IMG/VR virus record: IMGVR_UViG_3300031521_001337
Span: 62,001 to 126,000 of that record
Length of the DNA stretch: 64,000 bases
Strand: one strand, 5' to 3'
The position numbers and the translations under genes are program-made. Below are positions 1 to 64,000 of this stretch, in pieces. The notes beneath the pieces were generated by a model. The model saw nothing but the letters and a program-made list of their open reading frames with translations, made no database searches and had not been told where the DNA came from. Each line of letters opens with the position of its first letter. Positions within the stretch are counted from its first letter, which is position 1.

Positions 1-1
1 T

Positions 2-592
2 GACAAGGAATTTCTTGAACTTGTTTATAAAGGTAAGAGTCAGAAACGTAAGTTCGACTTAAATAAATTTAGTGGTAATTTGTCAATGTCTCATTATGCT
101 TCTAATTGTGATAAGATTTTTAAGAAATCTATGCCTGGAGCTAAAAAACAAACTCTTAATATGGCATTCCAAGTAGGTACCTTCGTTGGAGGTAACTATA
201 GTGGTTCGTTTACTAAGATTTTGAAAACCATTCTTATGTGTCAAGCAATGAACATAAGTGTTAACATTGATATGTTTGATTCAGATACACAAGCAATTGG
301 TAACAAAGCTTCTTACGTTATGGTAAATGTTGCTAAATCTTCTGAAAAATTAAACTTTCGGGAGATCTTAGCAGCATCTCATAGAGAATTCTTCAGAATG
401 ACATTATTCAATGGATATTCGGCATCTGGAGATCAAAGACGTATTGGAACATTCCTAGATCAAAGTAGAATTATCAGAGATTTAGGTACTATGTATGATG
501 TTATTGGTGGAAATATCTTGTTAGATCAAGCTGGACATCAAGAAGGATCACCTTTAGTAAGTAAAATATTAAAAATCGGCATGCTCCGTTAA
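2..592 (+). CDS. hypothetical protein, 5'-truncated by the window edge
   Basis: Frame of ORF 80..592 is open back to base 2 (DKEFLELVYKG...); no motif recognised. Confidence 0.7.
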   Translation, partial: DKEFLELVYKGKSQKRKFDLNKFSGNLSMSHYASNCDKIFKKSMPGAKKQTLNMAFQVGTFVGGNYSGSFTKILKTILMCQAMNISVNIDMFDSDTQAIGNKASYVMVNVAKSSEKLNFREILAASHREFFRMTLFNGYSASGDQRRIGTFLDQSRIIRDLGTMYDVIGGNILLDQAGHQEGSPLVSKILKIGMLR

Positions 593-604
593 CAAGTAAA
601 AATT

Positions 605-1030
605 ATGGAAGAAGAAGTTGTATATGACGCAGTTGAAACGTTTGATACGTTTCCTGCTGTCATAGTTCAAGATGATGGAATTGCTTTATCTGAAAGTGAA
701 GATGTTGTTGAAGAACAAGTAGAAGAAGTTATTGCTATTATCCCCCGTAAAATTACAATTACAAGAGACTATATTCATTTACCTGAGGAAGGAGACGGAC
801 AAGGTGATGGAGAAGGTGAAGGTACAGGTAAAGGTGGAGTTGGCGATATGTCAGAATTCTTGAGGAAAATTCAAGAAGCGCGTGAACAATTAGAAGGTCT
901 GAATGGGGGAGATCCTTATGACGACAGTAGTGAAGGTGATGCATCAGATAACACTGCTGCAGAAGCTCAACACACGTTAGCGTCTACTGATGGTGAACGT
1001 TTTAATGTGCGTAAAAAAGAACGTTTTTAA
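605..1030 (+). CDS. acidic, low-complexity hypothetical protein
   Basis: 141 aa, D/E-rich with GEGDGQGDGEGEG linker. Confidence 0.7.
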   Translation: MEEEVVYDAVETFDTFPAVIVQDDGIALSESEDVVEEQVEEVIAIIPRKITITRDYIHLPEEGDGQGDGEGEGTGKGGVGDMSEFLRKIQEAREQLEGLNGGDPYDDSSEGDASDNTAAEAQHTLASTDGERFNVRKKERF

Positions 1031-1043
1031 AATTTAAAAAGTT

Positions 1044-1391
1044 ATGGGAGTATTTATGTTATTTGGATTTCCGTTTATCGCACTTATTTATTTTATTTGG
1101 TACGTAAGAGTACCCAAAGTTGCAGATGATTTTGATTATTATAGTCCAGATGAATTTAAACCTATAGGTTTAAAAGTTTGGACATTAATGTTAATTGTAA
1201 GCATATCAATTATACCTTTTGCCAATGTTGCTTGTATATTCGTTTCATTAATTTGGTTGGCTGTACAAATATCATTAGAAGGTTGGAGTGAAGTATTTGG
1301 TAAATTTGATAAACCGACTATATTTACTCCTATTGGTAAGTTTTTAAACAAAGAACTCGTTAAACCAAAAAAGAATGATTCCCGTAAATGA
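1044..1391 (+). CDS. small membrane protein
   Basis: Hydrophobic segments; IPFAN and KFLNK motifs shared with 2479..2745. Confidence 0.7.
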   Translation: MGVFMLFGFPFIALIYFIWYVRVPKVADDFDYYSPDEFKPIGLKVWTLMLIVSISIIPFANVACIFVSLIWLAVQISLEGWSEVFGKFDKPTIFTPIGKFLNKELVKPKKNDSRK

Positions 1392-1701
1392 TCAAATAGC
1401 AATATTTGAAGAAGCTAAAGCTAGGTATTTAATCTATCAGAATGCTTTGAATTTCTGTAGTATGTGTTGGAGTTTGAATATCACTCTTAAAGATAAGGGT
1501 TATAAATCCTCAATTTTTGAGATAGATGATTTTCTTCCAACATTTACTTATGAAAACGTGTGTAAATTAGCATCACAGTATAATTTCGAAGAACCTAAGT
1601 GTCAGTTAATAACTATCACTTATTGGTGGGATGTACATAATGCTAAACCACGTATTAGTGCTTTTGATGCATTAGTGAATCAATTAAAAAGAGGGATATA
1701 G
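1375..1701 (+). CDS. hypothetical protein
   Basis: 108 aa ORF in the co-oriented gene run. Confidence 0.65.
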   Translation: MIPVNDQIAIFEEAKARYLIYQNALNFCSMCWSLNITLKDKGYKSSIFEIDDFLPTFTYENVCKLASQYNFEEPKCQLITITYWWDVHNAKPRISAFDALVNQLKRGI

Positions 1702-1752
1702 CTCAGCCGAAAAGAGCCTAGGGTCGGGAGTTTGAATCTCTCTATCCCTCCA
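1691..1752 (+). ncRNA. tRNA-like RNA lacking the anticodon arm
   Basis: Acceptor (G)AGGGATA/TATCCCT(C), D-arm GCTC-AGCCGAAAA-GAGC, only CTA then GGGTC variable loop, T-arm GGGAG-TTTGAAT-CTCTC. Confidence 0.75.
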
Positions 1753-1855
1753 TTTCATTTTGTTTTTGATTCCAATCCGTAGAAATACGGTGCGGAACAA
1801 AAATAATTAAAAAACACATAGATAAAGATGAAAAAAATATTAAAGAGCGTAATAC

Positions 1856-2468
1856 GTGTTAAACAGAATTAAATTAATTGATGTAATTTTAGATAATCAA
1901 TCAGCAACTGATAATGATTTAATTACAGCATTAGAAAATTTTATTGCAAACAGCAAGCCTTATAATCATGAAGAAGATAGTTCATTGAGAGGGTGTGGAG
2001 TTGAAAAACCATCACCTGATAAGTTTGCAAAATTAAAAGATATAGATTGTTCAACATTGTCAGAAGAAACAGAGTTGATTGAATCTATCTTTAACAAAAG
2101 AGAATTAGCATACTTAGTAGTTAGTTCTAAAAAACAATTAATTGAATTACAGAAAGTATTAAAAGAAATTTATAAAGTAATTAAAGAAAAAGATGACGAA
2201 TAACGATAACGGAAAGACAATATTGATGGTAGCATCAACTATGTCTGTAGAAAAAATTATTGAATTGCTTGATGGTGCTCTAAATGGGTATAAAACAGCA
2301 ACCGATAAAGCACAAGCTTATAAAAGATTAGAAGTAGTATGTTCATTAGTCATGGCTAAAAACATTGCACCTAATCCAGAAACTGCTGTATTAATGACTA
2401 AAAAGATTGATGATCTTAAACGTATGGACGATCTTATTAATCCAAACGGAACTTCAAATTCAAACTAA
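1856..2468 (+). CDS. two hypothetical proteins (1856..2203, 2193..2468)
   Basis: Overlapping + strand ORFs, no motif recognised. Confidence 0.6.
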
Positions 2469-2478
2469 ATTTAATTAT

Positions 2479-2745
2479 ATGTGGTTAATTTATTTTATTT
2501 CAATTCTTTTAATGATATATATAATGTATATCGTAAAAGTAAAACTTTATGAAGATCCTAATTATCTTGAAAAAGTTCAAGGTACAATAGGATTTTATGC
2601 ATTAGGAATGGTGATTACATTTATTCCTATTATAAATACTCTTGGAGTATGTTTTTTCATGTATATGCTGATAAGGTTATTACTTGATGAAGAAATCTAT
2701 TACAAGCCAGGTCGAATCCTTAAATTTTTAAACAAAAAATGGTAA
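2479..2745 (+). CDS. small membrane protein
   Basis: ATG at 2479 after previous stop; hydrophobic; resembles 1044..1391. Confidence 0.65.
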   Translation: MWLIYFISILLMIYIMYIVKVKLYEDPNYLEKVQGTIGFYALGMVITFIPIINTLGVCFFMYMLIRLLLDEEIYYKPGRILKFLNKKW

Positions 2746-2951
2746 AATTAATTTTTATTTTCGTAGCAAAAATTATAGGGTATCTCCTTATTTTATTTGC
2801 GTGGTTCGGCATTGTCGCACCTTTTCTTGTGAGTTATCCAAGCAATACTTTGGTAGCTGTCGGTTTTATCGGCACAATCGCAGTAATGTTTTTTTGGCTA
2901 TATTCTATTATCAGAACAATTCAAAAATTCTCTAAACAATTTCTTAATTAA
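2739..2951 (+). CDS. small two-TM membrane protein
   Basis: 70 aa hydrophobic ORF directly upstream of the SPFH gene. Confidence 0.7.
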   Translation: MVKLIFIFVAKIIGYLLILFAWFGIVAPFLVSYPSNTLVAVGFIGTIAVMFFWLYSIIRTIQKFSKQFLN

Positions 2952-2962
2952 AACAACAAAAA

Positions 2963-3838
2963 ATGAAAAACTTCAAGTTTTTAGCAATTTGCGTAATTGC
3001 TGTTCTCTCAATGTCTTTAACTTCTTGTATGCACACAACTGATCCGGGTTATGCCTCTGTAATTAATGAACGTTATGGTTCAGACAAAGGTGTTCAACCA
3101 GTTCCAGTAGGCCCCGGTACTTATTACTCTGGTTTTGGTCAGGATTATTTCGATTTTCCTACTTTCCAAGTAAACTGGACATTTACTCATGACAAATCTG
3201 AAGGCTCTGACACTAATGAAGAATTTACATTTCAAACCAAAGAAGGTATGGAATGTGGAGTAGATTTAGGTCTTGCTATGCACTTTGATATGGATAAATT
3301 GCCGAAAATGTATACAACTTATCGTAAAGGCGTAGAAGAAATTCGTGGTACTGTAGTTCGTAATGCCATTCGTGATGCTTTGAATAGAGTAGCTGGTAAT
3401 ATGCCGGTTGAATCTGTTTATGGTAACGGTAAAGGTTTACTAATTGACACAGTATCAAAACTTGTTAAAGCTCAACTCGCTCCTAATGGAATTGTAGTAG
3501 ATCGTCTATCTTTAATTGGATCAGTACGTATACCTCAATCTATTAAAGATGCGTTGAATTCTAAAGTTCAGATGACACAAGATGCGCAACGTGCGCAAAA
3601 TGAGGTTGTTAAAGCCGAAGCAGAAGCTAAAATTAAAGTAGCTAAAGCACAAGGTGATGCTGAAGCTATGCTTACTAATGCACGTGCAGAAGCTGAAGCT
3701 AATAAACTTAAGAATTCTACTTTAACTCCGTTGTTGGTTCAAATGCGTTGGATTGAAGCATGGCAAGAAGGTGGTTCACACGTTCCTACTTATGTTACTG
3801 GTGCTGCCGGTAATAGCTTCATGATGCAAATGAAGTAA
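2963..3838 (+). CDS. SPFH/band 7/prohibitin-domain lipoprotein
   Basis: Lipobox-like LTSC; SPFH core (IRDALNRVAG...SVYG); Ala/Glu coiled coil AEAEAKIKVAKAQGDAEA; WIEAW..G tail. Confidence 0.9.
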   Translation: MKNFKFLAICVIAVLSMSLTSCMHTTDPGYASVINERYGSDKGVQPVPVGPGTYYSGFGQDYFDFPTFQVNWTFTHDKSEGSDTNEEFTFQTKEGMECGVDLGLAMHFDMDKLPKMYTTYRKGVEEIRGTVVRNAIRDALNRVAGNMPVESVYGNGKGLLIDTVSKLVKAQLAPNGIVVDRLSLIGSVRIPQSIKDALNSKVQMTQDAQRAQNEVVKAEAEAKIKVAKAQGDAEAMLTNARAEAEANKLKNSTLTPLLVQMRWIEAWQEGGSHVPTYVTGAAGNSFMMQMK

Positions 3839-3858
3839 TAATAAATTGAAAAATTGTA

Positions 3859-3896
3859 AAGATCTGCTCTCCTATGTGTGAGAGCGGATCTTTTTT
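3859..3896 (+). terminator. intrinsic terminator
   Basis: AAGATCTGCTCTC/GAGAGCGGATCTT hairpin plus T run. Confidence 0.8.
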
Positions 3897-3929
3897 AAAT
3901 CAAAAACAAAAACAAATAAAATATTAGAT

Positions 3930-4949
3930 ATGCCAATTATTCAAAATAATAAAGTCTATACTATAGGCAATATTACTGGTTCTCACGATAAATTACCCGT
4001 TGGTAATTATGCCTTACAATTTAATGAAAGTAATGAACAATTTTTCCTTACTCAACAAATTGATTTTAAATTACCTTCAAAACTTTATGGTGATTTCAAC
4101 TTTATTGATCGTTGGATTAAATCTTACGAACACAATAGTGCTAAAAATCTTGGTATTTTATTATCTGGTACAAAAGGAACAGGTAAAACAGTAGCTGCTC
4201 AGTTATTCTGTCAAAGAATGAACAAACCTGTTATTTTTATCACTGAAGCATACAATGGTCCCGGTTTTGAAGCATTCATTTCTGATCCACACTTTTCTGA
4301 TTCTATTATCTTTATTGATGAATTTGAGAAAGTATATCGTCGTGATGAAGAATCAAATTCATTATTGACATTAATGGATGGTATGTATCATACTAAATTG
4401 ATTTTCTTATTAACTGCAAACGATCCTTCTTCAATTAATAACAAATTGAAAAATCGTTTGAATCGTGTTAAATATCACAAAATTTACAGTAAACTTGATG
4501 CCGCTACAGTTGCTGAAATTGTTGATGATTTACTTAAAAAACCTGCATATCGTGATTCAGTTGACAAATTTGTTGAAACTGTTGATATGTTGACAATGGA
4601 TGTACTTACATCTATTATCCGGGAAGTAAATTTATTTGATGAATCTGCTCTTGAATGCGCCAAGTTCCTTAACTTGACCGCTGAACCTGAATATTTCAAT
4701 ATTACAGTTACTTATAAAGGAACTGATTATAAATGTGATGGTCAATTTGTAAATTATCGTAAGAACCCTGTAATTATTGCATATTATCAATCTGGTTATC
4801 CAAAAGAATTGACAAAATTATTGCCGGATTATACCAGTGTTAAATTATTCGAACGACCATATTCTATTATTGATGGTGTGGTTGTTTGTAAATATGCTGA
4901 AGGTGTTGAAATTAAACTTTCAAAAAGTTCTTACGCATTATCATTCTAA
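3930..4949 (+). CDS. AAA+ ATPase
   Basis: Walker A GTKGTGKT, Walker B IIFIDEFEK, LLTAN sensor, NRLNR arginine finger. Confidence 0.9.
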   Translation: MPIIQNNKVYTIGNITGSHDKLPVGNYALQFNESNEQFFLTQQIDFKLPSKLYGDFNFIDRWIKSYEHNSAKNLGILLSGTKGTGKTVAAQLFCQRMNKPVIFITEAYNGPGFEAFISDPHFSDSIIFIDEFEKVYRRDEESNSLLTLMDGMYHTKLIFLLTANDPSSINNKLKNRLNRVKYHKIYSKLDAATVAEIVDDLLKKPAYRDSVDKFVETVDMLTMDVLTSIIREVNLFDESALECAKFLNLTAEPEYFNITVTYKGTDYKCDGQFVNYRKNPVIIAYYQSGYPKELTKLLPDYTSVKLFERPYSIIDGVVVCKYAEGVEIKLSKSSYALSF

Positions 4950-4968
4950 AAAATCAAAACAAAAAAAG

Positions 4969-6138
4969 ATGACTATTCAAGAAAAAGTAGCAGAAAAAAT
5001 TGCTGGAAGTAACGATACTATCTCAGCCGCAGTAATAGACAAAATGGCTAATACTGAAATTAACAAACGTGTTGATATTTTGTTTAAATCAATTGAAAAA
5101 CAAGATGCTGCTAAAGCCGCATTAAGTAAAATCAATTATGATGATATTACTGAATATGTTGATGGCGAGCCAAAGACTAAAATGTCAGAAGCTCGTTATA
5201 AAGAAATCAAAAAAGCTAAAGAAAGTTTGGAAAAACTTACTAAAGCTATTGAAATTGCTTTAGCAGCTAACACAGCTGACTCGTACAACAAACTTGCGGA
5301 AGCATCAAAGTAGTATGAAACTGGCGACTTTACAACGAAAAGTAGATGCTATCGTTAAAAAATCGTCACAAGAAATAATTGTGGGCGTCTATCTGAAAAT
5401 GATAGATGCTCACAATGAATTTTGCGACTGTGATTATTGTGAATTGTTGAAAAAATACGTTAAAGCAAAAATATACATATGTAAAATTAAACGTCAGTAT
5501 TATTGGGGTGATGGAGAATCCCAAGATCTTTGGGATAATATTCAACGTCATAAAGAATTAATCAAGACGTTAAAATTACAAAAGGATACACTTAAATTAA
5601 AACTTCATTAAAATGAAAATGGGAACAATTATTACAATTATTTTAGCAGTTGCAGCATTAGTATTAATGTCTGAATTAAAAATATCATTTAAACCTTTTA
5701 GTGTTTCTGCACCAAACTGGTTAAATGTAATCGGATGGATAGTACTTTCTATTGCACTAGCTATTTTAGGTGTTAATGAGAATCTTAAAGGATATAAAGA
5801 AGGTTACAAAAAAGGTTCCGATGATACTATTGAACTTGTAAAACAAGTAAATAAAGAGAAACCTATTGAAACTATTACCATATCCAAAGAACATGAGTAA
5901 AGAAATTATATTACTCGAAGGTGTAGCAACAGCTAGTACTGTTGGACCTTATAGTCTAGAAGATAGAGATCGTATGAATTGGATAACTAAAGCTGGTAAA
6001 AAAGTTAAAGTTCCTGATTTAGACGATAAACACGTTAGTAACATTATTGCAGCAATGCAACGTGGTGATATTAAATGTGATAAAAGTCTTCAAGATTTTT
6101 TTGAATTAGAATTAGCACATAGAGAGAACAACCGATAG
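4969..6138 (+). CDS. four hypothetical proteins (4969..5313, 5315..5611, 5613..5900 membrane, 5893..6138)
   Basis: Tightly packed ORFs; starts adjusted to the first ATG after the upstream stop. Confidence 0.6.
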
Positions 6139-6150
6139 GTTGTTCTTTTT
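6125..6150 (+). terminator. intrinsic terminator or processing hairpin upstream of tmRNA
   Basis: AGAACAACC-GATA-GGTTGTTCT plus T run. Confidence 0.65.
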
Positions 6151-6159
6151 AAAATACTC

Positions 6160-6566
<407 letters not shown>

Positions 6567-6581
6567 TTAAATTGAAATTAA

Positions 6582-6950
6582 ATGGAAATAGTAGAAAATT
6601 TTAAGATGAAAGTTAGTAATCCTGATCAAATAAAAACTGTTCAGAGAATATTAAGTAGTATGGGTTTATTAGAGAAATTTTTATCTTCATTTTATTATGA
6701 AGGAATTTGTTATAGATATCATTCAAAACAAATGACTGGTTTTGGAAATACTAATGTACATTTTGATGATCATGAGCATAAAGAAATTACTTATGATGAA
6801 TTTATTGAAAAATATGATATTTTTAATGTTTCAACTAAAAATGTTATAATTACTACTGATATCATGTTTAAATTCATTGAATATTACATGGATCACCTTA
6901 ATGATGAAAAAACGCCACAAGAACTATTTAAAGATTGGAAAAATGATTGA
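6582..6950 (+). CDS. paralog array 1, member 1
   Basis: ENFKM...VQRIL...EITYDEF.EKY...FIEYYMDHLNDE. Confidence 0.8.
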   Translation: MEIVENFKMKVSNPDQIKTVQRILSSMGLLEKFLSSFYYEGICYRYHSKQMTGFGNTNVHFDDHEHKEITYDEFIEKYDIFNVSTKNVIITTDIMFKFIEYYMDHLNDEKTPQELFKDWKND

Positions 6951-7338
6951 AAGTTTTAAAATTAAAATTGCAGATGAAAGAGAACATAAAATAGTTCAAG
7001 AAACTTTGTTTTCTAATGGAGCTAAATGGAGAGAAGGTCAAGAAACAGTTTTATTTGGACCTAATCCAAATATAAATTGGAATGGACTTGAATATAATTC
7101 TGTAACTAAAAAAATTGGAGGATTTACTGATATAACTTCTACATCATCGTTTAATAGACATGATAAAAATGAAATATCATTTGCAGATTTTTGTAGTAAA
7201 TATGTAACTGACTCTATTCATTCAGAAAAAAATAAATATGTTTTGTTTGTACAATATTGTATGAACCATTTAAATGATGAAAAAACATTTGAAGAATTAT
7301 ATGATGAATATATATTAAATCTGAAAAATGATAAATGA
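6943..7338 (+). CDS. paralog array 1, member 2
   Basis: MIESFKI...VQETLFSNGAKW...EISFADF...YCMNHLNDE; ATG at 6943. Confidence 0.8.
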   Translation: MIESFKIKIADEREHKIVQETLFSNGAKWREGQETVLFGPNPNINWNGLEYNSVTKKIGGFTDITSTSSFNRHDKNEISFADFCSKYVTDSIHSEKNKYVLFVQYCMNHLNDEKTFEELYDEYILNLKNDK

Positions 7339-7720
7339 GAATTTTAAAATAAGAGTAAATAATCCAGAAGAGTCCATATTTGTTCAAAAACTATTATTTC
7401 AAAATGGTTCAAAATGGAGAAATGGTAAATCAGAAGTTAATCTTGTTGATAGCCAAGGTAGTTCGTGGAAAGGGTTATATCATTATTTAAATAATACTAT
7501 AACTGGTGATGCAACTATTGGAGGATATTTTCATAATCATGATAATCCTGAAATAACATTAGAAGAATTTAAAATTAGATATTTTGGTAAAGGTGAAACA
7601 AGTAGACAAACTTGTATTGATTTTGCTAAATATTGTATGGATCATTTAAATGATGAATTAACAATAGAACAATTATTTGATAACTTTATAAAACCAAAAA
7701 ATGGAAATAAAACCTTTTAA
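7328..7720 (+). CDS. paralog array 1, member 3
   Basis: ENFKI...VQKLLFQNGSKW...EITLEEF...YCMDHLNDE. Confidence 0.8.
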   Translation: MINENFKIRVNNPEESIFVQKLLFQNGSKWRNGKSEVNLVDSQGSSWKGLYHYLNNTITGDATIGGYFHNHDNPEITLEEFKIRYFGKGETSRQTCIDFAKYCMDHLNDELTIEQLFDNFIKPKNGNKTF

Positions 7721-8072
7721 AATATATCATCTTGATAATGAACAATCTAAAATTGTTCAAAATATGGTATTTCGCGATGGTGGTGGATGGGGAAGCAGCT
7801 TAGATAAAGATTTAAGAATGTTTAGTCCTAGTAATACTATTACTTTATGTATGACATCTAAAGGTATGTTAAGATCCGGTGTAGTAGTTACCCAAAGTAC
7901 ATTTGATGGTCTTGAAGGAGAAGAATTAACATATGATCAATTTAAAGAAAAATATGCTAATACTTTACGTATATCTAGAGAGAAAATCCTTGCATTTGCT
8001 GAATATTACACTAACAATATAGTTGGCGCATCATCTCCAGATGATGTATTAACTGACTTCTTAAAATTATGA
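7701..8072 (+). CDS. paralog array 1, member 4
   Basis: KPFKI...VQNMVFRDGGGW...ELTYDQF...FAEYY. Confidence 0.8.
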   Translation: MEIKPFKIYHLDNEQSKIVQNMVFRDGGGWGSSLDKDLRMFSPSNTITLCMTSKGMLRSGVVVTQSTFDGLEGEELTYDQFKEKYANTLRISREKILAFAEYYTNNIVGASSPDDVLTDFLKL

Positions 8073-8437
8073 TAATCGAAAATTTTAAAATACATCATCT
8101 TACTAGGGATCAATTTAAATTTGTTCAAGAAATAATATTTAAAAATAATTGTTCATGGGTAGGATCACACACAACTAACATTAAAGAACATTCAGATAGT
8201 AATGATATTTCTATTGTAGTAAATAATCTTGAGGCGAGATCTGGATCAGATATTGTACAAGGTATATTTGATCAACTTAGAGGAGAAGAAATTACTTTTG
8301 AACAATTTAAAGAATTATATTTTATTAATATTCCTAAATTTACTAAACAACAAATGTTTGATTTTGCGGAATTTTATGCAAATAATTCAGACACAATATT
8401 AAATGATGAATTGCTAAAACAATTTTTAAATCCATAA
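8069..8437 (+). CDS. paralog array 1, member 5
   Basis: ENFKI...VQEIIFKNNCSW...EITFEQF...FAEFY. Confidence 0.8.
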   Translation: MIIENFKIHHLTRDQFKFVQEIIFKNNCSWVGSHTTNIKEHSDSNDISIVVNNLEARSGSDIVQGIFDQLRGEEITFEQFKELYFINIPKFTKQQMFDFAEFYANNSDTILNDELLKQFLNP

Positions 8438-9336
8438 TGAACGAAACTCAAACAGAAATTGGAGTTGTTATCGGGAGATTTCAGCTACACGAATTGCATA
8501 CTGAACATATCAAGTTAATTGAACATGTTCTTGCAAACCACGAAAAGGTAATTTTATTCTTAGGAACTACATCTGCAATGGGTACTCAAAGAAATCCATT
8601 GGATTTTATTACCCGTAAAGCTATGATCGAAGCACATTTTAGAAATAGAATATCTTCAATTGTACCACTTGCTGATTGTAAATCCAATGAAGTATGGTCT
8701 ACTCAAATTCGTACTAAAGTAAGAGATATTTTTCCATCTGGAACAGTTACTCTTTATGGAGGTAAAGATTCGTTTATTCCATATTATACTGGAAATTGGA
8801 AAACAACTGAACTTGAACCAGAAGTCTATATATCTGCAACAGATATTAGAAAGAAAGTTGCCGGACGTATATTAGCATCATCTGATTTCAGAGCTGGTAT
8901 AATTTATTCGGTTTTTTCACAATATCCCCGCTCATTTTCAACAGTTGATGTTGCAATCTTTAATGAAAAAGGTGAAATTCTATTAGGTCAAAAACCTGAT
9001 GAAAAAGAATGGTGTTTTGTTGGAGGATTTGTTGATGTTACTGATGAATCCGATGAAGCTGCTGCTCGTCGTGAAGGTAGAGAAGAAACAGGTCTTGAAC
9101 TTGCTGACTTTGAATTCGTTTGTTCAAAACGTGTAGAAGATTGGCGATATAAGAATTCACATGATGCTAAAATTATGACGCATTTATACAAATGTAAATA
9201 TACTTTTGGTAGTCCACAACCTCAAGATGATATTGCTGCCTTAAAATGGTTCCCATACGGTCCTGAGCTAGACAAAATCTTGGTTGGAGAACATAAAAAG
9301 TTATTAGTTGACTTATTAAAAAATACTGAAAAATGA
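8437..9336 (+). CDS. bifunctional NMN adenylyltransferase / Nudix ADP-ribose pyrophosphatase (NadM-Nudix)
   Basis: GRFQ...H..H nucleotidyltransferase motif, RNPLDF..R, ISATDIR; Nudix box GGFVD...AAARREGREETGL. Confidence 0.92.
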   Translation: MNETQTEIGVVIGRFQLHELHTEHIKLIEHVLANHEKVILFLGTTSAMGTQRNPLDFITRKAMIEAHFRNRISSIVPLADCKSNEVWSTQIRTKVRDIFPSGTVTLYGGKDSFIPYYTGNWKTTELEPEVYISATDIRKKVAGRILASSDFRAGIIYSVFSQYPRSFSTVDVAIFNEKGEILLGQKPDEKEWCFVGGFVDVTDESDEAAARREGREETGLELADFEFVCSKRVEDWRYKNSHDAKIMTHLYKCKYTFGSPQPQDDIAALKWFPYGPELDKILVGEHKKLLVDLLKNTEK

Positions 9337-9671
9337 AAAAATACTACAGAGTATGTAACATAAATACCCATCAAGGTTTATGGTATGATTATAAAGGTAT
9401 TTTTACAGGATTAATTCATAATGATTTTAATTTTTGTTTAAATTCAAAACTTGAAATGGATTTTGATCCTAAATTAGTAGGCTGGTTATCAGTTACTGAA
9501 TCATTAGAGGGTTTATATCAATGGTTTCCTAAAGCAGATATTATTAAACTTCAAAAATTTGGATGGTTTGTTCATGAATTTGAAGCAGTTGATATTAAAT
9601 TTTATGAAAGATTTCAACACGATGTTATTAAACAAGACACTTCAAAATTTATTAAATTAATAAAACTATAA
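9333..9671 (+). CDS. hypothetical protein
   Basis: 112 aa ORF with ATGA overlap. Confidence 0.65.
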   Translation: MKKYYRVCNINTHQGLWYDYKGIFTGLIHNDFNFCLNSKLEMDFDPKLVGWLSVTESLEGLYQWFPKADIIKLQKFGWFVHEFEAVDIKFYERFQHDVIKQDTSKFIKLIKL

Positions 9672-9799
9672 TGGAAACGTACTTTAACGCAATTACTACA
9701 ATGAATTTACAAGAAGGTATAATTTTTACAGGTATTTGTATCGTTGTAATAATTGTATTAGGTACATTCATTAAAAACATTAACGATCATATTTAAACA

Positions 9800-10246
9800 A
9801 TGGTAATTAAAGCTCCAAATAATATAAATCAACGAGATATACATAAACCTTCTATGTTTTTAGCAGGTAGTATTGAAATGGGTCAAGCTGAAAATTGGCA
9901 AGATACTATGACAAAATATTTTGAAAAAGATTTTAATATATTTAATCCTCGTAGAGATAATTGGGATAGTTCTTGGGTTCAATCTTTTGATAATCCTGAA
10001 TTTTTTCAACAAGTTTCTTGGGAATTACACGCATTAGATTTTTCTGATATAATTATTATGTATTTTGATCCTAAAACTATGTCTCCAATTAGTTTATTAG
10101 AATTAGGTTTATATGCAACTTCTAAAAAGTTACATGTAATTTGTCCTGAAGGATTTTGGAGAAAAGGTAATATAGAAATTGTATGTTCTAAATATAATAT
10201 TCCTTTATACAATAGTATTGAAGAATTTAAAAATAAATTTAAATAA
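9800..10246 (+). CDS. nucleoside 2-deoxyribosyltransferase-like protein
   Basis: FLAGSIEMG..NWQ, FNPRR..W, QVSWE..AL..SD, SPISLLELG, GN..IVC motifs. Confidence 0.85.
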   Translation: MVIKAPNNINQRDIHKPSMFLAGSIEMGQAENWQDTMTKYFEKDFNIFNPRRDNWDSSWVQSFDNPEFFQQVSWELHALDFSDIIIMYFDPKTMSPISLLELGLYATSKKLHVICPEGFWRKGNIEIVCSKYNIPLYNSIEEFKNKFK

Positions 10247-11677
10247 ATGCCAAAATTTCATCCAACAACCGCAACTGATGCATATAAATTTGTGCATTGG
10301 ACGCAACGTCCTTCGGGATTGACAAGACTTATGTCTTATGGAGAACCTCGTGTAGGAGGTCAACACTCTCATATTGTTTTCTATGGTATACAATATTTCA
10401 TAAAAGAATATTTTATGACTGTTGTCACTAATGAAGATATTGAACGTGGTGCTCGTAGAAGTTTAAATACTTTTGGTAACCCTGGTTATTTCCCTCAAGA
10501 AATTTGGGAAAAAGTTCGCGATTTAGGATATTATCCTTTAGAAATCAAAGCTGTAAAAGAAGGAACTGTTGTTCCAACTGGTAATGTTTGTTATACAATT
10601 GAAGCTACTGAAGAGTGGTTTGCACCAATGGTTAGTCACTTCGAACCTTGGTTAATGTGGAATTGGTATCCAGTTGCCGTTGCTACTCGTATGTATAATA
10701 TTCATAAAGGTATTACTCCATCATTCAAAATCTCTACTAACAACGCTATGTTGGATTATGTAGTTAATGATTTTGGATTAAGAGGTGCTCAAGGTCATGA
10801 AGCTGCTTGTTTAGGTGGTTCTGCTGCTTTAATCTTTTCTGATGGTTCTGATAATGTTCCAGCAATGGAATTTATTGAAGACTATTACGGAGATGCAACC
10901 GTAGGAAAATCTGTATGGGCAACTGAACACTCAGTAGCAACTGTATTTGGTCCTGGTCAGGGAGAATTTGATTATGTCAATGCTCAATTTGATCGCGCTG
11001 GTGACGATGCTATGGTATCAATTGTTATTGATTCTTATGATGATACTAATTTCATTAAAAATGTTATTGGTTCAGAAGCAATCAAACAACGTATTATCGC
11101 ACGTCCAGGTAGAACTATTTTACGTCCGGATTCTGGTGTTCCGTTAACAAATATGATTAAGTATTCTGAAATGCTTGGTAATATTTTTGGATATCACTTA
11201 AATGAAGTAGATTACAGAGTAATTAATCATAATGTAGGCTTAATTCAAGGAGATGGTATGAATGAAAATTCAATCGTTGATATTTATTCAGAATACATTA
11301 AAACTGGTTGGTCTTGTGAAAACTTTGCGGTTGGTTCAGGTGGTGGTTTGCTTGTTGAAGGATTGACCAGAGATACAGATCGTTGGGCAGTAAAATGCTG
11401 TTTCGCTGTAATTGATGGAGAATCAAAAGATATTCGTAAATCTCCTAAAGGAGATATGACTAAAGCTTCAAAAGCTGGTATTTTGAAACTTCATAAAGCC
11501 GGATCAGAATTCATTACTATCGAAAGTTCTAAAGAACAATATGGTATTAATAATGGATATGCTGATGAACTTGAAATAGTTTATCGTAATGGTAAATTAA
11601 TGAGAGATCAACATTGGACAGAAATTCGCACTATTGCTAAGAGTTATCTTGAAGCCGATTTAAAAACAAGTAAATAA
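10247..11677 (+). CDS. nadV: nicotinamide phosphoribosyltransferase (NAMPT)
   Basis: TDAYK.H, DFGLRG, ATEHSV, VIDSYD, RPDSG, IQGDG, GSGGGLL, RDT motifs. Confidence 0.95.
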   Translation: MPKFHPTTATDAYKFVHWTQRPSGLTRLMSYGEPRVGGQHSHIVFYGIQYFIKEYFMTVVTNEDIERGARRSLNTFGNPGYFPQEIWEKVRDLGYYPLEIKAVKEGTVVPTGNVCYTIEATEEWFAPMVSHFEPWLMWNWYPVAVATRMYNIHKGITPSFKISTNNAMLDYVVNDFGLRGAQGHEAACLGGSAALIFSDGSDNVPAMEFIEDYYGDATVGKSVWATEHSVATVFGPGQGEFDYVNAQFDRAGDDAMVSIVIDSYDDTNFIKNVIGSEAIKQRIIARPGRTILRPDSGVPLTNMIKYSEMLGNIFGYHLNEVDYRVINHNVGLIQGDGMNENSIVDIYSEYIKTGWSCENFAVGSGGGLLVEGLTRDTDRWAVKCCFAVIDGESKDIRKSPKGDMTKASKAGILKLHKAGSEFITIESSKEQYGINNGYADELEIVYRNGKLMRDQHWTEIRTIAKSYLEADLKTSK

Positions 11678-11679
11678 CT

Positions 11680-11715
11680 AAATTACACTGGGATTAATTT
11701 CCCAGTGTAATTTTT
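11680..11715 (+). terminator. intrinsic terminator ending the NAD operon
   Basis: AAATTACACTGGGA/TCCCAGTGTAATTT 14-bp hairpin plus T run. Confidence 0.85.
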
Positions 11716-11726
11716 ATACTAACATT

Positions 11727-11954
11727 ATGTTTATAACATTTTTAATCTGGTATTTTATCGGAGTAATATTATCAATATTCATGTTATCATTTGTTAATGA
11801 TTTGTGTGATCATGATTATGAAAAATGTGAAGTTGCCTGGGCTTTCATGAGTTGGATTGTTGTAATTTTTAGTATTTATTACATTATTACAATATCAAAA
11901 ATATTTAAATGGAAACCAAGTTTAAAAAACTTATGGAAAAAGAAAAAGCAGTAA
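11727..11954 (+). CDS. small membrane protein
   Basis: Two hydrophobic segments. Confidence 0.6.
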   Translation: MFITFLIWYFIGVILSIFMLSFVNDLCDHDYEKCEVAWAFMSWIVVIFSIYYIITISKIFKWKPSLKNLWKKKKQ

Positions 11955-12409
11955 TCTTTGATTTAGATCTTACTACTTTGTATCATACTAACAGAAGTCC
12001 TTTTGATTGGAGTGATTTATCAGGTGACGTGCTTATTAAAAGTGTTGGTGAACTAATGCAATCACTAGCTATGCAAGGATATATGATTTTACTTGTTACA
12101 GGGAGACCTGAACGAGTAAGACCTCAAACCGAAGCATGGTTAATTGAAAAACTAGAAGACGGAGGACTTCTGTATGATGATGAATATAAATTATTCATGA
12201 AACAAGGTATAGACTATACTAAATCATATTTATCGAAAGAAGCTACTTTAAAGAAGCTTCAAGAAGAGTATGACATTCTTATGGCATTTGATGATGATAA
12301 TCGTTGTGCTGAGATGTATGTAAGAAATGGTATTATAACAATGATGCCAATGAACTATAAAGTTCCACCAAAAAAAGTTCAACAAGAACTAGAATTCCCT
12401 AAAGAATAG
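11909..12409 (+). CDS. HAD-superfamily phosphatase, polynucleotide kinase 3'-phosphatase-like
   Basis: IFDLDLT motif I, LVTGRP motif II, K, AFDDD motif IV. Confidence 0.8.
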   Translation: METKFKKLMEKEKAVIFDLDLTTLYHTNRSPFDWSDLSGDVLIKSVGELMQSLAMQGYMILLVTGRPERVRPQTEAWLIEKLEDGGLLYDDEYKLFMKQGIDYTKSYLSKEATLKKLQEEYDILMAFDDDNRCAEMYVRNGIITMMPMNYKVPPKKVQQELEFPKE

Positions 12410-12413
12410 AATA

Positions 12414-12821
12414 ATGACTGATATTGAGAAATATATAATAGGAGCGTTGATTACGAATCCTAAGAATGATAAGGATGTTGGATTTAATTCCGCATTAATC
12501 ACATTACTTAAAGGTATGGCTGCAGGAATTCCATTGGATTTAACTGAAGCTAATAATGCTAATAACACAGAACCTGAAGTTGACGCAGGTCTTGATGCTG
12601 TATTATCTTTACGTATTACAAAACGTTCTGCATTAAGAAAAGAAATCACAAAAGTCAATACTGATTTTGGTTATAGTGTTGATAATAAAGAACTTGATAG
12701 AATAATAACAGAATTTGATGCTGGTTCTAAACTTGCAGCTGTAAAGATTCTTAAAGAAATATCACGTTTTGGTTTAAAAGAAGCTGCTGATTGTGTGAGT
12801 ATATTACAAACAATTCATTAA
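12414..12821 (+). CDS. ribosomal protein bL12 (L7/L12) C-terminal-domain-like protein
   Basis: C-terminal AGSKLAAVKILKEISRFGLKEAADCV matches bL12 K..V.K.VR..TGLGLKEAK..V. Confidence 0.7.
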   Translation: MTDIEKYIIGALITNPKNDKDVGFNSALITLLKGMAAGIPLDLTEANNANNTEPEVDAGLDAVLSLRITKRSALRKEITKVNTDFGYSVDNKELDRIITEFDAGSKLAAVKILKEISRFGLKEAADCVSILQTIH

Positions 12822-12834
12822 CAAATAAAATAAA

Positions 12835-13077
12835 ATGGTAAAAGCTGATTACGTATACACAAACGCCGATGGTATCATTAATATTGTCGACTTAAATTTA
12901 GGAAACATGTCTGTAACAAATGATGCAGAGAATGTTTTAACTGAAATAAATGATTCTGAGGAAATTACCGACATGCGTGTAGTTTACATAGACTCAGAAG
13001 AAGAGTTAAGTGAAATGATTCCTGTTTGGGAAAGTGGTAAATGTGTAAGCGTAACGTTTAAACCATTTGTACCATAA
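12835..13077 (+). CDS. small phage hypothetical protein
   Basis: 80 aa with IVDLNLG..SVTNDAENV motif. Confidence 0.7.
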   Translation: MVKADYVYTNADGIINIVDLNLGNMSVTNDAENVLTEINDSEEITDMRVVYIDSEEELSEMIPVWESGKCVSVTFKPFVP

Positions 13078-13474
13078 TAATCTTATGCGAATTCGAATAG
13101 TAAATAGAAAATATCTAATTGGTGGTAAATGGTTCAGATTTGAAAAAATGATGAATATACAGTGTATTGGATATAAGTTTGCGATTGGTAAATTTGAAAT
13201 AAGACTTTATATATAAAATATGGAAGAAGAACTTTTAAAAATCTTTCGCAAATATAAAATAATTGCGACCGGTTCTGATCAAGTTATTATTGCTGAAATT
13301 ATTGAAGTATTTAATAATCATACTGAACCATATGAATTTCTAGATTCTGAAAAATGATCTTTTGTGTGTTTGAGTGAACAATAGTAGCTCTAGATGAAAA
13401 CACATGTGCTTGACAGTATTAAGAACTGTAATTTGGCCACTAATTAAAATATCTCAAGGGCATGAGAAAACAAA

Positions 13475-14464
13475 ATGGGTTTAGGTGTATTATTAACCGT
13501 TAATCTTAAAGGAAACCTTATGGGTTTTCAAAAACATGTTGACAATCAAATTGTCACTGTTGACGTCTCAGAAGTTGGAGCAAAACATCCAAATTTCATT
13601 TCCAGAAAAATCAAACACTCTGATCGCTATCCTTCGGAATGCGTTCGTAAAGTGCGAATTTCTGAAGAAGTGGTAAATGAATGGAACAAACCGGACTGTC
13701 CACATTGGGAGAAACCTGCTCAATGGAAATCTATGTCGAAAGATCAAAGATTTAAATCTCATGTCAATCGATATGATGAAGGTTTCGGAGTTAAGTATGA
13801 CTTCGTTCAATAGTATTAACTTTTAAAAATTTAACAAAATGTTTAAATTTATTACAAACTTGTTCAAGTCAGTTGATTTTGGTGCTAAACGTGCTAAAAT
13901 TATGGGAACTTTTACAAAAGCATTATCTGATGCTCAAAAACTCGACGCTGAATTAAAAGCAAGTATTGATGAAAAAGAAGCCAAACGCGCTGCTATTCTG
14001 AAAGAAATTGATGATCATTCATCTATTCAGGCTCAAAACACTCGATTTATCGAAAATCTTACTAAATTAGTTGAGTAATGAAAAGAATCTTGGTAATTAT
14101 TGCCTTATTGATATCACTATGTTCAGCTTCAGCAGAAATTAAACGGTTTAAAACTGAATTATTTAATGCTAAAGTTTTAAATGGAGAATGGGGTGGATGG
14201 CAAAAATCTAATGTTGTTCTAGTATGGGATAATGTTAGAGACAAGATTACGATTTATTCTACTGATATTCAGTATATTAGTTATAACCAATTAGAAATAA
14301 AAAAGTTTAATGAAAGTACTATATTTAGTGGAAAATTTATAAATCACCACAAAGAAGTTGGACAACTGACTATTACTATTTTAAATAATGGTGATATTTA
14401 TATGTCATTAACTTACCAAGATGCACAACTACTTTATAAGATATACGATATCGATGTGAAGTAA
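13475..14464 (+). CDS. three hypothetical proteins (13475..13813, 13839..14078 coiled coil, 14078..14464 with signal peptide)
   Basis: Co-oriented ORFs; the last begins MKRILVIIALLISLCSASA. Confidence 0.65.
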
Positions 14465-14583
14465 AATTTATTGAAAGATATAACAATAAGAACAGTTAGA
14501 TCATTATTTTATCATAAATTGATAATTTATGGGTTTTTATTGTTCTTATTGTTGTACTTTTGTAGTCCCAATAAAAAATATAT

Positions 14584-14655
14584 GTTCGGGTCTTATAGCG
14601 GCTAGTAATCTGGGTTTTCATCCCAGCAAGCGGGGTTCGATTCCCCGTCCGAATA
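14584..14655 (+). tRNA. tRNA-Glu(TTC)
   Basis: Cloverleaf; CTGGG-TTTTCAT-CCCAG. Confidence 0.9.
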
Positions 14656-14676
14656 CAAAATATTGATAAATTAATT

Positions 14677-14895
14677 ATGATAGAAAAAAAATATTATTTA
14701 CTTAGAATAAGTAATCGTGAAACACCAAGACTTATTTTTAAGTCTTCAAGCATATCAGATCTTAATAAAGTTTCAAGATATTTAAAAGATGCTATAGAAG
14801 ATCATGAAATATTTTTTATTACTGAAAATGATAGTAAAGATGTAATTGAAGAATGGATTTCTGAAGAATTAATTTGTGAAATATTCAATAATTAA
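14677..14895 (+). CDS. hypothetical protein
   Basis: 72 aa ORF between tRNAs. Confidence 0.55.
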   Translation: MIEKKYYLLRISNRETPRLIFKSSSISDLNKVSRYLKDAIEDHEIFFITENDSKDVIEEWISEELICEIFNN

Positions 14896-14898
14896 AAT

Positions 14899-14971
14899 AT
14901 AGATGTGGCGCAGTTGGTAGCGTTCTTGCTTTGGGAGCAAGGGGTCGTGAGTTCGAGTCTCACCATCTATA
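14899..14971 (+). tRNA. tRNA-Pro(TGG)
   Basis: CTTGC-TTTGGGA-GCAAG. Confidence 0.93.
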
Positions 14972-14981
14972 CAAAATATAT

Positions 14982-15054
14982 CGCGAAGTGGTAGCAGTGG
15001 TAGCTCGCAAGGCTCATAACCTTGAGGTCGGGGGTTCAATTCCCTCCTTCGCAA
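14982..15054 (+). tRNA. initiator tRNA-fMet(CAT)
   Basis: C1:A72 mismatch; CAAGG-CTCATAA-CCTTG. Confidence 0.9.
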
Positions 15055-15060
15055 CTAAAT

Positions 15061-15149
15061 ATCCTCAACTCTGTGACCATAAATCGGCAATTGATAATGG
15101 TTCAAACAAAGCACAAGACAGCCGAAACTTGATTGCGGCAGAGAGGGAT
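15061..15149 (+). ncRNA. candidate three-way-junction RNA with kissing loops
   Basis: ATCCTC..CTCTG/CAGAG.AGGGAT closing stem; two hairpins with complementary loops GGC and GCC. Confidence 0.5.
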
Positions 15150-15157
15150 GTTAAAAT

Positions 15158-15236
15158 AAAGGGTGGTAGATAGCAATTATGTGTAATTCATAAACGTATA
15201 AGTTGATTAAAGTTCTACTATATACCCAACCCTTTT
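15158..15236 (+). ncRNA. candidate hairpin RNA or terminator
   Basis: AAAGGGT..GGTAGA/TCTACT..ACCCTTT pairing followed by T run. Confidence 0.35.
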
Positions 15237-15257
15237 TAAAACTTAAACAAATAGATA

Positions 15258-15473
15258 ATGGATTGGATTTTAATGATTTTAAACTTATACGCTTATTATT
15301 TGATAAGTAATAAGAGAATAATTGGCTTCATACTTGGAGCAATTGGAAGTATTCTTGGAATAATATTATTCTGGAATATGATTTCAATAGTTATAATGTA
15401 TTTAGCATTTACAGTTTTAAATATTAGAGGATTTTTAAAATGGAATAAAAAATTAAAAGAAGAAACAGTCTAG
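15258..15473 (+). CDS. small three-TM protein, possibly PnuC-like half-transporter
   Basis: W..L...Y.L...K..IGF..G...........Y......N..GF.KW pattern. Confidence 0.45.
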   Translation: MDWILMILNLYAYYLISNKRIIGFILGAIGSILGIILFWNMISIVIMYLAFTVLNIRGFLKWNKKLKEETV

Positions 15474-15474
15474 G

Positions 15475-15608
15475 TCCAGAGGGCTCTAATTGTATATGAG
15501 GGAAGTGACTCTGGAATTCCTCCGTATTTAAAGTATTGGTGAATGTTATATCTAGAATGGTAATTTATTATCGTCGATGATGTTTCTATAATATACAATC
15601 GCAATTAG
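15475..15608 (+). ncRNA. candidate pseudoknotted RNA
   Basis: TCCAGAG/CTCTGGA stem; loop ATTGTATAT is perfectly complementary to ATATACAAT at 15591. Confidence 0.45.
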
Positions 15609-15629
15609 TATATCTTTTTTAAAATATAA

Positions 15630-15792
15630 AATATTGAAATGTTGGCTTGGAAGCAGCAATCATCTAAAGAGTGGGACGAGACTACGTTGATAAACCAATT
15701 CAAGTTGGAATTTAATGTGGTAAGGTAAGTTGGAGGTCACCCCGTAACTGGTAAGGACTGAAATCCCTTTGGCGTAATAGCACATCAATATT
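15630..15792 (+). ncRNA. 23S rRNA H43-H44 (uL11-binding GTPase-associated centre) mimic with 99-nt insertion
   Basis: ATGTTGGCTTGGAAGCAGCAATCATCTAAAGAGT...GCGTAATAGCACA, closed by AATATTGA/TCAATATT. Confidence 0.75.
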
Positions 15793-15802
15793 TTTAAAAA
15801 TT

Positions 15803-15958
15803 AAATGAGTAACATCCGAGAATGGTCGGTGAGTCAGGTAAGAGGGGAACCCAATGCTGACTTAGAATGAGGAATTAAGTCCAGATATCCCTAACGAAAA
15901 GATGTAGGTGTAGTCCCGTGGATAACATGCGTGTAATTGTCCCTCCCGTTACTCATTT
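15803..15958 (+). ncRNA. candidate structured ncRNA (~156 nt)
   Basis: 11-bp closing stem AAATGAGTAAC/GTTACTCATTT; internal CCGA/TCGG and TGAGTCAG/CTGACTTA stems. Confidence 0.6.
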
Positions 15959-15965
15959 TTAAAAT

Positions 15966-16038
15966 GCTCCAGTAGCTCAGTGGATAGAGCATCGGTTTTC
16001 TAAACCGAGGGTCGCTGGTTCAAGTCCAGCTTGGAGTA
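15966..16038 (+). tRNA. tRNA-Arg(TCT)
   Basis: TCGGT-TTTCTAA-ACCGA. Confidence 0.95.
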
Positions 16039-16039
16039 C

Positions 16040-16525
16040 AACTAGGTTTATTTATTATTAGCTACGATAGAATAAACCATCAAAGATGGGGTTGTAGTCT
16101 TAACTTATAAAGTTATTGCCCATACCAATTAACAAAACTAACTAGGGTCGAGCTACATTTTGCCACTGTTAGTATTAGACTTAGAGATCAGAGGTAGCCG
16201 TGACTACTCTAAGTTGAACAAATAAAATCTCTTTAATTGAAGCAAAACGGTAACCAGGGGGAGACACCCAACCCAATAAGGGGTAAGGACGAAAGTTGAG
16301 TACGTAGGTTATAAACCATAGCAGTGGTTGAATGTTTTGGTAAATGTAGTTATGATATGGTTAGTGTTCGCAGAAAAGCCTTCGTTATGACCTAAGTCAA
16401 TATAATTATTCCACTCTGCTTAAAGTGAATAAAGAGATTTTTTATGCCTACTTATACCCTCAAGCTTATATCTTGTTGAAAGGTTATTTGGTGACAGCCT
16501 GGTTCAATCCCAGGAGTAGGTACAA
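16040..16525 (+). ncRNA. candidate large ornate ncRNA (~480 nt)
   Basis: Several long-range helices of 9-12 bp, some crossing; ends in a T-arm-like hairpin CCTGG-TTCAATC-CCAGG. Confidence 0.55.
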
Positions 16526-16526
16526 T

Positions 16527-17006
16527 ATGGAAAGAAGTAAAAATGAATTATTAGCAATTGAAAAAGGATATAAAATAACTATAAATGGTGATATTTTAAA
16601 TCCTAAAGAAAAAATTTTAACAGGAACTATTTATAATAAAAATTATAAAAAATTTAATATTAGATTAAATGAAAAACATATTCCAGTTAAAGTACATAGA
16701 TTACAAGCATATCAAAAATTTGGAGAAATTATTTTTAACGAAGATATAGTAGTTAGACATTTAGATGGTAACGGATTAAATAATTCTTGGGATAATATTG
16801 AAATTGGATCATATAGTGATAATATGATGGATAAACCTAAAGAAGAAAGAATTAGAATTGCATCTAATGCTAATAAAAAATATTCTGATGAATTAGTTTT
16901 AGAAATTAAAGCATACCGAAATTTAGGGCATACTTATAAAGAAATTATGGAAAAATATAATATTAGTAGTAAAGGAACCATTAGTAATATTATTAATAAT
17001 AGATAA
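16527..17006 (+). CDS. HNH homing endonuclease with C-terminal HTH
   Basis: KVHRL.AY...VVRHLDGNGLNN..DNIEIGSYSDN; ATG at 16527 preferred over GTG 16425, which overlaps structured RNA. Confidence 0.85.
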   Translation: MERSKNELLAIEKGYKITINGDILNPKEKILTGTIYNKNYKKFNIRLNEKHIPVKVHRLQAYQKFGEIIFNEDIVVRHLDGNGLNNSWDNIEIGSYSDNMMDKPKEERIRIASNANKKYSDELVLEIKAYRNLGHTYKEIMEKYNISSKGTISNIINNR

Positions 17007-17079
17007 GCCCGTATGGTGAAGTGGTTAACATTCGATTCTGCAAAAATCGCACGCCCAAGTTCGAATCTTGGTATGGGCT
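17007..17079 (+). tRNA. tRNA-Cys(GCA)
   Basis: CGATT-CTGCAAA-AATCG; U73. Confidence 0.92.
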
Positions 17080-17095
17080 CAAAATAAATAAAATT

Positions 17096-17311
17096 ATGAA
17101 ATCAGGAGATATAGTTAAAATGACTAAATCCTTTAAAAGAGGATTAATTGCAAATGATTGTAAAGATCATGTTGATGAATTTGGAAAGTGTATAGGTATA
17201 GTTGAAGATTTAGTATATCCTGATGGTGAAGGTGATGAATGGAATGTTAGATGGTTACCTTCTAAATTAAGATATGGTTATTCTCCAGAAGAACTTGAAA
17301 TAATTAAATAA
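17096..17311 (+). CDS. hypothetical protein (SH3/KOW-like)
   Basis: MKSGDIVKM...; start moved out of tRNA-Cys. Confidence 0.6.
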   Translation: MKSGDIVKMTKSFKRGLIANDCKDHVDEFGKCIGIVEDLVYPDGEGDEWNVRWLPSKLRYGYSPEELEIIK

Positions 17312-17476
17312 AACCAGTAGGAACAACTGAACGTAGATTGAGAAGGCCTAGGAACTTAATAACGAAAGTTTGATAGTTTATGCATACTTGTCTCGCGCAT
17401 CGTATTTGGCGCATGGGTATTATTAAGTTTTTACCAGTTTGGCATACAATCACCGTGGCACAAAAAACTTTAAATC

Positions 17477-17550
17477 GGGGTCTTAGCTCATTTGGCTAGA
17501 GCGATTGCTTTGCAAGCAATAGGTGGTGGGTTCGAAACCCACAGATTCCA
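17477..17550 (+). tRNA. tRNA-Ala(TGC)
   Basis: G3:U70; ATTGC-TTTGCAA-GCAAT. Confidence 0.95.
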
Positions 17551-17642
17551 CTCTTCGAAGAAGCTAATTGGTAAACAGCAATTAGTTATCATTGGAAAGC
17601 TATTAAGGATGTCGAAAGTCTAAGAATAGTTACTGTTTAACT

Positions 17643-17716
17643 GTTTGCGTAGCTCAGTTGGTTAGAGCACCAGCCTGATAAGTTGGGGGTCACAGGTTCA
17701 AGTCCTGTTGTGAACA
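17643..17716 (+). tRNA. tRNA-Ile(GAT)
   Basis: CCAGC-CTGATAA-GTTGG; GU-rich acceptor stem. Confidence 0.9.
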
Positions 17717-17774
17717 CAAAGTAGATATAAAATTAGTATTGGTTCTACAAGATAGTACTGTCTACAATACAACC

Positions 17775-17846
17775 GAGAGCATAGTTCAGTGGTGGAACGC
17801 TTCCCTTACATGGAAGATGTCGGGAGTTCAATTCTCTCTGCTCTTA
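17775..17846 (+). tRNA. tRNA-Val(TAC)
   Basis: CTTCC-CTTACAT-GGAAG. Confidence 0.92.
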
Positions 17847-17899
17847 CAAATAAATTAGGTAAAATTGGGATGATTACCCAAGTTAAATGAAGATGGAAA

Positions 17900-18469
17900 A
17901 TGATTTTAAAACAAGGAATGAAGGTTTTATTAAAACCTAAAGAATGGTATGATGAGAAAAAAGCAGATTTCTTGCCAATATTGACTAATGATATGGAACA
18001 ATATTTTGGTAAAGAACATATTATAAAATCTGTAAAAATTGGAGGATCTCAATTAAGAGGTGTTGAATTATTTAATATTGAAAGTGATTCTAAAGGTTGG
18101 TATTTCTCAATAGATATGGTTGATAAGTATTATGATATGCCAATTACAACTAATGGATATGATAGATTAGTAAGTATGTATAATACCATAGGATCTAGTT
18201 TAACTTCAGGTACTTCAAGTATGTCAAGTGCTTTAAGTATGTATGAACAACTTTCATTACAAGAATTGAGAGGTAGAATGAGAGGTACTACTGATTTTAG
18301 TGGATTATTAGGTTTTTCAAACAGTCTTTCAATTCACGTTAAAGCATTTATACAATATGTTGAGAAGTTTGTTCCATTTGCTTATGATGGAGTTGTAACT
18401 TATACAGATAATGAAAATAATTCATTTACTTTAACACAGTTATATGAGAGATTCACTACCAACAGTTAA
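17900..18469 (+). CDS. paralog array 2, member 1
   Basis: KQGMKVLLKPKEWY...DMEQYFGK...; C-terminal F..Y.EK...NNSFTL..LYE. Confidence 0.8.
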   Translation: MILKQGMKVLLKPKEWYDEKKADFLPILTNDMEQYFGKEHIIKSVKIGGSQLRGVELFNIESDSKGWYFSIDMVDKYYDMPITTNGYDRLVSMYNTIGSSLTSGTSSMSSALSMYEQLSLQELRGRMRGTTDFSGLLGFSNSLSIHVKAFIQYVEKFVPFAYDGVVTYTDNENNSFTLTQLYERFTTNS

Positions 18470-18902
18470 GTATAAAGTAGGACAATGTGTACATTTGAAA
18501 TCTAAAGATTGGTTTGATGTACATGACGATAGAGGTGATGTTAGATTAGGTTTAGCTAGTGATATGAGACCTTATTTTGGAACAATTCAAGTTATTACTC
18601 ATGTTGATACAAATTATTGTGGATATGTTTTAGCAGGTTGCAGTGGTGGTAGTGATAATGAATATACGTATACTGATCAAATGATTGATAATATAAAAAC
18701 TTCTGAATTAATACATAGACATGAAAATATAATTGATCCTGATCAATATTCATGGGATGTTATTACTCCAAATAAATTTCCTGAACATCTTGAAAAGAAT
18801 TATACTCCATTTCTTGATGGTGAAACTTTAACATTTACTGATAAAGATAATAATTCATTTACTTTAAAAGAAATATTTGATGAGTTCTTTAAAGAAGTAT
18901 AA
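18444..18902 (+). CDS. paralog array 2, member 2
   Basis: KYKVGQCVHLKSKDWF...DMRPYFG...EKNYTP...NNSFTLKEIF. Confidence 0.8.
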   Translation: MRDSLPTVKYKVGQCVHLKSKDWFDVHDDRGDVRLGLASDMRPYFGTIQVITHVDTNYCGYVLAGCSGGSDNEYTYTDQMIDNIKTSELIHRHENIIDPDQYSWDVITPNKFPEHLEKNYTPFLDGETLTFTDKDNNSFTLKEIFDEFFKEV

Positions 18903-19254
18903 AATTGGTGATGTTGTTAGACTAAAATCATTAGCTTGGTTTGATGAAATGATGGAAAATCATGTAGCTGTTGAAGGTGGATTAATTTATGATATGCGTC
19001 AGTTTTTTGGTAAAGAACAAGTAATTTCAAATAATGAAGCAGGTTATGCATATATACCTTTATATCACTTAGTAGATGATCCACGTCATTGGAATTTTAG
19101 TAATGATATGATTGAAGGAATAGCTTCATCTTTTCCTGAATATGTAGAAAAGAATTATACACCACTTATTGATGAAGGTGGATTGTATTTTATAAATGAT
19201 AATAATGATGCATATAGTTTAAAAGAAATATATGAGAGGTACAGAGCGATATAA
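18877..19254 (+). CDS. paralog array 2, member 3
   Basis: KYKIGDVVRLKSLAWF...DMRQFFGK...EKNYTP...NDAYSLKEIY. Confidence 0.8.
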   Translation: MMSSLKKYKIGDVVRLKSLAWFDEMMENHVAVEGGLIYDMRQFFGKEQVISNNEAGYAYIPLYHLVDDPRHWNFSNDMIEGIASSFPEYVEKNYTPLIDEGGLYFINDNNDAYSLKEIYERYRAI

Positions 19255-19768
19255 AGTAGGTGATAAAGTATTAATGCAGTCTTTAGAATGGTTTGAAGAT
19301 GCATTAAATGGACGAGGTCCAAGACCTCTTTTTGGAGTTGTTGAAAGCATGCGTAGATTGTTTGGAAAAGTTCAAACAATTACTATGAGTAGTCAATCTA
19401 TGAATGATGAGGATAAATATAAAATATCAGGAGCTAATGAATTTAATATCAGTAATGATATGATTAGAGGTTTACTTGAAGAATTTAGTCAAACAATAAC
19501 TCATGATGGTAGATCAGAATATGTTCATAATGATGTTCTTGCTAGTATGACACCATCGTCAGGAACTTATATCATTAATTATGGAGATGATCCAAGATTT
19601 GGGGGCACAGTAACAAGAACTAAATCATTTTTACAAGTATTAAAGGAGAATTACACTCCGACAATAATTGATGAAGAATTATTATTTGTTAATAAAGATA
19701 ATGAATCCTATACATTAGATGTTTTATATAATAAATTTCATAATACACCTTCAGGATTATTTGAATAA
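19232..19768 (+). CDS. paralog array 2, member 4
   Basis: RYKVGDKVLMQSLEWF...SMRRLFGK...KENYTP...NESYTLDVLY. Confidence 0.8.
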   Translation: MRGTERYKVGDKVLMQSLEWFEDALNGRGPRPLFGVVESMRRLFGKVQTITMSSQSMNDEDKYKISGANEFNISNDMIRGLLEEFSQTITHDGRSEYVHNDVLASMTPSSGTYIINYGDDPRFGGTVTRTKSFLQVLKENYTPTIIDEELLFVNKDNESYTLDVLYNKFHNTPSGLFE

Positions 19769-19788
19769 ACCACTTCGGTGGTTTCTTT
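19767..19788 (+). terminator. intrinsic terminator
   Basis: AAACCAC-TTCG-GTGGTTT then CTTT. Confidence 0.75.
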
Positions 19789-19818
19789 CTGCTATTAACA
19801 ATATTTAACTAAATATAT

Positions 19819-19849
19819 TTTGCACTTTCGAAAATTTTTTGTATCTTTG
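19819..19849 (+). promoter_or_regulatory. Bacteroidota sigmaA-type promoter
   Basis: TTTG-N19-TATCTTTG matches the -33/-7 consensus. Confidence 0.8.
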
Positions 19850-19874
19850 TACTATTAATATAATAGTTCAATTT

Positions 19875-20618
19875 ATGGAAAACAAATATTCAAAAGAAAA
19901 TTTAGAAAAAATTGTAAAAGAAAGTTATTCTTTTGCAGATGTGTGTAGATATTATGGGTTGCCTTTAACTGCTGGTAATTATGAAACAATTCAAACTAAG
20001 ATAAAAAAACATCAAATTAGCACAATTCATTTTAAAAGAAATTCTTCAAATGAAACTAAGAATGTGTACACTTTAGATACAATCTTTTGTAAAGATTCAG
20101 CATATACACAAACAAGTAAGTTAAGAGATAAATTATTAAAAAATAATCTAAAAGAACATAAATGTGAATGTTGTGATAATACTAAATGAATGGGAGAACC
20201 TATTCCATTAGAAACACACCACATAGATGGTATTAAAACTAATAATGAATTAAATAATCTTAAATTATTATGTCCAAACTGTCATGCTTTTACTGATAAT
20301 TATAAAGGTAAAAATGTTAAAGATAAAGTTATAGATGCATTATATTGTAATTCTTGTGGTAATACTATAACAAGTTCTTCTGTAAGTGGTTTATGTTTAA
20401 GTTGTTCTGCTAAACGAATAGCTAATGATTTTTACGATGAACTTGGTATAACTCGTGAATATTTAAAAACTTTAGTTCGCACAGAAACATTTATTAATAT
20501 TGGTAAATTATACAATAGATCAGATAATGCTATTAGAAAATGGTGTAAACATTTTAATATACCTTCTTCAAAGAAAGAAATAAATAGTTTGTCTGATGAT
20601 GAATGGGATAAAATATAA
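19875..20618 (+). CDS. HNH homing endonuclease with one in-frame TGA (20187..20189)
   Basis: ORFs 19839..20189 and 20190..20618 are one frame: CECCDNTK*MGEPIPLETHHIDG...N...NLKLLCPNCH. Confidence 0.8.
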
Positions 20619-20623
20619 TTTAA

Positions 20624-20696
20624 GGACTCTAAGCTAATCTGGTGAAAGCGTATGCCTGAAGAGCATGAGAGGTTGGATCAAAACCAACAGAGTCCA
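20624..20696 (+). tRNA. tRNA-Phe(GAA)
   Basis: TATGC-CTGAAGA-GCATG; atypical T-loop ATCAAAA. Confidence 0.88.
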
Positions 20697-20772
20697 CTTA
20701 CGGTTTAGGACCGTTGTTGTTTCGGCAACAAACCACTTGGTAGTGTCGCTACAACCAAGTGGTTATTTACAA

Positions 20773-20845
20773 GATCTGATAGCTCAACTGGTAGAGCATC
20801 GCCCTTTTAAGGCGGGGGTTCTGGGTTCAAATCCCAGTCAGATCA
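20773..20845 (+). tRNA. tRNA-Lys(TTT)
   Basis: TCGCC-CTTTTAA-GGCGG. Confidence 0.95.
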
Positions 20846-20861
20846 CAAAAAAAAAACAATC

Positions 20862-20950
20862 GGGGGTGTGGCGAAATTGGTAGCCGCAGCTAAATATAGG
20901 TTAGACCATAGCGGTCGTGAGACATGGGGGTTCGAAGCCCTCCGCCCCCA
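20862..20950 (+). ncRNA. tRNA-Leu-like RNA with a distorted, 7-nt-expanded anticodon arm
   Basis: Leu-type acceptor, D, variable and T arms; anticodon region GCTA-AATATAGGTTAGACCA-TAGC. Confidence 0.7.
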
Positions 20951-20956
20951 CTAAAT

Positions 20957-21035
20957 TCCCCAATGGCGTAATTGGCAGACGCGTATTCTTCGGAATATGT
21001 CGAGAGACATGTGGGTTCGAGTCCTCCTTGGGGGA
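20957..21035 (+). ncRNA. class II tRNA-like RNA with a UUCG tetraloop in place of the anticodon loop
   Basis: TATTC-TTCG-GAATA; D-arm GCG..CGC; variable arm GTC-GAGA-GAC; acceptor TCCCCAA/TTGGGGG. Confidence 0.7.
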
Positions 21036-21041
21036 GCAAAT

Positions 21042-21122
21042 ATGTCAGTATACAAGCGGTTAAAGTAGTTAGTCTCCAAAACTAATCCGAAAGGTTCGTG
21101 GGTTCAAATCCTACCTGATGTG
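21042..21122 (+). tRNA. tRNA-Trp(CCA) with long variable arm
   Basis: TTAGT-CTCCAAA-ACTAA; variable arm CC-GAAA-GG; G73. Confidence 0.85.
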
Positions 21123-21127
21123 CAAAT

Positions 21128-21210
21128 GCTTGAGTGGCGAAATGGTTAATACGCGTATGCCTTAGGAGCATATGTCGAAAGATGTGTCGGTTCGAGTCCG
21201 ACCTCGAGTA
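21128..21210 (+). tRNA. tRNA-Leu(TAG)
   Basis: TATGC-CTTAGGA-GCATA; class II. Confidence 0.95.
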
Positions 21211-21230
21211 CAAATATAAAAATAGATAAA

Positions 21231-21846
21231 ATGAAATGTTTAGATTATTTAAAAAGAATAGGAGTTAAATTAAATGGCCCTAATGTTCATAAAACTGCAA
21301 TGATTCAACTTTCAGTATGTGAAAGATATGACAAACGATGGAATAGTAAGAATTATTATAATCCTTACACTTTTCAATATGGTCGACGTAAAGAACATTC
21401 AGCTAAAAGTTGGAATCAGATTATAACTCCTCCGATTTTTCCTGATAAACCTAAATATAATTTTGAACGTAAAGAAATAGAAGTTGAAGGATTTAGATTT
21501 TTACAACCCGAGAGTTATATAGATGGTAAAACTTATTTTAAATATGAAGAAACTTCTTTTGTAAGAAAGAATTGGAGACATATTGAAAATGAATGTAAAT
21601 CATATTCTAAAAAATGTGAAGATTATTGGTATTTAAAAGGAATATTTGACGAAAATAACAATTAAGATGGCAGCTAAATGTGTAAAATTAGGATGTGTTC
21701 CTAGAATTAATAATTGGGGAATTAGTTGGTGTACCGAATGTGGTAAATTATTTCCTTTTAATCTAAATCACAAACCGATTAATAAGAATTTTCTTACAGA
21801 AGAATCTAAACTTATTTATGAGAATTATTTAAAATCAAATCAATAA
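21231..21846 (+). CDS. two hypothetical proteins (21231..21665, 21646..21846)
   Basis: ORFs between tRNA blocks. Confidence 0.6.
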
Positions 21847-21853
21847 ATTAAAT

Positions 21854-21943
21854 GGAAGAGTACTCAAGTGCTTTAAGAGGACGGTCTTGAAAATCGTTAG
21901 ATCGTGTAAAAGCGGTGCGTGGGTCGGAATCCCACTTCTTCCA
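21854..21943 (+). tRNA. tRNA-Ser(TGA)
   Basis: ACGGT-CTTGAAA-ATCGT; long variable arm; C19:G56 swap. Confidence 0.88.
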
Positions 21944-21956
21944 CAATAATTAAACT

Positions 21957-22042
21957 GGAAATAGTAACTTACGAGAAGTAAGGCTTGCCTGCTAAGCAAA
22001 GCGTTCGTTTAGGCGAATAGGAGTTGGAATCCTACATTTCCG
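21957..22042 (+). tRNA. tRNA-Ser(GCT), atypical D and T arms
   Basis: TTGC-CTGCTAA-GCAA; variable arm TTCG..CGAA; G73. Confidence 0.75.
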
Positions 22043-22061
22043 CAAATTAAAACATAAACAG

Positions 22062-23006
22062 ATGAAGATATTATTTATTGGTAATGGAATTTTTGGAGTT
22101 CCAGCATTAAAAAAATTACATGAAATTTATCAAGTTACAGTTATAACAACACCACCACGACGTTTCGGTAGAGTAGTACAAAATACACCTATTTATATTG
22201 CTGGTAAAGCTTTAGGTTGTTTAGTATATACTGCTAATGATATTAATGAACTTGAACATCGTATAATTAGTACTGATTTTGATTTAATTGTTGTTGCATC
22301 TTATGGACAAATAATTAAAATGAAAATACTTGATTCTGCTAAATATGGTGCAATTAATATTCATGGTTCATTATTACCGAAGTATAGAGGTGCTTCTTGT
22401 ATTCAAGCTGCTATTTTGAATAGAGATTCTGAAACAGGAGTTACATTTATTAAAATGAATGCTGCTGTAGATGCTGGAAGTATTATTACTCAACGTAAAA
22501 TGTATCTACCTGTAGGAATGGGATATATTATGCTTCTTGATCAATTATCAAACTTAGCTGCTGAAAATATTCTTCTAACAATCACTAAATATACTCGTGG
22601 AGTTATTTTAAGACCACAGATAGAAAGTGAAGCTACATATTGTTGTAAAATAACTAAAGATGATTGTTTACTTGATTTTAATAAAAATGTTGATGATGTA
22701 TATGCAAAAATGAAGGCATATGAATCGAATCACGGAGTATTCTTTTATTTACCAGATAACAATACTGAAGTTAAAATTAAAGATGCATGTATGTATACTG
22801 GACGTGTTAAAGGTGATTTCTTAGATGGAGAATTAATTTGTGTTGAAAATAATAAACTTTTTATAAATTGTAATAAAAGTAGTCTTCAGATTGTTTCATT
22901 ACAATTACCTAATAAAAAGGTTATGTCAGCTAGAGATTTTATTAATGGTCATAAGAAGTTAATCACACAATTTGCTGATTTACAAATAATTGTACATAAT
23001 GTATGA
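22062..23006 (+). CDS. fmt: methionyl-tRNA formyltransferase
   Basis: KILFIG...FG..AL..L, TTP.RR.GR, VASYG.I, INIHGSLLPKYRGA..IQ, ETGVT, VDAG.I; ~314 aa. Confidence 0.92.
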   Translation: MKILFIGNGIFGVPALKKLHEIYQVTVITTPPRRFGRVVQNTPIYIAGKALGCLVYTANDINELEHRIISTDFDLIVVASYGQIIKMKILDSAKYGAINIHGSLLPKYRGASCIQAAILNRDSETGVTFIKMNAAVDAGSIITQRKMYLPVGMGYIMLLDQLSNLAAENILLTITKYTRGVILRPQIESEATYCCKITKDDCLLDFNKNVDDVYAKMKAYESNHGVFFYLPDNNTEVKIKDACMYTGRVKGDFLDGELICVENNKLFINCNKSSLQIVSLQLPNKKVMSARDFINGHKKLITQFADLQIIVHNV

Positions 23007-23011
23007 AAAAT

Positions 23012-23095
23012 GGGATGTTATACCGTAGCTTATAGCGGGCCTGACTGTAACTTAGGTGTCTTCGGACTCGGGTGGTTTGACTCCACCACATCCCA
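23012..23095 (+). tRNA. tRNA-Tyr(GTA)
   Basis: CCTGA-CTGTAAC-TTAGG; variable arm GTC-TTCG-GAC. Confidence 0.88.
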
Positions 23096-23171
23096 CTAAA
23101 GTATTAGTCTTTAGACAATAAGCAAGATAAAAATAAGGAGTGGCACTTGCGTTCACCAATAATACTTTTCA

Positions 23172-23244
23172 CACGATGTAGCTCAGTTGGTAGAGTAGTC
23201 CTTTCATGCAGGACGGGTCAGGAGTTCAAATCTCTTCATCGTGA
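23172..23244 (+). tRNA. tRNA(CAT), elongator Met or lysidine Ile2
   Basis: GTCCT-TTCATGC-AGGAC; C1:G72 paired; unusual G37. Confidence 0.85.
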
Positions 23245-23262
23245 CAAACTAAACAAAATAAA

Positions 23263-23629
23263 ATGGATAAATTATTATTAGTACTTTCAATTCTTACATT
23301 ACCTGGAACATTGTTACTTATTACAGGTTTAGCAGATCTTTCTACTGTTAAAGAAGAGAAGGATAAAATAACGTATAATATTGCAGTATTTCTTAGATTT
23401 ACATCAATATTAACATTAGCATTAGCTATATTTGGAATTATTGCTTACATTTTAAATTAAAATTATGACTCTGTATAAAAAACTAAAGTGGACGTTCTTT
23501 GCAACACCACGACATGCAACTGAATGGGCTGAACAAAATGAAATGAGAATAACAGCTGCATTAGGAGTTGTTTTTGTAACATTTTTAATATTATTATTAT
23601 TTGGTCAACTTCCAACATGGGCTGGATAA
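23263..23629 (+). CDS. two small membrane proteins (23263..23460, 23465..23629)
   Basis: Hydrophobic ORFs; the second (54 aa) is below the ORF track cutoff. Confidence 0.55.
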
Positions 23630-23730
23630 ATGACGCTGCTCGATGAGTAGATGTCCTGGTGGGTCGCATTACCGAAATTGCGATAGTAGAACATGGGATA
23701 GCACTACTTAAAAAAGAGCCCTCCCACCAC

Positions 23731-23802
23731 GCCCGAGTAGCTCAGTGATAGAGCAATGGTATTGTAAACCATTTGTCGTCGGTTTGACCCCGACCTTGGG
23801 CT
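23731..23802 (+). tRNA. tRNA-Thr(TGT)
   Basis: ATGGT-ATTGTAA-ACCAT; A19:U56. Confidence 0.9.
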
Positions 23803-23819
23803 CTATTAAAAATAAAGAG

Positions 23820-24200
23820 ATGATTAAAAACATTATTAAAAGTTGGAAACATATTCCATATACATTGAAACATTATATAGCTTTTTTAAAACTTGAAAAG
23901 AAGTTATTAGGTTATTATAAGTATAAGTTTCATGATTTGGATAAAGTGTTAATGTATCTATTCATTCCTTTTATAGGAACACATCGAATTAAAATGATAC
24001 ATCGTAAGATTAATAGACATCATATTACATTTTATAAAACGAATTGTAATTATGAAGAAGCTATTATTGATTGGGAATGTTCAAGGTTTACAAAAGCTGA
24101 TAAACCTAGAACAGCAAGAGAAATTGTTAATGATAGACCTGATAAAAATTCAAGACACTATTATGAACTAGTAAGACAATTAAATAAATTTAATTTATAA
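23820..24200 (+). CDS. HD-like His-rich hypothetical protein
   Basis: HD..K, H...N.HH, E.IIDWECSR motifs; start moved out of tRNA-Thr. Confidence 0.6.
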   Translation: MIKNIIKSWKHIPYTLKHYIAFLKLEKKLLGYYKYKFHDLDKVLMYLFIPFIGTHRIKMIHRKINRHHITFYKTNCNYEEAIIDWECSRFTKADKPRTAREIVNDRPDKNSRHYYELVRQLNKFNL

Positions 24201-24202
24201 TT

Positions 24203-24765
24203 ATGGATAAAAATCAAAGTGATAATATTTGTCCTAATTGTGGGGCTATATTAAATGCAAATACAGCGTGTACAGATGGTACTAAAGCTGGACCTGGTGA
24301 TATTTCAATATGTTTGTATTGTCAATCAGTTAATATATTATCAGAACATATGACAACTCTTAAACTTTCACAAGAAGAATATGACGCTCTAGATGCTGAT
24401 ATAAGAGCTAAAATTGAAAAAGTCATAGAAGTAGCTAAGGCAATGAACATTAAATACAAAGAATAATGACAGTAAGAGAATTATATGAGTATTTAGGAGG
24501 ATTACCTTATAATAGTCAACATTGGGATGATGAAGTTGTTATTCCTTTAGACTATCCTTCTATGGGTAGTCGTATATCAGAACCTATTCTTCGAACTAAT
24601 TTTGGTTTTGATTGGGATTCTAGTAAATGTTTTATAGTAACAGAAGCCAAACTTGTAAAGAGTTTTAAAGCTCCTGGAACAGGTGAACCTTTAGAAGTAA
24701 TTGAATTAAAGAATTTGACTAAACCGTCGAATCCTAAAGATAAAAGTGTTGGAGAAACTTCGTAA
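24203..24765 (+). CDS. two hypothetical proteins (24203..24466 Zn-finger CPNC/CLYC, 24466..24765)
   Basis: Coupled ORFs. Confidence 0.6.
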
Positions 24766-24818
24766 GAAGACTGATCTAGTCTCGGTAGGCACGTGCACAG
24801 TGATCCTACCCGTACCAT

Positions 24819-24892
24819 GCAGTAATAGCTCAGTTGATCAGAGCACTCGCCTTCCAAGCCTGGGGTCGTGGGTTTGAACCCCACTTACTGCT
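24819..24892 (+). tRNA. tRNA-Gly(TCC)
   Basis: CTTCCAA loop; U73; anticodon stem has two mismatches. Confidence 0.8.
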
Positions 24893-24899
24893 CTTACAT

Positions 24900-24973
24900 G
24901 GTGACATTAGCTCAATTGGTAGAGCGCTGGTTTGTGGTGCCGGTCGTTGCGGGTTCGATCCCCGTGTGTCACA
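24900..24973 (+). tRNA. tRNA-His(GTG)
   Basis: CTGGT-TTGTGGT-GCCGG; encoded G-1, but A73. Confidence 0.88.
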
Positions 24974-24996
24974 CAAGAACAATTAAATTTTAAATT

Positions 24997-25362
24997 ATGT
25001 ATTACAAAGCAATTAAAAGAAATTCAGATGGTCGTGAATTGTATTCAGAAGTATTATGTCTTATTAAAGTAAAAGATTATGTGAAAGCAACACGTAATTA
25101 TACAGAAGTTATTCCAATTATTCCAGAAGTAATTGAAATTGTACCTGAAACAATGCGACAAATGGGTTGGAGGAGACAATCATTTTATTTAGATGATACT
25201 CAAGGAAATCAACACAATTTTTTCAATTGTGATAATTTTAGTCATTTAGCACAAATCTTTCGAGATAAAAAAGTTTTTGTGTATCATTCTCGTAGAGGTG
25301 GAGAAATCCGTCGCTCTATAGTTGGTACAATTGATGAAACCAATACAGAACATTGGTTTTAA
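24997..25362 (+). CDS. hypothetical protein
   Basis: 121 aa ORF. Confidence 0.65.
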   Translation: MYYKAIKRNSDGRELYSEVLCLIKVKDYVKATRNYTEVIPIIPEVIEIVPETMRQMGWRRQSFYLDDTQGNQHNFFNCDNFSHLAQIFRDKKVFVYHSRRGGEIRRSIVGTIDETNTEHWF

Positions 25363-25373
25363 CATGGTATAAA

Positions 25374-25394
25374 GGTTCGTAGCTCAGTGGTTAG
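25374..25394 (+). pseudogene. 5' fragment of a tRNA gene
   Basis: GGTTCGTAGCTCAGTGGTTAG with no anticodon or T arm following. Confidence 0.5.
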
Positions 25395-25417
25395 TAAACA
25401 AGTAAAAATTAGTAAAA

Positions 25418-25595
25418 ATGGATGAAATGAGAGTGTGTAAAACACATGGTGAAACAACATTTAGATCCAAATGAAAAAGATTTTGGAATATCAGCAAAAG
25501 GATATACTAGAGCATGAGAAAAAGTTAAAGAAGAATTAGATAAATGTATTATGGTCTGTGCTAATTGTCACAGAGAAATACATTCAGAAGAATAA
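25418..25595 (+). pseudogene. internally deleted HNH endonuclease remnant
   Basis: MDEMRVCKTHGETT joined out of frame to HLDPNEKDFGISAKGYTRA*EKVKEELDKCIMVCANCHREIH. Confidence 0.75.
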
Positions 25596-25596
25596 T

Positions 25597-25683
25597 GTAC
25601 ACGTTGCCTTAGTTGGTCGACAGGTCCAGGCTGTTAACCTGGTGAATAATATTCCACCGCAGGTTCGAATCCTGCCGTGTACG
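25597..25683 (+). tRNA. tRNA-Asn(GTT) with long variable arm
   Basis: CCAGG-CTGTTAA-CCTGG; GAAT-AAT-ATTC variable stem; G73. Confidence 0.85.
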
Positions 25684-25692
25684 CTTCTATAT

Positions 25693-25763
25693 TGACCGAT
25701 GGTGTAATGGTAGCACACATCCCTTTGACGGATGTCGCCCAGGTTCGAGTCCTGGTTGGTCAA
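25693..25763 (+). tRNA. tRNA-Gln(TTG)
   Basis: CATCC-CTTTGAC-GGATG; U1:A72. Confidence 0.93.
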
Positions 25764-25785
25764 CTAAATTATAAATTATAAAATA

Positions 25786-26064
25786 ATGAATGAATACGGT
25801 GAAGATTCAGAGTATAAATGGTATTTCTTTACAGGTTGTCTTATGGAATGTGCTAATGCAAGTTGTTGTCTTTATGGTGGTAATATTGGCTATGATAAAT
25901 TTAGTTTTAGTGATATGATAAAAGTAAATGGAACAAGAGGTTATCCTGGACAATGTTCAGCAACTGTTGGACTACTTATTATTGATGAACATTTAGATCA
26001 TCCTAAATTTATAGAATGGATGAATAACTTACCTGATGAAATAAGAAATAATTTACCTTTTTAA
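25786..26064 (+). CDS. Cys-containing hypothetical protein
   Basis: 92 aa; ends FIEW..LP.EIRNNLPF. Confidence 0.7.
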   Translation: MNEYGEDSEYKWYFFTGCLMECANASCCLYGGNIGYDKFSFSDMIKVNGTRGYPGQCSATVGLLIIDEHLDHPKFIEWMNNLPDEIRNNLPF

Positions 26065-26074
26065 AAATAGAATA

Positions 26075-26422
26075 ATGAGATTAGTAACAGTAAATTTAGA
26101 TATAGATCCTGAATCTGGACTTGAAGAAGAATTTGATGATGTACCACAATCAGAATGGTGATTTTGGACATGTTATTACAAAAGTGAACCCGATGGACTT
26201 TGTTGTGTATATGGTTATCAAGATCCAGATCAACCACATCAGTTAATATATAGTCAACAAATTGAAGTTTGTGGTCGATATGTTAGAGGTTTTGGTTCAT
26301 GTTGTTATGATCATGAATTATTTGCATTAACTAATAATACAGATAATTACGAATTTATATGTTGGTTTGAAAAACTAAGTTATGAAATTAGAAAAGAATT
26401 AATGATAATATTACCTTTTTAA
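26075..26422 (+). CDS. paralog of 25786..26064 with one in-frame TGA (26159..26161); absent from the ORF track
   Basis: MRLVTV...QSEW*FWTCYY...LCCVYG...FICWFEKLSYEIRKELMIILPF*. Confidence 0.7.
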
Positions 26423-26576
26423 TAAAAATATGATTAAAAAATTAATTAAATGGTTTAAGAAACCAAAGAAACAAAAGACTTGTTTTGCTGATGCAGATGG
26501 TATGTCACATGCAGGATGTGCTTCTATGCCTTCTTGTGATAAATGTTCTTGTTACAGATATAAACTGTAGTAAAAT

Positions 26577-26668
26577 GTCTAAGTGGCGAAGTTTGGCTGA
26601 AACGCATAAGACTTAAAATCTTATACCCTTTGTGGTGAACACCGTGGGTTCGATCCCCACCTTAGATA
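26577..26668 (+). tRNA. tRNA-Leu(TAA)
   Basis: TAAGA-CTTAAAA-TCTTA; class II. Confidence 0.92.
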
Positions 26669-26735
26669 CTTAAAAATACTAGTAAATCTTAATTTATTTA
26701 AGTTGGCTTCGTGGGTTAAAAGGAATCCACACTAT

Positions 26736-26809
26736 AGCTTGTTAGTTCAGTTGATTAGAATGCCGCCCTGTCACGGCGGAGGTCGCCGGTTTGAGCCCGG
26801 TACAAGCTG
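26736..26809 (+). tRNA. tRNA-Asp(GTC)
   Basis: CCGCC-CTGTCAC-GGCGG; G73; A19:U56. Confidence 0.93.
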
Positions 26810-26814
26810 CTTAG

Positions 26815-26841
26815 AAGGAGATCTATTAGGTCTCCTTTTTT
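26815..26841 (+). terminator. intrinsic terminator ending the tRNA island
   Basis: AAGGAGAT..GGTCTCCTT plus T run. Confidence 0.8.
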
Positions 26842-26856
26842 AATTTAAAAAATATT

Positions 26857-28920
26857 ATGAGGAAATTAAAACGGATATATTGGGAAATAGCTGAAGAAAA
26901 AGAAATTAAAGGTACTTATAAGATATCTGAAGATTATATTATCGAATATATAATTTTTGATAATAATTCTGTTCGTAAAATGAAAACTTTAATCGTATGT
27001 GAAAACAATAGATGTAATCATGTATCAGGTGATGAATCTATAAATAAACTTAGACAACATGCTGAACGAGATTTAGATCGTCGTATAAAACTTTATAATA
27101 TGAATGACGACTCACATGAAATCAATATATGGTTTCATGAATATAAACATAAACACAAATAAAATAGATTATGCAGAAAAAAACTTTAACACTTAAAGAT
27201 TTTGACGGTAAGGTATTAGTATCTTACTTAAAGGAAGATGATCGATTGCAATCAGCAATTGATTATAGATGCGAAGGTGGCCCAAAAGCTATCCTCGAAG
27301 TAGTAAAAGGTGAAAGAATCGGAGTAGTTGTTGCACTTGGTGCAGGAGTATTCGGATGGTCACTTTGTAACAAAAAGGATCAATTGGTTCCAGTTGCTGA
27401 AACATCTGGAGAAATTGTAGTTATTTCTGTACCTGGTGATACGTTTGACAAAGCAATTGGTTTAGACAAAGCACTTCAACGTGCAAAAATTGCTCAATCA
27501 TTGGATGCTGAAAACCGTGTGAGTTTCTACAAAAAAGTTCCGTACACTCTTTCAAACTTGTTTGAACAAATGACGGAGCGTGCTGAAATCTACTACGCAA
27601 ATAAGTAAGATGATTGTAATTAAAGGTAAAGAATTCGAAATGGTTCAGTCAAATACGACTGGACCATTTTTTGATTTAAGTTTACTTGTAAAAGTAAATG
27701 AGGGCAAGGACACTGAACGTACAGAAATGAAATTAGTAGCTCACGGATTACCTTTTGAAGTATGTATGCAGAAGATTGTAGGAATTAAAATGGCTGACAA
27801 AGATGGAGTTTATACTGTTGCTGAATTTATTGCAAAGTATAAAACTGTAGTTGATGAAGTTGCTAAATTAATTACTAATGAAGAGAAACCTAAAAAAGTA
27901 AAAGAAGATTCAGATGAATGATTCTATATTAATAATTAACGAAGAAGATCTATTACAAGATATTACTCTTGATCGTATAAATGATTGGATGGTTGAAGCA
28001 GGTGAAGATTTCCTAGATTATTGTGGAGATATAAATCATGAAAAATTTGCATATCAATTTATGGGTTTTGCTTTAGCAAGACACCCTGAATGGGGTCCAG
28101 AATTAATAGATTCTTGTAATGGAGATCATATTTATACACAATTAGTAGCACAAGTATATTATGATAAGTATGAACATTCTGGAGATGCTGGCGATTTATT
28201 TTATCAAGATTTATGTGATTTTATTAATCATACAACATATACTAAAAAGAAAGTTAATCAATTTTTAATTGAAGAAATAGATGGATAATATAACCTGGAA
28301 TAAATTAGGACAAGATGTTAATGCAAAACCAGTAGAAACTACTGAAGAAAAAAAAGTTGTATTAACACACGATGAAATTAAAATACAAGTTGGAAAACTT
28401 ATTGAACAATGCGATGCATTAGTAGCTTCGGCAAATACTTTATATAGTGAATTCATTAATAAAGAATTATATGATTCATTAGTAATGCTTGAATCAGGAC
28501 AGAAATCATTGAAAAAAGTATACATTAAAGAACCAATGGTCGATAAAGTATTAGAAAAAGCAGAAGCATGATAAAAATAATATTAATTGCATTAATTATT
28601 TTAATAGGATTATTTGCAATTTTAATTGATAAAGATTAATGGAAAATCCAGAATTAAGGTATTGGAAATGTATGATTGGTCCTATAGAAAAAGATTCATT
28701 TATGGGATTATCTGATGGAGCATTACGTGATTCAATAAAAGGTAGGTTCTTTTCATTGTTTAGTAAACATGCTGATAATTGTGTATCAAGTTGGGGTGTT
28801 GATGAAGAAAAGTTTGAACTCATTAGAGAAATCGAAAGATATTCAGTTGATGATTTAAGACATGTAATAACAGAATTAAAAATGATGAAAGATGCTGAAA
28901 GAGCAAATAATAGAGCATAG
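26857..28920 (+). CDS. run of hypothetical proteins (26857..27162, 27171..27608, 27610..27921, 27914..28288, 28281..28571, 28639..28920)
   Basis: Densely packed co-oriented ORFs, no motifs recognised. Confidence 0.6.
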
Positions 28921-29263
28921 GCTCACTAACCGAGAAACAAGAACACTTTTAGGAGTAGTTCTTGGAGAAATTGAAAGAATTGAAAAAGGTCCTAAGAAAG
29001 TAGCAGGTTACATTGCTACAGACGAGGAAGTTGTTTCAGTTCTTAAGAAGATGATAGCTAGTAACATTGAATGTAATACTAACTTAGAAGAAAATGTTAT
29101 ACTTGAACAATTCTTACCACAACAATTAAATGATTTAGATATTAAAGATATTCTAAATGAATATAAATTTAATTCAGTTGGAGAATGTATGAAACATTTT
29201 AAACAATATCACGCTGGTTTATATGATGGTAAACAAGTAAGTAAATTATTCACAAATAAATAG
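28892..29263 (+). CDS. GatB/YqeY-domain protein
   Basis: L..VLGEI...EK...DEEV..VLKKM...N...E..ILEQFLPQQL...MK. Confidence 0.8.
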   Translation: MLKEQIIEHRLTNRETRTLLGVVLGEIERIEKGPKKVAGYIATDEEVVSVLKKMIASNIECNTNLEENVILEQFLPQQLNDLDIKDILNEYKFNSVGECMKHFKQYHAGLYDGKQVSKLFTNK

Positions 29264-29271
29264 AAATAAAG

Positions 29272-30382
29272 ATGAAATTATCAAATGCGCAAGTAGGTGC
29301 TTTAGCATCAAAGATTAAAAAAGAATTAAAAGAAAAGTATCAAGATCCAATTTATGCTGCAAATGCTGCAATTAGAGAATCGGATGAATACAAAAATTTC
29401 TTCGAACTTAATGAAGATTGTATTATGTTACAAACGATTTCTGATAAATGGAAGGTTCGTTCATATCGTACAAACGATACTATGAATGAAATTCGTTCTG
29501 CATATTTTGAAACTATTCTTAAAGATGCTCCTAGTTTTAGTACAGAGGATATCGAAAATGAAATTCACTTGGCTACGATTGATGTTCAGAATATAGATGA
29601 ACTTATCAAAAAGGTTGCAAATAAATTTGCAGTCTAAAAAATTCAGAGAGAGCTTAGGCTCTCTCTATTTTAACTAACTATGATTATAGAAGAAAAGGAT
29701 TTTAAAATAGTACATGAAGGTGGAAATTTTGTTTTGTATTCAACAACAGGATCAGAAACCAACAAATCAAAACCCGTAGGTTACTACTTACAATTAGAGA
29801 GTGCTCTAAGAGCAATAGTAACTATAAGAAAAGATAAAAAATATACTGGGGGTGAATCGTATACCCAGCTATCTCACGATTTAAGATCTTATACTAAAGC
29901 AAAGAGTGATTTTAATGCTGTAGTTTATTCAATTTATAATCCGATTTCAGACCTTAAAAAACAAGTCATAACTTATTAAACTTAAAATAATGACACATGC
30001 TGAATATTTAGAGCAACAAGAATTAATAGAATATAGAAAACATACTCAAGCTAGTGCAAGAGATATGAATCTAGATTGTATTATTGGTGAAGACATCAAT
30101 ACAATTAATGATGAAGTAGGTGGACAAGATGGAATGTATAGTAACTTTCCAATTAGTAGAGTCTATAGAAATGCCGAATCTATTAGAGTTTATTGTTTAA
30201 CATCACAAGGTGGAGTTGCAATAATTCAAATAGACGGACGTCCTCAAGTAGTAACATTAGGTGAAGATGATGGATATTTCTTTCTTAATTCAGCTAGTTT
30301 ATATTGTGGTTTCTACGGAAATAAAACTAGTTTTGTTTGGGCTCTTTCTGAAGCGTTGTCATTATTCAATAATATAACTTAA
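29272..30382 (+). CDS. three hypothetical proteins (29272..29637, 29680..29979, 29990..30382)
   Basis: ORF track. Confidence 0.6.
29645..29671 (+). terminator. intrinsic terminator
   Basis: AGAGAGAGC..GCTCTCTCT then ATTTT. Confidence 0.7.
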
Positions 30383-30383
30383 T

Positions 30384-30770
30384 ATGATTAACATAATCGT
30401 TATTTACTTTATTCTTATTCTTCATTGGTTAGCAGATTTTGTTTTTCAAACTGATTATCAAGCAAAAAATAAGCATAAAAGTTTTAAAGCTTTATTAGCA
30501 CATGCAGCTATTTATTCGCTGATATTATATGTGCCTATGCAAATCCTACAAGAAGTAGGTTACTTCGGTGCACAGTATTGGTATACATCATTATTATTTG
30601 CTTTAATTCAGTTTGTAACGCATACTGCAATTGATGCAATAACTAGTAGAATTAACTCAATTCTATGGAATAACAAACAAGTACATGACTTCTTTGTAAG
30701 TATTGGATTTGATCAGTTTTTACATTTAAGTATTTTATTTGGAAGTTTTAATTTAGTTTATTATGGATAA
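30384..30770 (+). CDS. DUF3307-like membrane protein
   Basis: H.LADFVFQT...K...L..H...H..ID...FDQ.LH. Confidence 0.8.
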   Translation: MINIIVIYFILILHWLADFVFQTDYQAKNKHKSFKALLAHAAIYSLILYVPMQILQEVGYFGAQYWYTSLLFALIQFVTHTAIDAITSRINSILWNNKQVHDFFVSIGFDQFLHLSILFGSFNLVYYG

Positions 30771-32206
30771 TTTAAATTTTGATGAAACAGGTTGGCCTAT
30801 TTCAAATATTCCAGAATATACTGAAGAAGATAGACTTATTGAAGAAGCTGCATTTAAAAAATGTTGTGGTTCTTGTGAAAATTTTATAAATTATCATGGT
30901 GAAGCTGGATTTTGTAAGAATTCAAAACTTAAACCATGTGACCCGAAAGCTATGATTGATATGTTTAAACCTAAATGTAGAAAATGGAAAAACAATTTGT
31001 AACATATGAGATTGCTAAGCAATTAAAAAGATTAGGATTTGATGAAGAATGTTTAGGAATTTATTGTCCAGAACTTGATATTCATAATGTAGGAGTGAAT
31101 TGGAATACTAATAATATTAATGATATTAAAAAAGAATGGTATTCAGCACCTCTTTGGCAACAAGTAATTGATTGGTTAATTGAAAAACTTTTATTAAATG
31201 ATGATTATTTTGAATTAGAATTAAGATATTTTTCAGATTATTCTGGAGGAATTTATTTAAAGGATAAAGAAATAATTGATTTTGATAATAAGGAAATGTT
31301 AATCGAATCATTAATTCAATTATTAAACAAATAGAATTATGTCAGAAAGAAAAATAAATTTACAAAACATATTATCCGAAAAATTAGGTGATGAAAAATT
31401 ATCTATTAATGAAGTTGTAATTGAAGCAATGAAAGAAGTATGTAAACAACTCCTTGAATTAGCTGCTGAAAATGCTTATATAGAACGATATGAAACCGGT
31501 TTTGGTGGTTCACATTATAATGAATGTAAATCTAAAACATTTGAAGTTGGACAAGAAGAATTTGTATCAATTGACAAACAATCAATTTTAGACACAATTA
31601 ATCAAGTAGAATAATGCCACCTTGTAGAGTAAGATCGTGTCATTGTGAACAATGTCGATATTCAAAAAATAAACATAGTAAACGTAGACTTAAAAAAGTT
31701 ATAAAACGATTACTAAATAAGAGAAGAAGAAATCCGCAATTTGACGGAACAGTGTTTAACCATTATTGGGCTTAATATGAAAACACCAGAAGAATTAGAA
31801 GAACATTATATGAATTCTAATAAAGGTAAAGGAAATTATTTACCATTTACAGACTTTATAAAACAAATTCAAGATGATGCATATTTACAAGGTCTTAAAG
31901 ATGCTGAAATGGGATTTAGATTTATGAGTGACATGAGTACTAAAACTCAAGGATTTCATAATTTACAAGAACGAATTAAAAAATTAGAAGATGATAAATC
32001 CGGAGAAGTATGTTTTGACGAAAATAGTGAAATCGACTAAAGATTACACTTATAATGATTATGTAAAAGCAATTGAAGAAATTCAAAAAGATGCATATAA
32101 TCAAGCAATTGAAGATGCTGTTAATGATGCTGAATGTTATGATCCTCCTCATGAAGATAAACAATATGCACTTGATAGACAATCAATTTTAAAATTAAAG
32201 AAATGA
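30763..32206 (+). CDS. run of hypothetical proteins (30763..31002 Cys-rich, 30984..31334, 31339..31614, 31777..32040, 31991..32206)
   Basis: ORF track; some share IQ.DAY and QSIL motifs. Confidence 0.55.
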
Positions 32207-32940
32207 AATTAAAAGTAATGGCGATGAGTGATTTGCATGGTAATTTACCAGAAGTCATAGAATCCGCAAACATAGCAATAATTGCAGGAGATATATCACC
32301 ATTAGAAATTCAATTTAATAAACCTGCTATGAAAGTATGGTTAGAAACTGAATTTGCAGGATGGGTGAAATCTTTACCTGTTGATAGAGTATTTTTGGTT
32401 GCTGGTAACCATGATGCTTATTTTGAAAGTGCCAGTAGAGCTAATATATTAGCATTCACTCAAGCATGTGGTAAACTCACATACTTAAAAAATGAAACCA
32501 CTCATTATTATGATGATTGGGGTCAATTATGGTCTATATTTGGAACACCTTATTGTCATATATTTGGTACTTGGCCATTTATGAGAACAGAAGAATTTAT
32601 GACCGATAAATTTAAAGAAATACCTGATAAAGTTGATATTATTATAACACATGATCCAGCATTTGGAGTAGGTGATACTGATGTTATTTTAGAAGGTCCT
32701 ATACATCGTTCACAACGAATGTTTCAACACTTAGGTAATGAACCGTTAAGAGCACGAATAACTGATGTAGAATATAAATTATTAATTTGTGGACACATTC
32801 ACGGTGGTGATCATATTTATAATGAAGGATGGAAAGCAGTAAATGTAAGTCATTTAAATGAATTTTACAAACCTGTTTATACGCCATTTTATATTGAATT
32901 AGAACACGATAGTGTAACAGAACCAGAAACCGAAGCCTAA
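32203..32940 (+). CDS. calcineurin-like metallophosphoesterase
   Basis: SDLHG, AGD, AGNHD, ITHDP, CGHIH. Confidence 0.9.
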   Translation: MKLKVMAMSDLHGNLPEVIESANIAIIAGDISPLEIQFNKPAMKVWLETEFAGWVKSLPVDRVFLVAGNHDAYFESASRANILAFTQACGKLTYLKNETTHYYDDWGQLWSIFGTPYCHIFGTWPFMRTEEFMTDKFKEIPDKVDIIITHDPAFGVGDTDVILEGPIHRSQRMFQHLGNEPLRARITDVEYKLLICGHIHGGDHIYNEGWKAVNVSHLNEFYKPVYTPFYIELEHDSVTEPETEA

Positions 32941-33522
32941 TGGAAGAAGACAAAGAATTACAAGACATCATTGAAATGGAATTTGAGTATAAAAAATCTT
33001 GTGAATTACATGAACAGTTTACAAGTAAAGTAATACATAGAAGATTGGCGTTTCAAAATAGTTGTTCACATGTTGAAACTTATATAAAGGATTATATTAA
33101 TCCATTAAATAGTAAAGCATTTCATACATATTACTGTAAACGTTGTAATAAATATTTATATAAAAAGAGAAATAATGAAAGTAATAAATCCAATATTATT
33201 AAATAAAGAGAAATTTATTGAGATTATGAGTATAATTTATGAACAATTTGAACATGATCGAAAAGTAAATAAATTACTTGAAGAAATATTTGAAGATGGT
33301 CAAGGATATCCTAAAAATAATGGCATAATCTGCGCATTAACAGATTTATTAAAAATTTTATTATTTGATGAAGAAGATATTGAGTATTTTATGTATGATT
33401 TAGATTTCGGAAAAGAGTGGCAGCCTGGAATGATTAAGTGTTTGAATAAAGATACTGGAGAAGAAGATGATATTAATTTATCTACCGCAGAAAAATTGTA
33501 CGATTATTTAATTAGTAAATAA
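32940..33522 (+). CDS. two hypothetical proteins (32940..33206, 33175..33522)
   Basis: ORF track. Confidence 0.6.
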
Positions 33523-33532
33523 AAGAAATAAG

Positions 33533-34219
33533 ATGATTTGGTTTACAAGCGATACACATGCGTATCATAAGAATATAACAAAAGGTGTCTCTACTTGGGA
33601 CGATAAAGACATTAGTTGTCGTGATTTTCCAACACTTGAAGAAATGACGGATGCCGTAGTTAACTCAATTAACAAATATGTTATGGAGGATGATGAATTG
33701 TATCACGATGGTGATGTAAGTTTTGGAGGAATTGAAAACATTTGGAATTTTCGTAAGAGAATCAAATGTAAAAATTTTCATTTAATTCTCGGAAATCACG
33801 ATGACCATATCAAGAAAAATAAAATTCTTCCTAATTGTCATTGGGTTACTAAAGTTGTAAAAATAGATGGGTGTGATACTATACAAAATGATTATATTGA
33901 AGATGCAACTTTTATAGATCCACTTAATCCTGTTAGAGCTCAAGATTTATTTACTTCTGTAGATAAATATCTTGAATTAAAAATTGAAAAGAAAACTATA
34001 ATCTTATCCCACTATGCTTTTGAAGAATGGTATGAGATGGATCTTACAGGATCATATCATTTACATGGTCACAATCATCATAGATTTGATGATAAAGAAT
34101 TAAATACTAAATATCGTAGAATGGATATTGGTATAGATTGGGAAGAATTTCGTCCATATTCTTGGGATGAAATCAAAGAGATAATGAAAAATAGAAAAAT
34201 TAAAAAACACAATTCATAA
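33533..34219 (+). CDS. calcineurin-like metallophosphoesterase
   Basis: WFTSDTH..H, HDGD, LGNHD, LSHY, HLHGH.H. Confidence 0.9.
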   Translation: MIWFTSDTHAYHKNITKGVSTWDDKDISCRDFPTLEEMTDAVVNSINKYVMEDDELYHDGDVSFGGIENIWNFRKRIKCKNFHLILGNHDDHIKKNKILPNCHWVTKVVKIDGCDTIQNDYIEDATFIDPLNPVRAQDLFTSVDKYLELKIEKKTIILSHYAFEEWYEMDLTGSYHLHGHNHHRFDDKELNTKYRRMDIGIDWEEFRPYSWDEIKEIMKNRKIKKHNS

Positions 34220-34220
34220 A

Positions 34221-34310
34221 ATGAAAAACTTTAAACTAAACATAGAAAATCCAAATACTGATACCGATATTGATCCAAATCCAGTACCTCCAATAACTCC
34301 TGTTAATTAA
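34221..34310 (+). CDS. 29-aa Pro-rich peptide MKNFKLNIENPNTDTDIDPNPVPPITPVN
   Basis: ATG 2 nt after the previous stop; its TAA overlaps the next ATG (TAATG). Confidence 0.55.
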   Translation: MKNFKLNIENPNTDTDIDPNPVPPITPVN

Positions 34311-34684
34311 TGGATAATAAATTTAAGTTTTGTATTAATTTAGTAAGATGTATTCCAATTCTTTCAACATTTTGTATAATAATTTCACTCATTTTTGCAT
34401 TATTTGAAATTAATATAGTAAAAATATTTTATCCATTTTCAAGTTCTATCATTACGGGAATTTTATTATATTCTCTTTCAAAGATATTTAAATTTTGTTT
34501 ATGGCATAGAGTATTAATAATTAACTTATTATTGGTTGCAAGTTTTACTTGGATTAATACTTTATTTAAATTAACATCAAATTTAATGACAATACGGATG
34601 ATGTTACTAATTACTAGTTTATCATCTATATTAGCATTAATAATTTTTATAAAAAATGGGAGTATTAGAAAAACTTCTTGTTGA
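34310..34684 (+). CDS. four-TM membrane protein
   Basis: Hydrophobic throughout; S..FKFC.WHR motif. Confidence 0.75.
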   Translation: MDNKFKFCINLVRCIPILSTFCIIISLIFALFEINIVKIFYPFSSSIITGILLYSLSKIFKFCLWHRVLIINLLLVASFTWINTLFKLTSNLMTIRMMLLITSLSSILALIIFIKNGSIRKTSC

Positions 34685-34958
34685 AGCATTAACCATGTGT
34701 AGAAGTGGTAATTGTGATAACATAACACCACAAGAATTGGAAATGTTATCTGAAATGATTCATAAACCTGAAACTGTTGGACGAGAAGATGCAGCAAAAT
34801 TTTTAGGAGTGTCACTAACTAAATTTCATGAATTAAAAGATTCTGGAGTAATTAAAGAACCAAGAAAGCGAAAAGGTTTTAAAGAAAAAGAATACTATTT
34901 ATCAGATTTACGTAAGTCATTGGAAATCATCAAGTTAAATGATGAAAAAATTCATTAA
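34656..34958 (+). CDS. HTH DNA-binding protein (excisionase/MerR-like)
   Basis: GREDAAKFLGVSLTKFHELKDSG.I..P. Confidence 0.75.
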   Translation: MGVLEKLLVEALTMCRSGNCDNITPQELEMLSEMIHKPETVGREDAAKFLGVSLTKFHELKDSGVIKEPRKRKGFKEKEYYLSDLRKSLEIIKLNDEKIH

Positions 34959-34978
34959 TATTTATCATTAAAAAATAT

Positions 34979-34986
34979 TATTTTTG
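34979..34986 (+). promoter_or_regulatory. putative Bacteroidota -7 promoter element
   Basis: TATTTTTG ~55 nt upstream of the Gly-rich gene; -33 element not clear. Confidence 0.4.
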
Positions 34987-35040
34987 TATTGAAGTTCTAG
35001 CTAGATTTCAGTTTTACAAACAATTTAATATTTTTTTATT

Positions 35041-35826
35041 ATGGCACTTACATTAGATGGCACAACTCCGATGCCTAATTTCGGAGGAGGATCTGGCGCA
35101 GGTTTAGGCGTTGGAGGTGGAGTTCTTGGTGGACTTTTAGCTGGTGGTCTTGGTGGAGCATTAGCAGGTGGTTTATTCGGCAATCGTGGTGGTTGGGGTG
35201 GTAATGGATACGGAGCAGCTCCTGCAGCAACAGCTGTAGCAACTGACGTTGTTCTTAATCCTGCTTTTCAATCATTACAAACACAAATTACTAATTTAGG
35301 ATCTCAAGTTGCTTCTGGTGACTTAAATAGTATCTTGAATAGTGAATTTCGTAGAGTTAACAGCGCTATAGATAATAGTTCTGCTGACATTTTAAATTCG
35401 GTAGCTAATCTTTCTACAGCACAAGCTACATCAGCATTTACTACTTTGCAAGGAATTAACGATTTAGGTCGTGATATTACTGCACAAAGTAATCAAGGTC
35501 AGTTACAACAATTAAATTCATTTAATAATTTAACAACTACAACATTACAAGGTTTTAATGGAGCAGCAATGCAAAATCAAAACGCTACAAATCAAATTAT
35601 ATCACAAGGTACAGCTAATGCAATGGCAATGGCTCAATGCTGTTGTGAAATAAAATCAGCAATTGCTGCTGATGGTGGAGCAACTCGTGCATTAATTAAT
35701 GATTTGAATGTTCAAAGTTTACGTGATCAACTTGCTACTGCAAACGGTAAAGTAAGTAATAACGAACAAAATCAATATCTATTAAGTACGATTTTAGCTC
35801 ACTTTACTCCTACTGCTGTTGTTTAA
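35041..35826 (+). CDS. Gly-zipper / Gln-Asn-rich coiled-coil protein with CCC motif
   Basis: GGVLGGLLAGGLGGALAGGLFG, NRGGWGG, AQCCCEIK...TRALI. Confidence 0.85.
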   Translation: MALTLDGTTPMPNFGGGSGAGLGVGGGVLGGLLAGGLGGALAGGLFGNRGGWGGNGYGAAPAATAVATDVVLNPAFQSLQTQITNLGSQVASGDLNSILNSEFRRVNSAIDNSSADILNSVANLSTAQATSAFTTLQGINDLGRDITAQSNQGQLQQLNSFNNLTTTTLQGFNGAAMQNQNATNQIISQGTANAMAMAQCCCEIKSAIAADGGATRALINDLNVQSLRDQLATANGKVSNNEQNQYLLSTILAHFTPTAVV

Positions 35827-35851
35827 AATAATTTTAAAAAAAATTAAAATT

Positions 35852-36329
35852 ATGGCAAGCCCAATTACAATAGGAACTACTGCTACAATTGTAGTCGAAA
35901 AAAATAGAAAAAGAGTTAATGTTAGATTTCAAAATACCAGTCCGAATATAATTTATTTGAAGAAAATTCCTTTAAAAGGAGCTTATTCTATTGTATCTCC
36001 AACTGATTATGAAGTTCAATTATTTCCAGCATCATCATCTCAAGAAGGTGGTGAAGCTTTTGAAACAAACTCTATTTCATCTTTTATGGCAATTTCAGCT
36101 GCAGCAGGAAGTACGTTAGCAATTTATGAAACGTATAAAATTTAATAATATGACTGAAGACTATGTAAAAATTCCTTTAGTAAAAGTTATTGAATTAATA
36201 CTTATGGAAGAACGAAATAAAATAAGAAAACATTATCTCGAAACTTTAGGTAAGCCTACAAGTGATGTGATGGATACTTATGTTATTGAAGACTGTGAGA
36301 TTTTAAAAATCTTGAAATGTGAAAATTAA
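35852..36329 (+). CDS. two hypothetical proteins (35852..36145 beta-rich, 36150..36329)
   Basis: Follow the CCC gene up to a terminator. Confidence 0.6.
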
Positions 36330-36338
36330 AAATTATTT

Positions 36339-36367
36339 AAGGAAGGGGTAATACTCCTTCCTTTTTT
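36339..36367 (+). terminator. intrinsic terminator
   Basis: AAGGAAGGG..CTCCTTCCTT plus T run. Confidence 0.8.
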
Positions 36368-36378
36368 ATTAAAAAATT

Positions 36379-36681
36379 ATGGATGAGAATACAAATATAA
36401 ATACAGACGGGATTCAATTACCCGTTGCAAAAATACCTGCATCAGAAGCAATTCAAGGTACAGGAACTTTAAAACCTATAACATATCCTATGGTTGAAGA
36501 GTTAACTTTTAGAGCAGTTATTAAAAGTGAAGCAGAAGGATATGCTTTATTACGAGCAGTTCAAATAATTGTAAATGAATTTGGAGCAGAATCTTTAATA
36601 ACCGTAATGGCTACTATGGAAAAGAAACCTGAATTATTACAAAAAGCAAAACAATATTTACCTTATATAAATATATTATAA
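36379..36681 (+). CDS. hypothetical protein
   Basis: 100 aa ORF. Confidence 0.65.
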   Translation: MDENTNINTDGIQLPVAKIPASEAIQGTGTLKPITYPMVEELTFRAVIKSEAEGYALLRAVQIIVNEFGAESLITVMATMEKKPELLQKAKQYLPYINIL

Positions 36682-37164
36682 ATGTTTGAAATAAAAATAC
36701 ACAGTGCAGTTGATCTTATTACTAATTCATCAACTACAATATATACATTTCATGATGGATGTATTGGACCTTTGAAAGAATTAATAAATGAGATGTTATC
36801 AGTACTTAATCATGGTGAAAAATTTGATGATATAATGATTGCCGGAGTCTTTTTAGATTCTTACAGATATATTGATACTTTTGAAGATCATAATGAAATA
36901 GGTGAATTTACTTATGAGGAATGTATAAATATTCCTAGAGGTACATTGACTCCTTATGATTATGTAAAAGCTATCATTGAAGATATATTACATAATCGAG
37001 TTGATAAACCTGAATGGATGACTAGAGTTGAAGAATATGTTAGAGATGATAGTTATGCTGATTCTAACTTATATATTGTGGCTAAAGATCCTATTTACCA
37101 ACCATTGTGTGATAAATTATTACGTTTTTTAAACAGTTCTGAATCAGCTGAACATTATGATTAA
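36682..37164 (+). CDS. hypothetical protein with N-terminal DLITNSST motif
   Basis: HSAVDLITNSSTTIY; overlaps the radical SAM gene. Confidence 0.75.
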   Translation: MFEIKIHSAVDLITNSSTTIYTFHDGCIGPLKELINEMLSVLNHGEKFDDIMIAGVFLDSYRYIDTFEDHNEIGEFTYEECINIPRGTLTPYDYVKAIIEDILHNRVDKPEWMTRVEEYVRDDSYADSNLYIVAKDPIYQPLCDKLLRFLNSSESAEHYD

Positions 37165-38017
37165 AAGAAGAAAAGAAGAAGATGCTAATTATAGAGCTAT
37201 TTGGTGTAATGGTAAAACAATTCGTTTTGCAATTGATCCAAGTAAACCTATTACTGAGTTGAAGTATCCAGAATTTTATGATGTAAAAGTTACTGGAAAT
37301 TGTGAGGGTGAATGTCCGTGGTGTTATATGGATAGTAAGAAAGAAACTCATTATGAGAATATTGTTGATAAATTTAAAACTTTCTTCAGTAATGTTTCAA
37401 AAGAACAATTACCTTTTCAAATAGCATTTGGTGGTGGAGAACCAACTTCACATCCTGATTTTGTTGAATTGATGAGAGTTTGTAAGGAAGAGTTTGATAT
37501 TACTCCAAATTATACTACTAATGGTATGTGGTATCATTTAGATGAATTTAATCCTCAAGAACAAGCAAATTTATTAAATGCTACAAAACAATATTGTGGA
37601 GGAGTTGCTATAAGTTGTCATCCACATTTGAAAAAATATTGGGATAATGCAGCAAAACTTTATGTGGGAAATGGAATTAAACTTAATTTTCATCATATAA
37701 TTTCTGATAAACAATCAATTGATGATTTTGTTAAAATTTATAATGAGTGGAAAGATAAAGTTGATTACTTTGTACTTCTTCCTTATGGTAATGTAGGACG
37801 TGCTCCTCATAAAGAAATTGATTGGGATTATCTTGTAACTCAGTTACCAGAAGACGCGAGTAAAATAGCATTTGGTGCAAATTTCTATCCTTATCTTAAA
37901 GATGGTGATCACAATATAAAGATAAGTTTATATGAACCCGAAATTATGAGTAAATTCTTAGATCTTAAAGATATGAGTATTTATCCAAGTAGTTTCAGTA
38001 ATGAAAAAATTAATTAA
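37157..38017 (+). CDS. radical SAM protein
   Basis: CEGECPWC (CxxxCxxC), FGGGEP, YTTNG. Confidence 0.92.
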   Translation: MIKRRKEEDANYRAIWCNGKTIRFAIDPSKPITELKYPEFYDVKVTGNCEGECPWCYMDSKKETHYENIVDKFKTFFSNVSKEQLPFQIAFGGGEPTSHPDFVELMRVCKEEFDITPNYTTNGMWYHLDEFNPQEQANLLNATKQYCGGVAISCHPHLKKYWDNAAKLYVGNGIKLNFHHIISDKQSIDDFVKIYNEWKDKVDYFVLLPYGNVGRAPHKEIDWDYLVTQLPEDASKIAFGANFYPYLKDGDHNIKISLYEPEIMSKFLDLKDMSIYPSSFSNEKIN

Positions 38018-38107
38018 TATGGGATTATTACTAACATTTATAGGTGGAGTATTCACAGGAGTTATTTTAGGACTTGTGTGGTTACTTTCACAAGCTGACA
38101 GATAGTT

Positions 38108-38816
38108 ATGGAAGATGAAGAATTTTTAATGGAAGAAGAGCCAATAAGTTTTGAAACTGCTGTATTGGCTAAAGAAAAAGGATTTTTTGATCCATATCAT
38201 CCTACATTAGTGTATGATGATGCACCTCAATCTCTTTTACAAAGATGGTTAAGAGAAAAACATAAAATACATATTACAATTTATTCTTGTTCTCAAGAAT
38301 CTTGGATGTATAATATAACAACACCTCACCAACAATTACCTGATGGTATATATGGAGAAGACTTTGAAGATTATGAAGATGCATTAGAAGATGCTTTACA
38401 AGAATCTTTAAAAACAATTTAGCATGTTAAGATACGAAACAAAGAAAATAATTAATTCATATGATCTTGATAGATTAATTAGAGAAACTTACGGAAAACC
38501 TTATATGTTTCAACAACAAGATGGTTGTAAAAGTAGAGGAGTAGATTATATAACAATACCTGTAAGAGAACCCGATTATTATGAAAATACTTCATTAGAA
38601 TTTGAAATAAATGGTGATGAAATGGGTGTTTCTTTTGATACTTGGTTAAATACTACAGTTGAAGAAATAAATGAACTTCATCCTGAATCTTATAAAGGTC
38701 AAAATGATTTATGGTGGGAAAGAAACTTTTATCCACATATTGAAACAATTGTAAACGATCTTTATGAAAGAGGGTTAATTGAAGCGGGTGAGTATATGAT
38801 TAATATTGATTGGTAA
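38108..38816 (+). CDS. two hypothetical proteins (38108..38422, 38424..38816)
   Basis: The first resembles 30984..31334 (A..LK..GF...AP....WL). Confidence 0.6.
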
Positions 38817-39227
38817 TTGATGAGTAAAATATTGGTATATGCTGACGGAGCTTATTCTTCTGCAAGAAATCAAGGAGGATGGGCATTTGTTGTTGTAAAA
38901 GACGAAATTAAAATTCATTCAGCATTTTTTCCTATAACAGGAGGAACTAATAATGTTGCTGAAATAATGGCTGCATTAGAAGCTTGTTTATGGTGTAAAA
39001 GTGTTGGATATACTGAAATAACTATGTTATGTGATTCTATGTATGTTATCGGTGCTATTAGTTTAGGTAATAAACGAAATAAAAACAAAGAACTATTAGC
39101 AGAATTGGATAAAGCTGTTGAAGGAATGAATATTACATGGTCCCATGTTAAAGGGCACGAAGGAAATAAATATAATGAACTTTGTGATGTACTCGCTGTA
39201 GAGGCATCACATTTTAAAGAAGATTAG
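38817..39227 (+). CDS. rnhA: ribonuclease HI
   Basis: YADGA, TNN.AE, CDS.YV, HVKGH.GN.YNE.CD.LA. Confidence 0.92.
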   Translation: MMSKILVYADGAYSSARNQGGWAFVVVKDEIKIHSAFFPITGGTNNVAEIMAALEACLWCKSVGYTEITMLCDSMYVIGAISLGNKRNKNKELLAELDKAVEGMNITWSHVKGHEGNKYNELCDVLAVEASHFKED

Positions 39228-39232
39228 AAAAA

Positions 39233-39805
39233 ATGAGAGGAAGTGGGATTAGAACAATTGTAGAGGAAAGACCTAAGAACGTAGCAGTAATGGATGTATT
39301 TTCAAAATTGGTACAAGAAAGAATTATTTTTATTGATGGGGTTATTGATGAAGACTTAGCAAATGGCATTATTGCTCAAATGTTATACCTTGATTCATTA
39401 GACAAGGTAAAACCAATTAATATTTATATTAATACTTATGGTGGAAGTGTATATGATGGATTAGGTATATATGATATTGCTGAAAAAATTTCAGCTCCTA
39501 TTAGAACTGTAGCTATGGGTAAATGTTGTTCTATGGGAGTTCCATTAGTACTTATGGGTACAGAACGTTGTGCTACTAAACGTACAAGATTTATGATTCA
39601 TCAACCATCTGGTGGTGCTGATGGTCAAGTATCTGATATCAAAATTACACTTGAAGAAATGTTATTACTTAAGACAGAATTATATAATATTATTTCTGAA
39701 AGAACGGGACAAACTTACGAACAAGTTGAAAAAGATTGTGATCGTGACAAATGGATGAGTGCTGAAGAAGCACTAGCATACGGAATTATCACAAAAATTC
39801 TTTAA
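39233..39805 (+). CDS. clpP: ATP-dependent Clp protease proteolytic subunit
   Basis: DVFSKL..ERIIF, INT.GG, CSMG catalytic Ser, MIHQP, DRD.WM.AEEA..YG. Confidence 0.95.
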   Translation: MRGSGIRTIVEERPKNVAVMDVFSKLVQERIIFIDGVIDEDLANGIIAQMLYLDSLDKVKPINIYINTYGGSVYDGLGIYDIAEKISAPIRTVAMGKCCSMGVPLVLMGTERCATKRTRFMIHQPSGGADGQVSDIKITLEEMLLLKTELYNIISERTGQTYEQVEKDCDRDKWMSAEEALAYGIITKIL

Positions 39806-40149
39806 TGAAAAAGTCTATTGAATATGTAACTTATATAAAGGATGATTTAACTATTTTGGTTGAACCATCTGGGTTATTTGTTTATGAATCAAGTGTATAT
39901 CTTTATCATAAAGATTACTTTGCACTTTGTAATCAAAAATATTTCTCTAACCCTAGAGAAATTAATGGAGTAGTTGAATCTTTTTGGAAGACTCCACATA
40001 TTCAAATTTGTTCGGAACTATTTGCGGCTCCTGAACAATGGCTAATAGATAATGGTTTTACAAGATATACCAAACCTAAAAAAGATGAGAAAGTTACAAA
40101 CAATGTAAAGGTTAAAGGTAATGCCAAACAGAAAACTAAGTCTGATTAG
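39805..40149 (+). CDS. hypothetical protein
   Basis: 114 aa ORF. Confidence 0.6.
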   Translation: MKKSIEYVTYIKDDLTILVEPSGLFVYESSVYLYHKDYFALCNQKYFSNPREINGVVESFWKTPHIQICSELFAAPEQWLIDNGFTRYTKPKKDEKVTNNVKVKGNAKQKTKSD

Positions 40150-40624
40150 CGATACCCTCGGTACATTATTAATAAAGCAAGTAGCTCATGAATTGAAAAA
40201 TTTCAATTTATATATGAGTTTTGCTAATTATTTTAGTGTAGAAGGTGTTACTGATTTAGAAGAATATTATAGAAAACGTGCAGCTGAAGAAAAAAATCAC
40301 CACCAATGGATAATGGATTATCTGTCAGAAGCTGATTATAAATTCACATATCCTGCTGTAGAACTAAACACTGAGAAATTTGAATCTTATGAAGTACCAT
40401 TTTCACAAACTGTTGATAGAGAAATCTTGACTACACAACTGATTTATGCTATTTATGAAGCTGCGTTAGCTGAAAAAGATTTTATGACTGCTTCATGGTT
40501 ATATGATAAATTGATCAAAGAACAAATTGAAGAAGAAAACGTTTCAAGAATGGCTAAAACCATTATTGAAGAAAAAGCCGATATCTACGTCCGTGCTGAG
40601 AAGATTCTTGAACTTTTAGATTAA
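40121..40624 (+). CDS. non-heme ferritin
   Basis: Q..HE.....Y, EE..H, E, EQ.EEE ferroxidase ligands. Confidence 0.88.
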   Translation: MPNRKLSLISDTLGTLLIKQVAHELKNFNLYMSFANYFSVEGVTDLEEYYRKRAAEEKNHHQWIMDYLSEADYKFTYPAVELNTEKFESYEVPFSQTVDREILTTQLIYAIYEAALAEKDFMTASWLYDKLIKEQIEEENVSRMAKTIIEEKADIYVRAEKILELLD

Positions 40625-40799
40625 ATATGAACTATTTAGTATTAAATGAAGAAGAGGAACTACTCGATGTACTTAATTTTAATTCTGATAAAGAATTAAA
40701 TGACTATAAAACTGCAAACCCTACTCACATTATTAAAGAAGAAAAAGATCTAATTATTGATGAAGATGACTTTTTTTACGATGATGATGATGAAGCAGT

Positions 40800-42439
40800 G
40801 TGGTAGAACAAGTAAAGTATGTTGAATTAGTAGCAGTTAGAGAGGGTACATATACAACATATGTTTTTAAAGATTTTAAATCTCATGAATATATTATGTG
40901 TGCAAAACCCCCTAACTGGCAAGTTCCAGAAATAAGTGTTGGGGATAAAGGCTTTGTTAATTATCAAGTTGTTGAGGCGGGTGATGAATATGTTACTCCG
41001 GAAGGAGAACGAATGGTTTATAAATACTCCAGTATTTATTTCTTGAATTTTGTAAATAAAACAGATGTTTTAAAAAATAAAGAAATAATATTGTAAGATA
41101 TGAGTACATTGATAGAAGAAAAAATGAAAGAAGCGATTGGTAAAAAACAAGTAGACATTAATACGTTTATTTGGAAAGGTAATAAAGTTCTTGATGAACA
41201 GGGAAAATACAAACAAACCGAAAAGAAATTAACGGCTATGATTGAATATGAACTGAATGAATGTTATGACCATTGTAAAACTATGCTATTTAACAAGGAT
41301 ATTCAAAATCCTGGTAGATATGTAGTTTTAGAAACAATTGCAGACCAGAAAGATAAGTGTGGAGCTGAACTGTTTTTGAGATATGTTGATCAAAAAAATA
41401 ATTTAAGTCGTTTTACACTATTAGGATCAATAAATGAATTCCTAAAAAACAACAAAGAAGCCTTTAAGAATTACAAACCTGTGGTAGGCGATGTATTTTC
41501 GGGTGTACCTAATGAATTTACAAAAATTCCATTGAGTATGATTATAGACGGATGTCTTGATCGATTAGGTACTTTTAATAAAAAACACATAACTAGAACA
41601 TTCATCCTTAAACAAGGAATCTGGTTGACTCCCTCTGAATCTAAAGAACTTGCAGAATCTGAAGCTGGTGAAACTAGAGATCGATTAGAAGTTATTAGAG
41701 AACGTTTGAATATTAAAGACATTGAGAAATTGTATATTAACTCTAAAGGTTTGAACTATACACAAATGCGAGCAATGCTTAATATTAAACCTAATAAAAA
41801 ATATATGGATCTAACAACTCATCAATTGGAAACTTTAAGATATAGAATCTTATTTAGCCTTGAAGAAACTGTTAAAGATCATATTTCAGCATGGGAAAAA
41901 AGAATGGAGGAAATCGAATCAGTAGCTGAGTTTAAAGGATTTAAATTATAAAAAATGGAAAGAGCAATTGTATTACCAGAAGCAACTAATAGTCATATTT
42001 ATCCAAATCTTATTGAACCTGGACCTAATAAAATGATTATTGTATATCTTGATAATAACATGGTTGGATTTATTGAATATATAGATTGTGATTGGTCTTT
42101 AATAATTGGAACAGAATGGAAAGATTCTGATTCTAGTTTAGAAACTCTTATTAGAGATAATCCTCAATATACTTATAGACTAATTGAATCATGACAAGTA
42201 GAATCATAACTAAAGAGTTAGTGGATGATGTTCAAAAAGGAGAGTTCTACGGAATTCTCCTTATTTTGAATGAAAGCAATGACGTTATAGGATTTGTTTA
42301 CCACTATGAAGAAAAAGAAGTTTGGGTTATTGAAACTGTAGATTTTTTATCTGATGATTTCGGTACATTTAATGAATTATGGGATTATTGGGAAGTTAGC
42401 CCAGATTTCGATGATTTTAAAATGATTGTGAGAGAATGA
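40800..42439 (+). CDS. four hypothetical proteins (40800..41096, 41100..41951, 41955..42194, 42191..42439)
   Basis: ORF track, directly upstream of the polymerase. Confidence 0.65.
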
Positions 42440-44355
42440 TAAGTGAAGTGTATGATATCGAATGTTTAAGTAATTTATTTACTTATACAGGTTACTGTAG
42501 ACAAACAAAAGATTATCATCAATTCGTAATTCATAGTTCTCGTAATGATTACATTGCTTTTATAGCACATCTTCGTCGTGAGAAAGATATGATAATGATT
42601 GGATTTAATAACGATAGTTATGATTATCCAATTCTTCATCATCTCATTAATCACTACGATGAGTATCAATTTTTAAGTGGTTATGAATTATCTCAAAAGA
42701 TATATACAAAATCACAAGAAATAATTGCTACTCAATTTTCAGCTGTAGCTGAATGGAATAAACATATCAAACAAATTGATTTGTTTAAAATATGGCATTT
42801 TGATAATGTCGCCAAAGCAACTTCACTGAAAAATCTTGAAGTAGCTATGAATTTACCCTTAGTCGCCGATATGCCATTTGAACATACTGAATGGATTGAT
42901 GCAAGTCAAATTGCAGCAGTTCTAGAGTATAATAAAAATGACGTGTATGCGACTAACGTATTTTTGGACATAACTCAAGGAGATACTGAACTTAGTAACT
43001 ATAAAGGAAAAAATAAATTGTATCTAAGATATTTGATTAAACACAAATATGGAATTGATTGTATTAATTACAACGATATTAAATTAGGTACTGAATTAAT
43101 TTTAAAACTTTATTGTGATAAATTTGGTTTCAATATGAAAGAAGTTCGAAAAGCTAGAAGTTACAGACCTCTAATTAAATTAGATGATTGTATTCCAGCT
43201 TGGTGTGACCTACGAACTAAACCTTTCTTAGGATTGGTTGAAAAGTTTCGATCAACACATATTCATGATGCTATTTTAAAAGGTGTATTTGCACATAGTG
43301 TCATATATAATCAAACAAAAATAGATTTTGGTGCAGGAGGAGCTCATGCTTCAATTAAAGCTGGAGTTTATAATGCAGATGATTATTATATGATACTTGA
43401 TGTAGATGTTGATGCAATGTATCCAATGTTAGGTATTTCACAAAGAGTATTTCCTGAGCATTTAGGATCTGAATTTGTGGATATCTACGATGGAGAAATC
43501 GTTTCTAAACGTTTAGCTGAAAAGAAGAAACCGAAAAAGGAACGAGATTTTGTAATTGTTGAAGGATTTAAACTTGCTGCCAATGGAAGTTACGGTAAAA
43601 CTAATTCTGAAGACAGTTGGTTATATGATCCGTTGTATACCTTAACAACGACCATTAGTGGTCAAATATTCATCTCAATGTGGATGGAGAAAGTATGTGA
43701 AAAATTTGATGATGTTACAATTATTCAAGTAAATACTGATGGTTGGACTATGCGTATTCCAAGAAAACATCATGAAGGTATTTTGCAGTTGTCTACTGAA
43801 TTATGTGAATCTGTAGGATTAAGTTATGAAGCTAACTATTATAATAAAATGGTAATTAGAGATGTTAACAACTATTCTGCTAGATATATTGATGGAAAAA
43901 TTAAAGCTAAAGGCGATTTTGAAATTGATAGAGAATTACATAAAGATCCATCAATGAAAGTTGTACGTATTGCATTAGAGAAGTATTTCTTTGATGGAAT
44001 ACCTGTAGAAACTACTATTAGAAGTCACACCAATATTTATGATTTTGGAATGAGATTAAGAACTAATAGAGATTCTACTGCACAGTATAAATATATTGAT
44101 GAAGAAGCTCAACAAATAAAAGTAATGGATTTAAGTAGAACTACCCGATATTATATCTCCAATCACGGAGGATCATTAAGAAAGAATTTTAATAATGGTA
44201 AGATATCTGGAGTGAATATAGGATTTATAGTTACGATATTCAACACCTATGTTGAAAAACCTATGGGTGAATATGATATAAATTATGATTTCTATATACT
44301 TGAAGCCAAGAAAATTATTAATCAAATTGAATCAACTCAGTTATCATTATTCTAA
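42436..44355 (+). CDS. family B DNA polymerase with 3'-5' exonuclease
   Basis: YDIE, GFN..SYD, YN.ND; motif A DVDAMYP, motif B KLAANGSYGK, motif C NTDG. Confidence 0.93.
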   Translation: MISEVYDIECLSNLFTYTGYCRQTKDYHQFVIHSSRNDYIAFIAHLRREKDMIMIGFNNDSYDYPILHHLINHYDEYQFLSGYELSQKIYTKSQEIIATQFSAVAEWNKHIKQIDLFKIWHFDNVAKATSLKNLEVAMNLPLVADMPFEHTEWIDASQIAAVLEYNKNDVYATNVFLDITQGDTELSNYKGKNKLYLRYLIKHKYGIDCINYNDIKLGTELILKLYCDKFGFNMKEVRKARSYRPLIKLDDCIPAWCDLRTKPFLGLVEKFRSTHIHDAILKGVFAHSVIYNQTKIDFGAGGAHASIKAGVYNADDYYMILDVDVDAMYPMLGISQRVFPEHLGSEFVDIYDGEIVSKRLAEKKKPKKERDFVIVEGFKLAANGSYGKTNSEDSWLYDPLYTLTTTISGQIFISMWMEKVCEKFDDVTIIQVNTDGWTMRIPRKHHEGILQLSTELCESVGLSYEANYYNKMVIRDVNNYSARYIDGKIKAKGDFEIDRELHKDPSMKVVRIALEKYFFDGIPVETTIRSHTNIYDFGMRLRTNRDSTAQYKYIDEEAQQIKVMDLSRTTRYYISNHGGSLRKNFNNGKISGVNIGFIVTIFNTYVEKPMGEYDINYDFYILEAKKIINQIESTQLSLF

Positions 44356-44371
44356 ATATATGTTAATTTAG

Positions 44372-44402
44372 TTGTATATGTCAAGATTTTTTTGTATCTT
44401 TG
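44372..44402 (+). promoter_or_regulatory. Bacteroidota sigmaA-type promoter
   Basis: TTG-N20-TATCTTTG upstream of the helicase. Confidence 0.7.
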
Positions 44403-44458
44403 TGTAGATAAATTTTTAATCAACCAAGTACTTAAAAGTATGATAATAAATTTTTTAA

Positions 44459-45691
44459 ATGACACTTGATAGAACCGAGCGTCAAAAAGAAGGAGTTAGA
44501 AAGTGGATGGCGAATGGCTGTAGAGGTAGTTGGATGTATTGTACCGGATTCGGGAAAACATTTAGTGCCATTATGGCTATCAAAGCATTTCTAACTAAAA
44601 ACAAAGATCGAGTTATTGTGGTTGTTGTACCTACTGAACATTTAAAAATTCAGTGGATTCAAGAACTATCGAAACACAATCTTCTTTATGCAGTATCTGT
44701 TGAGATAATTAATACTGCTGCAAAAATAAAATCCGAAGTTGATTTTATTTTATTAGATGAATGTCATAGATATGCATCTGATACTTTTTATAATATATTT
44801 CAAAATAGACAACCGAAAATAGTATTAGGTTTGTCAGCAACTTTTAGTAGACTTGATGGTAGACACGAATTACTTGAGCGTTATTGCCCAGTATGTGATA
44901 CAGTTACTGTTAAAGAAGCTATTGAAAACAAATGGTTATCCCCTTACGTTGAGTATAAGATAATTATTGAACCTGATGATATTGAAATATATAAAAAGGC
45001 AAATAGAGAATTCAATGAAGCGTTCGCTGTATTTGATTTCGACTTTAAGTTAGCTATGGATTGTATGACTAACATAATTGCCCGTAGAATATATGGAAAG
45101 AAAATGGGTATGGCTGTTGCAGAATTAGATGCAGTTGTTTTTACTTGGGGAAGAGCTTTACGTGCTCGTAAGAAATACGTAATGGAACATCCTAAGAAAA
45201 TAGAAATTGCTCGTAAAATTTTAGCTGCCAGACCAAATGAAAAGGCAATTACGTTTTCGTCAACAATAGCACAAGCTGAAAAGATTGGTGGAGGATTTGT
45301 TGTCCATTCTGGTAACACTAAAAAGAAGAACAGAATAACAATGGAAGATTTCGCTAAACTATCAACAGGTGTTGTACATACTGCGAAAAGTTTGGATGAA
45401 GGTGCTGATGTTAAAGGTTTAAGTGTTGCAGTTGTATTATCTAATACATCCTCACAAACTCAGAAAACTCAACGAGTTGGAAGAGTTATACGGTATGAAG
45501 AAGGTAAGAAAGCTGAAATATTTACACTTGTTATCAAGGGAACTATGGAAGAGGGATGGTTTAGTACATCATCAGCAGGTAAAAGTTATATAGAAATAAC
45601 TGAAGCTGAATTAGATGAAATACTAGACTTCAATGAGTCTGAAAATTTGGTTCATGAAGCCAAAGAAGTAGGTCAAATGTTTAGATTTTAG
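44459..45691 (+). CDS. superfamily 2 (DExH) helicase
   Basis: TGFGKT, DECH, LSAT, LDEG.D, QRVGRVIR. Confidence 0.93.
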   Translation: MTLDRTERQKEGVRKWMANGCRGSWMYCTGFGKTFSAIMAIKAFLTKNKDRVIVVVVPTEHLKIQWIQELSKHNLLYAVSVEIINTAAKIKSEVDFILLDECHRYASDTFYNIFQNRQPKIVLGLSATFSRLDGRHELLERYCPVCDTVTVKEAIENKWLSPYVEYKIIIEPDDIEIYKKANREFNEAFAVFDFDFKLAMDCMTNIIARRIYGKKMGMAVAELDAVVFTWGRALRARKKYVMEHPKKIEIARKILAARPNEKAITFSSTIAQAEKIGGGFVVHSGNTKKKNRITMEDFAKLSTGVVHTAKSLDEGADVKGLSVAVVLSNTSSQTQKTQRVGRVIRYEEGKKAEIFTLVIKGTMEEGWFSTSSAGKSYIEITEAELDEILDFNESENLVHEAKEVGQMFRF

Positions 45692-45694
45692 AAT

Positions 45695-46691
45695 ATGAAT
45701 GGAATGTATATTTTAGACGGAAAAACACCTGTTAAATGTGATGATTTAACAGAGTGGTCGATACAGATGTCAACAATGAACAGAATAGTCGCAAAGACTG
45801 TTATTGGTTGTGCTGAAGTTTCAACAGTATTTTTAGCTATAGATCATCAATTTGGTGACGGTGTTCCGTTATTATTTGAAACAATGATCTTTGGTGGAGA
45901 ATACGATATGTATCAAGATCGATATTCAACATGGGAAGAAGCCTTAATTGGTCATGACTGTGCTTGTGATATGATTAGATAAGTTTTTTATAAACCCACA
46001 ACTTACCAAAAACCCATTATTACAATCCCTTAAAGGATATTACAGGAAAGGAAAGCGTAGTTTTAAACTACAATTAATGCAACAATTTGAACTTTCTTCG
46101 AAAGAAGAAATCAATATTTATATAAATAGCGGGTTAACACCTACAGAACTATTTATATTACGATTACTATTTTTAGCAATTGATGGTGACTCTAGCCAAT
46201 TAATAAATTATTTGTCAAACGTTCAAGACGGAAAACAATTATTTAGACAGGTTTTAGTTTCACTAAAAGAGAAGAAAGTAATACTATCAACATTTAAAGT
46301 ACCCTGTGAAGGAGAATCGTTGAACTATCAAAATATACCTTTTAATAAGAATTTTATTAAAATGTATGCTCGAGAATCTAATGAGATTGGAAAAGAGTTA
46401 TTTGATGCTTACCCACCTTTTATCAATATTAATGGTAAAATGTGTAGCATTAAAAACTTTACCAAAGCTGGTTTGTACTCGTTTGATGAGTTTTGTTTAT
46501 ATTATTCGAAGGCGATAAAGGCTGCTGGAGTAACTCATGAAAGAGTTATGAATGCCCTTGAATATGGAAAAGAGCATAATTTAATTGCTTATTCTATCAT
46601 TGAATACATCGCATCTCATAAATGGGTTGAGATTGAATATATAAGAGATAGTGGTAATGTGAATGGCTACAATAATTCAGAACTATTGTAA
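45695..46691 (+). CDS. two hypothetical proteins (45695..45982; 46077..46691, possible replication/helicase-loader factor)
   Basis: The second is coupled to the DnaB-like helicase. Confidence 0.6.
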
Positions 46692-47761
46692 TGGGTGTAG
46701 CTAAATTATATAAAAACGTAAAGAGGGGTCAACAAGGTAAAAATATTGGAATTTCAACTGGAATTCCTAAATTGGATAAAGTAATTTATGGAATCCAAAA
46801 GAAATATCTTTATACCATTGGGGCTGATACCTCGGGAGGTAAGACATCATTCGCGCTTGATGTCTTTATTTATAATCTTATTAAGAATGCAGGAAATACT
46901 CCCATTTCCATTTTATACTATTCTTTTGAAATGGCTGCCGATGTGCTATATGCCAAATTGTTATCGCGTCATATATGGGATGCATATGGAGAAATTGTAA
47001 CCTATGAGGATATTTTATCTCTTACATCACCAATATCTGACCGTCACATGGAGCTTGTGCGCAGGTCCGAAGGATGGTTATTAGGATTAGAGAAACATCT
47101 TGTTATCTATGACAAAGCATTAACACCTAATGGAATTTATGTAACTTGTAGAAATTGGCTAAGTCAATTCGGCGAATTCATTCAAGTTGATGAACACACT
47201 GAGGACTATAAGGATAGTGATCCTAGTCGTTATAAGGTTGTTCTCATAGATCACGTTGGTCTTATAAGTGGTACTGACTCTAAAAAAGTTAGGATTGATA
47301 CAGTAGTTGATACTATGATTTATTTAAGAAATAAATGTGGTTTAACTGGCGTATTTGTTCAACAATTAAATAGAGGTGCTAAGTCAATGGAGAGAAAAAA
47401 CTCCGGTTATGAACTTATCCAATTGGATGATTTCAAAGACACTTCTGGAACTACTGATGGTTCTGAGGTTGTTATAGGTCTATACTTCCCTCATAGAGAA
47501 AAAATTGCTAGATGCGAGGGTTATCCAATACAAAACATACTAAAGAAACGCTTTAGGTTATGTCAGATTCTTAAGAATCGTTATGGACAGTCTGATGTTA
47601 ATTTAGGATTAGGTTTTTATGGAGAAATAGGAATGTTTAGAGAATTACCTAAACCAGAGGAAATTGGCGATTATGAGCCATACTTAACGTTAAATCATAG
47701 TACACAGATAAATACGAAACCAGATGAAGAAATTGATGAAAAAAACGTATTTAAATTTTAA
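46691..47761 (+). CDS. DnaB-like replicative helicase
   Basis: STGIPKLD, GADTSGGKT, YSFEM, VLIDHVG, QQLNR, KNRYG. Confidence 0.9.
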   Translation: MGVAKLYKNVKRGQQGKNIGISTGIPKLDKVIYGIQKKYLYTIGADTSGGKTSFALDVFIYNLIKNAGNTPISILYYSFEMAADVLYAKLLSRHIWDAYGEIVTYEDILSLTSPISDRHMELVRRSEGWLLGLEKHLVIYDKALTPNGIYVTCRNWLSQFGEFIQVDEHTEDYKDSDPSRYKVVLIDHVGLISGTDSKKVRIDTVVDTMIYLRNKCGLTGVFVQQLNRGAKSMERKNSGYELIQLDDFKDTSGTTDGSEVVIGLYFPHREKIARCEGYPIQNILKKRFRLCQILKNRYGQSDVNLGLGFYGEIGMFRELPKPEEIGDYEPYLTLNHSTQINTKPDEEIDEKNVFKF

Positions 47762-47763
47762 AA

Positions 47764-48462
47764 ATGGCAGAATTAGGCGCAATCGTTGGAGGTAGTGGTT
47801 CAGGAAAATCAACCTCTCTTAGAAACTTAGACCCAACAAAAACATTTGTGATAAATGTAGCAAACAAACCCCTTCCGATCAGAGGGTTTAGAAAGAATTA
47901 TAAAGCATTAACCCCAGCTCCTGATGGACGTGGTTATGTTGGAAATCTTTATAACACGTCAAGTGTTGAAAAAATCGGACAAATTTTAAAAGTGATAAAC
48001 ATGACAATGCCACACATTGAACAAGTTATTATTGACGATAGTCAATATTTAATGAGTTTTGAAGCGATGGATAGAGCCTCTGAAAAGGGGTTTGACAAGT
48101 TTACACAAATTGCTCAGCACTTTTATTCGGTATTAAAAGAAGGTATGAATATGAGGGATGATTTAAAAGTATTTATACTTACTCATTCTGAAAATATTGG
48201 TGATGCTTTGAATCCTAGTTTCAAGATTAAAACTATGGGTAAAATGATTGACAACATGATTACTGTTGAAGGTTTATTTACTTATGTAATTTTTACTTGT
48301 AATACTAAAGATGATGAAGGTAACATGCAGTATAAATTTATGACTCAAACAGATGGAACAACTACAGCCAAAACTCCTATGGGATGTTTTGATGAATTGT
48401 ATATCGACAACGATTTACAACTTGTATTTGATAAAATCAACGAATATAATAACGCAGAGTAA
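47764..48462 (+). CDS. AAA_24/Sak4-like P-loop NTPase
   Basis: GGSGSGKST, VIIDDSQY, FIL.H, KTP.G. Confidence 0.8.
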   Translation: MAELGAIVGGSGSGKSTSLRNLDPTKTFVINVANKPLPIRGFRKNYKALTPAPDGRGYVGNLYNTSSVEKIGQILKVINMTMPHIEQVIIDDSQYLMSFEAMDRASEKGFDKFTQIAQHFYSVLKEGMNMRDDLKVFILTHSENIGDALNPSFKIKTMGKMIDNMITVEGLFTYVIFTCNTKDDEGNMQYKFMTQTDGTTTAKTPMGCFDELYIDNDLQLVFDKINEYNNAE

Positions 48463-49031
48463 TGATCAAACAAATTGCAATAACATTTGATTTTAATACA
48501 GAGACTGAAGAAGTTACGAATATTAAAACCGTAGGTAGTGAAGTAAAAGCTAAAAAAACTACTACCACTAAGAAATTAAAAGAAGCTGTCGAAGAAATGG
48601 CAAGCGAGTCCTTAATCACCCTAGAATCTAATAAATTAGTATTCAATAATAAAGCTGTTGCCGATATGGAACTAGAATACGAACAGCGTATTGTGATTGA
48701 ATATAAAAAATCAGGTAGAGTAATGTCCCCTATTATTCGTAAAGATGAAGAAGCTGGTAACAAAGTAACTAAATCTAATACGGTAACATATAAAGGTAAG
48801 GCAAATACAGTATTAGCTGAATTTGGTTCTGAATTTACTTTGGAACCATTATCCGAAGGTGTATGGAAATTAGTTTCCAAAACACCTAAAAAAGAAGTGA
48901 GCAACGAGCAATCGCCAACTCCTTCGTTCTCATTAGAGGACGTTATCTCACAAGCAGAGGCTACTGAGCCTGACTTGTTAGTTGAATCAGATGAAACTAC
49001 CCAAATAGATGAATTCACATTTAAATTGTAA
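48462..49031 (+). CDS. hypothetical protein
   Basis: 189 aa, acidic tail. Confidence 0.65.
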   Translation: MIKQIAITFDFNTETEEVTNIKTVGSEVKAKKTTTTKKLKEAVEEMASESLITLESNKLVFNNKAVADMELEYEQRIVIEYKKSGRVMSPIIRKDEEAGNKVTKSNTVTYKGKANTVLAEFGSEFTLEPLSEGVWKLVSKTPKKEVSNEQSPTPSFSLEDVISQAEATEPDLLVESDETTQIDEFTFKL

Positions 49032-49043
49032 TTATAATAAATA

Positions 49044-49760
49044 ATGAGTGCATTTTCATTTAATACAACAGCAGGTGCTTCACAAAGTGCTGCAAAATCG
49101 AGATTAACAGGTAATGATATCTATACTGTAAAATTTGACGGTTGTGAAATCGTTGATATCAAAGGTGTTAAAGATCCATCTATGACGTATAAAGTTTTGA
49201 AATTGAAATTTTCTAACGAAGATGGAACTTTTGAACATACTATTTTTGAACCAAAGCAAGCGGATTTTAGCAGAACAGAGACTGAGTTCACTAAAGACGG
49301 TAAGACTGAAAAAATTCCACAAGCATCTGGAGTAGAAAATATGATGTTATTGTTTAAACATGCGATTGATGCTATTGCACCAAAAGTAGGTAAACAAATC
49401 GATGATGGTTCTAAAAACCTTGGAGCACCAGATTGGAATGGATTGAGACTTTTAGTTTCACAAATTCTTGATTCAGGTAAAGGTACTGAAACTAAAATCA
49501 AATTAATGATTAATAATAAAGGAGAAGCACAGTTTCCAGGATTCTTCTCAGGCGTGAGTAGAGAAGGTAAAGCGTATATCAGAAATAACTTCATGGGTGA
49601 AAAACTAGCGTTTAGTACTTATGAACTTACTCGTATTAATAACGCAGCTACCGCAAGACCAACTCCAATGGCTAATACGGCACGTACTAATACTCCAATT
49701 AATATAACAACAACCCAGAGCGATCCTTTAGATTTCTCATTTGAAATGCCAAATTTGTAA
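49044..49760 (+). CDS. probable single-stranded DNA-binding protein
   Basis: Position between Sak4-like NTPase and primase; beta-rich core with flexible tail ending in D/F residues (inference). Confidence 0.5.
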   Translation: MSAFSFNTTAGASQSAAKSRLTGNDIYTVKFDGCEIVDIKGVKDPSMTYKVLKLKFSNEDGTFEHTIFEPKQADFSRTETEFTKDGKTEKIPQASGVENMMLLFKHAIDAIAPKVGKQIDDGSKNLGAPDWNGLRLLVSQILDSGKGTETKIKLMINNKGEAQFPGFFSGVSREGKAYIRNNFMGEKLAFSTYELTRINNAATARPTPMANTARTNTPINITTTQSDPLDFSFEMPNL

Positions 49761-49771
49761 AAACTTTTGAT

Positions 49772-49779
49772 TATCTTTG
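49772..49779 (+). promoter_or_regulatory. putative -7 promoter element
   Basis: TATCTTTG 21 nt upstream of primase; -33 spacing not canonical. Confidence 0.45.
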
Positions 49780-49799
49780 TGACTTAAACAATTAATACT

Positions 49800-50813
49800 A
49801 TGTACGAATTAGATATAGCACCAAAGATAACTAAAGAACTTTTACTCACAAAATACTCCCAAGAAACGTTCATGGAACATTACTTGGGAGTATCTATTAA
49901 AAAAGGACTATTCAAGAGTCCACCCACTTTGAGGGTTGATCATACACCAACATGTAGCTTTTATAAGGATAAAAAAGGTACTCTATTTTTTAAAGACTTT
50001 GCTGGACCAAGTTTCGACTTTCTCGGCGCAGTAATGCATATTTTTCAATGTAATTATTATAAAGCTTTAAGAATTATTGCTAATGATTTTGGAATTATAA
50101 AAGTAGATAATATGCAAATGAATCCTCCACTTATACCATATTCAGGTTCAATCTTACAGGAAACTGAAAAGGCGAACATTCAAGTTGAAGTCAAGGACTT
50201 TAGCCGAAAAGAATTGGATTGGTGGAATTCATTTGGTGTATCAATCGTAACCCTTAAAAAGTATAAGGTGTTTTCTATAAAATCTGTTTTCTTAAATGGA
50301 GTTTATTTTTCATCTTCTACAGAATCTTGTCCTATTTATGGATATTATGGTGGAAATACTTCAGATGGTGATGAGTTGTGGCGATTATATATGCCAACTA
50401 AAAGAAACTATAGGTTTCTTAGCAATTGGAAATCAACGATGATTCAAGGTGCCAAACAACTATCAAAATCTGGAGATTTCATTGTAATAACTAAATCACT
50501 TAAAGACGTAATGGCTTTAGATGAATTTGGTATAACAGCAGTAGCCCCTAATAGTGAAAATATATTCTTAACTCAAGCTCAGTATGAAAAATTACAGCTT
50601 AAATTTAAAGATATTTATTTGTTATACGATAGGGATCTACCGGGTGTTAAAGCTGCCAATAAAATTAGGAAAGCCTTTCCAGGTGTAAAAGTACTCTTAG
50701 TTCCAAAAGTAAAAGACTTTACTGATTATGTCAAAAAGTATGGAACATTAAAAACATTTAATTTAATAGAAGAATGGCTAGAAAAAAGAAAGACGAATCT
50801 ACCACTTGAGTAG
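49800..50813 (+). CDS. DNA primase (TOPRIM)
   Basis: D..P.CSFY, FKDF, IQG, ITKS.KD, YDRD..G, KDFTDY. Confidence 0.8.
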   Translation: MYELDIAPKITKELLLTKYSQETFMEHYLGVSIKKGLFKSPPTLRVDHTPTCSFYKDKKGTLFFKDFAGPSFDFLGAVMHIFQCNYYKALRIIANDFGIIKVDNMQMNPPLIPYSGSILQETEKANIQVEVKDFSRKELDWWNSFGVSIVTLKKYKVFSIKSVFLNGVYFSSSTESCPIYGYYGGNTSDGDELWRLYMPTKRNYRFLSNWKSTMIQGAKQLSKSGDFIVITKSLKDVMALDEFGITAVAPNSENIFLTQAQYEKLQLKFKDIYLLYDRDLPGVKAANKIRKAFPGVKVLLVPKVKDFTDYVKKYGTLKTFNLIEEWLEKRKTNLPLE

Positions 50814-50821
50814 AAGGAGAG

Positions 50822-51223
50822 GTGACGGTTGAAAAACCGAAGAAGAAAAGGAGTTCGGGTTATTCCAAACAAAAAGGTAATACTTACGAAAGACAAATTG
50901 TAAATGAGCTAAAAGAATTAACAGGTAATGAGAACATATGTACTGCACGAAGTGAATCTAAGAAATTAGATGATATGAAAATTGATATTTCAGATCCCGA
51001 CAATGCTATTCCTTGTTATATTCAGACTAAGAAAACACAAAGTACCCCAAGCGTTAAGAAAATTAATGCAGAAGTTGGACTAAAGGATAAACCTTTGTGT
51101 ATTATATGGAATATACAGGAAAAGAAAGAAGGAAATACAAATATTACTTCAAACGGTGAGTACGCTATTATTCCAAAAGAATTTTTTTATGAATTATTAA
51201 AAAGTCATAATGATAAAAGGTAA
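50822..51223 (+). CDS. Holliday junction resolvase-like PD-(D/E)XK nuclease
   Basis: KG..YER.I..EL, D..KIDI, IQ.K. Confidence 0.75.
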   Translation: MTVEKPKKKRSSGYSKQKGNTYERQIVNELKELTGNENICTARSESKKLDDMKIDISDPDNAIPCYIQTKKTQSTPSVKKINAEVGLKDKPLCIIWNIQEKKEGNTNITSNGEYAIIPKEFFYELLKSHNDKR

Positions 51224-51419
51224 GCTTTACAAATTAGGTACAGTTGTAATATTCTGTACTAAAACTGATATAAATCCAGATCGTAAATGTTACGAAGGAT
51301 TTATTATTAAAACAGAGGATTATTCAACTTTAGGATATTTTTCTACAGGTTGGAATAAAGAATCTTCTGAAGAATATATTGGTCAATTAAGTTTGAACAA
51401 TGTGTTGATAGAAAAATAG
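51210..51419 (+). CDS. hypothetical protein
   Basis: 69 aa ORF. Confidence 0.55.
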   Translation: MIKGKLYKLGTVVIFCTKTDINPDRKCYEGFIIKTEDYSTLGYFSTGWNKESSEEYIGQLSLNNVLIEK

Positions 51420-51436
51420 ATAAATTAAAAAATAAA

Positions 51437-51943
51437 ATGAAGAATATGAATGTATATTTAGATATTGATGACGTTATTTTTGATTGGCATCGTGATTATG
51501 CTAAACGCTTTAATTGTGCGGTTCCTAGTAAATGGGATAAGACTAAGCGAATGGGTAAACGATTAAAAATTCTTTCTGATGAAAAGGATTTTTGGATGAA
51601 TTTGACAATTAAAAACAAACCGAACTTTATCCCAAGAGGTTTCGTAAGTGCACGAGGTATTAATAAAGATTGGACGATAGCGTCCTTGAGGAAACATAAT
51701 ATACCCGGAAGAAGCAATGTACACCAAGTACACTGGGGTCAGAGTAAAGTGGAGTTGTTGAAGAGTTTAGATTGTGACTTATTTATTGATGATAAATATG
51801 AAACATTTAAAGAATGTAATAAGAGCGGAATTTTCTGTTTACTTATGGATGCTCCTCACAATCAACACATAAACACTGAATATCGAATCTATACATTAGA
51901 TATCGAAACTATATTAAGTTTATGGCGCAAATTGCGGAAATAA
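51437..51943 (+). CDS. HAD-family 5'(3')-deoxyribonucleotidase-like phosphatase
   Basis: YLDIDDV, VSAR, K, FIDDK, DAPHN. Confidence 0.82.
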   Translation: MKNMNVYLDIDDVIFDWHRDYAKRFNCAVPSKWDKTKRMGKRLKILSDEKDFWMNLTIKNKPNFIPRGFVSARGINKDWTIASLRKHNIPGRSNVHQVHWGQSKVELLKSLDCDLFIDDKYETFKECNKSGIFCLLMDAPHNQHINTEYRIYTLDIETILSLWRKLRK

Positions 51944-52944
51944 AAATAATTCCAGGCACTTTTACATTAATTAAAATTAGTGATGAAGAATATTTCAGTG
52001 CTGAATATAAAGACTATATTTCTAATTCTAGACTATCATTGATAGACCCTAGTGAAGGAGGATCTATGGAGAATTATATTAACGGATATTCAGGTGGATT
52101 TTCAAGTTCTTATGAACTAGGATCTGCTGTTCATGCTAGTGTATTACAACCAGAATTTTATACGATTTCTAATTTAGCTAAACCAAGTGGTAAACTTGGC
52201 TTATTTACTGAGGAAGTATATAAATTTCGAAAAGAAGGATACAGTATTAAAGATTCAATGAAGTTAGCTTCTGTATCGGCGGATTATTATTCTAGTCAAT
52301 TTACACAAACTAGAATCAGTACAGCTTTAAAAACTGCACTTCCTTTTTATATCAATCGTTTAAGAGCTAAAGAAATAATTGGAACACAAACATTATACTT
52401 ATCTCAAGCAACGCAAGATAAACATGATTTATGTATGAATGGTATTGCAGCTAATCCTGCAATTAAAAAAGTATTATATCCTGAAGGATTATTACAAACT
52501 CCTGAAGTTTTTAATGAATATGCAATATTTGTAGAAGTTGATGTAACAGTTGACGGAATTACTAAACGAGCTAAATTAAAAGCCAAACTTGATAATTTTA
52601 CAGTTAATCATGAAACTAAAGAACTTACACTAAATGATCTTAAAACAACAGGTAAACCAGTGAATTTCTTTATGGGAGGAAAATCTGTAAATGCAGAAGG
52701 AGATACTATTCAACACGAAGGATCTTTTCAAAAATTTCACTATTATAGACAAATGGCAATGTATGGTTGGTTAATGAGTTGCTTAATGCAATCATCAGGA
52801 ATCGATTATCAATGTAAAATGAATATGGTAGTTGTTGAAACTATTCCTACATATAAATCTAAAGTAATTCCTGTTACAAATGGTCACATTAAACAAGGTC
52901 TTGCTGAATTCAAAAAATTATTAATATTAGTTACACATGGATAG
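51922..52944 (+). CDS. RecE/ExoVIII-like PD-(D/E)XK exonuclease
   Basis: Y.....ISNS, GSAVH...L.PE, KAKLD, NDLKT, YYRQ.A.Y. Confidence 0.82.
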   Translation: MAQIAEIKIIPGTFTLIKISDEEYFSAEYKDYISNSRLSLIDPSEGGSMENYINGYSGGFSSSYELGSAVHASVLQPEFYTISNLAKPSGKLGLFTEEVYKFRKEGYSIKDSMKLASVSADYYSSQFTQTRISTALKTALPFYINRLRAKEIIGTQTLYLSQATQDKHDLCMNGIAANPAIKKVLYPEGLLQTPEVFNEYAIFVEVDVTVDGITKRAKLKAKLDNFTVNHETKELTLNDLKTTGKPVNFFMGGKSVNAEGDTIQHEGSFQKFHYYRQMAMYGWLMSCLMQSSGIDYQCKMNMVVVETIPTYKSKVIPVTNGHIKQGLAEFKKLLILVTHG

Positions 52945-53323
52945 ACATTCAGTAGAATCTACTGTTATTACTTTAAATGGGTTAGTTTGTGATGATAAAA
53001 GAAGTGTTTACCATAAAGTTTTTTCATTAGGCAATTTTGAGTCTGGTGATATGAATGATAAGTTGATGCTAATTTCATTAGTTGCTTTAGCCTATAGAAA
53101 GATGAAAGAAAAAGATGTGGAAATGACACCTTTAAAACTGCTGATGAAACTTACAAGAGAAGAAAAGAGTAATTCTGGTTTTTATCAGTTCTTAGAAGCT
53201 CTTGCAATTCTTGTTGAAGATTTATCCTATGGGTGCACAAAGATTGACACTTGTGGTATGAAAACCTCACAAGAGATTATTAACAAAATTAAAGAAATTT
53301 TATCACAATGGCTTCCATTTTAG
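52937..53323 (+). CDS. hypothetical protein
   Basis: 128 aa ORF. Confidence 0.65.
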   Translation: MDRHSVESTVITLNGLVCDDKRSVYHKVFSLGNFESGDMNDKLMLISLVALAYRKMKEKDVEMTPLKLLMKLTREEKSNSGFYQFLEALAILVEDLSYGCTKIDTCGMKTSQEIINKIKEILSQWLPF

Positions 53324-54255
53324 ACCCAGACGTACCACAATTATTTGTATTAGAAGATTTTATAGAAATGCATAGAGAAAATAGTAGAGAAGAAGATGAC
53401 GAAGAAAACAAAGTATCAATATGGGTTAAAACCGGAGATATTATTCGTGCGTCAATTGATGAAGAAAAATTTGAAAAACTAGAACCAGGTGTTTATACAG
53501 TTGATTATTCTAGAGAAGCAGGTTTATTTATAAAACAAATGGATGTAAAGTCTGATGAATTATTTGTATTTAGTGATTCAATTACAACAAAACTAATGGA
53601 AGAAATTAACATGTTTTGGGATAAAGCGGATCGTTATAAAGAAAACAAATTAATTCACAAACGTGGTATTCTTTTAGAAGGATATCCTGGAACTGGTAAA
53701 AGTTCAATCATTTCAATCTTATCGAAAGAAATTATGAACAGAGGTGGTGTTGTATTTAAAATTACAGGTTATCGTAATTTAGATCATTATGTAGAATTTC
53801 TACGTACATGTTTTAGAAAAGTACAACCAGATACTCCGGTTATAACAATTCTTGAAGATTTGGATCAGTATGAAGATGTTGAGATGGAATTATTAGATTT
53901 TTTAGATGGTAAAACCCATTTAGATCATCATGTTGTTATTGCAACAACAAATAATACTCAAGTAATTCCTGATACTTTCTTAAGACCAAGTCGTATAGAC
54001 TTAAAAATAGAAATACCTTTACCTTGTGAAAACACACGTAAAGAATATTTTGAACATAAAAATGTTCCTAGTGCTGATATTGCCGAGCTTGTAGAAAAGT
54101 CGGATAAGTTTTCATTAGCTGATCTGAAAGAATTATATATTAGTATATATCTATTGGATTACTCTGTGGATGAAGCAATTGCAAAAATTGATTCTCCGAG
54201 AGATAAAAAAAGTTATATGGAATCTCCTATACACAAAACAGTATTGGGAATTTAA
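53308..54255 (+). CDS. AAA+ ATPase
   Basis: RGILL.GYPGTGKS, ILEDLD, ATTN, LRPSRID. Confidence 0.9.
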   Translation: MASILDPDVPQLFVLEDFIEMHRENSREEDDEENKVSIWVKTGDIIRASIDEEKFEKLEPGVYTVDYSREAGLFIKQMDVKSDELFVFSDSITTKLMEEINMFWDKADRYKENKLIHKRGILLEGYPGTGKSSIISILSKEIMNRGGVVFKITGYRNLDHYVEFLRTCFRKVQPDTPVITILEDLDQYEDVEMELLDFLDGKTHLDHHVVIATTNNTQVIPDTFLRPSRIDLKIEIPLPCENTRKEYFEHKNVPSADIAELVEKSDKFSLADLKELYISIYLLDYSVDEAIAKIDSPRDKKSYMESPIHKTVLGI

Positions 54256-54299
54256 CATTTTTTAACAAGGTGTATAGCTTTTATTCCAAATAAAAGCAT

Positions 54300-54307
54300 T
54301 ATCTTTG
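54300..54307 (+). promoter_or_regulatory. putative -7 promoter element
   Basis: TATCTTTG in the intergenic gap, preceded by a GCTTTTATT/AATAAAAGC hairpin. Confidence 0.5.
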
Positions 54308-54374
54308 TATTGTAATTAGATGAGGAAAACGCATAGATGAAAATTAAATTATTACAAAAAATGTAAAAGGACTT

Positions 54375-55061
54375 ATGAAAACAGTAGAAGTACAAGGGTA
54401 CAACAAACAAGCAGCTTTAGAAGCAACAGGATTAGACGTGAAATTAGAAATGTTGAAAAACGCTACACAAGCATGGAAAAAAGAAGGATCTCCAGTAAAT
54501 ACAAAAGATCTTAATCGTTTCATGGCTGATTATATCAAGAAAAATAAAGCAGTTGGTGCTTATTTAGTAGTTGATGCAGCGTCTGATGATACTCGTTTAC
54601 GTCCATATAGTGTGATTAATGAAACAACTATTGGAAAACGTAAAACTATCACAGTATACCAAATCAAAGAAGCTGAACTAGCAGTTAAATTTCATACTGA
54701 AAAGAAAACAGTAATTGATCCAGAAACAAAAGAAGAAAAAGAAGTAGAATTCCAATCTCCTTATCGTAAAGAAACAATTACAGTAGAATTCAAAAATGAG
54801 GATGGTGAATTAGAAACCAAAACTAAAGAAGTTGAAATTCCTGAAGTTAAAGTTATCGCTACCGGTGCTGTTGAAGCTCGTGCTGATAAAAAAGATTTAG
54901 CTCTTAAAATCATGAAAGAGTTGATCGAAGCAAACAAAAAAGACTACGTTATTGAAATCGTAAAAGAAGTAACTGACGGTCAAAAATATGCAGGTTATGG
55001 ACAATATACTCCATCAAAATCTGCAAAATTAGGTAAATTCTTGTTTTTCGTACAAGAGTAA
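54375..55061 (+). CDS. hypothetical protein
   Basis: 228 aa with its own putative promoter and terminator. Confidence 0.75.
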   Translation: MKTVEVQGYNKQAALEATGLDVKLEMLKNATQAWKKEGSPVNTKDLNRFMADYIKKNKAVGAYLVVDAASDDTRLRPYSVINETTIGKRKTITVYQIKEAELAVKFHTEKKTVIDPETKEEKEVEFQSPYRKETITVEFKNEDGELETKTKEVEIPEVKVIATGAVEARADKKDLALKIMKELIEANKKDYVIEIVKEVTDGQKYAGYGQYTPSKSAKLGKFLFFVQE

Positions 55062-55111
55062 TCACTAGGGAATTAGCAACCCAGTCTTTAGACAAATAGC
55101 TAATATTTTTA

Positions 55112-55145
55112 AAAGGTCGATAGATTAATTTCTATCGGCCTTTTT
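55112..55145 (+). terminator. intrinsic terminator
   Basis: AAAGGTCGATAGA/TCTATCGGCCTTT plus T run. Confidence 0.8.
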
Positions 55146-55188
55146 CATTTTATAAACATAACGGCGTAACAGCACATACAAAAAATAA

Positions 55189-56571
55189 ATGGATAAAAAG
55201 AAAGTAGTAAAAAGCGATGCTTCAGTAGATGCCGCATTTGATGGAAGAACACTGATTTCAGTTGATAGAGATAATTCGCAATCAATTAAGATTGGTTCAG
55301 AAACAGTTGGCAAGATATCTGGATATAAGTTTAAGATCTTAGTTCGTAATAAACCAGCCATTGAAGGTGAATTTACCCGCGAAGAAGTTGACTTAATGTA
55401 CAGATTGTATTCTGCCGAAGGATCAAATTTAACTCAACGCACAATATCAAGATATTTCCCGAACTATACATTTCAGGATTTCAAAAAGATATTAAAAGCC
55501 TTTGGTGTTACCAAAGCCGCTTCTCCTATAGCACCGCATGTTATTGAGGAGAAATCAACAGATGAGTTAATCACATTAACTCTACAAAACAAAGAAAACG
55601 ATTTTCTAAGAAAATTAGAACAAGATAGAACTCGGTTAACTGAAACCAAACTAAGAGAAATGACTGGTAAGTATTATGACTTGAAACAACAAGTCGCAAA
55701 CTTTTCAGAATTTATTAGTTCATTAAACATCACTGGAACAGCTGTAGTAAATACTCCACTAGTAAAAAATGATGTTACACTTATGGTATATCTAAGTGAT
55801 ATGCATATTGGTGCCGAAGTTTCAGATTATTCTATATATGGAAACCGTTTTGATTATGATGTAGCAACAGAACGCTTATTCAAAATCTATGAAAAAGCAC
55901 GTTCATTAGCATTAGTAACCGGAGCTACAAATATAATTGTTTGTAATAATGGTGATGCCTTAGATGGTTATAATGCTGAAACAACTCGTGGAGGTCATAC
56001 TTTACCTCAAAATATGAATAATAAAGATCAATTTAAGAATTATGTAAAAATGATGACTAAATTTTTCTCTAATCTTTCTTCTTGTGGTCAATTCTCTAAC
56101 ATTAAATATGTTAGTGTTGAAGGTGGAAACCATGATGGAGATTTTGGATTTGTTGCAAATAAAGCTTTAGAAGCTGTATTAGAAGTAATCAATCCTAATA
56201 TTGAAGTTGAAATTTTTGAAAAATATATTCAACACTTTACAGTTGGTAATCATACTTTTGTATTATGTCATGGTAAAGATGCAAAGGATGTATTTAGAAA
56301 TATGCCACTTGTAATCAACGATAAGACCGAAAATCAAATCAGAGAATACTTGGATTATAATGAAATTACTGGTAAAAATGTTCACTTTATAAAAGGTGAT
56401 TTACATCAATCTGCAACTACTTATGCTAAAAAGTTCAGATATAAAGCAGTAGCTTCATTCTTTGGTTCTAGTGAATGGATTCATAAAAACTTTGGTAATA
56501 CACCAGCAGCTTGTGATTTCGATATTGTAGATGGTGATAGTATTTTAGAAACTCGTTTAGTATTAAGTTAA
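55189..56571 (+). CDS. Mre11/SbcD-like metallophosphoesterase with N-terminal extension
   Basis: LSDMHIG, NGDALDG, GNHD, HGKD, GDLHQ. Confidence 0.85.
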   Translation: MDKKKVVKSDASVDAAFDGRTLISVDRDNSQSIKIGSETVGKISGYKFKILVRNKPAIEGEFTREEVDLMYRLYSAEGSNLTQRTISRYFPNYTFQDFKKILKAFGVTKAASPIAPHVIEEKSTDELITLTLQNKENDFLRKLEQDRTRLTETKLREMTGKYYDLKQQVANFSEFISSLNITGTAVVNTPLVKNDVTLMVYLSDMHIGAEVSDYSIYGNRFDYDVATERLFKIYEKARSLALVTGATNIIVCNNGDALDGYNAETTRGGHTLPQNMNNKDQFKNYVKMMTKFFSNLSSCGQFSNIKYVSVEGGNHDGDFGFVANKALEAVLEVINPNIEVEIFEKYIQHFTVGNHTFVLCHGKDAKDVFRNMPLVINDKTENQIREYLDYNEITGKNVHFIKGDLHQSATTYAKKFRYKAVASFFGSSEWIHKNFGNTPAACDFDIVDGDSILETRLVLS

Positions 56572-56572
56572 T

Positions 56573-57862
56573 ATGGAAGAAGAAAAAATATATCAACCTC
56601 ATGAATTGTATTTTTCAATTTATAAAGATCCAGAAGAAGATTCATCTGATTATTGGGCTGTAGGTTGGACAGTTTGTTTTACTACAATTGAATGGTTTAA
56701 TGAAGAACACTGTCAATCTGATGATTTAGGTGGACATAATGTAAATAACGAAGCTTTAATTAAAGCTGGATTATGTGATACTGAATTATTAGAATCAGTA
56801 TTTGAAGTAGAAATAGGTGATACAAAAGAAGAAATTCATCAAAATTTATTAGATGCTGGATTTATTTTTAATGTCGAATTTGATAATTTTATGAATCAAT
56901 ACAGTTAATATGAAAAGACTTCCTAGTGATTTTACAAAAGAATTATGGGGAAAGCAAATGTTAGAAGATTTCAGGCCTGCTTCGGCAGAACCTGAAATCG
57001 AAGACATTTACAAACATAATTATATGGTAGTGTCTAATATGAGAATGAAAACTCTTAAAAAGACTATACCATTTTCTAAATGTGCAACAGATGGATTGAT
57101 TGAATTTTCTTATGGAGGTAAAACTTTTATGGGAATTCAAGAAGTTAAGTTTAAAAAAGCTTATACAGATTGGCAATTAAAACAACAATTAGTTCAAGCT
57201 TTAATGTATGAATGGATGTTTGAACAAGCCGAAGTTGAATATAAACTTAGTGTTTTTATATTAAATAGCGAATCATATTTTGCTTATGTGTATAATGATG
57301 AAATTCAACAACTTAAAAAAACTTTGTGGTCAATTTTTCCTGAAATAACCGAAACTCCTTGTAAAGCCTATAAAAATAAGCTTATTCAGGATGTTATCCG
57401 AAAGAAAGTTATTCCAATTAATAAATCACAAATTACAGATAATTATTCAATGCACGGAACAATCCGTGATATATGTAAACACTGTTTATAATGAAGTATT
57501 ATTTAATTAAAGAAACAACGTGGTTTTACGATCCCCACGGTACTCCAGATTTTGGAGGAGAAACAAAAGAAGTTATTGAGGATGATGAAGAATCAGGTAT
57601 AACAATTGATGGAACATATATTAGTGGATATCGTTATAATGATTATTTGGATTGTAAAGATGAAGAAATGGATTTATATTTTGATGATGATGATGAAACT
57701 GATTTTGAATATTATCTTAAACCTGATGATTATGACAAAGTTATGAAACTATCTGGTCAAGATGGTTATAATTGTGAAGAAACTGATTTTGAAATTAAAG
57801 AAATCTCCGAAGAACAATATAATAGATACAAAGAAATTATCAATGAATACAGTAAAATATAA
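56573..57862 (+). CDS. three hypothetical proteins (56573..56908 acidic; 56910..57491 with possible PD-(D/E)XK EVK motif; 57491..57862 very acidic)
   Basis: ORF track and composition. Confidence 0.6.
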
Positions 57863-58626
57863 TGGATATTAGTGTATCGGAATTGTTGAAAGGAAAAGCA
57901 ACAATTATAAAAAATAAAGAATTTTTCCAAACTAAAAATTATGCAGAGCCTTTTTTGGAAAGAATGTCTGCATTTACAGATGATTTTCGTATTCAGGTTA
58001 AAATGCCTGATCAAATGACAGGTAGCAAAGATGCAACTGATTTAACTTATAATAGAGTTCTTATTCAAGCAGTGATGCCGAGAGAACATTCAATTGATGA
58101 CCATGATGAAGTTATCGGTTTTTTATATGGTATTGATGTTAAGAAACCTGTTGCTAAAATATATAGAGGGTATTTAAACCAAGCATGTACTAACTTGACA
58201 GTATTCAATCCTCAGTGGATGGATGTGCAAGAAATGACTCCTGGTGATCCCTTAAATTACAATGCTGTTAAACAATTGATGGAACAAACCAACGATTTTC
58301 AAACAACATTAAAGAAATTAAAAGCCACAACTATTAGTAGAAATTTGAGAAAACAATACTTAGGTGAGTGGGTTGACTATTCAATGCGTGAAAGTCAAGA
58401 CTATGGATATGGTAAAGTAAAAATTGCAGTATCCACCCCGATTGATGCTTATAAGCAATTATTCATTGATCAAGACAGTGCTTATTACATTCCAGAAGGA
58501 GTAGATCCGAATATGTTTGATGTATATAATGCATTTACTCAAATTATTACCGATGATAAAAAGGATATTGTTAATAAATTCGAAAAGTCAATTATAATAG
58601 GAAAAATGCTTGGAGTTGTATCCTAA
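57862..58626 (+). CDS. DUF932-like protein
   Basis: G...ACTNL motif; YNAFTQ..T C-terminus. Confidence 0.6.
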   Translation: MDISVSELLKGKATIIKNKEFFQTKNYAEPFLERMSAFTDDFRIQVKMPDQMTGSKDATDLTYNRVLIQAVMPREHSIDDHDEVIGFLYGIDVKKPVAKIYRGYLNQACTNLTVFNPQWMDVQEMTPGDPLNYNAVKQLMEQTNDFQTTLKKLKATTISRNLRKQYLGEWVDYSMRESQDYGYGKVKIAVSTPIDAYKQLFIDQDSAYYIPEGVDPNMFDVYNAFTQIITDDKKDIVNKFEKSIIIGKMLGVVS

Positions 58627-58711
58627 TCATTATATTTTATAGTTTTTACATAATATAGTTTTTTCATAAAATTATTTTATTATTTTTGTATAAACTAAAA
58701 AATTATAAAAT

Positions 58712-59602
58712 ATGGGTAAAACATTAACAACACAAGAATTTATTGAGAAAGCAAAATTAGTTCATAATGAAAAATACGATTATTCTAAAGTTGATTATAA
58801 AAAATCATCTAAGAAAGTAATAATTGTATGTAAAGAACATGGTGAATTTGAACAAACTCCGAATATTCATTTAGATAATCATGGGTGTCCAGCTTGTTCT
58901 AAATTAAAAAAGCGAAACGATATTTCAAAAATTCCAAATATAAAATTATCTAATTATATTGTTTCAAATCCGATTGAACTTTCAGGAAAATTAGAAATAA
59001 TAGGATCTATTTATTTATTTATAAATCCTATAAATAATAAAAAATATATTGGAAAAACAATTATGAAATTAAGTAGTAGATTTTCTGCACATTTAAATAA
59101 ATCAAAACATTCTGATTACTATTTTTATAGATCCATCCGTAAATATGGATGAAATGTATTTGAAAAACATGTATTATATCAAACAGAAATAGTTGATAAC
59201 AATAAAGAAAATAAAAAATTAATAGATTCTATTATTTGTGGAAAAGAAATAGAATTTATTAATTTATTTGAATCAAATAATCCTAAATTTGGATATAATG
59301 AAACAAATGGAGGTGAAGGAACAGCTGGATGTAAATTTTCTAATAAAGTTAAAGAAAAAATGAGTAATGCTAGAAAAGGTAAAGGAAATTCAATGTATGG
59401 AAAAACATTAGATAAAAATCCTAGATCTATTCCAATTTTACAATTAGATTCTAATAATAATATAATAAAAAGATGGAGCTGTGCTGTTGAAATACATCAA
59501 GAATTAGGATACTCTATTAGTAGAATTAGAGATTGTTACAATAATAAATGTGAGATATATAAAAAATATAAATGGATAAAAGAAGAAAATTATGGAAAAT
59601 AA
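58712..59602 (+). CDS. GIY-YIG homing endonuclease (Zn-ribbon N-terminus, NUMOD3/HTH-like tail) with one in-frame TGA (59150..59152)
   Basis: CKEHG...GCPAC; SIY..IN..NNKKYIGKT; SIRKYG*NVFEK...E..FI...GYN...GG; frame continues into 59360..59602. Confidence 0.82.
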
Positions 59603-59909
59603 AATAAGATGTCCAAAATGTAGTTCAGATAAATTAACAGCAAACAAGAAAGGATTTAGTGGAGGAAAAGCTGTAATAGGTGGATTATTAACTGGTGGTA
59701 TTGGATTAACTGCTGGTTTTATTGGTAGTAATAAGATACAAATAACATGTATAAATTGTGGTCATATGTTTAAACCTGGACAAGGTATTTCTGAAAATGA
59801 ATTAACTGATGAAGAAATATTATCATCTAATTCATCTAATCAAGGATGTATGTATACTATGATTGGTATATTTGCATTAATTGTATTTATAACAATATTA
59901 TTTTTATAA
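59592..59909 (+). CDS. Zn-ribbon / Gly-zipper membrane protein
   Basis: CPKC...GKAVIGGLLTGGIGL.AG...CINCG; C-terminal TM segment. Confidence 0.7.
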   Translation: MENKIRCPKCSSDKLTANKKGFSGGKAVIGGLLTGGIGLTAGFIGSNKIQITCINCGHMFKPGQGISENELTDEEILSSNSSNQGCMYTMIGIFALIVFITILFL

Positions 59910-60082
59910 AATATGGAACCAGAAGAATTAAAAACAGTTGATATTACAGTAATGTTGACAATGAGTGTAGAAGTACCTATTGATACAACTGATGATATAT
60001 TAAGAGAAGAAACTATGACTATATTAACTAGAGATTTACGTCATACAGATTTTGAAATTGAAGAAATATTAATTGAAGATTA

Positions 60083-60352
60083 ATGAAAGTAATTAAAGTA
60101 ATTTATAATAATGAGTGTGAATTCATTATGAAAATTGTTGCTGAAGTAACTGAACCTCATATCTTAGAGGAATATAACATCAGTTATCGTCAAGATAGAA
60201 AAAAAGCTCGTGAAATAATGGAAAGACACGGAACAAAAAAACTTCCGTTAATAGTATTGGAGGATGAGAATCTTGAAGAATACACTGCTATTTGGAGTGA
60301 ACAAAACCCAGATTGGAAAGTAGAATTAATTAAGAAAATGAGTGATGAGTAA
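60083..60352 (+). CDS. glutaredoxin/thioredoxin-fold-like protein lacking CxxC
   Basis: HG..KLPLIV cis-Pro-like motif. Confidence 0.45.
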   Translation: MKVIKVIYNNECEFIMKIVAEVTEPHILEEYNISYRQDRKKAREIMERHGTKKLPLIVLEDENLEEYTAIWSEQNPDWKVELIKKMSDE

Positions 60353-60515
60353 ATATAGAATATATGTAGACAATAATAATTTAGATAAAACGATTGAAAT
60401 AGAAGCACATGATGTATATGCACATTATCAAGCAGGTATAAACTTACTTAGAGATAAGAATAATAATACAATTGCATCTATTCCACTAGGTTTAATTATT
60501 ACTAAAATTGACTAA

Positions 60516-61001
60516 ATGAAAGTAAACGTAATAAATAAAAGTACAAATAAACTTCCTGAATATGCTAAACCAGGTGATGCTGGTATGGATTTAAGAGCTG
60601 ATTTCTCACGAGGAATTAGTGATGAATATATGTATGGTGCTGTTTATGATGAAGTAAGAGAAGTTGTATTAGTATACCCAGGTGGTAGATACTTAGTTCC
60701 TACTGGTCTATTTACTTCATTTCCACCAGGATATGAATTTCAAGTTAGACCTAGAAGTGGATTAGCTCTTAAAGAAGGTATAACTGTTCTAAATACTCCA
60801 GGAACAATAGATGCAGGTTATCGTAACGAATGGGGAGTAATCCTTATGAATTTAGGTGATGATGTATTTGAAATTCAACATGGTGATAGAATTGCACAAG
60901 GTGTACTTGGGAAAGTATGTTTGTGTGAATGGAATGAAGTTGAAACATTGGATGAATCAGATAGAGGAAAAACAGGATTTGGAGCAAGTGGGGTAAAATA
61001 A
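60516..61001 (+). CDS. dut: dUTPase
   Basis: AGMDL, RPRSGLA, NTPGTIDAGYR, RIAQ, RG..GFG.SG. Confidence 0.97.
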   Translation: MKVNVINKSTNKLPEYAKPGDAGMDLRADFSRGISDEYMYGAVYDEVREVVLVYPGGRYLVPTGLFTSFPPGYEFQVRPRSGLALKEGITVLNTPGTIDAGYRNEWGVILMNLGDDVFEIQHGDRIAQGVLGKVCLCEWNEVETLDESDRGKTGFGASGVK

Positions 61002-61279
61002 TGAGTAAACTACAAACAATGAAAATTTTGGATGTCCAATGGGGTACTCCAAAAATGCCTGATGATGTTAGGAGATTCTTTTTTGATTATTATGACAATA
61101 TTGGTAATGATGTATGGGTTGATTATACCGTTGGAGATTCATCAGAATATGAATATAAAGAAGATGAAGATGGAAATGAAATCTGTGATATTAGCGAACT
61201 TAGTATTTTAGATAACTGGTTATGCTCTGAATGTGAGTTAGAACTAGGAGAAGAACTATTATTAAAACATTGGTGGTAA
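61001..61279 (+). CDS. acidic hypothetical protein
   Basis: 92 aa ORF. Confidence 0.6.
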   Translation: MSKLQTMKILDVQWGTPKMPDDVRRFFFDYYDNIGNDVWVDYTVGDSSEYEYKEDEDGNEICDISELSILDNWLCSECELELGEELLLKHWW

Positions 61280-61432
61280 TGAAAATTAGAGTAACATACG
61301 ATCAAATATTTTATACAGAAGAACTAGGAATTATCAGTGATGATATGGAAGTTATTCAAGAAGCTATTAGAGATAGACTTTTTGAAGATGCAGATGAAGT
61401 AGTTTCGTTTTTACAATTGGAAAAATTAGAAG

Positions 61433-62629
61433 ATGATAGTAAGTAAAATACATTTAGTAACAAGAAATGCAAGGGATAAAGTTCAAGTTGTAGTTGCTGA
61501 ATTAGAACAAAATGGTAATAGCTTTACTATTAAAAGGTCAACCGGACAATATCAAGGTAAAATGACAGAACAACCAGAAGTTACTATTGAAAGAGGTAAA
61601 GCTAAGAGGTCTGTTATTGAACAAGCTAATTTAGAGTTTAACAGTAAAATCAATAAATATCTTGATAAAGGATATAAACGATTAGACAGTTTAACAACTA
61701 AAAAGTTTGAGGAATTATCTGAGTCCGAAATCAATGATATTGTTCCAACACTTCGTTCTGATACTAATGGTAATCTTAAACCAATGCTTGCTAAAAAATC
61801 AGAAGACTGTCAAAATTCTGTGTTTAATAAACCACTTTATTGTTCAAGAAAACTTGATGGAGTAAGGTGTATGATTAAAATCAAATGGGATGAAGAACTT
61901 CAAAAAGTAGTTACAGTTTCAAGAGGTGGTAAAGACTATGATATAGCTGCTAGTAAAATTATGGCTCAACTTGAATCATTTTTAAAAGAACATCCAACTT
62001 ATGTATTTGATGGTGAATTATATCATCATGGAACACATTTACAAACTATATCAGGTGTTGCTCGACTTAAAACTTGGGAAGATCGTTGTGATATGTTAGA
62101 ATTTTGGATTTATGATTTAGCTATTCCTGATATGATATTTACGGATAGACTTTCAATTTTAGAAGAATTTGCATTTGAATGTGAAAAACCTGAATTTGAT
62201 AAAATTAAAGTAATTGAACATGTTTTAAGTTCTAGTTGGGATGATATTCAACGATTACATGATCGTTGGGTACTTGAAGGATTTGAAGGATTAGTTGCGC
62301 GTAAGCCTGATAAAATGTATGAATTTGGTAAACGTGGTTCAACTATGATTAAAGTTAAACAATATAAAGATGATGAATTTTTAATTGTTGATTATCAAGA
62401 TGGATTGAGACCAGAAGACTTCTGTTTTATTTGTGAAACTAAAGATGGTAAACCGTTTGCTGCGAAGCCAATTGGTGATAGAGAGTTGAAAGCTTGGTAT
62501 TTAGAAAATATTAATGATATTATTGGACATAAAGGTAAAGTTAAATACTTTAACTATTCTATTGATGGAATTCCTATCCAAACTATATTTCAAGCTGTTA
62601 GATATGATGAGGATATTGATAAAAAATAA
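61433..62629 (+). CDS. ATP-dependent DNA ligase
   Basis: KPMLA, RKLDGVRC adenylation motif, FDGELY, EG...RK, KVK, OB-fold G...TIF. Confidence 0.93.
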   Translation: MIVSKIHLVTRNARDKVQVVVAELEQNGNSFTIKRSTGQYQGKMTEQPEVTIERGKAKRSVIEQANLEFNSKINKYLDKGYKRLDSLTTKKFEELSESEINDIVPTLRSDTNGNLKPMLAKKSEDCQNSVFNKPLYCSRKLDGVRCMIKIKWDEELQKVVTVSRGGKDYDIAASKIMAQLESFLKEHPTYVFDGELYHHGTHLQTISGVARLKTWEDRCDMLEFWIYDLAIPDMIFTDRLSILEEFAFECEKPEFDKIKVIEHVLSSSWDDIQRLHDRWVLEGFEGLVARKPDKMYEFGKRGSTMIKVKQYKDDEFLIVDYQDGLRPEDFCFICETKDGKPFAAKPIGDRELKAWYLENINDIIGHKGKVKYFNYSIDGIPIQTIFQAVRYDEDIDKK

Positions 62630-62632
62630 ACG

Positions 62633-62887
62633 ATGCGAAAACTAATTAAATTCGGAGCCGATTGGTGTGTTCCATGTAAAACTGTCGATAAAATTCTTAT
62701 CGAATTGAGAAAAGAAACTGATATTGTTATTGAACACATCGACATTGATGAAGACGATAATAATCTAGTAGGATATTACAATGTACGTAATATTCCAACA
62801 ATCATCTATTTTGTAGATGATCAACAAGTGGGTAAAACTGTAGGTTCAGTATCTAAAGAAAAGATACTAGAATCTTTTAATGTTTAA
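62633..62887 (+). CDS. thioredoxin
   Basis: WCVPC, VRNIPT. Confidence 0.93.
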   Translation: MRKLIKFGADWCVPCKTVDKILIELRKETDIVIEHIDIDEDDNNLVGYYNVRNIPTIIYFVDDQQVGKTVGSVSKEKILESFNV

Positions 62888-62898
62888 AAAATAAAATT

Positions 62899-63551
62899 AT
62901 GTATGCATTATATAAAGTAGAAGTGTGGATTAAAGCTGATTTAGAATCAAGAACTCCATTAGCTGAAATACTGCAACAAGCTGAAAATATTCCATCTGGT
63001 CAAGTTAACTTTATCGAAGATGAAAATTACAAAACAGCAACAGAGAAATTCATCACCCCAGTAGAGGGTGGTGAAGCTACTCTAAAAATATTCTCTGATA
63101 AAGGAGAAGAGTTATACACAAATGAAAAACGATAAAAGTAATTTAAAAAATAAAATATTATCCGATTTTAAAAAATTTATAAAAAATTCATCTTTTCATA
63201 AAATGAATTTTAATAATAAAATGGTTAATAAGAAAGTATCTGAATATATATATTTATATTTTAGTGATATAATTATAAAAAATGATTATGTATTAATTTG
63301 GAGTGATAATACATCACTACTTTCTGCAAAATCATTAGGAATTAAAGGATATTCGAATAAATATAAAAATTTTACTTATAGAGTAATAAATAAAATCAAT
63401 TAAAATGGCTACAACAGTAAAACAATGTAACTGCACAGGACCTGCTGCAGAATTTCAAGACAAAACTTATGGTAAAGGAATGCGTTTGCATAACGAAAAA
63501 CTTGTAGGTAAAGGTGCTAAATGCACTGTGTGTGGAACAATTAAAAAATAG
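62899..63551 (+). CDS. three small hypothetical proteins (62899..63135, 63122..63403, 63405..63551 with CNC/CTVC)
   Basis: ORF track plus a 48-aa ORF read by eye. Confidence 0.55.
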
Positions 63552-63553
63552 TA

Positions 63554-64000
63554 ATGATAGTTGATAATTTTGAACAAATTAAACAACTTTTAACTTTCAA
63601 ATCTGAGGATGAGTTTTATCATCTTCAGATTCTGAAAAGAAAGAAAGATTGTCCAGAGCATGAACGAGCTCGTAATAACAATGCTCGTTGTGTTAAGACC
63701 TACTATATAAAAAATATTGAGTATTTAGAGTCGAAGAAATCCGAAATTATTGGATTGTGTGAAATGTTTAATGCTCGTGCATACATAAATCTTAATACCA
63801 AAAGCTTTGAGAAAGCGGCTTTACAATTAACTAAAGAAACAGTTAATCGAATTATATTCAAACAATATGAGCATGTATATCGTGCTTATGAAACTGTAGT
63901 AGGTGCTAAAGAATCTAATGTTGGTGATAAACGATGGATTATTGATGTTGATGAAAAAAATATGGAACTTGTATCTAAAACAATTTATGAAATTACTAAA
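63554..64000 (+). CDS. hypothetical protein, 3'-truncated by the window edge
   Basis: MIVDNFEQIK...FY.LQI.KRKKD...RWIIDVD; open to the end of the window. Confidence 0.7.
   Translation, partial: MIVDNFEQIKQLLTFKSEDEFYHLQILKRKKDCPEHERARNNNARCVKTYYIKNIEYLESKKSEIIGLCEMFNARAYINLNTKSFEKAALQLTKETVNRIIFKQYEHVYRAYETVVGAKESNVGDKRWIIDVDEKNMELVSKTIYEITK

What the first reader, a model, noticed from the sequence alone, without database searches (positions are those of the whole stretch)
16040..17006. ~480-nt ornate RNA directly upstream of an HNH gene
Seen helices: GCTACATTT(16152)/AAATGTAGT(16342), CCACTGTTA(16163)/TAGCAGTGG(16319), GACTTAGAG(16178)/CTCTAAGTT, AAAATCTCTTTA(16224)/TAAAGAGATTTT(16430), TAGGTTATA(16305)/TATGACCTA(16386), TGCCTACT/AGTAGGTA, and a T-arm-like end hairpin. 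Several cross, implying pseudoknots. It could be a GOLLD/ROOL-class giant phage RNA (these occur near tRNAs) or, since the HNH ATG follows within a few nt, an RNA partner of the nuclease (HEARO-like arrangement, although this HNH is not IscB-like).
Basis: partly seen in the sequence, partly recalled or inferred. Interest (0 to 1): 0.7.

Follow-up and report, generated by a model that had tools for sequence, protein, structure and literature searches.

The report
Uncatalogued phage RNA, unrelated to HNH
About 220 of the flagged 480 bases encode a conserved, folded RNA of unknown function that recurs in a few large uncultured phages, but it is not a GOLLD, ROOL or HEARO RNA and is not tied to the HNH nuclease gene beside it.

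Summary
As a 480-nt unit, though, the region folds no better than shuffled sequence, and only one helix, the 12-bp AAAATCTCTTTA/TAAAGAGATTTT pair, has comparative support.

That helix closes a ~220-nt RNA at 16223-16443. Six other distinct members turned up in viral and metagenome contigs. In the closing helix, 7 of 12 pairs carry compensatory changes. A 31-nt core, TAAACCATAGCAGTGGTTGAATGTTTTGGTA, is invariant, and a U-run follows the helix.

No member matches any Rfam 15 family, including GOLLD, ROOL, HEARO and group I/II introns. No other member lies next to an HNH gene, and HNH homologues elsewhere lack the RNA. So the HNH is a free-standing homing endonuclease that happens to sit here.

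The rest of the flagged stretch is two separate things: a lineage-specific hairpin spacer (16040-16222), and a degenerate tRNA-like element (16446-16522) whose stems cover the HNH ribosome-binding site.

Function is unknown. I favour a stand-alone stable RNA in the phage's tRNA/ncRNA array.

In passing: 400 nt upstream (15628-15794) lies an RNA that copies the 23S rRNA GTPase-associated centre. That family also occurs in cultured jumbo phages such as GAP32 and XacN1.

The parts
15966..16039 (+). tRNA-Arg(TCT). It marks the left border of the flagged non-coding stretch.
   Evidence: ARAGORN; Rfam tRNA at 69.1 bits.
16040..16222 (+). Spacer, 'module A'. It is specific to this phage lineage and is not part of the conserved RNA.
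   Evidence: MFE fold has z -1.65. No homologue in any fetched locus. It is kept at ~99% in a close relative seen in run X21, which carries a 79-nt insertion at 16129/16134. Other family members have a coding gene or other elements here.
16223..16443 (+). The conserved structured RNA, 221 nt.
- P1: 16224-16235 pairs with 16430-16441.
- P1b: 16236-16238 pairs with 16343-16345.
- P2: 16243-16249 pairs with 16333-16339.
- Variable insert 1: 16250-16311.
- P3: invariant hairpin AACCAU-AGCA-GUGGUU, 16314-16329.
- Variable insert 2: about 16346-16409.
- P5: hairpin 16411-16428.
- U-run: 16438-16443.
   Evidence: Alignment A3 of six members with RNAalifold gives 36 pairs, 12 of them with compensatory changes. 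In P1, 71 of 72 cells pair, against at most 64 when partners are swapped. G.U cells number 14 against 1 A.C. CM R1 scores this copy at 111 bits, and it is the only copy in the 213-kb genome.
16312..16342 (+). Invariant 31-nt core, TAAACCATAGCAGTGGTTGAATGTTTTGGTA. It comprises the P3 hairpin, the GAAU junction and the 3' strand of P2.
   Evidence: Identical in all six full-length members; the partial seventh (L026) has one A-to-G change that leaves a G.U pair. Present with 0-4 mismatches in many short contigs with differing flanks in wastewater and aquatic runs.
16446..16522 (+). Degenerate tRNA-like element.
- 7-bp acceptor-type stem: 16446-16452 with 16515-16521.
- T-arm: CCTGG-TTCAATC-CCAGG, 16498-16514.
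- A 4-bp hairpin with the 7-nt loop CTTATAT.
- No D-arm.
The AGGAG Shine-Dalgarno of the HNH gene (16512-16516) lies inside its T and acceptor stems.
   Evidence: Read from the sequence. MFE fold. ARAGORN does not call it at default or at ps80, and Rfam tRNA does not call it at E<=10. Short contigs of about 95% identity occur in run X19.
16527..17006 (+). Free-standing HNH homing-endonuclease gene, 159 aa, HNH_3 with a weak C-terminal HTH match (below Pfam's cut-off).
   Evidence: Pfam PF13392 at E 4.6e-8; HTH_28 at 0.0068, 16.9 bits against a cut-off of 25. PHROG 59 'HNH endonuclease' at 2.6e-19. Relatives lie in other contexts.
17007..17080 (+). tRNA-Cys(GCA). It marks the right border of the HNH insertion.
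   Evidence: ARAGORN; Rfam tRNA at 53 bits.

Best explanation
Window 16223-16443 (+) encodes one member of a rare, previously uncatalogued family of phage structured non-coding RNAs, 207-278 nt long.

Shown:
- The RNA is a multi-branch fold. A covarying 12-bp helix formed by its two ends (P1) closes it, and a U-run follows directly.
- P1 stacks on a short P1b and on P2. P2 encloses a variable hairpin region and the invariant P3 hairpin.
- A second variable arm and a small P5 hairpin complete the junction.
- The RNA is an autonomous module, with one copy per genome. It sits at gene boundaries or inside tRNA/ncRNA arrays of large phages.
- It is independent of the HNH gene.

Inferred:
- P1 plus the U-run acts as the RNA's own intrinsic terminator, or as its 3'-end protection. 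The product would then be a discrete, stable RNA.
- The invariant 31-nt core is the surface recognised by a conserved partner. The core may be fixed in space by a 4-5-bp kissing contact between the P3 loop (AGCAG) and the P5 loop (CUGC).
- The RNA lies in a tRNA array, next to an RNA that copies the 23S GTPase-associated centre. I therefore think the partner most likely belongs to the host translation or tRNA machinery, so the RNA would act in trans as a ligand or decoy. This last step is a guess, at about 25%.

The HNH gene is a free-standing homing endonuclease that inserted between a degenerate tRNA-like element and tRNA-Cys. Its ribosome-binding site is buried in that tRNA-like fold, which would keep its translation low.

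The confidence given (0.75) is for the identity claims: a real, autonomous, HNH-independent structured RNA family at 16223-16443. It does not cover the proposed function.
For: Family membership. Exact-motif scans returned six further distinct members:
- L022, L023 and L024 from IMG/VR.
- L025, L026 and L028 from metagenomes.

Fold and covariation.
- They align over the whole length with the same block order.
- RNAalifold predicts P1, P1b, P2, P3 and P5. Of the 36 pairs, 12 show double compensatory changes, 7 of them in P1.
- In P1, 71 of 72 cells pair. When 3' strands are swapped among members, the mean is 59.4 and the maximum 64. Sliding the partner column drops pairing to 36-51.
- There are 14 G.U cells against 1 A.C cell, which marks the + strand as the RNA strand.
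- A close relative in run X21 keeps the spacer at ~100% identity. After 16226 it switches to ...TTCAGATTGAAGCAA..., that is, a different P1 followed by the conserved ATTGAAGCAA block.

Copy number and distribution.
- The genome holds a single copy: CM R1 scores 111 bits, and the next hit 14.8 bits.
- No member hits any Rfam family at E<=1.
- A 20-nt stretch of the core was absent from 185,579 species genomes, apart from one chance coding match in Pedobacter. GenBank phages gave only chance partial matches (E 0.6) to a 40-nt query spanning the core.

Independence from HNH.
- Neighbours of the other members are unrelated hypothetical proteins. None is an HNH.
- HNH homologues L004, L005 and L006 have no RNA upstream.

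Context.
- The RNA starts 2-9 nt after a stop codon in four loci. In three loci (window, L023, L025) it lies within 300 nt of a tRNA or tRNA-like element.
Against: - Only seven distinct members are known. The invariant core carries no covariation, so P3, most of P2 and the proposed kissing contact rest on conservation and complementarity alone.
- Thermodynamic stability is unremarkable: z is -1.21 for 16223-16443.
- There is no direct evidence of transcription, of the ends, or of stability. The runs labelled RNA that hold relatives are probably DNA-contaminated or DNA.
- The window's copy departs from the family in P5: a C.A mismatch and an 8-nt loop CUGCUUAA instead of CUGCAUA. It could be a weakened copy.
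- The proposed partner and the trans action are inference from context only.
- The core shows no significant similarity or complementarity to E. coli rRNAs.
Confidence: 0.75

Rival explanations
1. A cis-acting 'ornate terminator' or 3'-UTR element. P1 plus the U-run would simply terminate, or insulate, transcription of the upstream gene or tRNA. The conserved core would bind a factor that modulates termination or processing, and the RNA would have no trans function.
For: - In four of six loci the RNA begins 2-9 nt after the stop codon of an upstream ORF.
- Every member with a readable 3' end finishes in a run of 5-6 U directly after P1.
- Neighbouring modules in the window and in L025 have the same design: an A-run, a closing helix and a U-run.
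Against: - A terminator needs no 31-nt invariant core and no ~200-nt multi-branch interior.
- The upstream genes are unrelated to one another.
- In the window and in L025 the element follows other RNAs, not a coding gene.
- L028 has an ordinary terminator hairpin right after it.
Confidence: 0.2
2. One ~480-nt pseudoknotted RNA spanning 16040-16526. The upstream spacer would pair with the core through helices 16152/16342 and 16163/16319, perhaps as a switch that masks the core.
For: The spacer-core duplex energy of -29.4 kcal/mol is reached by only 0.8% of shuffles and 0.6% of other genome windows. The spacer strands are 100% kept in the X21 relative.
Against: - The spacer is absent from all other family members.
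- The pairing would disrupt the invariant P3 hairpin.
- The whole region has an MFE z-score of +0.17.
- Helices of 9 bp with G.U are expected by chance, about 14 per shuffle.
- No covariation can be tested.
Confidence: 0.08
3. An RNA partner or regulatory leader of the HNH nuclease, in a HEARO/omega-RNA-like or riboswitch-like arrangement.
For: In this phage the RNA lies 83 nt upstream of the HNH start. The HNH Shine-Dalgarno is sequestered in the intervening tRNA-like fold.
Against: - None of the five members whose flanks could be read has an HNH neighbour.
- HNH homologues at 58%, 51% and 44% identity lack the RNA.
- A U-run terminator separates the RNA from the gene.
- The protein has 159 aa and no RuvC or bridge-helix parts.
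- There is no HEARO hit.
Confidence: 0.03
4. A DNA-level element. The 12-17-bp inverted repeats would be the terminal inverted repeats of a miniature transposable element, not an RNA helix.
For: - Terminal inverted repeats bound a ~200-bp unit: 17 nt at 88% identity (I5).
- The unit sits at varied gene boundaries.
- The X21 relative diverges at about the left repeat.
Against: - Each genome has a single copy.
- The arms differ between members yet stay complementary, and internal helices (P1b, P5) also covary.
- The strand asymmetry of 14 G.U against 1 A.C is an RNA signature.
- No target-site duplication is evident.
Confidence: 0.04
5. A diverged member of a known large RNA class that the models miss: GOLLD, ROOL, a group I/II intron, or a fragment of captured rRNA.
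For: - The location in a phage tRNA array resembles that of GOLLD and ROOL.
- A true rRNA look-alike lies 400 nt upstream.
- A loose alignment placed three non-coding blocks in colinear order on 23S rRNA.
Against: - Rfam 15 gives no hit at E<=10 for the window or at E<=1 for six members in other contigs.
- The LSU model finds nothing in the genome.
- The 23S alignment scores of 16040-16526 and 17312-17476 are below the shuffle means, z about -0.6.
- The core does not resemble E. coli 16S, 23S or 5S rRNA.
- At ~220 nt it is far smaller than what I recall for GOLLD and ROOL (about 800 and 580 nt; my own knowledge, not checked here).
Confidence: 0.03

Closest known systems
GOLLD and ROOL (large ornate RNAs of bacteria and phages, often near tRNA genes)
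   Same: It is phage-borne and non-coding, and it lies within or next to tRNA arrays. It has a multi-branch fold with highly conserved unpaired or loop nucleotides. Its function is unknown.
   Different: There is no match to either Rfam model. At about 220 nt it is a fraction of their size. Its consensus is different, and it is known only from uncultured phage contigs.
Phage T4 stable RNAs C and D (species 1 and 2), encoded in the T4 tRNA gene cluster (my own knowledge, not tested here)
   Same: Both are small stable RNAs of unknown function embedded among phage tRNA genes, presumably co-transcribed and processed with them.
   Different: The T4 RNAs are reported to be shorter and tRNA-like at their ends. 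This RNA ends in a P1 helix plus a U-run, not a CCA-type end.
Bacterial and phage Y RNAs (YrlA)
   Same: A long helix formed by the 5' and 3' ends closes a structured module. Both occur in phages next to tRNAs. Both may act as a protein-tethering RNA.
   Different: This family gives no YrlA hit. It has no T-arm or D-arm mimic in the module, and no Ro/Rsr gene was seen nearby.
HEARO / IscB omega-RNA (RNA partner of an HNH-containing nuclease)
   Same: In this one phage a structured RNA lies just upstream of an HNH gene.
   Different: The co-occurrence is not conserved. The HNH protein is a 159-aa homing-endonuclease type. There is no HEARO model hit, and no guide-like 5' or 3' extension.
The 23S GTPase-associated-centre look-alike RNA found 400 nt upstream (15628-15794) and in jumbo phages
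   Same: Same design: an A/U-rich closing helix that covaries, an invariant core, large variable inserts and a U-rich tail. Same habitat: tRNA arrays of large phages. Neither is in Rfam.
   Different: That family's core is 34-37 nt identical to 23S rRNA 1052/1055-1088. The present RNA's core resembles no rRNA segment tested. The two families co-occur only in this phage.

Membership tests
GOLLD / ROOL / HEARO (Rfam covariance models) | Score at or above the family's gathering threshold, or at least a marginal E-value, against the curated model. | tested here: not met
   cmscan of the whole window at gathering thresholds found only tRNAs and a tmRNA. For 15400-17500 at E<=10 the only hits were tRNAs and five chance matches. 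Six members in other contigs at E<=1 gave no hit on the RNA.
HEARO-like nuclease-RNA pair | Conserved adjacency of the RNA to the HNH-containing nuclease gene across relatives. | tested here: not met
   None of the five members whose flanks could be read has an HNH neighbour. Three HNH homologues have no RNA upstream.
Group I / group II intron | A match to the intron core models, an interrupted host gene with exon continuity, and the endonuclease ORF inside the intron. | tested here: not met
   No Rfam intron hit. No split gene flanks the region. The HNH ORF lies outside the RNA, after a U-run and a tRNA-like element.
Ribosomal RNA fragment or mimic (for the flagged region) | Significant similarity to 16S, 23S or 5S rRNA. 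| tested here: not met
   The LSU model has no hit in the genome. The alignment z-score of 16040-16526 is -0.57. Core, 5' block and P5 against E. coli rRNAs give z <= 2.5. Only 15639-15670, outside the finding, matches 23S.
tRNA (for 16446-16522) | A cloverleaf with D-arm, anticodon arm and T-arm, recognised by ARAGORN or the Rfam tRNA model. | tested here: not met
   Not called by ARAGORN at default or at ps80, nor by Rfam tRNA at E<=10. The acceptor stem, the T-arm and a 7-nt loop CTTATAT are present, but there is no D-arm.
Structured non-coding RNA family (general criterion) | Several diverged homologues whose predicted helices are kept through compensatory changes, with a strand-specific G.U signature. 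| tested here: met
   There are seven members. Twelve pairs have compensatory changes. P1 pairs in 71 of 72 cells, against at most 64 with swapped partners. G.U cells number 14 against 1 A.C.
Intrinsic (Rho-independent) terminator | A stable helix directly followed by a U-run, and termination shown at that point. | tested here: inconclusive
   P1 (12 bp) is followed by 5-6 U in every member with a readable 3' end. But the helix closes a ~195-nt interior rather than a small loop. The consensus scan does not call it, and no transcript ends are available.
Miniature inverted-repeat transposable element | Multiple copies, conserved terminal inverted repeats and target-site duplications. | tested here: not met
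   The genome has a single copy. The arms differ between members but stay complementary, and G.U pairs are tolerated.

The most novel reading that the evidence does not exclude
The 1-kb non-coding island at 15474-16526 could be a battery of phage RNAs aimed at the host translation apparatus. One module is a near-exact copy of the 23S GTPase-associated centre, the L11/thiostrepton/factor-binding site. The RNA studied here would be a second module of the same kind. Its invariant 31-nt core would capture a universally conserved translation, tRNA-processing or defence factor, acting as a decoy or scaffold during infection.
Probability: 0.15. Interest if true: 0.85.

Novelty: new variant of a known kind. 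Interest (0 to 1): 0.55.

Why it matters
Large phages carry tRNA arrays whose extra non-coding content is mostly unannotated. This result shows that the array in this 213-kb peat phage holds at least two conserved structured RNAs that are absent from Rfam.

- The flagged RNA is a clean, small family of ~220 nt. Strong covariation and an invariant core make it a tractable target for structure probing and partner pull-downs.
- Its neighbour, a 23S GTPase-associated-centre look-alike, is also present in cultured jumbo phages (GAP32, XacN1, Serratia BF, Erwinia pEa_SNUABM, Pseudomonas pf16). It could be tested directly at the bench.
- If these RNAs act on the ribosome or on tRNA metabolism, they would add RNA mimicry to the known ways phages take over translation: tRNAs, tmRNA and ribosomal proteins.
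- The negative results matter too. The apparent RNA-HNH pairing is an accident of a homing endonuclease landing in the array, not a new RNA-guided nuclease.

Tried and rejected
1. Fragmented 23S rRNA. A loose alignment put 15630-15965, 16040-16526 and 17312-17476 in colinear order on E. coli 23S. Shuffle controls gave z -0.57 and -0.60 for the last two, and the LSU model found nothing. Only the 32-nt match at 15639-15670 is real.
2. The 31-nt core as a CRISPR repeat. It recurs with differing flanks in short contigs. But a 364-nt contig holds it only once, and the homologous loci show a full RNA around it.
3. The core as an rRNA mimic or antisense. Nothing was significant against E. coli 16S, 23S or 5S.
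4. Syntenic anchors. The flanking 71-aa ORFs gave only identical copies plus one relative (L018) that lacks the RNA.
5. Further scans. A variable tetraloop pattern and the P5 motif added no new members. The genome-contig scan gave one chance coding hit in Pedobacter.
A 5'-domain model was used instead.
7. ARAGORN at very low thresholds gave only implausible calls for the tRNA-like element.
8. The tRNAs downstream of the RNA in L023 and L025 are homologous to each other (long, class-II-like) but not to the window's tRNA-like element. So there is no conserved RNA-tRNA pairing.
9. Literature. Four searches found no description of either RNA family. The 2023 catalogue of ~10,000 viral candidate structured RNAs (PMC10690425) could not be checked, because its supplements are not held.
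10. Expression evidence. Runs labelled RNA hold relatives, but they are flagged as probably DNA, or in one case as not shown transcribed. No transcription claim is made.
Full report
**Setting.** The window is bases 62001-126000 of a 213,486-bp IMG/VR phage genome rated complete. The genome was assembled repeatedly from peat metagenomes. It is AT-rich, 30.5% GC in the window. Between 14584 and 26810 it carries 24 tRNA genes (one of undetermined anticodon), with a tmRNA at 6160-6566. The largest ORF-free stretch in the window is 15474-16526. It contains tRNA-Arg(TCT) at 15966-16039. The finding covers its right half plus the HNH gene at 16527-17006. That gene is followed at once by tRNA-Cys at 17007-17080.

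**Checking the observation.** The non-coding stretch has 38-39% GC, against 20-24% in the HNH gene. Taken as one 491-nt RNA, however, it is no more stable than shuffled sequence. The z-score is +0.17 on the + strand and -0.18 on the - strand. It holds 21 helices of at least 9 bp (G.U allowed), against 14.4 +/- 3.6 in shuffles. Only the 12-bp perfect helix AAAATCTCTTTA (16224) / TAAAGAGATTTT (16430) is unusual, appearing in 2% of shuffles. Sequence alone therefore does not establish an ornate 480-nt RNA.

**Known families.** Rfam 15 gives nothing but tRNAs and the tmRNA at gathering thresholds. For 15400-17500 at E<=10 it gives only tRNAs and chance matches. There is no GOLLD, ROOL, HEARO, group I/II intron, T-box or YrlA hit.

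**Is the RNA tied to the HNH?** The ORF from ATG 16527 is a 159-aa HNH_3 protein with a weak C-terminal HTH match that falls below Pfam's cut-off, and it matches PHROG HNH endonucleases. Apart from 100%-identical copies of this same phage, its relatives in IMG/VR are L004 (58%), L005 (51%) and L006 (44%).
- None of these has similarity to 16040-16526 upstream.
- In L004 the gene follows a tRNA-Met by 70 nt inside another tRNA array.
- In L006 it follows a coding gene directly.
- Searching those whole contigs found only tRNA-level matches.

So the HNH moves independently, as free-standing homing endonucleases in phage tRNA regions do.

**Finding the real unit.** Public runs were laid on the region.
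- A close relative in run X21 keeps 16036-16226 almost unchanged, with a 79-nt insertion at 16129/16134. It diverges after 16226.
- A ~35-nt piece at 16309-16348 recurs with 0-4 mismatches in many short contigs with differing flanks, from wastewater and aquatic samples.
- This piece occurs once in the genome.
- An exact-motif scan of IMG/VR returned three new contigs, L022, L023 and L024. A metagenome scan returned L025, L026 and L028, plus identical copies.

All of these show the same block order over 207-278 nt:
1. The 5' strand of a terminal helix.
2. ATTGAAGCAAAAC.
3. A variable insert.
4. The invariant TAAACCATAGCAGTGGTTGAATGTTTTGGTA.
5. A second variable insert.
6. The hairpin TCCACT-CTGCATA-AGTGGA.
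7. The 3' strand of the terminal helix.
8. TTTTT(T).

**Covariation.** In alignment A3 (six full-length members), RNAalifold predicts P1 (12 bp), P1b (3 bp), P2 (7 bp), P3 (6 bp) and P5 (6 bp).
- The P1 sequence changes from CTCTTTA/TAAAGAG to TATCCTTA/TAAGGATA (L022), CACTCACA/TGTGAGTG (L023) and CTCTCTA/TAGAGAG (L025).
- Seven of its 12 pairs carry double compensatory changes.
- 71 of 72 cells pair. When the 3' strands are swapped among members the mean is 59.4 and the maximum 64. Sliding the partner by one or two columns gives 36-51.
- P1b and P5 also carry compensatory changes.
- P2 varies only through G.U-compatible changes.
- P3 is invariant.
- Across all helices there are 14 G.U cells and one A.C cell. 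This identifies the + strand as the folded RNA and argues against a purely DNA-level inverted repeat.
- The X21 relative supplies a further P1 variant...AAAATTCAG, followed by ATTGAAGCAA.
- L026 has an A-to-G change in P3 that still pairs, as G.U.

**Distribution.**
- A covariance model of the 5' domain (R1) scores the seven members at 97-119 bits. It finds no second copy in the 213-kb genome, where the next hit scores 14.8 bits.
- No member hits Rfam at E<=1.
- GenBank phages gave only chance partial matches (E 0.6) to a 40-nt query spanning the core.
- A 20-nt stretch of the core is absent from 185,579 representative prokaryote genomes, except for a chance match inside a Pedobacter coding region that lacks the rest of the motif.

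The family is thus rare, and so far confined to uncultured phage or metagenome contigs.

**Context of the other members.**
- The RNA starts 2-9 nt after the stop codon of an upstream ORF in L022, L023, L024 and L028.
- In L025 it follows a tRNA-like minihelix. In the window it follows a hairpin spacer.
- The flanking proteins are unrelated hypothetical proteins. One is a DPBB lytic-transglycosylase-like protein, and none is an HNH.
- tRNAs lie 200-300 nt downstream in L023 and L025.
- L022 has a Hatchet ribozyme 2.7 kb upstream.

The common theme is an autonomous RNA module placed at gene boundaries in ncRNA-rich regions of large phages.

**The rest of the flagged stretch.**
- 16040-16222 folds into four local hairpins (z -1.65). 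It has no homologue outside this lineage.
Only 0.6-0.8% of controls reach that duplex energy. But the pairing would break the invariant P3 and cannot be tested by covariation. I keep it as a minor rival: a lineage-specific masking helix.
- 16446-16522 has a 7-bp acceptor-type stem, a canonical-looking T-arm and a 7-nt loop CTTATAT on a 4-bp stem, but no D-arm.
- Neither ARAGORN nor Rfam accepts it as a tRNA.
- Its T and acceptor stems contain the AGGAG that precedes the HNH ATG by 10 nt. The fold would therefore occlude the HNH ribosome-binding site (inference).

**Mechanism.**
- Shown: a conserved multi-branch RNA fold on the + strand, closed by its own ends, with a U-run; one copy per genome; independence from HNH.
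- Inferred: P1 plus the U-run terminates or protects the transcript, so that a discrete stable RNA results.
- Inferred: the invariant P3 / GAAU / P2 surface is a recognition site.
- Inferred: the P3 loop plus closing G (AGCAG) can pair with the P5 loop (CUGC, or CUGCU in the window) as a kissing contact.
- Guess, at about 25%: the partner belongs to the translation or tRNA machinery. This rests on the tRNA-array habitat and on the neighbouring rRNA look-alike.

**Side finding.** 15628-15794 is a module closed by a 10-bp helix, AAAATATTGA/TCAATATTTT.
- It contains TGTTGGCTTGGAAGCAGCAATCATCTAAAGA, which matches E. coli 23S 1057-1088 (helix 43 of the GTPase-associated centre) at 29 of 32 positions.
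- A ~100-nt insert follows, then TTTGGCGTAATAGCAC, which is helix-44-like.
- A degenerate scan found the same arrangement in 14 other viral contigs. In these, 34-37 nt are identical to E. coli 23S 1052/1055-1088, the inserts are 70-280 nt, and the closing helices covary. There is no other 23S similarity.
- It is also present, unannotated, in cultured jumbo phages: Cronobacter GAP32, Xanthomonas XacN1, Serratia BF, Erwinia pEa_SNUABM phages, Pseudomonas pf16 and Aeromonas 4_4572.
- Rfam has no match for it, and four literature searches found no description.
- Several copies sit between tRNA genes.

This is outside the finding's coordinates, but it is the more striking object in the island.

**Verdict.** What is really there is a new, small, well-supported phage ncRNA family of unknown function. 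It sits next to an unrelated homing-endonuclease gene, in an island that also holds an rRNA-mimicking RNA.

Noticed in passing
window 15628-15794 (also L032-L045; L053 about 1497-1745; L054 about 1493-1736): An RNA module closed by a covarying helix carries a near-exact copy of 23S rRNA helix 43 of the GTPase-associated centre. In the window it matches 29 of 32 positions. In 14 other viral contigs, 34-37 nt are identical to E. coli 23S. A large variable insert and a helix-44-like TTTGGCGTAAYAGCAC follow. It is also present, unannotated, in cultured jumbo phages (GAP32, XacN1, Serratia BF, Erwinia pEa_SNUABM, Pseudomonas pf16, Aeromonas 4_4572), often between tRNA genes. It has no Rfam match, and none of four literature searches turned up a description. 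It may be a decoy for L11, the stalk or translation factors (speculation).
   Followed up: partly
window 15803-15958: A second ORF-free module is closed by an 11-bp perfect helix, AAATGAGTAAC/GTTACTCATTT. It is GC-rich inside and has no Rfam hit and no homologue in the fetched loci. A diverged copy (22 substitutions, 10 indels over 15641-16010) exists in run X19. A close relative in run X21 lacks 15534-15956 altogether. These modules therefore behave as cassettes.
   Followed up: partly
window 17312-17476: Another ORF-free block, 38-41% GC, lies between a 71-aa ORF and tRNA-Ala. It has no Rfam hit, and its resemblance to the 3' end of 23S rRNA is not above chance (z -0.6).
   Followed up: partly
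window 6160-6566 and 20862-21037: The phage encodes a full-length tmRNA with tag GNKTISFARTAFMAAA. Two of the ARAGORN calls are odd: a 90-nt tRNA-Tyr(ATA), and an 82-nt tRNA with an undetermined two-base anticodon.
   Followed up: no
window 17900-19768: Four tandem paralogous ORFs of 189, 152, 125 and 178 aa share N-terminal (K.G..V.LKS..WFD-like) and C-terminal (NYTP...F.D..N.S/YTL.E.Y..F) motifs. The one scanned (17900-18466) has no Pfam match.
   Followed up: no
window 15258-15473: A 71-aa ORF matches only the N-terminal third of PnuC-like nicotinamide mononucleotide transporters (Pfam 26.1 bits, just under the cut-off; PHROG 1880). It is probably a truncated remnant.
   Followed up: no
L022 11444-11608: A Hatchet self-cleaving ribozyme (Rfam 72.3 bits, above the gathering score) lies 2.7 kb upstream of that phage's copy of the RNA. 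The same locus has a tRNA with anticodon TCA, called tRNA-SeC by ARAGORN, which may be a UGA suppressor.
   Followed up: no
L023 2618-2713 (-) and L025 672-777 (-): Two homologous, unusually long (96 and 106 nt) class-II-like tRNAs with encoded CCA carry insertions in the anticodon region. They lie 200-300 nt downstream of the RNA in two related phages. ARAGORN misses them, and Rfam tRNA scores about 40 bits.
   Followed up: partly
L025 about 780-980 (-): Between the RNA and the tRNA lie two more modules of the type 'A-run, closing helix, U-run'. One contains GCTGTTGAATGTTGTATAG, which resembles part of the invariant core (GTGGTTGAATGTTTTGGTAG). It may be a degenerate paralogue.
   Followed up: no
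window 15739-15758 and 16271-16290: The rRNA look-alike module and variable insert 1 of the studied RNA share a 20-nt direct repeat at 80% identity: ACCCCGTAACTGGTAAGGAC and ACCCAATAAGGGGTAAGGAC. The GGTAAGGAC part also occurs in the look-alike RNA of L044. Its meaning is unknown.
   Followed up: no

Follow-up and report, generated by a model that had tools for sequence, protein, structure and literature searches.

The locus analysed here raises the question of what purpose is served by a phage gene that carries the body of a leucine tRNA but has an arm of a different build where the anticodon stem-loop should be, and whether such a gene still decodes, has recently been broken, or is maintained for an RNA with a role outside decoding. 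The window, i.e., the whole stretch of DNA that was analysed, comprises 64,000 nucleotides and corresponds to bases 62,001–126,000 of a 213,486-bp IMG/VR record of a large, uncultured peat phage that was rated complete by CheckV. The gene in question, hereafter odd1, is located at window positions 20862–20950 on the plus strand, and its sequence, read directly, is as stated in the preliminary description, which was made from the DNA letters and their open reading frames.

A tRNA-Leu body in a phage tRNA cluster

The window harbors a tRNA cluster with 24 tRNA calls between 14.5 and 26.8 kb, with replication genes located downstream of it. HNH endonuclease genes are abundant and both flank and interrupt the cluster, and a gene for an Fmt-like enzyme is part of the same cluster, 1.1 kb downstream of odd1. 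A phage tmRNA is encoded at 6160–6566 of the window, and since the phage carries this tmRNA together with a class-II tRNA-Tyr we infer that its host is bacterial. The locus is present in at least 18 peat metagenome runs, and none of the runs listed as carrying it is an RNA run. Promoter and terminator scans performed no better than scans of shuffled sequences. The phage recodes TGA.

Four class-II-shaped genes follow each other at distances of 4–6 nt, namely odd1, a second unusual gene (hereafter odd2), a tRNA-Trp(CCA) with a long variable arm, and a normal tRNA-Leu(UAG). The first three of these constitute what is referred to below as the cassette, in which odd2 has a Leu-type body with a C(UUCG)G cap. 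The features of the region are as follows (window positions, strand, description):

20773..20845, +, tRNA-Lys(UUU), left neighbor of the cassette, replaced by an insert in peat contig L080
20862..20950, +, odd1, whole gene, putative tRNA-Leu-derived mimic, 89 nt, CCA not encoded
20862..20868, +, odd1 acceptor stem, 5' strand, partner 20943–20949
20871..20887, +, odd1 D arm, 3-bp stem GCG/CGC and 11-nt loop including G18G19, resembling phage tRNA-Leu D arms
20889..20892, +, odd1 outer helix of the rebuilt arm, 5' strand GCUA, predicted to pair with UAGC at 20909–20912; fourth pair A-U, G-C in the diverged relative
20893..20898, +, odd1 asymmetric internal loop, 5' side AAUAUA; the 3' side is the single A at 20908
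20899..20907, +, odd1 inner hairpin GGU-UAG-ACC, predicted 3-bp helix with UAG triloop
20909..20912, +, odd1 outer helix, 3' strand UAGC
20914..20923, +, odd1 long variable arm, hairpin GUC-GUGA-GAC, stem 20914–20916/20921–20923
20926..20942, +, odd1 T arm GGGGG-UUCGAAG-CCCUC, 5-bp stem 20926–20930/20938–20942, loop UUCGAAG
20943..20950, +, odd1 acceptor stem, 3' strand, and discriminator A73 (the A at 20950)
20957..21035, +, odd2, second cassette member, Leu(UAG)-type class-II body with the arm GUAUUC-UUCG-GAAUAU and without an anticodon
21042..21122, +, tRNA-Trp(CCA), third cassette member, G73, unusual long variable arm
21128..21210, +, ordinary tRNA-Leu(UAG), right edge of the cassette

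Outside the anticodon region odd1 has the build of a class-II tRNA-Leu. The acceptor stem consists of seven base pairs (six G-C and one U.G), the D stem is formed by 20871–20873 and 20885–20887, and the acceptor stem, D arm and T arm are recognized as a cloverleaf by ARAGORN, with standard pairs in all three variants of the gene compared here. The long variable arm, the Leu-type D arm with G18G19 and A73 are those of a class-II tRNA-Leu body, and the discriminator A73 is kept in both the window copy and the diverged relative described below. Direct reading and the constrained fold thus agree with the preliminary description that acceptor, D, variable and T arms of the tRNA-Leu type are intact. 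At 58.9%, the G+C content of the gene is twice that of the genome (29.6%).

The descent of this body was examined by BLAST against 50,697 phage records (2.3 Gb), in which odd1 matched the tRNA-Leu(TAG) gene of Pseudomonas phage RVTF4 over its full length with 78% identity (E = 2e-7), and therefore far above chance; T5-like phages supplied further matches, again to Leu(TAG) genes. Over TGGCGAAATTGGTAG the D arm does not differ from those of bona fide phage tRNA-Leu genes, and the D arm and the variable-arm hairpin are shared with a bacterial tRNA-Leu(UAG), L079, in which the hairpin GGTCGTGAGAC is also found. In a joint structure-aware alignment the nearest sequences to odd1 were all Leu(UAG) tRNAs, with 75 and 69% identity to phage Leu tRNAs and 59% to the Leu(TAG) gene located 180 nt downstream, which identifies the body as Leu(UAG)-type but not as a simple copy of the neighbor. 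An origin by tandem duplication of that neighboring gene was accordingly rejected, the Leu(UAG) genes of other phages being closer. The match to the neighboring tRNA-Leu(TAG) claimed in the preliminary description therefore holds for the architecture, which is shared, but not for the sequence. Compared with bacterial and phage class-II tRNA-Leu(UAG) (RVTF4 and T5-like Klebsiella phages), with which it shares the arms and A73 at 75–78% identity over the alignable part, odd1 lacks the 5-bp stem and 7-nt loop and has a two-helix closed element of 24–28 nt instead.

The rebuilt anticodon arm

Between the D stem and the variable stem odd1 has 26 nt (20888–20913), whereas the usual number, also found in the neighboring Leu(TAG), is 19; the count given in the preliminary description is thus borne out by the sequence. 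Folds were computed with the four core helices of the cloverleaf imposed, as the unconstrained fold of odd1 was uninformative. Under this constraint the arm adopted, as its minimum-energy fold, the outer helix GCUA/UAGC, the internal loop AAUAUA opposite a single A, and the inner hairpin GGU-UAG-ACC, and the pair probability of this two-helix arm was ~0.6 for the window copy and >0.9 for the relative. This is the very arm that had been proposed in the preliminary description, and the same structure is preserved in the diverged relative. According to these constrained folds, a closed element of 24 nt (28 nt in the relative) stands where the 17-nt anticodon stem-loop was.

Alternative drawings of the arm were considered and rejected. 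ARAGORN labelled odd1 as "tRNA-Tyr(ata)" with a 4-bp stem, a G.A mismatch and an unstructured 22-nt variable loop, but the stem CUAA/UUAG that this tRNA-Tyr(AUA) requires is destroyed in the relative, and the 22-nt variable loop is likewise not kept. A 7-nt insertion ACCATAG (20905–20911) into an otherwise perfect arm GCUAA-AUAUAGG-UUAGC was disfavored because the insertions of the relative are placed elsewhere and favor the outer and inner helices. The alternative helix GACC/GGUC of the unconstrained fold competes with the variable-arm hairpin and is gone once the cloverleaf is imposed.

A canonical decoding arm, i.e., a 5-bp stem and a 7-nt loop with U33 and a conserved anticodon, is not present in odd1, and the Rfam tRNA model RF00005 did not match the gene at E ≤ 1. 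The UAG at the tip of the inner hairpin is not an anticodon, since the tip is AAA in the relative; judged from these two lineages it is a vestige without a conserved role. Because the 7-nt loop is missing and the tip is not conserved between the lineages (UAG versus AAA), we consider odd1 to be non-decoding, as was proposed in the preliminary description. Splicing or trimming appears unlikely from the sequence, because a bulge-helix-bulge motif is absent and the arm is far below the size of a group I intron. The features used to recognize an intron-containing tRNA were a group I core of at least 200 nt or two 3-nt bulges with a 4-bp helix at 37/38, whereas the insert in odd1 is 7–11 nt long and the internal loop measures 6+1 nt in the window and 8+1 nt in the relative.

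Other tRNA-shaped RNA families did not account for the gene either. The tmRNA model RF00023 scored odd1 with 14 bits against a cut-off of 47, and the gene has neither an mRNA-like part nor pseudoknots. A permuted tmRNA was rejected as well, the overlapping stretch 20926–21039 scoring 16.7 bits and thus far below the threshold. Membership in the mascRNA family (RF01684) was dismissed as odd1 had no Rfam match at E ≤ 1.

The cassette and its diverged relative

The second cassette member has also lost its anticodon loop. odd2 scored 28.2 bits with the Rfam tRNA model (cut-off 29) and is nearest to the Leu(TAG) of this phage group itself (65–66%). Compared with that gene, odd2 has the stem UAUUC/GAAUA in place of UAUGC/GCAUA and, instead of the 7-nt loop, a hyperstable cap in the form of a UUCG tetraloop with a closing C-G pair. 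odd1 and odd2 are thus Leu(UAG) bodies of different origin, both of which have lost the anticodon loop.

To place the cassette among related genomes, contigs of four runs were aligned to window positions 20300–21700. A single 6,532-nt contig from a wastewater run (X19; SRR31712304, Logan) spans 20816–21126 of the window, from which it differs by 15 letters, of which 13 are listed, and by 12 gap letters. The library is labelled as RNA-Seq but was judged to be probably DNA. The odd1 and odd2 genes of this contig were rebuilt by script from the listed differences rather than read directly, and the two unlisted substitutions are probably located in the heavily covered tRNA-Lys part. The Fmt-like protein encoded on the contig is 67% identical to that of the window, and the contig therefore represents a truly diverged relative; it is the one diverged relative of odd1 that is known.

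In this relative the arm of odd1 is 28 nt long, with the outer helix GCUG/CAGC, the internal loop CAAAUAUA opposite A, and the inner hairpin GGUC-AAA-GACC. The AAUAUA of the internal loop is thus kept, with CA added ahead of it, and the inner helix is kept and lengthened by an extra C-G pair while its tip differs. The fourth pair of the outer helix has changed on both sides from A-U to G-C, a compensatory change, and two further pairs have changed from U.G to U-A and from G-C to G.U. Each of the 25 pairs shared by the three odd1 variants is a standard pair. When 7 substitutions and 2 insertions were placed at random (200,000 trials), all pairs remained intact in 0.5–1.5% of the cases. The arm is the fastest-changing part of the gene, and the acceptor and T arms are the best conserved; a faster change of the arm than of the body could also mean relaxed constraint. 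Identity between the lineages was 91% for odd1 (aligned columns), 95% for odd2 and ~99% for the bona fide Leu(TAG). The UUCG arm of odd2 is unaltered in the relative, and three changes in the T stem keep or repair pairs, including a U.C mismatch.

The signs of a decaying pseudogene were not found in odd1, as no pair was broken after 7 substitutions and 2 insertions, a drift of the base composition toward the genome average was not seen, and between the window and strain L080, described below, the array is better conserved than the flanking coding DNA. A recently broken tRNA, which the preliminary description had named as a finding among relatives that would speak against its reading, is the opposite of what was observed, the diverged relative having kept every pair. 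The preserved fold suggests that odd1 is a working mimic and not a freshly broken gene.

Nearer copies were also recovered. Identical copies of odd1 are present on two other IMG/VR contigs and two JGI contigs. The peat contig L080 belongs to a different strain, in which the four-gene array is 98.2% identical versus 90% for the flanking coding DNA, ~750 nt of inserted DNA with HNH-like similarity stand in place of the tRNA-Lys, and the ORF at 21231–21648 is missing. Its odd1 has the acceptor U6.G67 changed to U-A, as in the X19 relative, and is extended by a single C at the 3' end. This additional C may create a discriminator C73, which would be a poor fit to strict Leu identity.

The cassette as a whole is dispensable. 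Contig L081, which encodes the same Fmt protein as the X19 contig, has the gene order Phe, Lys, Leu(TAG), Ser(TGA) with a Lys-Leu spacer of 13 nt, and odd1, odd2 and the tRNA-Trp are all missing. With L081 lacking and the X19 contig carrying it, close strains differ by the gain or loss of the cassette as one block, and its right edge is set at the Leu(UAG) gene (21128–21210), since in L081 this gene follows directly after tRNA-Lys. Such a presence/absence pattern fits the behavior of accessory host-interaction genes. The mobility also implies that part of the similarity between the lineages could result from recent transfer and not from purifying selection.

Searches for additional relatives were made in several collections. 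Exact and degenerate DNA patterns in IMG/VR retrieved only the same phage, the matches in JGI metagenomes were to this phage, to strain L080 and to a single bacterial tRNA-Leu, and no odd1 relatives were found in GTDB genomes. A neighboring protein of 144 amino acids had a single relative (94%) on a 614-nt contig, and the contigs reached via relatives of the DNA polymerase were too short or too distant to supply more odd1 relatives.

Two further tRNA-shaped genes without a decoding arm are encoded by the genome, the whole record having been covered by a lenient Rfam scan. The first (genome positions 53952–54037) has a class-I tRNA body with a normal 5-bp anticodon stem and an 18-nt A-rich loop. 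The other (window positions 1692–1750) is a tRNA-like gene of 59 nt with acceptor, D and T arms but no anticodon arm, in which CCA follows directly after the stem. Its homologue in a relative with a 65% identical DNA polymerase is likewise followed by CCA, and both its acceptor stem and its T stem show compensatory changes. The long-loop and arm-less genes imply that this phage group keeps several non-decoding tRNA-shaped RNAs.

Possible functions and competing explanations

LeuRS does not use the anticodon of its tRNA. odd1 would be transcribed together with the tRNA cluster, and, following established tRNA biology, RNase P and 3' processing would release it and a host enzyme would add the CCA. 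LeuRS, ignoring the anticodon, may then bind or charge the RNA. Since the rebuilt arm is about 3–4 bp longer than normal, kinked and without a 7-nt loop, the molecule would presumably be unable to span the decoding and peptidyl-transferase centers together. It could thereby offer a Leu-type class-II body and acceptor end to anticodon-independent binders, i.e., LeuRS and those host tRNA-targeting effectors that act on the tRNA body or the 3' end, while being a harmless mimic or decoy that anticodon nucleases would not cut. Of the functions considered, a decoy for anticodon-independent tRNA binders appears the most likely for odd1. That the segment 20862–20950 is a selected gene for a non-decoding, tRNA-shaped RNA derived from tRNA-Leu(UAG), serving as such a mimic or decoy, is a reading we regard as plausible, if still somewhat short of probable.

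Effectors with suitable requirements have been described. The toxin MenT3 depends on the long variable loop of its substrate, and shortening of the anticodon stem matters little to it (PMC11162799), and toxSAS enzymes modify the CCA ends of tRNAs in antiphage immunity (PMC11245113). Changes in the anticodon loop of phage tRNAs have been proposed to evolve as a means of escape from the anticodon nucleases of the host (van den Berg et al., 2023, PMC10264068). A phage tRNA neutralizes the PARIS system (PMC11464382), and phage tRNAs evade retron defence (PMC11555353). These anti-defence tRNAs resemble odd1 in the setting of a tRNA cluster, the change of the anticodon arm and the proposed logic of counter-immunity, but they retain a functional anticodon and substitute for host tRNAs that have been depleted (PMC10264068, PMC11464382, PMC11555353), whereas odd1 and odd2 lack an anticodon loop and could act only as mimics or decoys. 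The fit of odd1 to an anti-defence decoy class is circumstantial and consists of the accessory cassette, the closed arms and the Leu-type body.

Non-decoding RNAs that pass through the tRNA machinery are known from other systems. The eukaryotic and viral mimics mascRNA/menRNA (RF01684; PMC11693755) and the tRNA-like RNAs of the gammaherpesvirus MHV68 are tRNA-shaped, processed by the tRNA machinery and non-decoding, as proposed for odd1, and the anticodon arm of mascRNA is altered too; they belong to another domain of life, have no sequence relation to odd1 and are not derived from a class-II tRNA-Leu. Literature searches for anticodon-less phage tRNA-like genes or tRNA decoys yielded nothing directly comparable.

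The tRNA-like domain of tmRNA is, like odd1, an acceptor/T-arm mimic without an anticodon; the lack of an mRNA-like part and of pseudoknots and the low model score given above set odd1 apart from it. The stable RNAs C and D (species 1 and 2) of the T4 tRNA cluster are not tRNAs, are processed together with the tRNAs and have no known function, in which they resemble odd1. They differ by description, being longer and not described as Leu-type bodies with closed arms.

Candidate partners were sought in the phage genome. With Pfam families, a CCA-adding enzyme, class Ia synthetases (LeuRS-type) and peptidyl-tRNA hydrolase were absent from the genome. The T4 Rnl1-type RNA ligase family gave no match in the genome either, a weak blank as the control search matched nowhere. 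Judged from its sequence, no gene of the phage points to a partner of odd1.

A broader interpretation of the decoy reading is that odd1 and its companions represent a new class of selected anticodon-less phage tRNA mimics that would be matured by the host, possibly leucylated, and used as decoys for immune effectors or toxins. This class would comprise two independent Leu(UAG) bodies with sealed arms, travelling as a mobile cassette, together with the arm-less and the long-loop genes, all of which would be unseen by the ribosome and immune to anticodon nucleases. We consider this generalization doubtful at present. Odd tRNA calls in phages are usually dismissed as pseudogenes or software artefacts, and odd1 offers comparative evidence for a maintained closed arm. 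Should the RNA be matured and bind LeuRS or tRNA-targeting defence proteins, it would constitute a new kind of RNA counter-defence, and such mimics would offer a natural means of telling which tRNA-binding proteins disregard the anticodon arm. The case is also a reason to screen phage genomes with models in which this arm is unconstrained.

Among the explanations that compete with a selected mimic, a functionless young relic deserves the closest attention. It holds that a tRNA-Leu was damaged by insertions into its arm and is now hitch-hiking in a mobile region rich in homing endonucleases, the similarity between lineages being due to recent transfer. The dispensability of the cassette between close strains, the HNH genes around and within the cluster, the failure of the Rfam tRNA model, the lack of an RNA run among the listed holders of the locus, the variation of L080 at the discriminator and the rapid change of the arm would all be expected of a relic. 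However, the survival of 25 of 25 pairs through 7 substitutions and 2 insertions has a chance of only ~0.5–1.5%, and two of the changes were constructive (one compensatory pair and one added pair). The G+C content remains at twice that of the genome, the adjoining independent Leu body with its hyperstable UUCG cap is unlike random damage, and the arm-less tRNA-like gene is conserved with compensatory changes in a distant relative; we therefore regard the relic as unlikely. It is improbable that odd1 is a regulatory or protein-binding small RNA, in which the tRNA body would serve processing and stability and the active part would be the rebuilt arm, especially the AAUAUA loop. tRNA scaffolds stabilize inserted RNA elements, and the relative has retained AAAUAUAGGU amid altered surroundings, but no partner came to light, so short and A+U-rich a motif does not permit a target search in a genome with 30% G+C, and odd2, which travels with odd1, has no such loop.

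Little credence is given to a non-ribosomal carrier of leucine either, for which host LeuRS would charge odd1 and an aminoacyl-tRNA-dependent transferase would use the leucine, the closed arm barring the RNA from translation. The Leu-type body and A73 are kept in the window and the X19 relative, and an Fmt-like enzyme, which acts on aminoacyl-tRNA, is encoded nearby in the same cluster; on the other hand, L080 apparently has C73, and no transferase partner was identified in an analysis whose family searches covered CCA-adding enzyme, class Ia synthetases, peptidyl-tRNA hydrolase and T4 Rnl1-type RNA ligase. The close spacing of the genes (4–15 nt, in one orientation) and the strong conservation of the acceptor and T arms, which are recognized by RNase P, would also agree with a role as processing punctuation, i.e., a tRNA-shaped spacer that lets RNase P and 3' nucleases cut around tRNA-Lys, tRNA-Trp and tRNA-Leu. 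Yet Lys and Leu(TAG) adjoin in L081 without the cassette, so that the neighbors do not need it, and the conservation of pairs in the rebuilt arm, D arm and variable arm would be left unexplained, making punctuation very improbable. A tRNA-Leu that still decodes, either after removal of a mini-intron or with the tip GUUAGAC serving as a UAG anticodon loop on a bulged stem, is extremely improbable. In the window copy a 7-nt loop containing U33, UAG and A37 above a closing G-C pair can indeed be drawn at the tip, but the tip of the relative is a 4-bp helix with an AAA triloop and no UAG. A mini-intron is opposed by the absence of a bulge-helix-bulge, by an insert far too short for a group I intron, by the bacterial host and by the unmatched T4 Rnl1-type ligase family (a search without a positive control). 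A normal Leu(UAG) gene is moreover present 180 nt downstream.

tRNA-like genes with altered anticodon arms or shapes

The tRNA-like genes considered in this section, within the window and elsewhere in the whole virus record (G000), were the following:

Window 20957-21035: odd2, a Leu(UAG)-type class-II body in which the anticodon arm is a 6-bp helix with a UUCG cap and without an anticodon
Window 1692-1750: tRNA-like gene of 59 nt with acceptor, D and T arms, without an anticodon arm, and with CCA following directly
Outside the window, genome 53952-54037 (L087:103-188): class-I tRNA body with a score of 47.5 bits
Window 21042-21122: tRNA-Trp(CCA), 82 nt, G73, with a long variable arm
Window 25597-25684: tRNA-Asn(GTT), 88 nt, G73, with a long variable arm

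The anticodon arm of odd2 was unchanged between the window and the diverged relative (a 6,532-nt contig of wastewater run X19), in which a U.C mismatch of the gene was repaired by changes in the T-stem. Both a peat strain and the diverged relative lack one G in the acceptor 3' strand, and this deletion alters the first pair and the discriminator.

A homolog of the arm-less 59-nt gene was found at positions 1501-1570 of L044, a contig of a relative with a 65% identical DNA polymerase, and comparison of the two copies showed that the acceptor stem and the T stem have both undergone compensatory changes. The class-I body at genome 53952-54037, for which there was no ARAGORN call, has a normal 5-bp anticodon stem closed by an A-rich loop of 18 nt as compared to 7 nt, and shares GGATATAGCTCAGCC with the arm-less gene.

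The tRNA-Trp and tRNA-Asn of the window are of class-II shape although the tRNAs for both amino acids are normally class I. The distant relative G004 was similar in this regard (Pro tRNA of 89 nt, Met tRNA of 85 nt).

Spacer and rearrangement in the tRNA cluster

tRNA-Phe and tRNA-Lys are separated by a spacer of 75 nt (window 20698-20772) that contains three stable hairpins, of which the one at 20700-20714 is terminator-like. The spacer was near-identical in L081, a relative without the cassette and with a protein identity of only 67%. In one peat strain, represented by contig L080 with the identifier Ga0302288_1025267, an insert of approximately 750 nt (L080:256-1011, opposite window 20776-20850), part of which resembles the window's HNH gene region (20197-20315), takes the place of tRNA-Lys, and the ORF at window 21231-21648 is missing. 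This cluster of tRNA genes represents a hot spot for endonuclease-linked rearrangement.

Apparent reading of TGA as tryptophan

In this phage, TGA apparently encodes Trp. Across the whole genome, the stop-to-stop frame coverage was 0.76 with TGA as a stop and 0.89 with TGA as sense, and the longest frames were extended from 888 to 2,985 aa, with the gain located mainly in the segments at 0-40 kb and 120-213 kb. The HNH gene at window 19839-20618 is split by a single in-frame TGA (window 20187-20189), which aligns with a Trp of the HNH protein of Erwinia phage Cronus. One further tRNA lies outside the window:

Genome 30014-30087, complementary strand: tRNA with anticodon UCA, G73, 74 nt

The apparent recoding is similar to that of stop codons in late genes, as described previously (bioRxiv 10.1101/2021.08.26.457843).

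Other genes in the window

Window 6160-6566: phage tmRNA with tag peptide GNKTISFARTAFMAAA
Window 10247-11677: nicotinamide phosphoribosyltransferase homolog, NAD salvage (phrog_448, E=6e-121)
Window 22062-23006: 314-aa protein with Formyl_trans_N and Formyl_trans_C domains, within the tRNA cluster

NAD-salvage genes of the nicotinamide phosphoribosyltransferase kind have been linked to the countering of NAD-depleting defenses. The top NCBIfam match of the 314-aa formyltransferase-like protein was methionyl-tRNA formyltransferase at 175 bits, which is below the cut-off of 201.5, and its closest cellular homologs (37-40%) were from Patescibacteria.

What the first reader, a model, noticed from the sequence alone, without database searches (positions are those of the whole stretch)
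20957..21035. tRNA-like RNA whose anticodon loop is a C(UUCG)G tetraloop
A 5-bp stem is capped by the ultrastable UUCG loop exactly where the anticodon should be, in a class II body adjacent to the previous mimic. A precise stable cap looks selected. Along with 1691..1752 and 20862..20950, it makes three independent solutions for a tRNA shape without decoding capacity.
Basis: partly seen in the sequence, partly recalled or inferred. Interest (0 to 1): 0.75.

Follow-up and report, generated by a model that had tools for sequence, protein, structure and literature searches.

The report
Phage tRNA-shaped RNA without an anticodon
A large uncultured phage carries, inside its tRNA gene array, a copy of a leucine tRNA whose anticodon loop has been replaced by a closed four-base cap. 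It keeps the tRNA shape but cannot read a codon, and whether it is a working mimic or a decaying gene copy is still open.

Summary
Window 20957-21035 folds as a class II cloverleaf whose anticodon position is a 5-bp stem (20984-88/20993-97) closed by UUCG (20989-92). ARAGORN calls it 'tRNA-???'. The Rfam tRNA model gives 28.2 bits, against a threshold of 29.

It descends from phage tRNA-Leu(UAG): the D arm, the GUC-GAGA-GAC variable arm and the T loop are all of that type.

It lies in a 274-bp three-gene cassette (20850-23). The order is X1, a second anticodon-less Leu-like RNA; then this element, X2; then an unusual tRNA-Trp. Some relatives lack the cassette precisely.

A relative whose Fmt is 67% identical carries the same cassette. 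Its X2 is 93-94% identical, all differences fall in the T arm and the 3' acceptor strand, and its T stem is fully paired. Like all 24 tRNAs of the array, X2 is followed by N73-C74, so 'C74 absent' is a register artefact.

No other example turned up in viral, metagenome or genome scans. No expression data could be obtained.

Best reading (about 0.45): a retained, tRNA-processed, non-decoding tRNA body that acts by binding a tRNA-recognising protein. Main rival (about 0.35): a young pseudogene carried along with tRNA-Trp. The anti-defence decoy function is untested.

The parts
20957..21035 (+). X2: tRNA-Leu-derived tRNA-like RNA with a UUCG-capped stem in place of the anticodon arm (Rfam register; ARAGORN register is 20956-21037)
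20957..20963 (+). Acceptor 5' strand UCCCCAA. It pairs with 21028-21034. The upstream U20956 can pair with A21035 to give an 8-bp helix in the window allele.
20966..20982 (+). D arm: stem GCGU/ACGC and loop AAUUGGCAG with G18 G19. This is the tRNA-Leu signature.
20984..20997 (+). Hairpin at the anticodon position: 5 bp (UAUUC/GAAUA) closed by UUCG at 20989-20992. The arm is 14 nt instead of 17.
20999..21008 (+). Class II variable arm GUC-GAGA-GAC, identical to that of the tRNA-Leu(UAG) of Lactobacillus phage Lpa804
21011..21027 (+). T arm GUGGG-UUCGAGU-CCUCC. The U.C mismatch and the G.U pair are specific to the window clade. Four of the five differences from relative L061 fall here (21013, 21021, 21024, 21026).
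21028..21037 (+). Acceptor 3' strand UUGGGGG, followed by A-G-C. The G run is 5 in the window allele and 4 in L084/L061. Reading G73-C74 fits the rule of the whole array.
20862..20950 (+). X1: neighbouring Leu-like class II body. Its anticodon arm is a closed, bulged hairpin: GCUA[AAUAUA]GGU-UAG-ACC[A]UAGC.
21042..21122 (+). tRNA-Trp(CCA) with A1-U72, G73 and a 12-nt variable region. It is the third member of the cassette and the only Trp tRNA of the genome.
20850..21123 (+). The cassette X1-X2-tRNA-Trp. It is absent as a unit in the trio-less allele, where 20849 joins 21124 (TTAAAT between them in run X11; the L063 allele has its own spacer).
21128..21210 (+). tRNA-Leu(UAG), the closest paralog in the window (58/79 identical to X2)

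Best explanation
X2 is a paralog of a phage tRNA-Leu(UAG) that has lost decoding. Its 17-nt anticodon arm has become a 14-nt hairpin closed by UUCG. All the parts that make a tRNA fold and get processed are kept.

Inferred life cycle (none of these steps is shown):
1. It is transcribed within the polycistronic array Phe-...-Lys-X1-X2-Trp-Leu.
2. RNase P cuts at its 5' end (leader ...AAAU).
3. It is trimmed to N73-C74 and completed to CCA by the host enzyme, like its neighbours.
4. It folds into the L shape with an intact elbow.

With no anticodon, and with the Leu discriminator not conserved (A or G), it is probably neither a decoder nor a reliable Leu acceptor.

The most likely mode of action is as a non-decoding tRNA body that occupies a protein which docks on the tRNA body (elbow, acceptor end, long variable arm). 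That protein could be a host tRNA-directed nuclease or toxin, which finds nothing to cut in a closed tetraloop, or a tRNA-processing or tRNA-charging enzyme. X1 would act alongside it. The pair travels with tRNA-Trp as a gain/loss cassette.

Shown: structure, origin, cassette, retention in a second lineage. Inferred: transcription, maturation, protein binding, any anti-defence role.
For: - The cloverleaf has every tertiary-contact position intact: U8, A14, G18 G19, G53-C61 and a UUCGAGU T loop. The only lesion is at the anticodon loop.
- The cloverleaf energy is within 2.7-3.6 kcal/mol of the minimum free energy.
- The 3' flank follows the N73-C74-A/T rule shared by all 24 tRNA calls of the array. 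The 5' leader ends in AAAU, like many of its neighbours in the array.
- The same cassette is present in L061, whose neighbouring Fmt is 67% identical in protein and 78% in DNA. There X2 is 93-94% identical, within the 81-100% range of the genuine orthologous tRNAs, while the structured spacer 100 nt upstream is only about 60% identical.
- X2's differences keep or improve pairing: G.U to A-U, G-C to G.U, U.C to U-A, and U1.G72 to U1-A72.
- X1 shows a fully compensatory A-U to G-C change and a structure-extending indel in its closed arm.
- Three separate tRNA-shaped elements in one genome have all lost the anticodon loop specifically.
- Precedent: T4 carries two tandem stable RNAs, rnaC and rnaD, in its tRNA cluster. 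rnaC has a tRNA-type T arm and acceptor.
- Counter-defence-type and translation genes lie nearby: NAMPT, Fmt and tmRNA.
Against: - There is no expression or maturation evidence. The only runs holding the sequence are probably DNA.
- The capped helix never varies in the three haplotypes, so there is no covariation for it. X2 has no two-sided compensatory change.
- The two lineages are mosaics with segments of 91-95% identity. The cassette is mobile, so recent transfer plus hitch-hiking with the invariant tRNA-Trp could explain the conservation.
- The window clade has a T-stem mismatch and an extra G in the acceptor strand, which look like early decay.
- The discriminator is not conserved.
- No further example was found in 39 related viral records or in three collection scans.
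- No phage-encoded partner was found: no CCA-adding enzyme, Ro60, RtcB or tRNA-synthetase core.
Confidence: 0.45

Rival explanations
1. X2 is a young tRNA-Leu pseudogene. A duplicate lost 3 nt of its anticodon arm and happens to refold as a capped hairpin. It persists because it lies between selected neighbours in a tightly packed array and moves with tRNA-Trp as one cassette.
For: - The score falls just under the Rfam threshold.
- The window clade has a T-stem mismatch and a variable G run.
- The discriminator differs between alleles.
- There is no two-sided covariation in X2.
- Background identity between the lineages reaches 91-95% in places, and the cassette is gained or lost as a unit.
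- tRNA-Leu genes are visibly in flux in this clade. There are forms of 75-77 nt without a variable arm and forms with extra linkers.
- UNCG hairpins are not enriched in the genome.
Against: - Apart from the T-stem U.C mismatch and the extra G in the acceptor strand of the window clade, every helix and tertiary position other than the anticodon loop is intact. The 7-bp acceptor differs from every Leu tRNA found, yet it is perfectly paired in L061/L084.
- The anticodon stem carries a compensated G-C to U-A difference from the paralog.
- Five changes fall in the last 24 nt and none in the first 56, which is not the even scatter expected of neutral decay.
- The neighbouring X1 shows compensatory change.
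- Phage genomes usually delete useless DNA.
Confidence: 0.35
2. X2 is a cis-acting processing signal (a 't-element'). Together with X1, it is kept only as an RNase P / 3'-end processing site that sets the ends and stoichiometry of neighbouring RNAs in the precursor. The excised RNA has no function of its own.
For: Spacers are only 5-6 nt, and each unit ends N73-C74-(A/U)AAU. The 3' end of each unit is therefore defined by cleavage at the next one.
Against: - RNase P cuts tRNA-Trp at its own 5' end without X2.
- The trio-less allele joins Lys directly to Leu and needs no spacer elements.
- The only unit that depends on X2 is X1, which is itself non-decoding.
Confidence: 0.08
3. X2 is a non-ribosomal amino-acid carrier. 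It is charged by a synthetase that ignores the anticodon (LeuRS or SerRS) and donates the amino acid to a transferase instead of the ribosome.
For: It has a class II body with the Leu-type D arm and variable arm. The window allele can be read with A73. From general knowledge, LeuRS and SerRS do not read the anticodon.
Against: - The discriminator is G in L084/L061 and A only in one register of the window allele.
- U1-A72/U1.G72 and the C-rich acceptor are unlike Leu tRNAs.
- The 3-bp variable stem is short for Ser identity.
- No synthetase was found in the genome. Aminoacyl-tRNA transferases were not searched for.
Confidence: 0.04

Closest known systems
Class II tRNA-Leu(UAG) of phages and bacteria
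   Same: D arm GCG-AAUUGG-AGACGC, variable arm GUC-GNRA-GAC, T loop UUCGAGU, and overall cloverleaf. The best covariance-model and BLAST hits are tRNA-Leu(UAG) genes, including that of Lactobacillus phage Lpa804, which has the identical variable arm.
   Different: The anticodon arm is 14 nt with a 4-nt UUCG cap instead of 17 nt with CUUAGGA. The acceptor is U1-A72/U1.G72 and C-rich. The discriminator is not fixed as A73.
Bacteriophage T4 rnaC / rnaD (species 1 and species 2 stable RNAs)
   Same: Both are two tandem non-tRNA RNAs inside a phage tRNA cluster that also holds a homing endonuclease gene. They are separated from their neighbours by a few nucleotides. rnaC ends in a tRNA-type T arm and acceptor helix. 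Their function is unknown.
   Different: There is no sequence similarity. The T4 RNAs are 119-139 nt and are not full cloverleaves, whereas X2 is a complete class II cloverleaf lacking only the anticodon loop.
Pseudo-tRNAs and 'undetermined' tRNA calls, e.g. Bacillus cereus tRNA-Other
   Same: A tRNA-derived gene that does not work in translation. In B. cereus, deleting it still has phenotypes (PMC3399842, abstract).
   Different: tRNA-Other is chromosomal and flanks an island. X2 is phage-borne, and its lesion is a clean replacement of the loop by a tetraloop.
Phage tRNAs with altered anticodon loops that escape anticodon nucleases (T5; PMC10264068)
   Same: A phage tRNA array shaped by tRNA-targeting defences, with changes concentrated in the anticodon loop.
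   Different: Those tRNAs still decode. X2 cannot, so it could act only as a competitor, not as a replacement.
YrlA / Y RNA-like tRNA mimics (Rfam RF02553)
   Same: Non-decoding RNAs with a tRNA-like elbow. Weak YrlA-like modules occur in relatives of this phage.
   Different: YrlA is circularly permuted and carries a Ro-binding stem. X2 is not permuted, gets no YrlA hit, and the genome has no TROVE/Ro60 gene.
mascRNA and gammaherpesvirus 68 tRNA-like RNAs (from general knowledge)
   Same: tRNA-shaped, processed by the tRNA machinery, not used for decoding.
   Different: They are eukaryotic or viral Pol III products with no homology to X2. No mascRNA-model match covered X2 in the Rfam scan of 20600-21250; the only mascRNA hit there was tRNA-Lys.

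Membership tests
Canonical tRNA (Rfam RF00005) | Cloverleaf with a 7-bp acceptor, a D arm with G18 G19, and a T arm with U54 U55 C56 and G53-C61 | tested here: met
   Full-length alignment to the model; all arms are present.
Canonical tRNA (Rfam RF00005) | 7-nt anticodon loop with U33 and a 3-nt anticodon | tested here: not met
   The loop is 4 nt (UUCG), or 6 nt if the C-G pair is opened. ARAGORN reports a 2-nt 'anticodon'.
Canonical tRNA (Rfam RF00005) | Score at or above the curated gathering threshold (29 bits) | tested here: not met
   28.2 bits. It was not listed in the whole-window gathering scan.
Class II tRNA-Leu | Long variable arm and the Leu-type D arm | tested here: met
   14-nt variable region with a 3-bp stem and a GAGA loop. 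The D loop is AAUUGGCAG. The nearest relatives are tRNA-Leu(UAG) genes.
Class II tRNA-Leu | A73 discriminator (main LeuRS determinant, from general knowledge) | tested here: inconclusive
   A73 appears only in one register of the window allele. It is G73 in L084 and L061, and in the register that fits the array's C74 rule.
Class II tRNA-Leu | Aminoacylation with leucine | not testable with these tools
   Needs a biochemical assay.
tRNA pseudogene | Function-destroying lesion | tested here: met
   Loss of the anticodon loop.
tRNA pseudogene | Neutral evolution: helix-breaking changes, evenly scattered | tested here: inconclusive
   Five differences from L061, all in the last 24 nt. Three of four stem changes keep pairing and one pair is mismatched in the window clade. 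There are only three haplotypes, on a mosaic background.
tRNA pseudogene | No stable RNA product | not testable with these tools
   No RNA run could be listed or laid.
T4-type stable RNAs of tRNA clusters (rnaC/rnaD) | Tandem position inside a phage tRNA cluster, with a tRNA-like acceptor and T arm | tested here: met
   X1-X2 lie between tRNA-Lys and tRNA-Trp. T4 rnaD-rnaC lie after tRNA-Arg, and rnaC has a tRNA-type T arm.
T4-type stable RNAs of tRNA clusters (rnaC/rnaD) | Sequence or structural homology to rnaC/rnaD | tested here: not met
   The T4 RNAs are 119-139 nt with different folds, and neither matches the Rfam tRNA model. rnaC gives only a sub-threshold tRNA-Sec match (17.5 bits, threshold 47), whereas X2 aligns end to end to the tRNA model. 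X2 was not aligned directly to rnaC or rnaD.
YrlA / Y RNA-like | Permuted tRNA-like module plus a Ro-binding helix, with a Ro60 (TROVE) partner | tested here: not met
   No YrlA match at X2 or elsewhere in the genome above noise, and no TROVE gene.
tmRNA tRNA-like domain | Acceptor with G3.U70, no anticodon arm, linked to a tag reading frame | tested here: not met
   X2 has C3-G70 and does have an arm. The permuted-tmRNA match is noise (16.7 bits). The phage has a separate complete tmRNA at 6160-6566.

The most novel reading that the evidence does not exclude
X2, together with X1 and the armless element at 1691-1752, is an RNA-based counter-defence. It would be an uncleavable tRNA body that docks on a host tRNA-directed immune enzyme and blocks or titrates it, so protecting the decoding tRNAs. 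Candidate enzymes are an anticodon nuclease specific for long-arm tRNAs, or a toxin acting on the acceptor end. This would be the first natural tRNA decoy made by capping the anticodon stem.
Probability: 0.15. Interest if true: 0.85.

Novelty: new variant of a known kind. Interest (0 to 1): 0.5.

Why it matters
Phage tRNA arrays are now seen as part of the arms race with tRNA-cutting and tRNA-modifying defences. Every documented phage answer so far is a tRNA that still decodes.

A tRNA body that keeps every feature needed for folding and processing, but has its anticodon loop sealed, would be a different solution: mimicry by RNA. It would also give a function to the 'undetermined' tRNA calls that annotation pipelines discard.

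It would be a natural counterpart of the engineered tRNA scaffolds used to stabilise RNAs. It would also bear on the still-unknown function of the T4 species 1 and 2 RNAs.

If it proves to be a pseudogene instead, the locus is still a clear snapshot of birth, remodelling and death of tRNA-Leu copies, and of cassette-wise gain and loss, inside a phage tRNA array.

Tried and rejected
- **Near and distant BLAST against GenBank phages**. No copy of X2 was found, only ordinary tRNA-Leu genes.
- **Exact and degenerate pattern scans.** Scans of IMG/VR, JGI metagenomes and GTDB genomes returned only near-identical strains. The other hits were chance matches in GC-rich coding DNA.
- **Covariance model of X2 over 39 related viral records and further Logan/ENA contigs**. 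The hits are normal tRNAs with 7-nt loops.
  - One apparent second case (L119:6322-6402) aligned with no insertion in the loop. On reading it proved to have a normal 5-bp stem and a 7-nt loop (UCUAGGU) behind an 8-nt linker, so it was rejected as an analogue.
- **Flanking-protein searches.** The 144-aa ORF downstream has no relatives beyond the strain, no family and no Atlas lead. The HNH ORF led to unrelated phage tRNA clusters. DNA polymerase relatives are on short contigs or too distant.
- **Expression.** RNA-labelled runs holding the sequence are probably DNA and hold the L061-type allele. No transcriptomic run could be listed.
- **Partner enzymes in the genome.** No CCA-adding enzyme, Ro60/TROVE, RtcB, or class I / class IIb synthetase core, and no YrlA.
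- **Gene conversion of the T arm from a paralog.** No donor was found.
- **Genome-wide TGA recoding** as an explanation for the split HNH gene. Large genes are intact in the standard code.
- **Literature searches.** No described phage tRNA-like RNA with a tetraloop anticodon arm was found.

Full report
**Setting.** The window is bases 62001-126000 of a 213,486-bp IMG/VR virus record rated complete by CheckV. The genome has about 30% G+C, and the genes in the window lie on the + strand. It carries a tmRNA (6160-6566) and 24 ARAGORN tRNA calls, including X1 and X2, between 14.5 and 26.8 kb. Between them they cover all 20 amino acids. The array is interspersed with HNH endonuclease genes and a methionyl-tRNA formyltransferase gene. 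The finding lies in the tightest part of the array. There, tRNA-Lys, X1 (20862-20950), X2 (the finding), tRNA-Trp and tRNA-Leu(UAG) follow one another, with 4-6 nt between the four units from X1 to tRNA-Leu(UAG) and about 15 nt between tRNA-Lys and X1.

**The observation.** X2 reads as a complete class II cloverleaf.
- The acceptor is UCCCCAA/UUGGGGG, followed by U8 and G9.
- The D stem is 4 bp, around AAUUGGCAG.
- The variable arm is GUC-GAGA-GAC.
- The T stem is 5 bp, around UUCGAGU.
- In place of the 17-nt anticodon arm there are 14 nt: UAUUC, UUCG, GAAUA.

The Rfam tRNA model aligns end to end with three loop positions deleted. It scores 28.2 bits against a threshold of 29. ARAGORN reports an undetermined tRNA with a two-base 'anticodon'. 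The cloverleaf lies 2.7-3.6 kcal/mol above the computed minimum, which is ordinary for an unmodified AU-rich tRNA transcript. The capped hairpin alone is worth only about -1.5 kcal/mol, so the cap is what lets this AU-rich helix close. UNCG-capped hairpins are not enriched in the genome as a whole.

**The ends.** Every one of the 24 tRNA calls is followed by C at position 74 and then A or T. Many leaders end in AAAU. X2 fits this rule if its discriminator is G21036 and C74 is C21037. The relatives L084 and L061 have one G fewer in the 3' strand. That gives U1-A72, G73 and C74 in a normal 7-bp register. In the window allele the extra G can be taken up by pairing U20956 with A21035, which makes an 8-bp helix. 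The discriminator is not a conserved A, which argues against a conserved leucine identity.

**Origin.** The closest sequence among all tRNAs collected is the window's own tRNA-Leu(UAG), at 58 of 79 positions. A covariance model built from X2 finds tRNA-Leu(UAG) genes of other phages as its best hits. Each needs a 3-nt insertion in the loop. The only BLAST hit in GenBank phages is the tRNA-Leu(UAG) of Lactobacillus phage Lpa804. It shares the GUAAUUGGCAG D region and the identical GUCGAGAGAC variable arm, but has a normal UUUAGAA loop. X2 is therefore a remodelled tRNA-Leu(UAG).

**Relatives and the cassette.** Many metagenome contigs carry the array at 98-100% identity.

A Logan contig, L061, comes from a phage whose Fmt is 67% identical in protein. 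It carries the same order, Lys-X1-X2-Trp.

Other contigs of that lineage join tRNA-Lys directly to tRNA-Leu(UAG). These are L063 and a contig in run X11 that joins 20849 to 21124. The 274-bp trio is therefore gained or lost as a unit.

Between the window and L061, identities in the local array are as follows:

| Element | Identity |
|---|---|
| tRNA-Trp | 100% |
| X2 | 93-94% |
| X1 | 88% |
| tRNA-Lys | 81% |
| Three-hairpin RNA just upstream | about 60%, with covarying stems |

All five X2 differences lie in the last 24 nt. Three are in the T stem, one is in the T loop, and one is the G-run length. L061 has a fully paired T stem, whereas the window clade has U.C and G.U pairs. One run adds a C-to-U change in the D loop.

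**How strong is the case for selection?** It is moderate.

In favour:
- The tertiary-contact positions are intact.
- The acceptor is perfectly paired yet unlike that of any Leu tRNA found.
- The changes are pairing-compatible.
- X1 shows a compensatory A-U to G-C change and an extra C-G pair in its closed arm.
- Three elements in one genome all lack the anticodon loop specifically.

Against:
- The capped helix never varies, so it offers no covariation.
- Only three haplotypes exist.
- The two phages are mosaics with 75-95% DNA identity by segment.
- A mobile cassette carrying an invariant tRNA-Trp could carry passengers.
- The window clade's mismatch and extra G look like early wear.

**What could not be learned.** No transcriptomic run could be listed. 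The RNA-labelled runs that hold the sequence are probably DNA. The genome encodes no CCA-adding enzyme, Ro60, RtcB or synthetase core, so any maturation depends on the host. The adjacent 144-aa ORF is an orphan. No other tetraloop-capped tRNA-like gene was found in 39 related viral records or in IMG/VR, JGI or GTDB pattern scans. One apparent analogue in L119 was rejected after it was read by eye.

**Mechanism.** The best-supported reading is a non-decoding tRNA body. It would be made and matured like its neighbours and would act through proteins that recognise the tRNA body rather than the anticodon. A closed UUCG cap offers no single-stranded loop to a nuclease and no codon pairing to the ribosome. 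Whether the partner is a host defence enzyme is inference only.

The main rival is a young pseudogene. Two minor rivals are a cis processing signal and an anticodon-independent amino-acid carrier. The trio-less allele argues against the first, and the unfixed discriminator against the second.

**Comparison and verdict.** X2 works like, and descends from, a class II tRNA-Leu. It fails the defining test of a tRNA, which is a 7-nt anticodon loop. Its nearest functional analogue is the pair of stable RNAs in the T4 tRNA cluster, rnaC and rnaD. They share the tandem position and, for rnaC, a tRNA-type T arm and acceptor, but no homology. It is not a YrlA, a tmRNA domain or a mascRNA-type RNA.

I rate it a new variant of a known kind: a tRNA-derived, non-decoding RNA in a phage tRNA cluster. 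Interest is moderate (0.5).

Noticed in passing
window 20862-20950; L061:464-556: X1, called tRNA-Tyr(AUA) or tRNA-Ile(AAU) by ARAGORN, is a Leu-like class II body. Its anticodon arm is a closed, bulged hairpin: basal stem GCUA/UAGC, internal loop AAUAUA, inner hairpin GGU-UAG-ACC. The relative has GCUG/CAGC (a compensatory change) and a 4-bp inner hairpin, so X1 too has no 7-nt anticodon loop.
   Followed up: partly
window 20698-20772; L061:305-381; L063:139-215; L076:261-455: A three-hairpin RNA lies between tRNA-Phe and tRNA-Lys (z = -4.6 and -5.2). The two lineages are about 60% identical, with covarying stems and conserved loops (UAGGAC, a UNCG tetraloop, UGUCGCUA). It has no significant Rfam match. 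In L076, about 120 nt of extra sequence is inserted within the first hairpin.
   Followed up: partly
window 21042-21122 and 25598-25682: tRNA-Trp(CCA) has Trp-type A1-U72 and G73 but a 12-nt variable region with a CC-GAAA-GG hairpin. tRNA-Asn(GUU) carries a 12-nt extra arm. Normally short-armed tRNAs are expanded in this phage.
   Followed up: partly
window, all 24 tRNA calls (14584-26810): Every tRNA is followed by C74 and then A/T. The array encodes the first C of CCA but not the rest, and the genome has no CCA-adding enzyme gene.
   Followed up: yes
window 19839-20618: An HNH endonuclease gene is split by a single in-frame TGA at 20187-20189. The two halves match the two halves of one PHROG family. 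Large genes are intact in the standard code, so this is not genome-wide recoding.
   Followed up: partly
window 22062-23006: A full-length methionyl-tRNA formyltransferase gene (Formyl_trans_N + C) lies inside the tRNA array. Its best named cellular relatives (35-40% identity) are mostly Patescibacteria.
   Followed up: partly
window 1691-1752: A third tRNA-shaped element: an 8-bp acceptor GAGGGAUA/UAUCCCUC, a D arm and a T arm (GGGAG/CUCUC), but no anticodon arm. It is followed by CA and a U-rich tract. Neither ARAGORN nor Rfam calls it.
   Followed up: no
window 6160-6566 and 10247-11677: A phage-encoded tmRNA (tag GNKTISFARTAFMAAA) and a nicotinamide phosphoribosyltransferase gene lie upstream of the tRNA array.
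   Followed up: no
L119:6114-6245 and 6322-6402; L123:~11290-11420 and 11528-11622: More distant relatives carry weak YrlA-like permuted tRNA modules (29.7 bits, threshold 69). They also carry Leu-like bodies whose normal arm (loop UCUAGGU) sits behind an 8-nt linker or an extra helix.
   Followed up: partly
L120:9442-9515; L122:6061-6136; L061:743-819; L076:538-614; L123:6304-6378: Relatives carry a tRNA with a CUA anticodon (amber-suppressor type). Several have a 75-77-nt tRNA-Leu(UAG) without the long variable arm. tRNA-Leu genes are unusually plastic in this clade.
   Followed up: no
genome C1:30014-30087, minus strand (outside the window): ARAGORN calls a 74-nt tRNA with anticodon UCA on the strand opposite to that of the window's genes. 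Its T loop is atypical, so it is probably a false call.
   Followed up: no

What the first reader, a model, noticed from the sequence alone, without database searches (positions are those of the whole stretch)
26075..26422. Hidden gene: intact paralog interrupted only by one TGA
Missed by the ORF track. It aligns with upstream 25786..26064 (KWYFFTGC versus EW*FWTCY; SCCLYG versus LCCVYG; EIRNNLPF* versus EIRKELMIILPF*). The TGA falls at an aromatic column and the frame is otherwise clean to the homologous stop. This is the only non-nuclease example, so it argues against selection for nuclease inactivation as the sole explanation.
Basis: seen in the sequence. Interest (0 to 1): 0.6.

Follow-up and report, generated by a model that had tools for sequence, protein, structure and literature searches.

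The report
Phage gene using TGA for tryptophan
The "broken" small gene is most likely intact: this 205-kb peat phage reads TGA as tryptophan with its own tRNA, a known kind of stop-codon recoding, so the finding is real but ordinary for such phages.

Summary
Window 26075..26422 is a 115-codon frame with one TGA (26159..26161, codon 29). It is a true paralog of 25786..26064 (BLASTP E=9e-8).

The cause lies outside the window. The window is part of a 213-kb virus record from peat whose late genes use TGA as a sense codon:
- 177 in-frame TGA against 144 TGG in 82 late ORFs.
- Coding density rises from 0.78 to 0.91 when TGA is read.
- A 74-nt tRNA with anticodon UCA sits at genome 30014..30087.

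At the five TGA codons of the terminase, 80 homologs carry only TGG (338) or TGA (62), so TGA means Trp. Every ortholog of the target has Trp at the column, and TGG wherever DNA could be read. The TGAs in the window's HNH and GIY-YIG nucleases also fall at conserved Trp.

The plus-strand block holding the window otherwise uses TGA as a stop. The target is therefore one of about six plus-block genes with sense TGA; the others are homing endonucleases and a tail lysozyme.

dN/dS downstream of the TGA is about 1.2, but it is about 1.0 between two intact orthologs, and all family-invariant residues are kept.

Verdict: a real gene, probably made in full only once the suppressor tRNA is present. It is a new member of a known kind (Borges et al.). 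Its function is unknown, and a recent pseudogene is not excluded.

The parts
26075..26422 (+). Target gene: 115 codons plus TAA, a small Cys-rich protein of unknown function. Residues 1-21 are predicted disordered. Residues about 25-115 form a five-stranded small beta-barrel plus two helices.
   Evidence: Translation. Orthologs of 45-66% identity, all full length. The public collection holds the same 115-aa product read with TGA=W. AF2 model pLDDT 77.
26159..26161 (+). In-frame TGA, codon 29, read as Trp. It lies in the first beta-strand (27-31, EWWFW) of the predicted fold.
   Evidence: Orthologs have W here, encoded TGG in L025-L028 and L109-L116. TGA=Trp in this phage clade. The decoder, tRNA(UCA), lies outside the window at genome 30014..30087, minus strand.
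25786..26064 (+). Upstream paralog, 92 aa, with no TGA (Tyr at the homologous column).
   Evidence: BLASTP E=9e-8 to the target. Its orthologs are 89% identical with omega about 0.4. It is absent from relatives L025/L026.
25597..25764 (+). tRNA-Asn(GUU) and tRNA-Gln(UUG) directly upstream of the gene pair.
   Evidence: ARAGORN; Rfam tRNA.
26430..26570 (+). 46-aa Cys-rich ORF directly downstream, conserved in relatives (93% aa identity, omega 0.28).
26577..26810 (+). tRNA-Leu(UAA) and tRNA-Asp(GUC) downstream. The gene trio sits inside the phage's tRNA array.
19875..20618 (+). HNH homing-endonuclease gene with one in-frame TGA at 20187..20189, at a conserved Trp.
   Evidence: W in three annotated phage HNH homologs and in L120.
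25422..25595 (+). 57-codon HNH-like ORF (...CANCHREIH) with two in-frame TGAs (25428, 25515). It is absent from the relatives' loci.
   Evidence: Megablast hit to annotated HNH endonucleases. The relatives have a gap of only about 270 nt here.
58712..59602 (+). GIY-YIG/NUMOD3 homing-endonuclease gene with one in-frame TGA at 59150..59152, at an invariant Trp.
   Evidence: W in all 7 full-length homologs.

Best explanation
The target is an intact protein-coding gene of a TGA-recoded (code-4-like) jumbo phage. A phage-encoded tRNA with anticodon UCA reads UGA as tryptophan, so codon 29 is a synonymous TGG-to-TGA change and the product is a 115-residue protein.

Shown:
- TGA is a sense codon at Trp columns in this phage clade.
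- The tRNA(UCA) gene exists.
- Orthologs have TGG at this codon.
- The frame and all family-invariant residues are intact.

Inferred:
- The plus-strand block around the gene otherwise uses TGA as a terminator and TGG for Trp. Ribosomes should therefore stop after 28 disordered residues until the suppressor tRNA has accumulated. The full protein would then be made late or at a low level.
- Homing endonucleases and a tail lysozyme are the other sense-TGA genes in this block. They would be gated in the same way.

The protein's own role is unknown. It is a fast-evolving, dispensable accessory protein with an SH3/Sm-like barrel, and it sits in the tRNA array.
For: Genome-wide recoding:
- Coding density rises from 0.779 (table 11) to 0.905 with TGA read, and from 0.55-0.9 to 0.96-1.0 in the minus-strand blocks.
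- 82 late ORFs hold 177 in-frame TGA against 144 TGG, and all end in TAA or TAG.
- These ORFs include TerL, portal and major capsid.

Meaning of TGA:
- At our five TerL TGA codons, 80 homolog loci have only TGG (338) or TGA (62).
- The HNH and GIY-YIG TGAs sit at conserved Trp.

Decoder:
- A 74-nt cloverleaf tRNA, anticodon loop CUUCAAA, Rfam tRNA 62.9 bits.
- It has A1-U72 and G73, which I recall as bacterial TrpRS identity elements. This is a lead from memory, not a test.

The target itself:
- Every ortholog has W at the column.
- The codon is TGG in 11 relatives' loci, read directly in L025, L026 and L115 and reported as translating by table 11 in the rest.
- There is no indel against the 115-aa orthologs.
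- All 17 invariant columns of the family alignment are kept.
- Nucleotide differences per 30-nt bin are 1,1,1,13,0,11,10,15,0,10,17,1. Conserved motifs stand between hypervariable loops, which is not uniform decay.
- Omega for the same stretch is 1.04 between two intact orthologs.
- The predicted fold starts at the strand that holds codon 29, so the truncated 28-mer would be disordered.

Chance: only 3-8% of random nonsense mutations in this block would be TGG>TGA, yet all mid-ORF stops checked are exactly that.

Precedent: Borges et al. describe the same scheme, including a TGA-rich homing endonuclease inside an early gene.
Against: - No direct evidence of translation past the TGA. No RNA run holds the gene.
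- The surrounding block uses TGA as a genuine stop: about 10 of 118 window ORFs, three of them as TGATAA. It also avoids sense TGA (366 TGG), so decoding may be inefficient when this gene is expressed.
- Our lineage is somewhat accelerated: 36 against 22 lineage-specific nucleotide changes with L115 as outgroup. One otherwise near-invariant residue has changed (N99 to E).
- The gene is dispensable. A wastewater relative lacks exactly this gene.
- All copies in hand are identical in DNA, so selection since the TGA arose cannot be measured.
- No release factor or TrpRS gene was found that would sharpen a code switch.
Confidence: 0.78

Rival explanations
1. Recent pseudogene. A TGG-to-TGA mutation inactivated a dispensable accessory gene that is expressed while TGA still terminates. 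The open frame downstream is merely young.
For: - Orthologs have TGG.
- Omega is 1.2 downstream of the TGA against 0.25 upstream.
- Our lineage is accelerated, 36 against 22 changes.
- The gene is absent from one relative and its paralog from others.
- The block uses TGA as a stop.
Against: - Omega about 1 is a property of the family, also seen between intact orthologs.
- Changes are clustered between segments with zero differences, and all invariant residues are kept.
- There is no indel and no second stop, despite 29% nucleotide divergence downstream.
- The phage demonstrably decodes TGA as Trp.
- All other mid-ORF stops in the block are also TGA at Trp columns, which has a chance of about 1e-4 under random nonsense mutation.
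Confidence: 0.17
2. The host itself uses code 4 (or 25), so TGA is an ordinary sense codon throughout and nothing is gated.
For: TGA is sense in most late genes.
Against: - The plus block ends about 10% of its genes in TGA, several as ATGA overlaps or conserved TGATAA.
- That block uses TGG 366 times against a handful of sense TGAs.
- The phage carries its own tRNA(UCA).
- TGA aligns with Trp, not Gly.
- Sister TerL lineages at about 75% identity have no TGA at all.
Confidence: 0.03
3. The TGA encodes selenocysteine in a Cys-rich protein (ARAGORN labels the tRNA 'SeC').
For: - ARAGORN's label for anticodon UCA.
- The protein has 7 Cys.
Against: - The tRNA is 74 nt with a short variable loop and a standard cloverleaf. 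It does not have the long-arm form that I recall for Sec tRNAs.
- The column is W or Y in all relatives, never C.
- TGA aligns with TGG at 400 of 400 TerL codon comparisons.
Confidence: 0.01

Closest known systems
TGA-recoded (code 4) phages with suppressor tRNA, e.g. the Agate and Jade clades of Borges et al. (bioRxiv 10.1101/2021.08.26.457843)
   Same: - Low-GC large phage.
- TGA aligns with Trp in terminase, and a tRNA(UCA) is encoded.
- Recoding is concentrated in structural and lysis genes, while a standard-code block still uses TGA as a stop.
- Homing endonucleases in the early region carry in-frame TGA.
- Close standard-code relatives exist.
   Different: - It comes from peat, not a gut.
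- The unit length is about 205 kb.
- No RF1 or TrpRS was found, unlike Jade.
- It has a 25-gene tRNA array and a tmRNA.
- Whether it belongs to any named clade was not tested.
TAG-to-Gln (code 15) crAss-like and Lak phages, with proteomic proof (Peters et al., PMC9523058)
   Same: A phage-specific stop-codon reassignment on a standard-code host, served by a suppressor tRNA. Table-11 gene callers split or miss the genes.
   Different: A different codon and amino acid. Here there is no proteomic evidence.
UGA read-through by tRNA-Trp in RNA phage Q-beta (A1 protein); from my own knowledge
   Same: UGA is read as Trp at a defined gene position, giving a longer product.
   Different: Q-beta relies on low-level misreading by the host tRNA-Trp(CCA) at a real stop. 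Here a dedicated tRNA(UCA) exists and the codon replaces an internal conserved Trp.
Mollicute genetic code 4; from my own knowledge
   Same: UGA is read as Trp by a tRNA with anticodon UCA.
   Different: In Mollicutes the reassignment is organism-wide with no TGA stops. Here TGA is both a stop (plus block) and Trp (late genes) in one genome.

Membership tests
Stop-codon-recoded phage, TGA to Trp (code 4 type) | Many in-frame TGA in conserved genes, and coding density restored when TGA is read | tested here: met
   Density rises from 0.779 to 0.905. There are 177 sense TGA in 82 late ORFs, and ORFs of up to 2984 codons are open only with TGA read.
Stop-codon-recoded phage, TGA to Trp (code 4 type) | TGA aligns with Trp in homologs | tested here: met
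   TerL: 338 TGG and 62 TGA, nothing else, at 5 codons across 80 loci. The same holds for the GIY-YIG gene, the HNH gene and the target.
Stop-codon-recoded phage, TGA to Trp (code 4 type) | Phage-encoded suppressor tRNA with anticodon UCA | tested here: met
   Genome c[30014,30087], 74 nt, Rfam tRNA 62.9 bits, clean cloverleaf.
Stop-codon-recoded phage, TGA to Trp (code 4 type) | A standard-code-compatible (early) gene set beside recoded late and lysis genes | tested here: met
   The plus block 34-130 kb has 366 TGG, TGA used as a terminator, and only about 6 genes with mid-ORF TGA. TerL, portal, capsid and tail lysozyme are recoded. Timing itself is inferred, not measured.
Stop-codon-recoded phage, TGA to Trp (code 4 type) | Trp actually inserted at UGA (proteomics or tRNA charging) | not testable with these tools
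   No proteome is available, and no RNA holder was found among public runs.
Pseudogene | Loss of constraint specific to the interrupted copy: uniform decay, lost invariant residues, further stops or frameshifts | tested here: not met
   There are no further stops or indels, the invariant residues are kept, the changes are clustered, and omega is about 1 also between intact orthologs. A very recent inactivation cannot be excluded, because all copies are identical.
Selenoprotein gene | Cys/Sec column in homologs, a long-arm tRNA-Sec, and a SECIS element | tested here: not met
   The column is W or Y. The tRNA is 74 nt with a short variable loop. A SECIS element was not searched for.
Any curated protein family (Pfam, PHROGs) | A significant profile match | tested here: not met
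   No Pfam hit, and only a PHROG at E=0.054. An exhaustive profile search found 7 hits, 6 of them in this small phage family. The best fold matches have Z of 4.0 or less, SH3/Sm/PWWP-like.

The most novel reading that the evidence does not exclude
One peat jumbo phage uses TGA in two ways at once. In its plus-strand block TGA is a terminator, often backed by an immediate TAA. In late genes it is Trp. A very small set of plus-block genes carries single sense TGAs as a deliberate suppressor-tRNA-gated delay or throttle: three or four homing endonucleases, a tail lysozyme and this fast-evolving beta-barrel protein. If so, the target would be a late-acting accessory factor (for example an anti-defence or host-interaction protein) whose premature expression is harmful.
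Probability: 0.3. Interest if true: 0.5.

Novelty: new member of a known kind. Interest (0 to 1): 0.3.

Why it matters
- Annotation. The window should be annotated with TGA read as Trp, or at least checked under both codes. Table-11 ORF tracks miss or split this gene and the nucleases, and they break most late genes of the phage.
- Habitat. The finding extends TGA-to-Trp recoding with a phage tRNA(UCA) to an abundant, roughly 205-kb phage of peat soils, outside the gut settings where it was described.
- A test case. The handful of sense TGAs in a block that otherwise terminates at TGA offers a clean natural test of the idea that recoded stops time gene expression.
- Limits. The protein itself is a tiny orphan family, and nothing here points to a new mechanism.

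Tried and rejected
- Pfam and PHROGs on the target and its paralog gave nothing usable.
- PDB sequence alignments of portal and TerL were too distant to fix the meaning of TGA; the columns held R, N, V, D, I, W, W and F. They were replaced by 80 closer TerL loci.
- PDB alignments for the two nucleases were uninformative at the TGA column. They were replaced by closer homologs.
- The 5555-aa hit P0026 of the profile search lies in LVIVD repeats, and I treat it as spurious.
- Fold searches (Foldseek PDB and BFVD, VIA-align wide) gave only weak SH3/Sm/PWWP-like barrels with Z of 4.0 or less. No function follows from them.
The viral and metagenome scans with P0004 found only the window's own species.
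- No RF-1/RF-2 or class-Ib synthetase domain was found in the genome.
- Public runs: no RNA holder was found. The laid contigs showed zero differences in peat and a deletion of the gene in a wastewater relative, but nothing on expression.
- The apparent terminal repeat of the record is 14% diverged without gaps, so it is not a clean repeat.
- Selenocysteine and a code-4 host were considered and rejected (see rivals).
- An internal restart after the TGA was rejected: there is no in-frame ATG, GTG or TTG until codon 110.

Full report
**The observation**

Window 26075..26422 (+) reads MRLVTVNLDIDPESGLEEEFDDVPQSEW*FWTCYY...MIILPF*. It has one internal stop, TGA at 26159..26161 (codon 29), and a terminal TAA. 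Table 11 lists no ORF of 30 aa or more in this frame. The ORF just upstream, 25786..26064 (92 aa), is a genuine paralog: BLASTP E=9e-8, 28% identity over 93 columns, with the alignment running across the TGA.

**What the window is**

The window is bases 62001..126000 of a 213,486-bp virus record with 29.6% GC, rated complete by CheckV. The same phage is assembled from many peat metagenomes, once as a 205,452-bp contig. The target DNA is identical, TGA included, in all ten loci I compared and in two further peat runs. The TGA is therefore not an assembly error and is fixed in this population.

**The genome reads TGA as a sense codon**

My own crude ORF caller (ATG starts, greedy choice) gives these figures:
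- Coding density is 0.779 under table 11 and 0.905 when TGA is read.
- In the minus-strand blocks (1-34 kb and 130-205 kb) density rises from 0.55-0.9 to 0.96-1.0. It is unchanged in the plus-strand block 34-130 kb that holds the window.
- The 82 late minus-strand ORFs hold 177 in-frame TGA against 144 TGG. All end in TAA (76) or TAG (6).
- They include the large terminase (5 TGA), portal (3) and major capsid (1).

ARAGORN finds a 74-nt tRNA with anticodon UCA at genome c[30014,30087]. Rfam's tRNA model scores it at 62.9 bits, and it folds as a clean cloverleaf with anticodon loop CUUCAAA. Its A1-U72 pair and G73 discriminator match what I recall as bacterial Trp identity elements. That is a lead from memory, not a test.

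**TGA means Trp**

- At the five TGA codons of our terminase, 80 homologous loci from IMG/VR carry only TGG (338 cases) or TGA (62 cases).
- Fifteen of those homologs (76-100% identical) are themselves recoded. The 65 at about 75% identity have no TGA at all. This is a recoded subclade with standard-code sisters.
- The TGAs in the window's GIY-YIG gene (59150) and HNH gene (20187) fall at Trp in 7 of 7 and 4 of 4 homologs respectively.

**The target's own relatives**

A word search and an exhaustive profile search find only a tiny family:
- the window's own product, already in the public collection as a 115-aa protein with W29 (P0003);
- its 28-aa truncated call (P0025);
- an ortholog cluster at 63-66% identity (P0004 and members);
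- a more distant ortholog (P0021, 45%);
- the paralog lineage (P0001, P0020, P0023, and the 49-aa fragment P0024).

Every ortholog has W at the TGA column, and the paralogs have Y. In eleven relatives' loci the gene translates by table 11. I read the codon itself as TGG in L025, L026 and L115.

**Is the part after the TGA decaying?**

- Against L109, omega is 0.25 for codons 1-28 and 1.22 for codons 30-115 (dN 0.39, dS 0.32). Neighbouring genes have omega 0.1-0.6 and 83-96% amino-acid identity.
- The same stretch has omega 1.04 between the two intact, TGG-bearing orthologs L109 and L115.
- 28 of the 39 amino-acid sites where ours and L109 differ also differ in the outgroup L115. Lineage-specific nucleotide changes are 36 (ours) against 22 (L109).
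- The differences per 30-nt bin are 1,1,1,13,0,11,10,15,0,10,17,1. Untouched motifs (GLCCVYGYQD, ELFALTNNTD, ILPF) alternate with loops that differ at 33-57% of positions.
- All 17 invariant columns of the 12-sequence family alignment are kept in our copy, and one near-invariant residue (N99) is changed.
- There is no indel against the 115-aa orthologs and no second stop.

High omega is thus a property of the family's variable loops, and most of the divergence happened under constraint. What cannot be measured is selection since the TGA arose, because all copies in hand are identical.

**Structure**

An AlphaFold2 model from the 12-sequence alignment has mean pLDDT 77.
- Residues 1-21 are disordered.
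- The fold begins with strand 27-31 (EWWFW), which contains codon 29. Four more strands and two helices follow.
- A product stopped at the TGA would be a disordered 28-mer.
- Fold searches give only weak small-barrel matches (SH3, Sm/LSm, PWWP; Z of 4.0 or less) and no functional lead.

**The local code context**

- In the window 88 ORFs end in TAA, 18 in TAG and 12 in TGA. Two of those twelve are the nuclease fragments.
- Several TGA stops are ATGA overlaps or are followed at once by TAA. The TGATAA ending is conserved in relatives.
- The plus block has 366 TGG.
- Its only mid-ORF TGAs are in the HNH gene, a 57-codon HNH-like ORF, the target, the GIY-YIG gene, a NUMOD4-HNH gene (genome 45864..46376) and a tail lysozyme (genome 129708..130415).
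- Only 3-8% of random nonsense mutations in this block would be TGG>TGA. A set of interruptions that are all TGA at Trp columns is therefore not random breakage.
- The pattern (homing endonucleases and lysis genes carrying recoded stops beside a standard-code early set) is the one Borges et al. describe and interpret as delayed translation until the suppressor appears.

**Dispensability**

- Relatives L025 and L026 have the target but lack the paralog.
- L109-L114 have both genes.
- A wastewater relative has the paralog and the 46-aa gene but skips 26063..26424, which is exactly the target gene.

The pair is an accessory, variable locus embedded in the tRNA array.

**Conclusion**

The gene is best read as intact, with TGA decoded as Trp by the phage's tRNA(UCA). 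Full-length product is probably available only after that tRNA has accumulated (confidence 0.78; the timing is inferred). A recent inactivation of a dispensable gene remains possible (0.17). Selenocysteine and a code-4 host are rejected on the evidence above.

This is a new member of a known kind of system, and the protein's function remains unknown.

Noticed in passing
window 8070, 28569, 42437 (TGA followed at once by TAA): Three plus-block genes end in TGATAA. The same tandem stop is conserved in relatives L026, L027, L109, L112 and L113. It would limit read-through to one residue once the suppressor tRNA is active.
   Followed up: partly
window 20862-20951, 20956-21037, 21042-21123: There are three tandem odd tRNA-like genes with long variable arms. 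ARAGORN calls one 'Tyr' with anticodon AUA. A second has a 6-nt anticodon loop, CUUCGG. The third is a Trp(CCA) of 82 nt. Rfam's tRNA model reaches only the last (43.5 bits). None has anticodon UCA.
   Followed up: partly
window 6160-6568: Phage-encoded tmRNA (Rfam 107 bits; tag GNKTISFARTAFMAAA). It sits beside a 24-gene tRNA array at 14584-26810.
   Followed up: no
window 25422-25595: A 57-codon HNH-like ORF (...CANCHREIHSEE) with two in-frame TGAs lies between the 121-aa gene and tRNA-Asn. Relatives have no room for it there, so it looks like a recent insertion.
   Followed up: partly
window 26053-26064 and 26411-26422: Both paralogs end in the same 12 nt, TTACCTTTTTAA (LPF stop). A wastewater relative (run X20) lacks 26063..26424, exactly the target gene, and other relatives lack the paralog. 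The pair is a presence/absence polymorphism.
   Followed up: partly
genome 1-8180 and 205307-213486 (L002, L011): The two ends of the record repeat each other at an offset of 205,306. Without gaps they show 1182 mismatches in 8180 positions. This looks like a wrap-around through a second strain rather than a clean terminal repeat. A sister contig is 205,452 bp long.
   Followed up: partly
genome 198645-203174, plus strand (L010 7645-12174): A cluster of 12 small plus-strand ORFs is almost fully recoded: 17 TGA against 3 TGG, and 11 of the 12 carry TGA. Recoding therefore does not simply follow strand.
   Followed up: no
genome 10654-12111 and 181519-182622 (L002, L009): Two heavily recoded late proteins carry the Fib_succ_major domain (Pfam E of 1e-20 to 1e-21). 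This may hint at a Fibrobacter- or Bacteroidota-type host. Gene starts also lack Shine-Dalgarno-like leaders.
   Followed up: no
L012 1-25 and 5818-6189; L026 1881-2813: A methionyl-tRNA formyltransferase-like gene (Formyl_trans_N/C) and a YqeY-like gene flank the tRNA array. These are further translation-related genes in the phage.
   Followed up: no
genome 22081-30545 (L003 4081-12545): The tRNA(UCA) gene sits in a minus-strand stretch with few sense TGAs. Its neighbours there include a GroEL-like chaperonin, a PD-(D/E)XK nuclease and a weak HNH/HTH protein. The heavily recoded structural genes lie further along the same strand.
   Followed up: partly
L025 290-540: The 540-bp ENA contig carrying a TGG ortholog departs from the gene after about codon 80 and continues into unrelated sequence. 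This may be a chimeric assembly or a rearranged relative.
   Followed up: no
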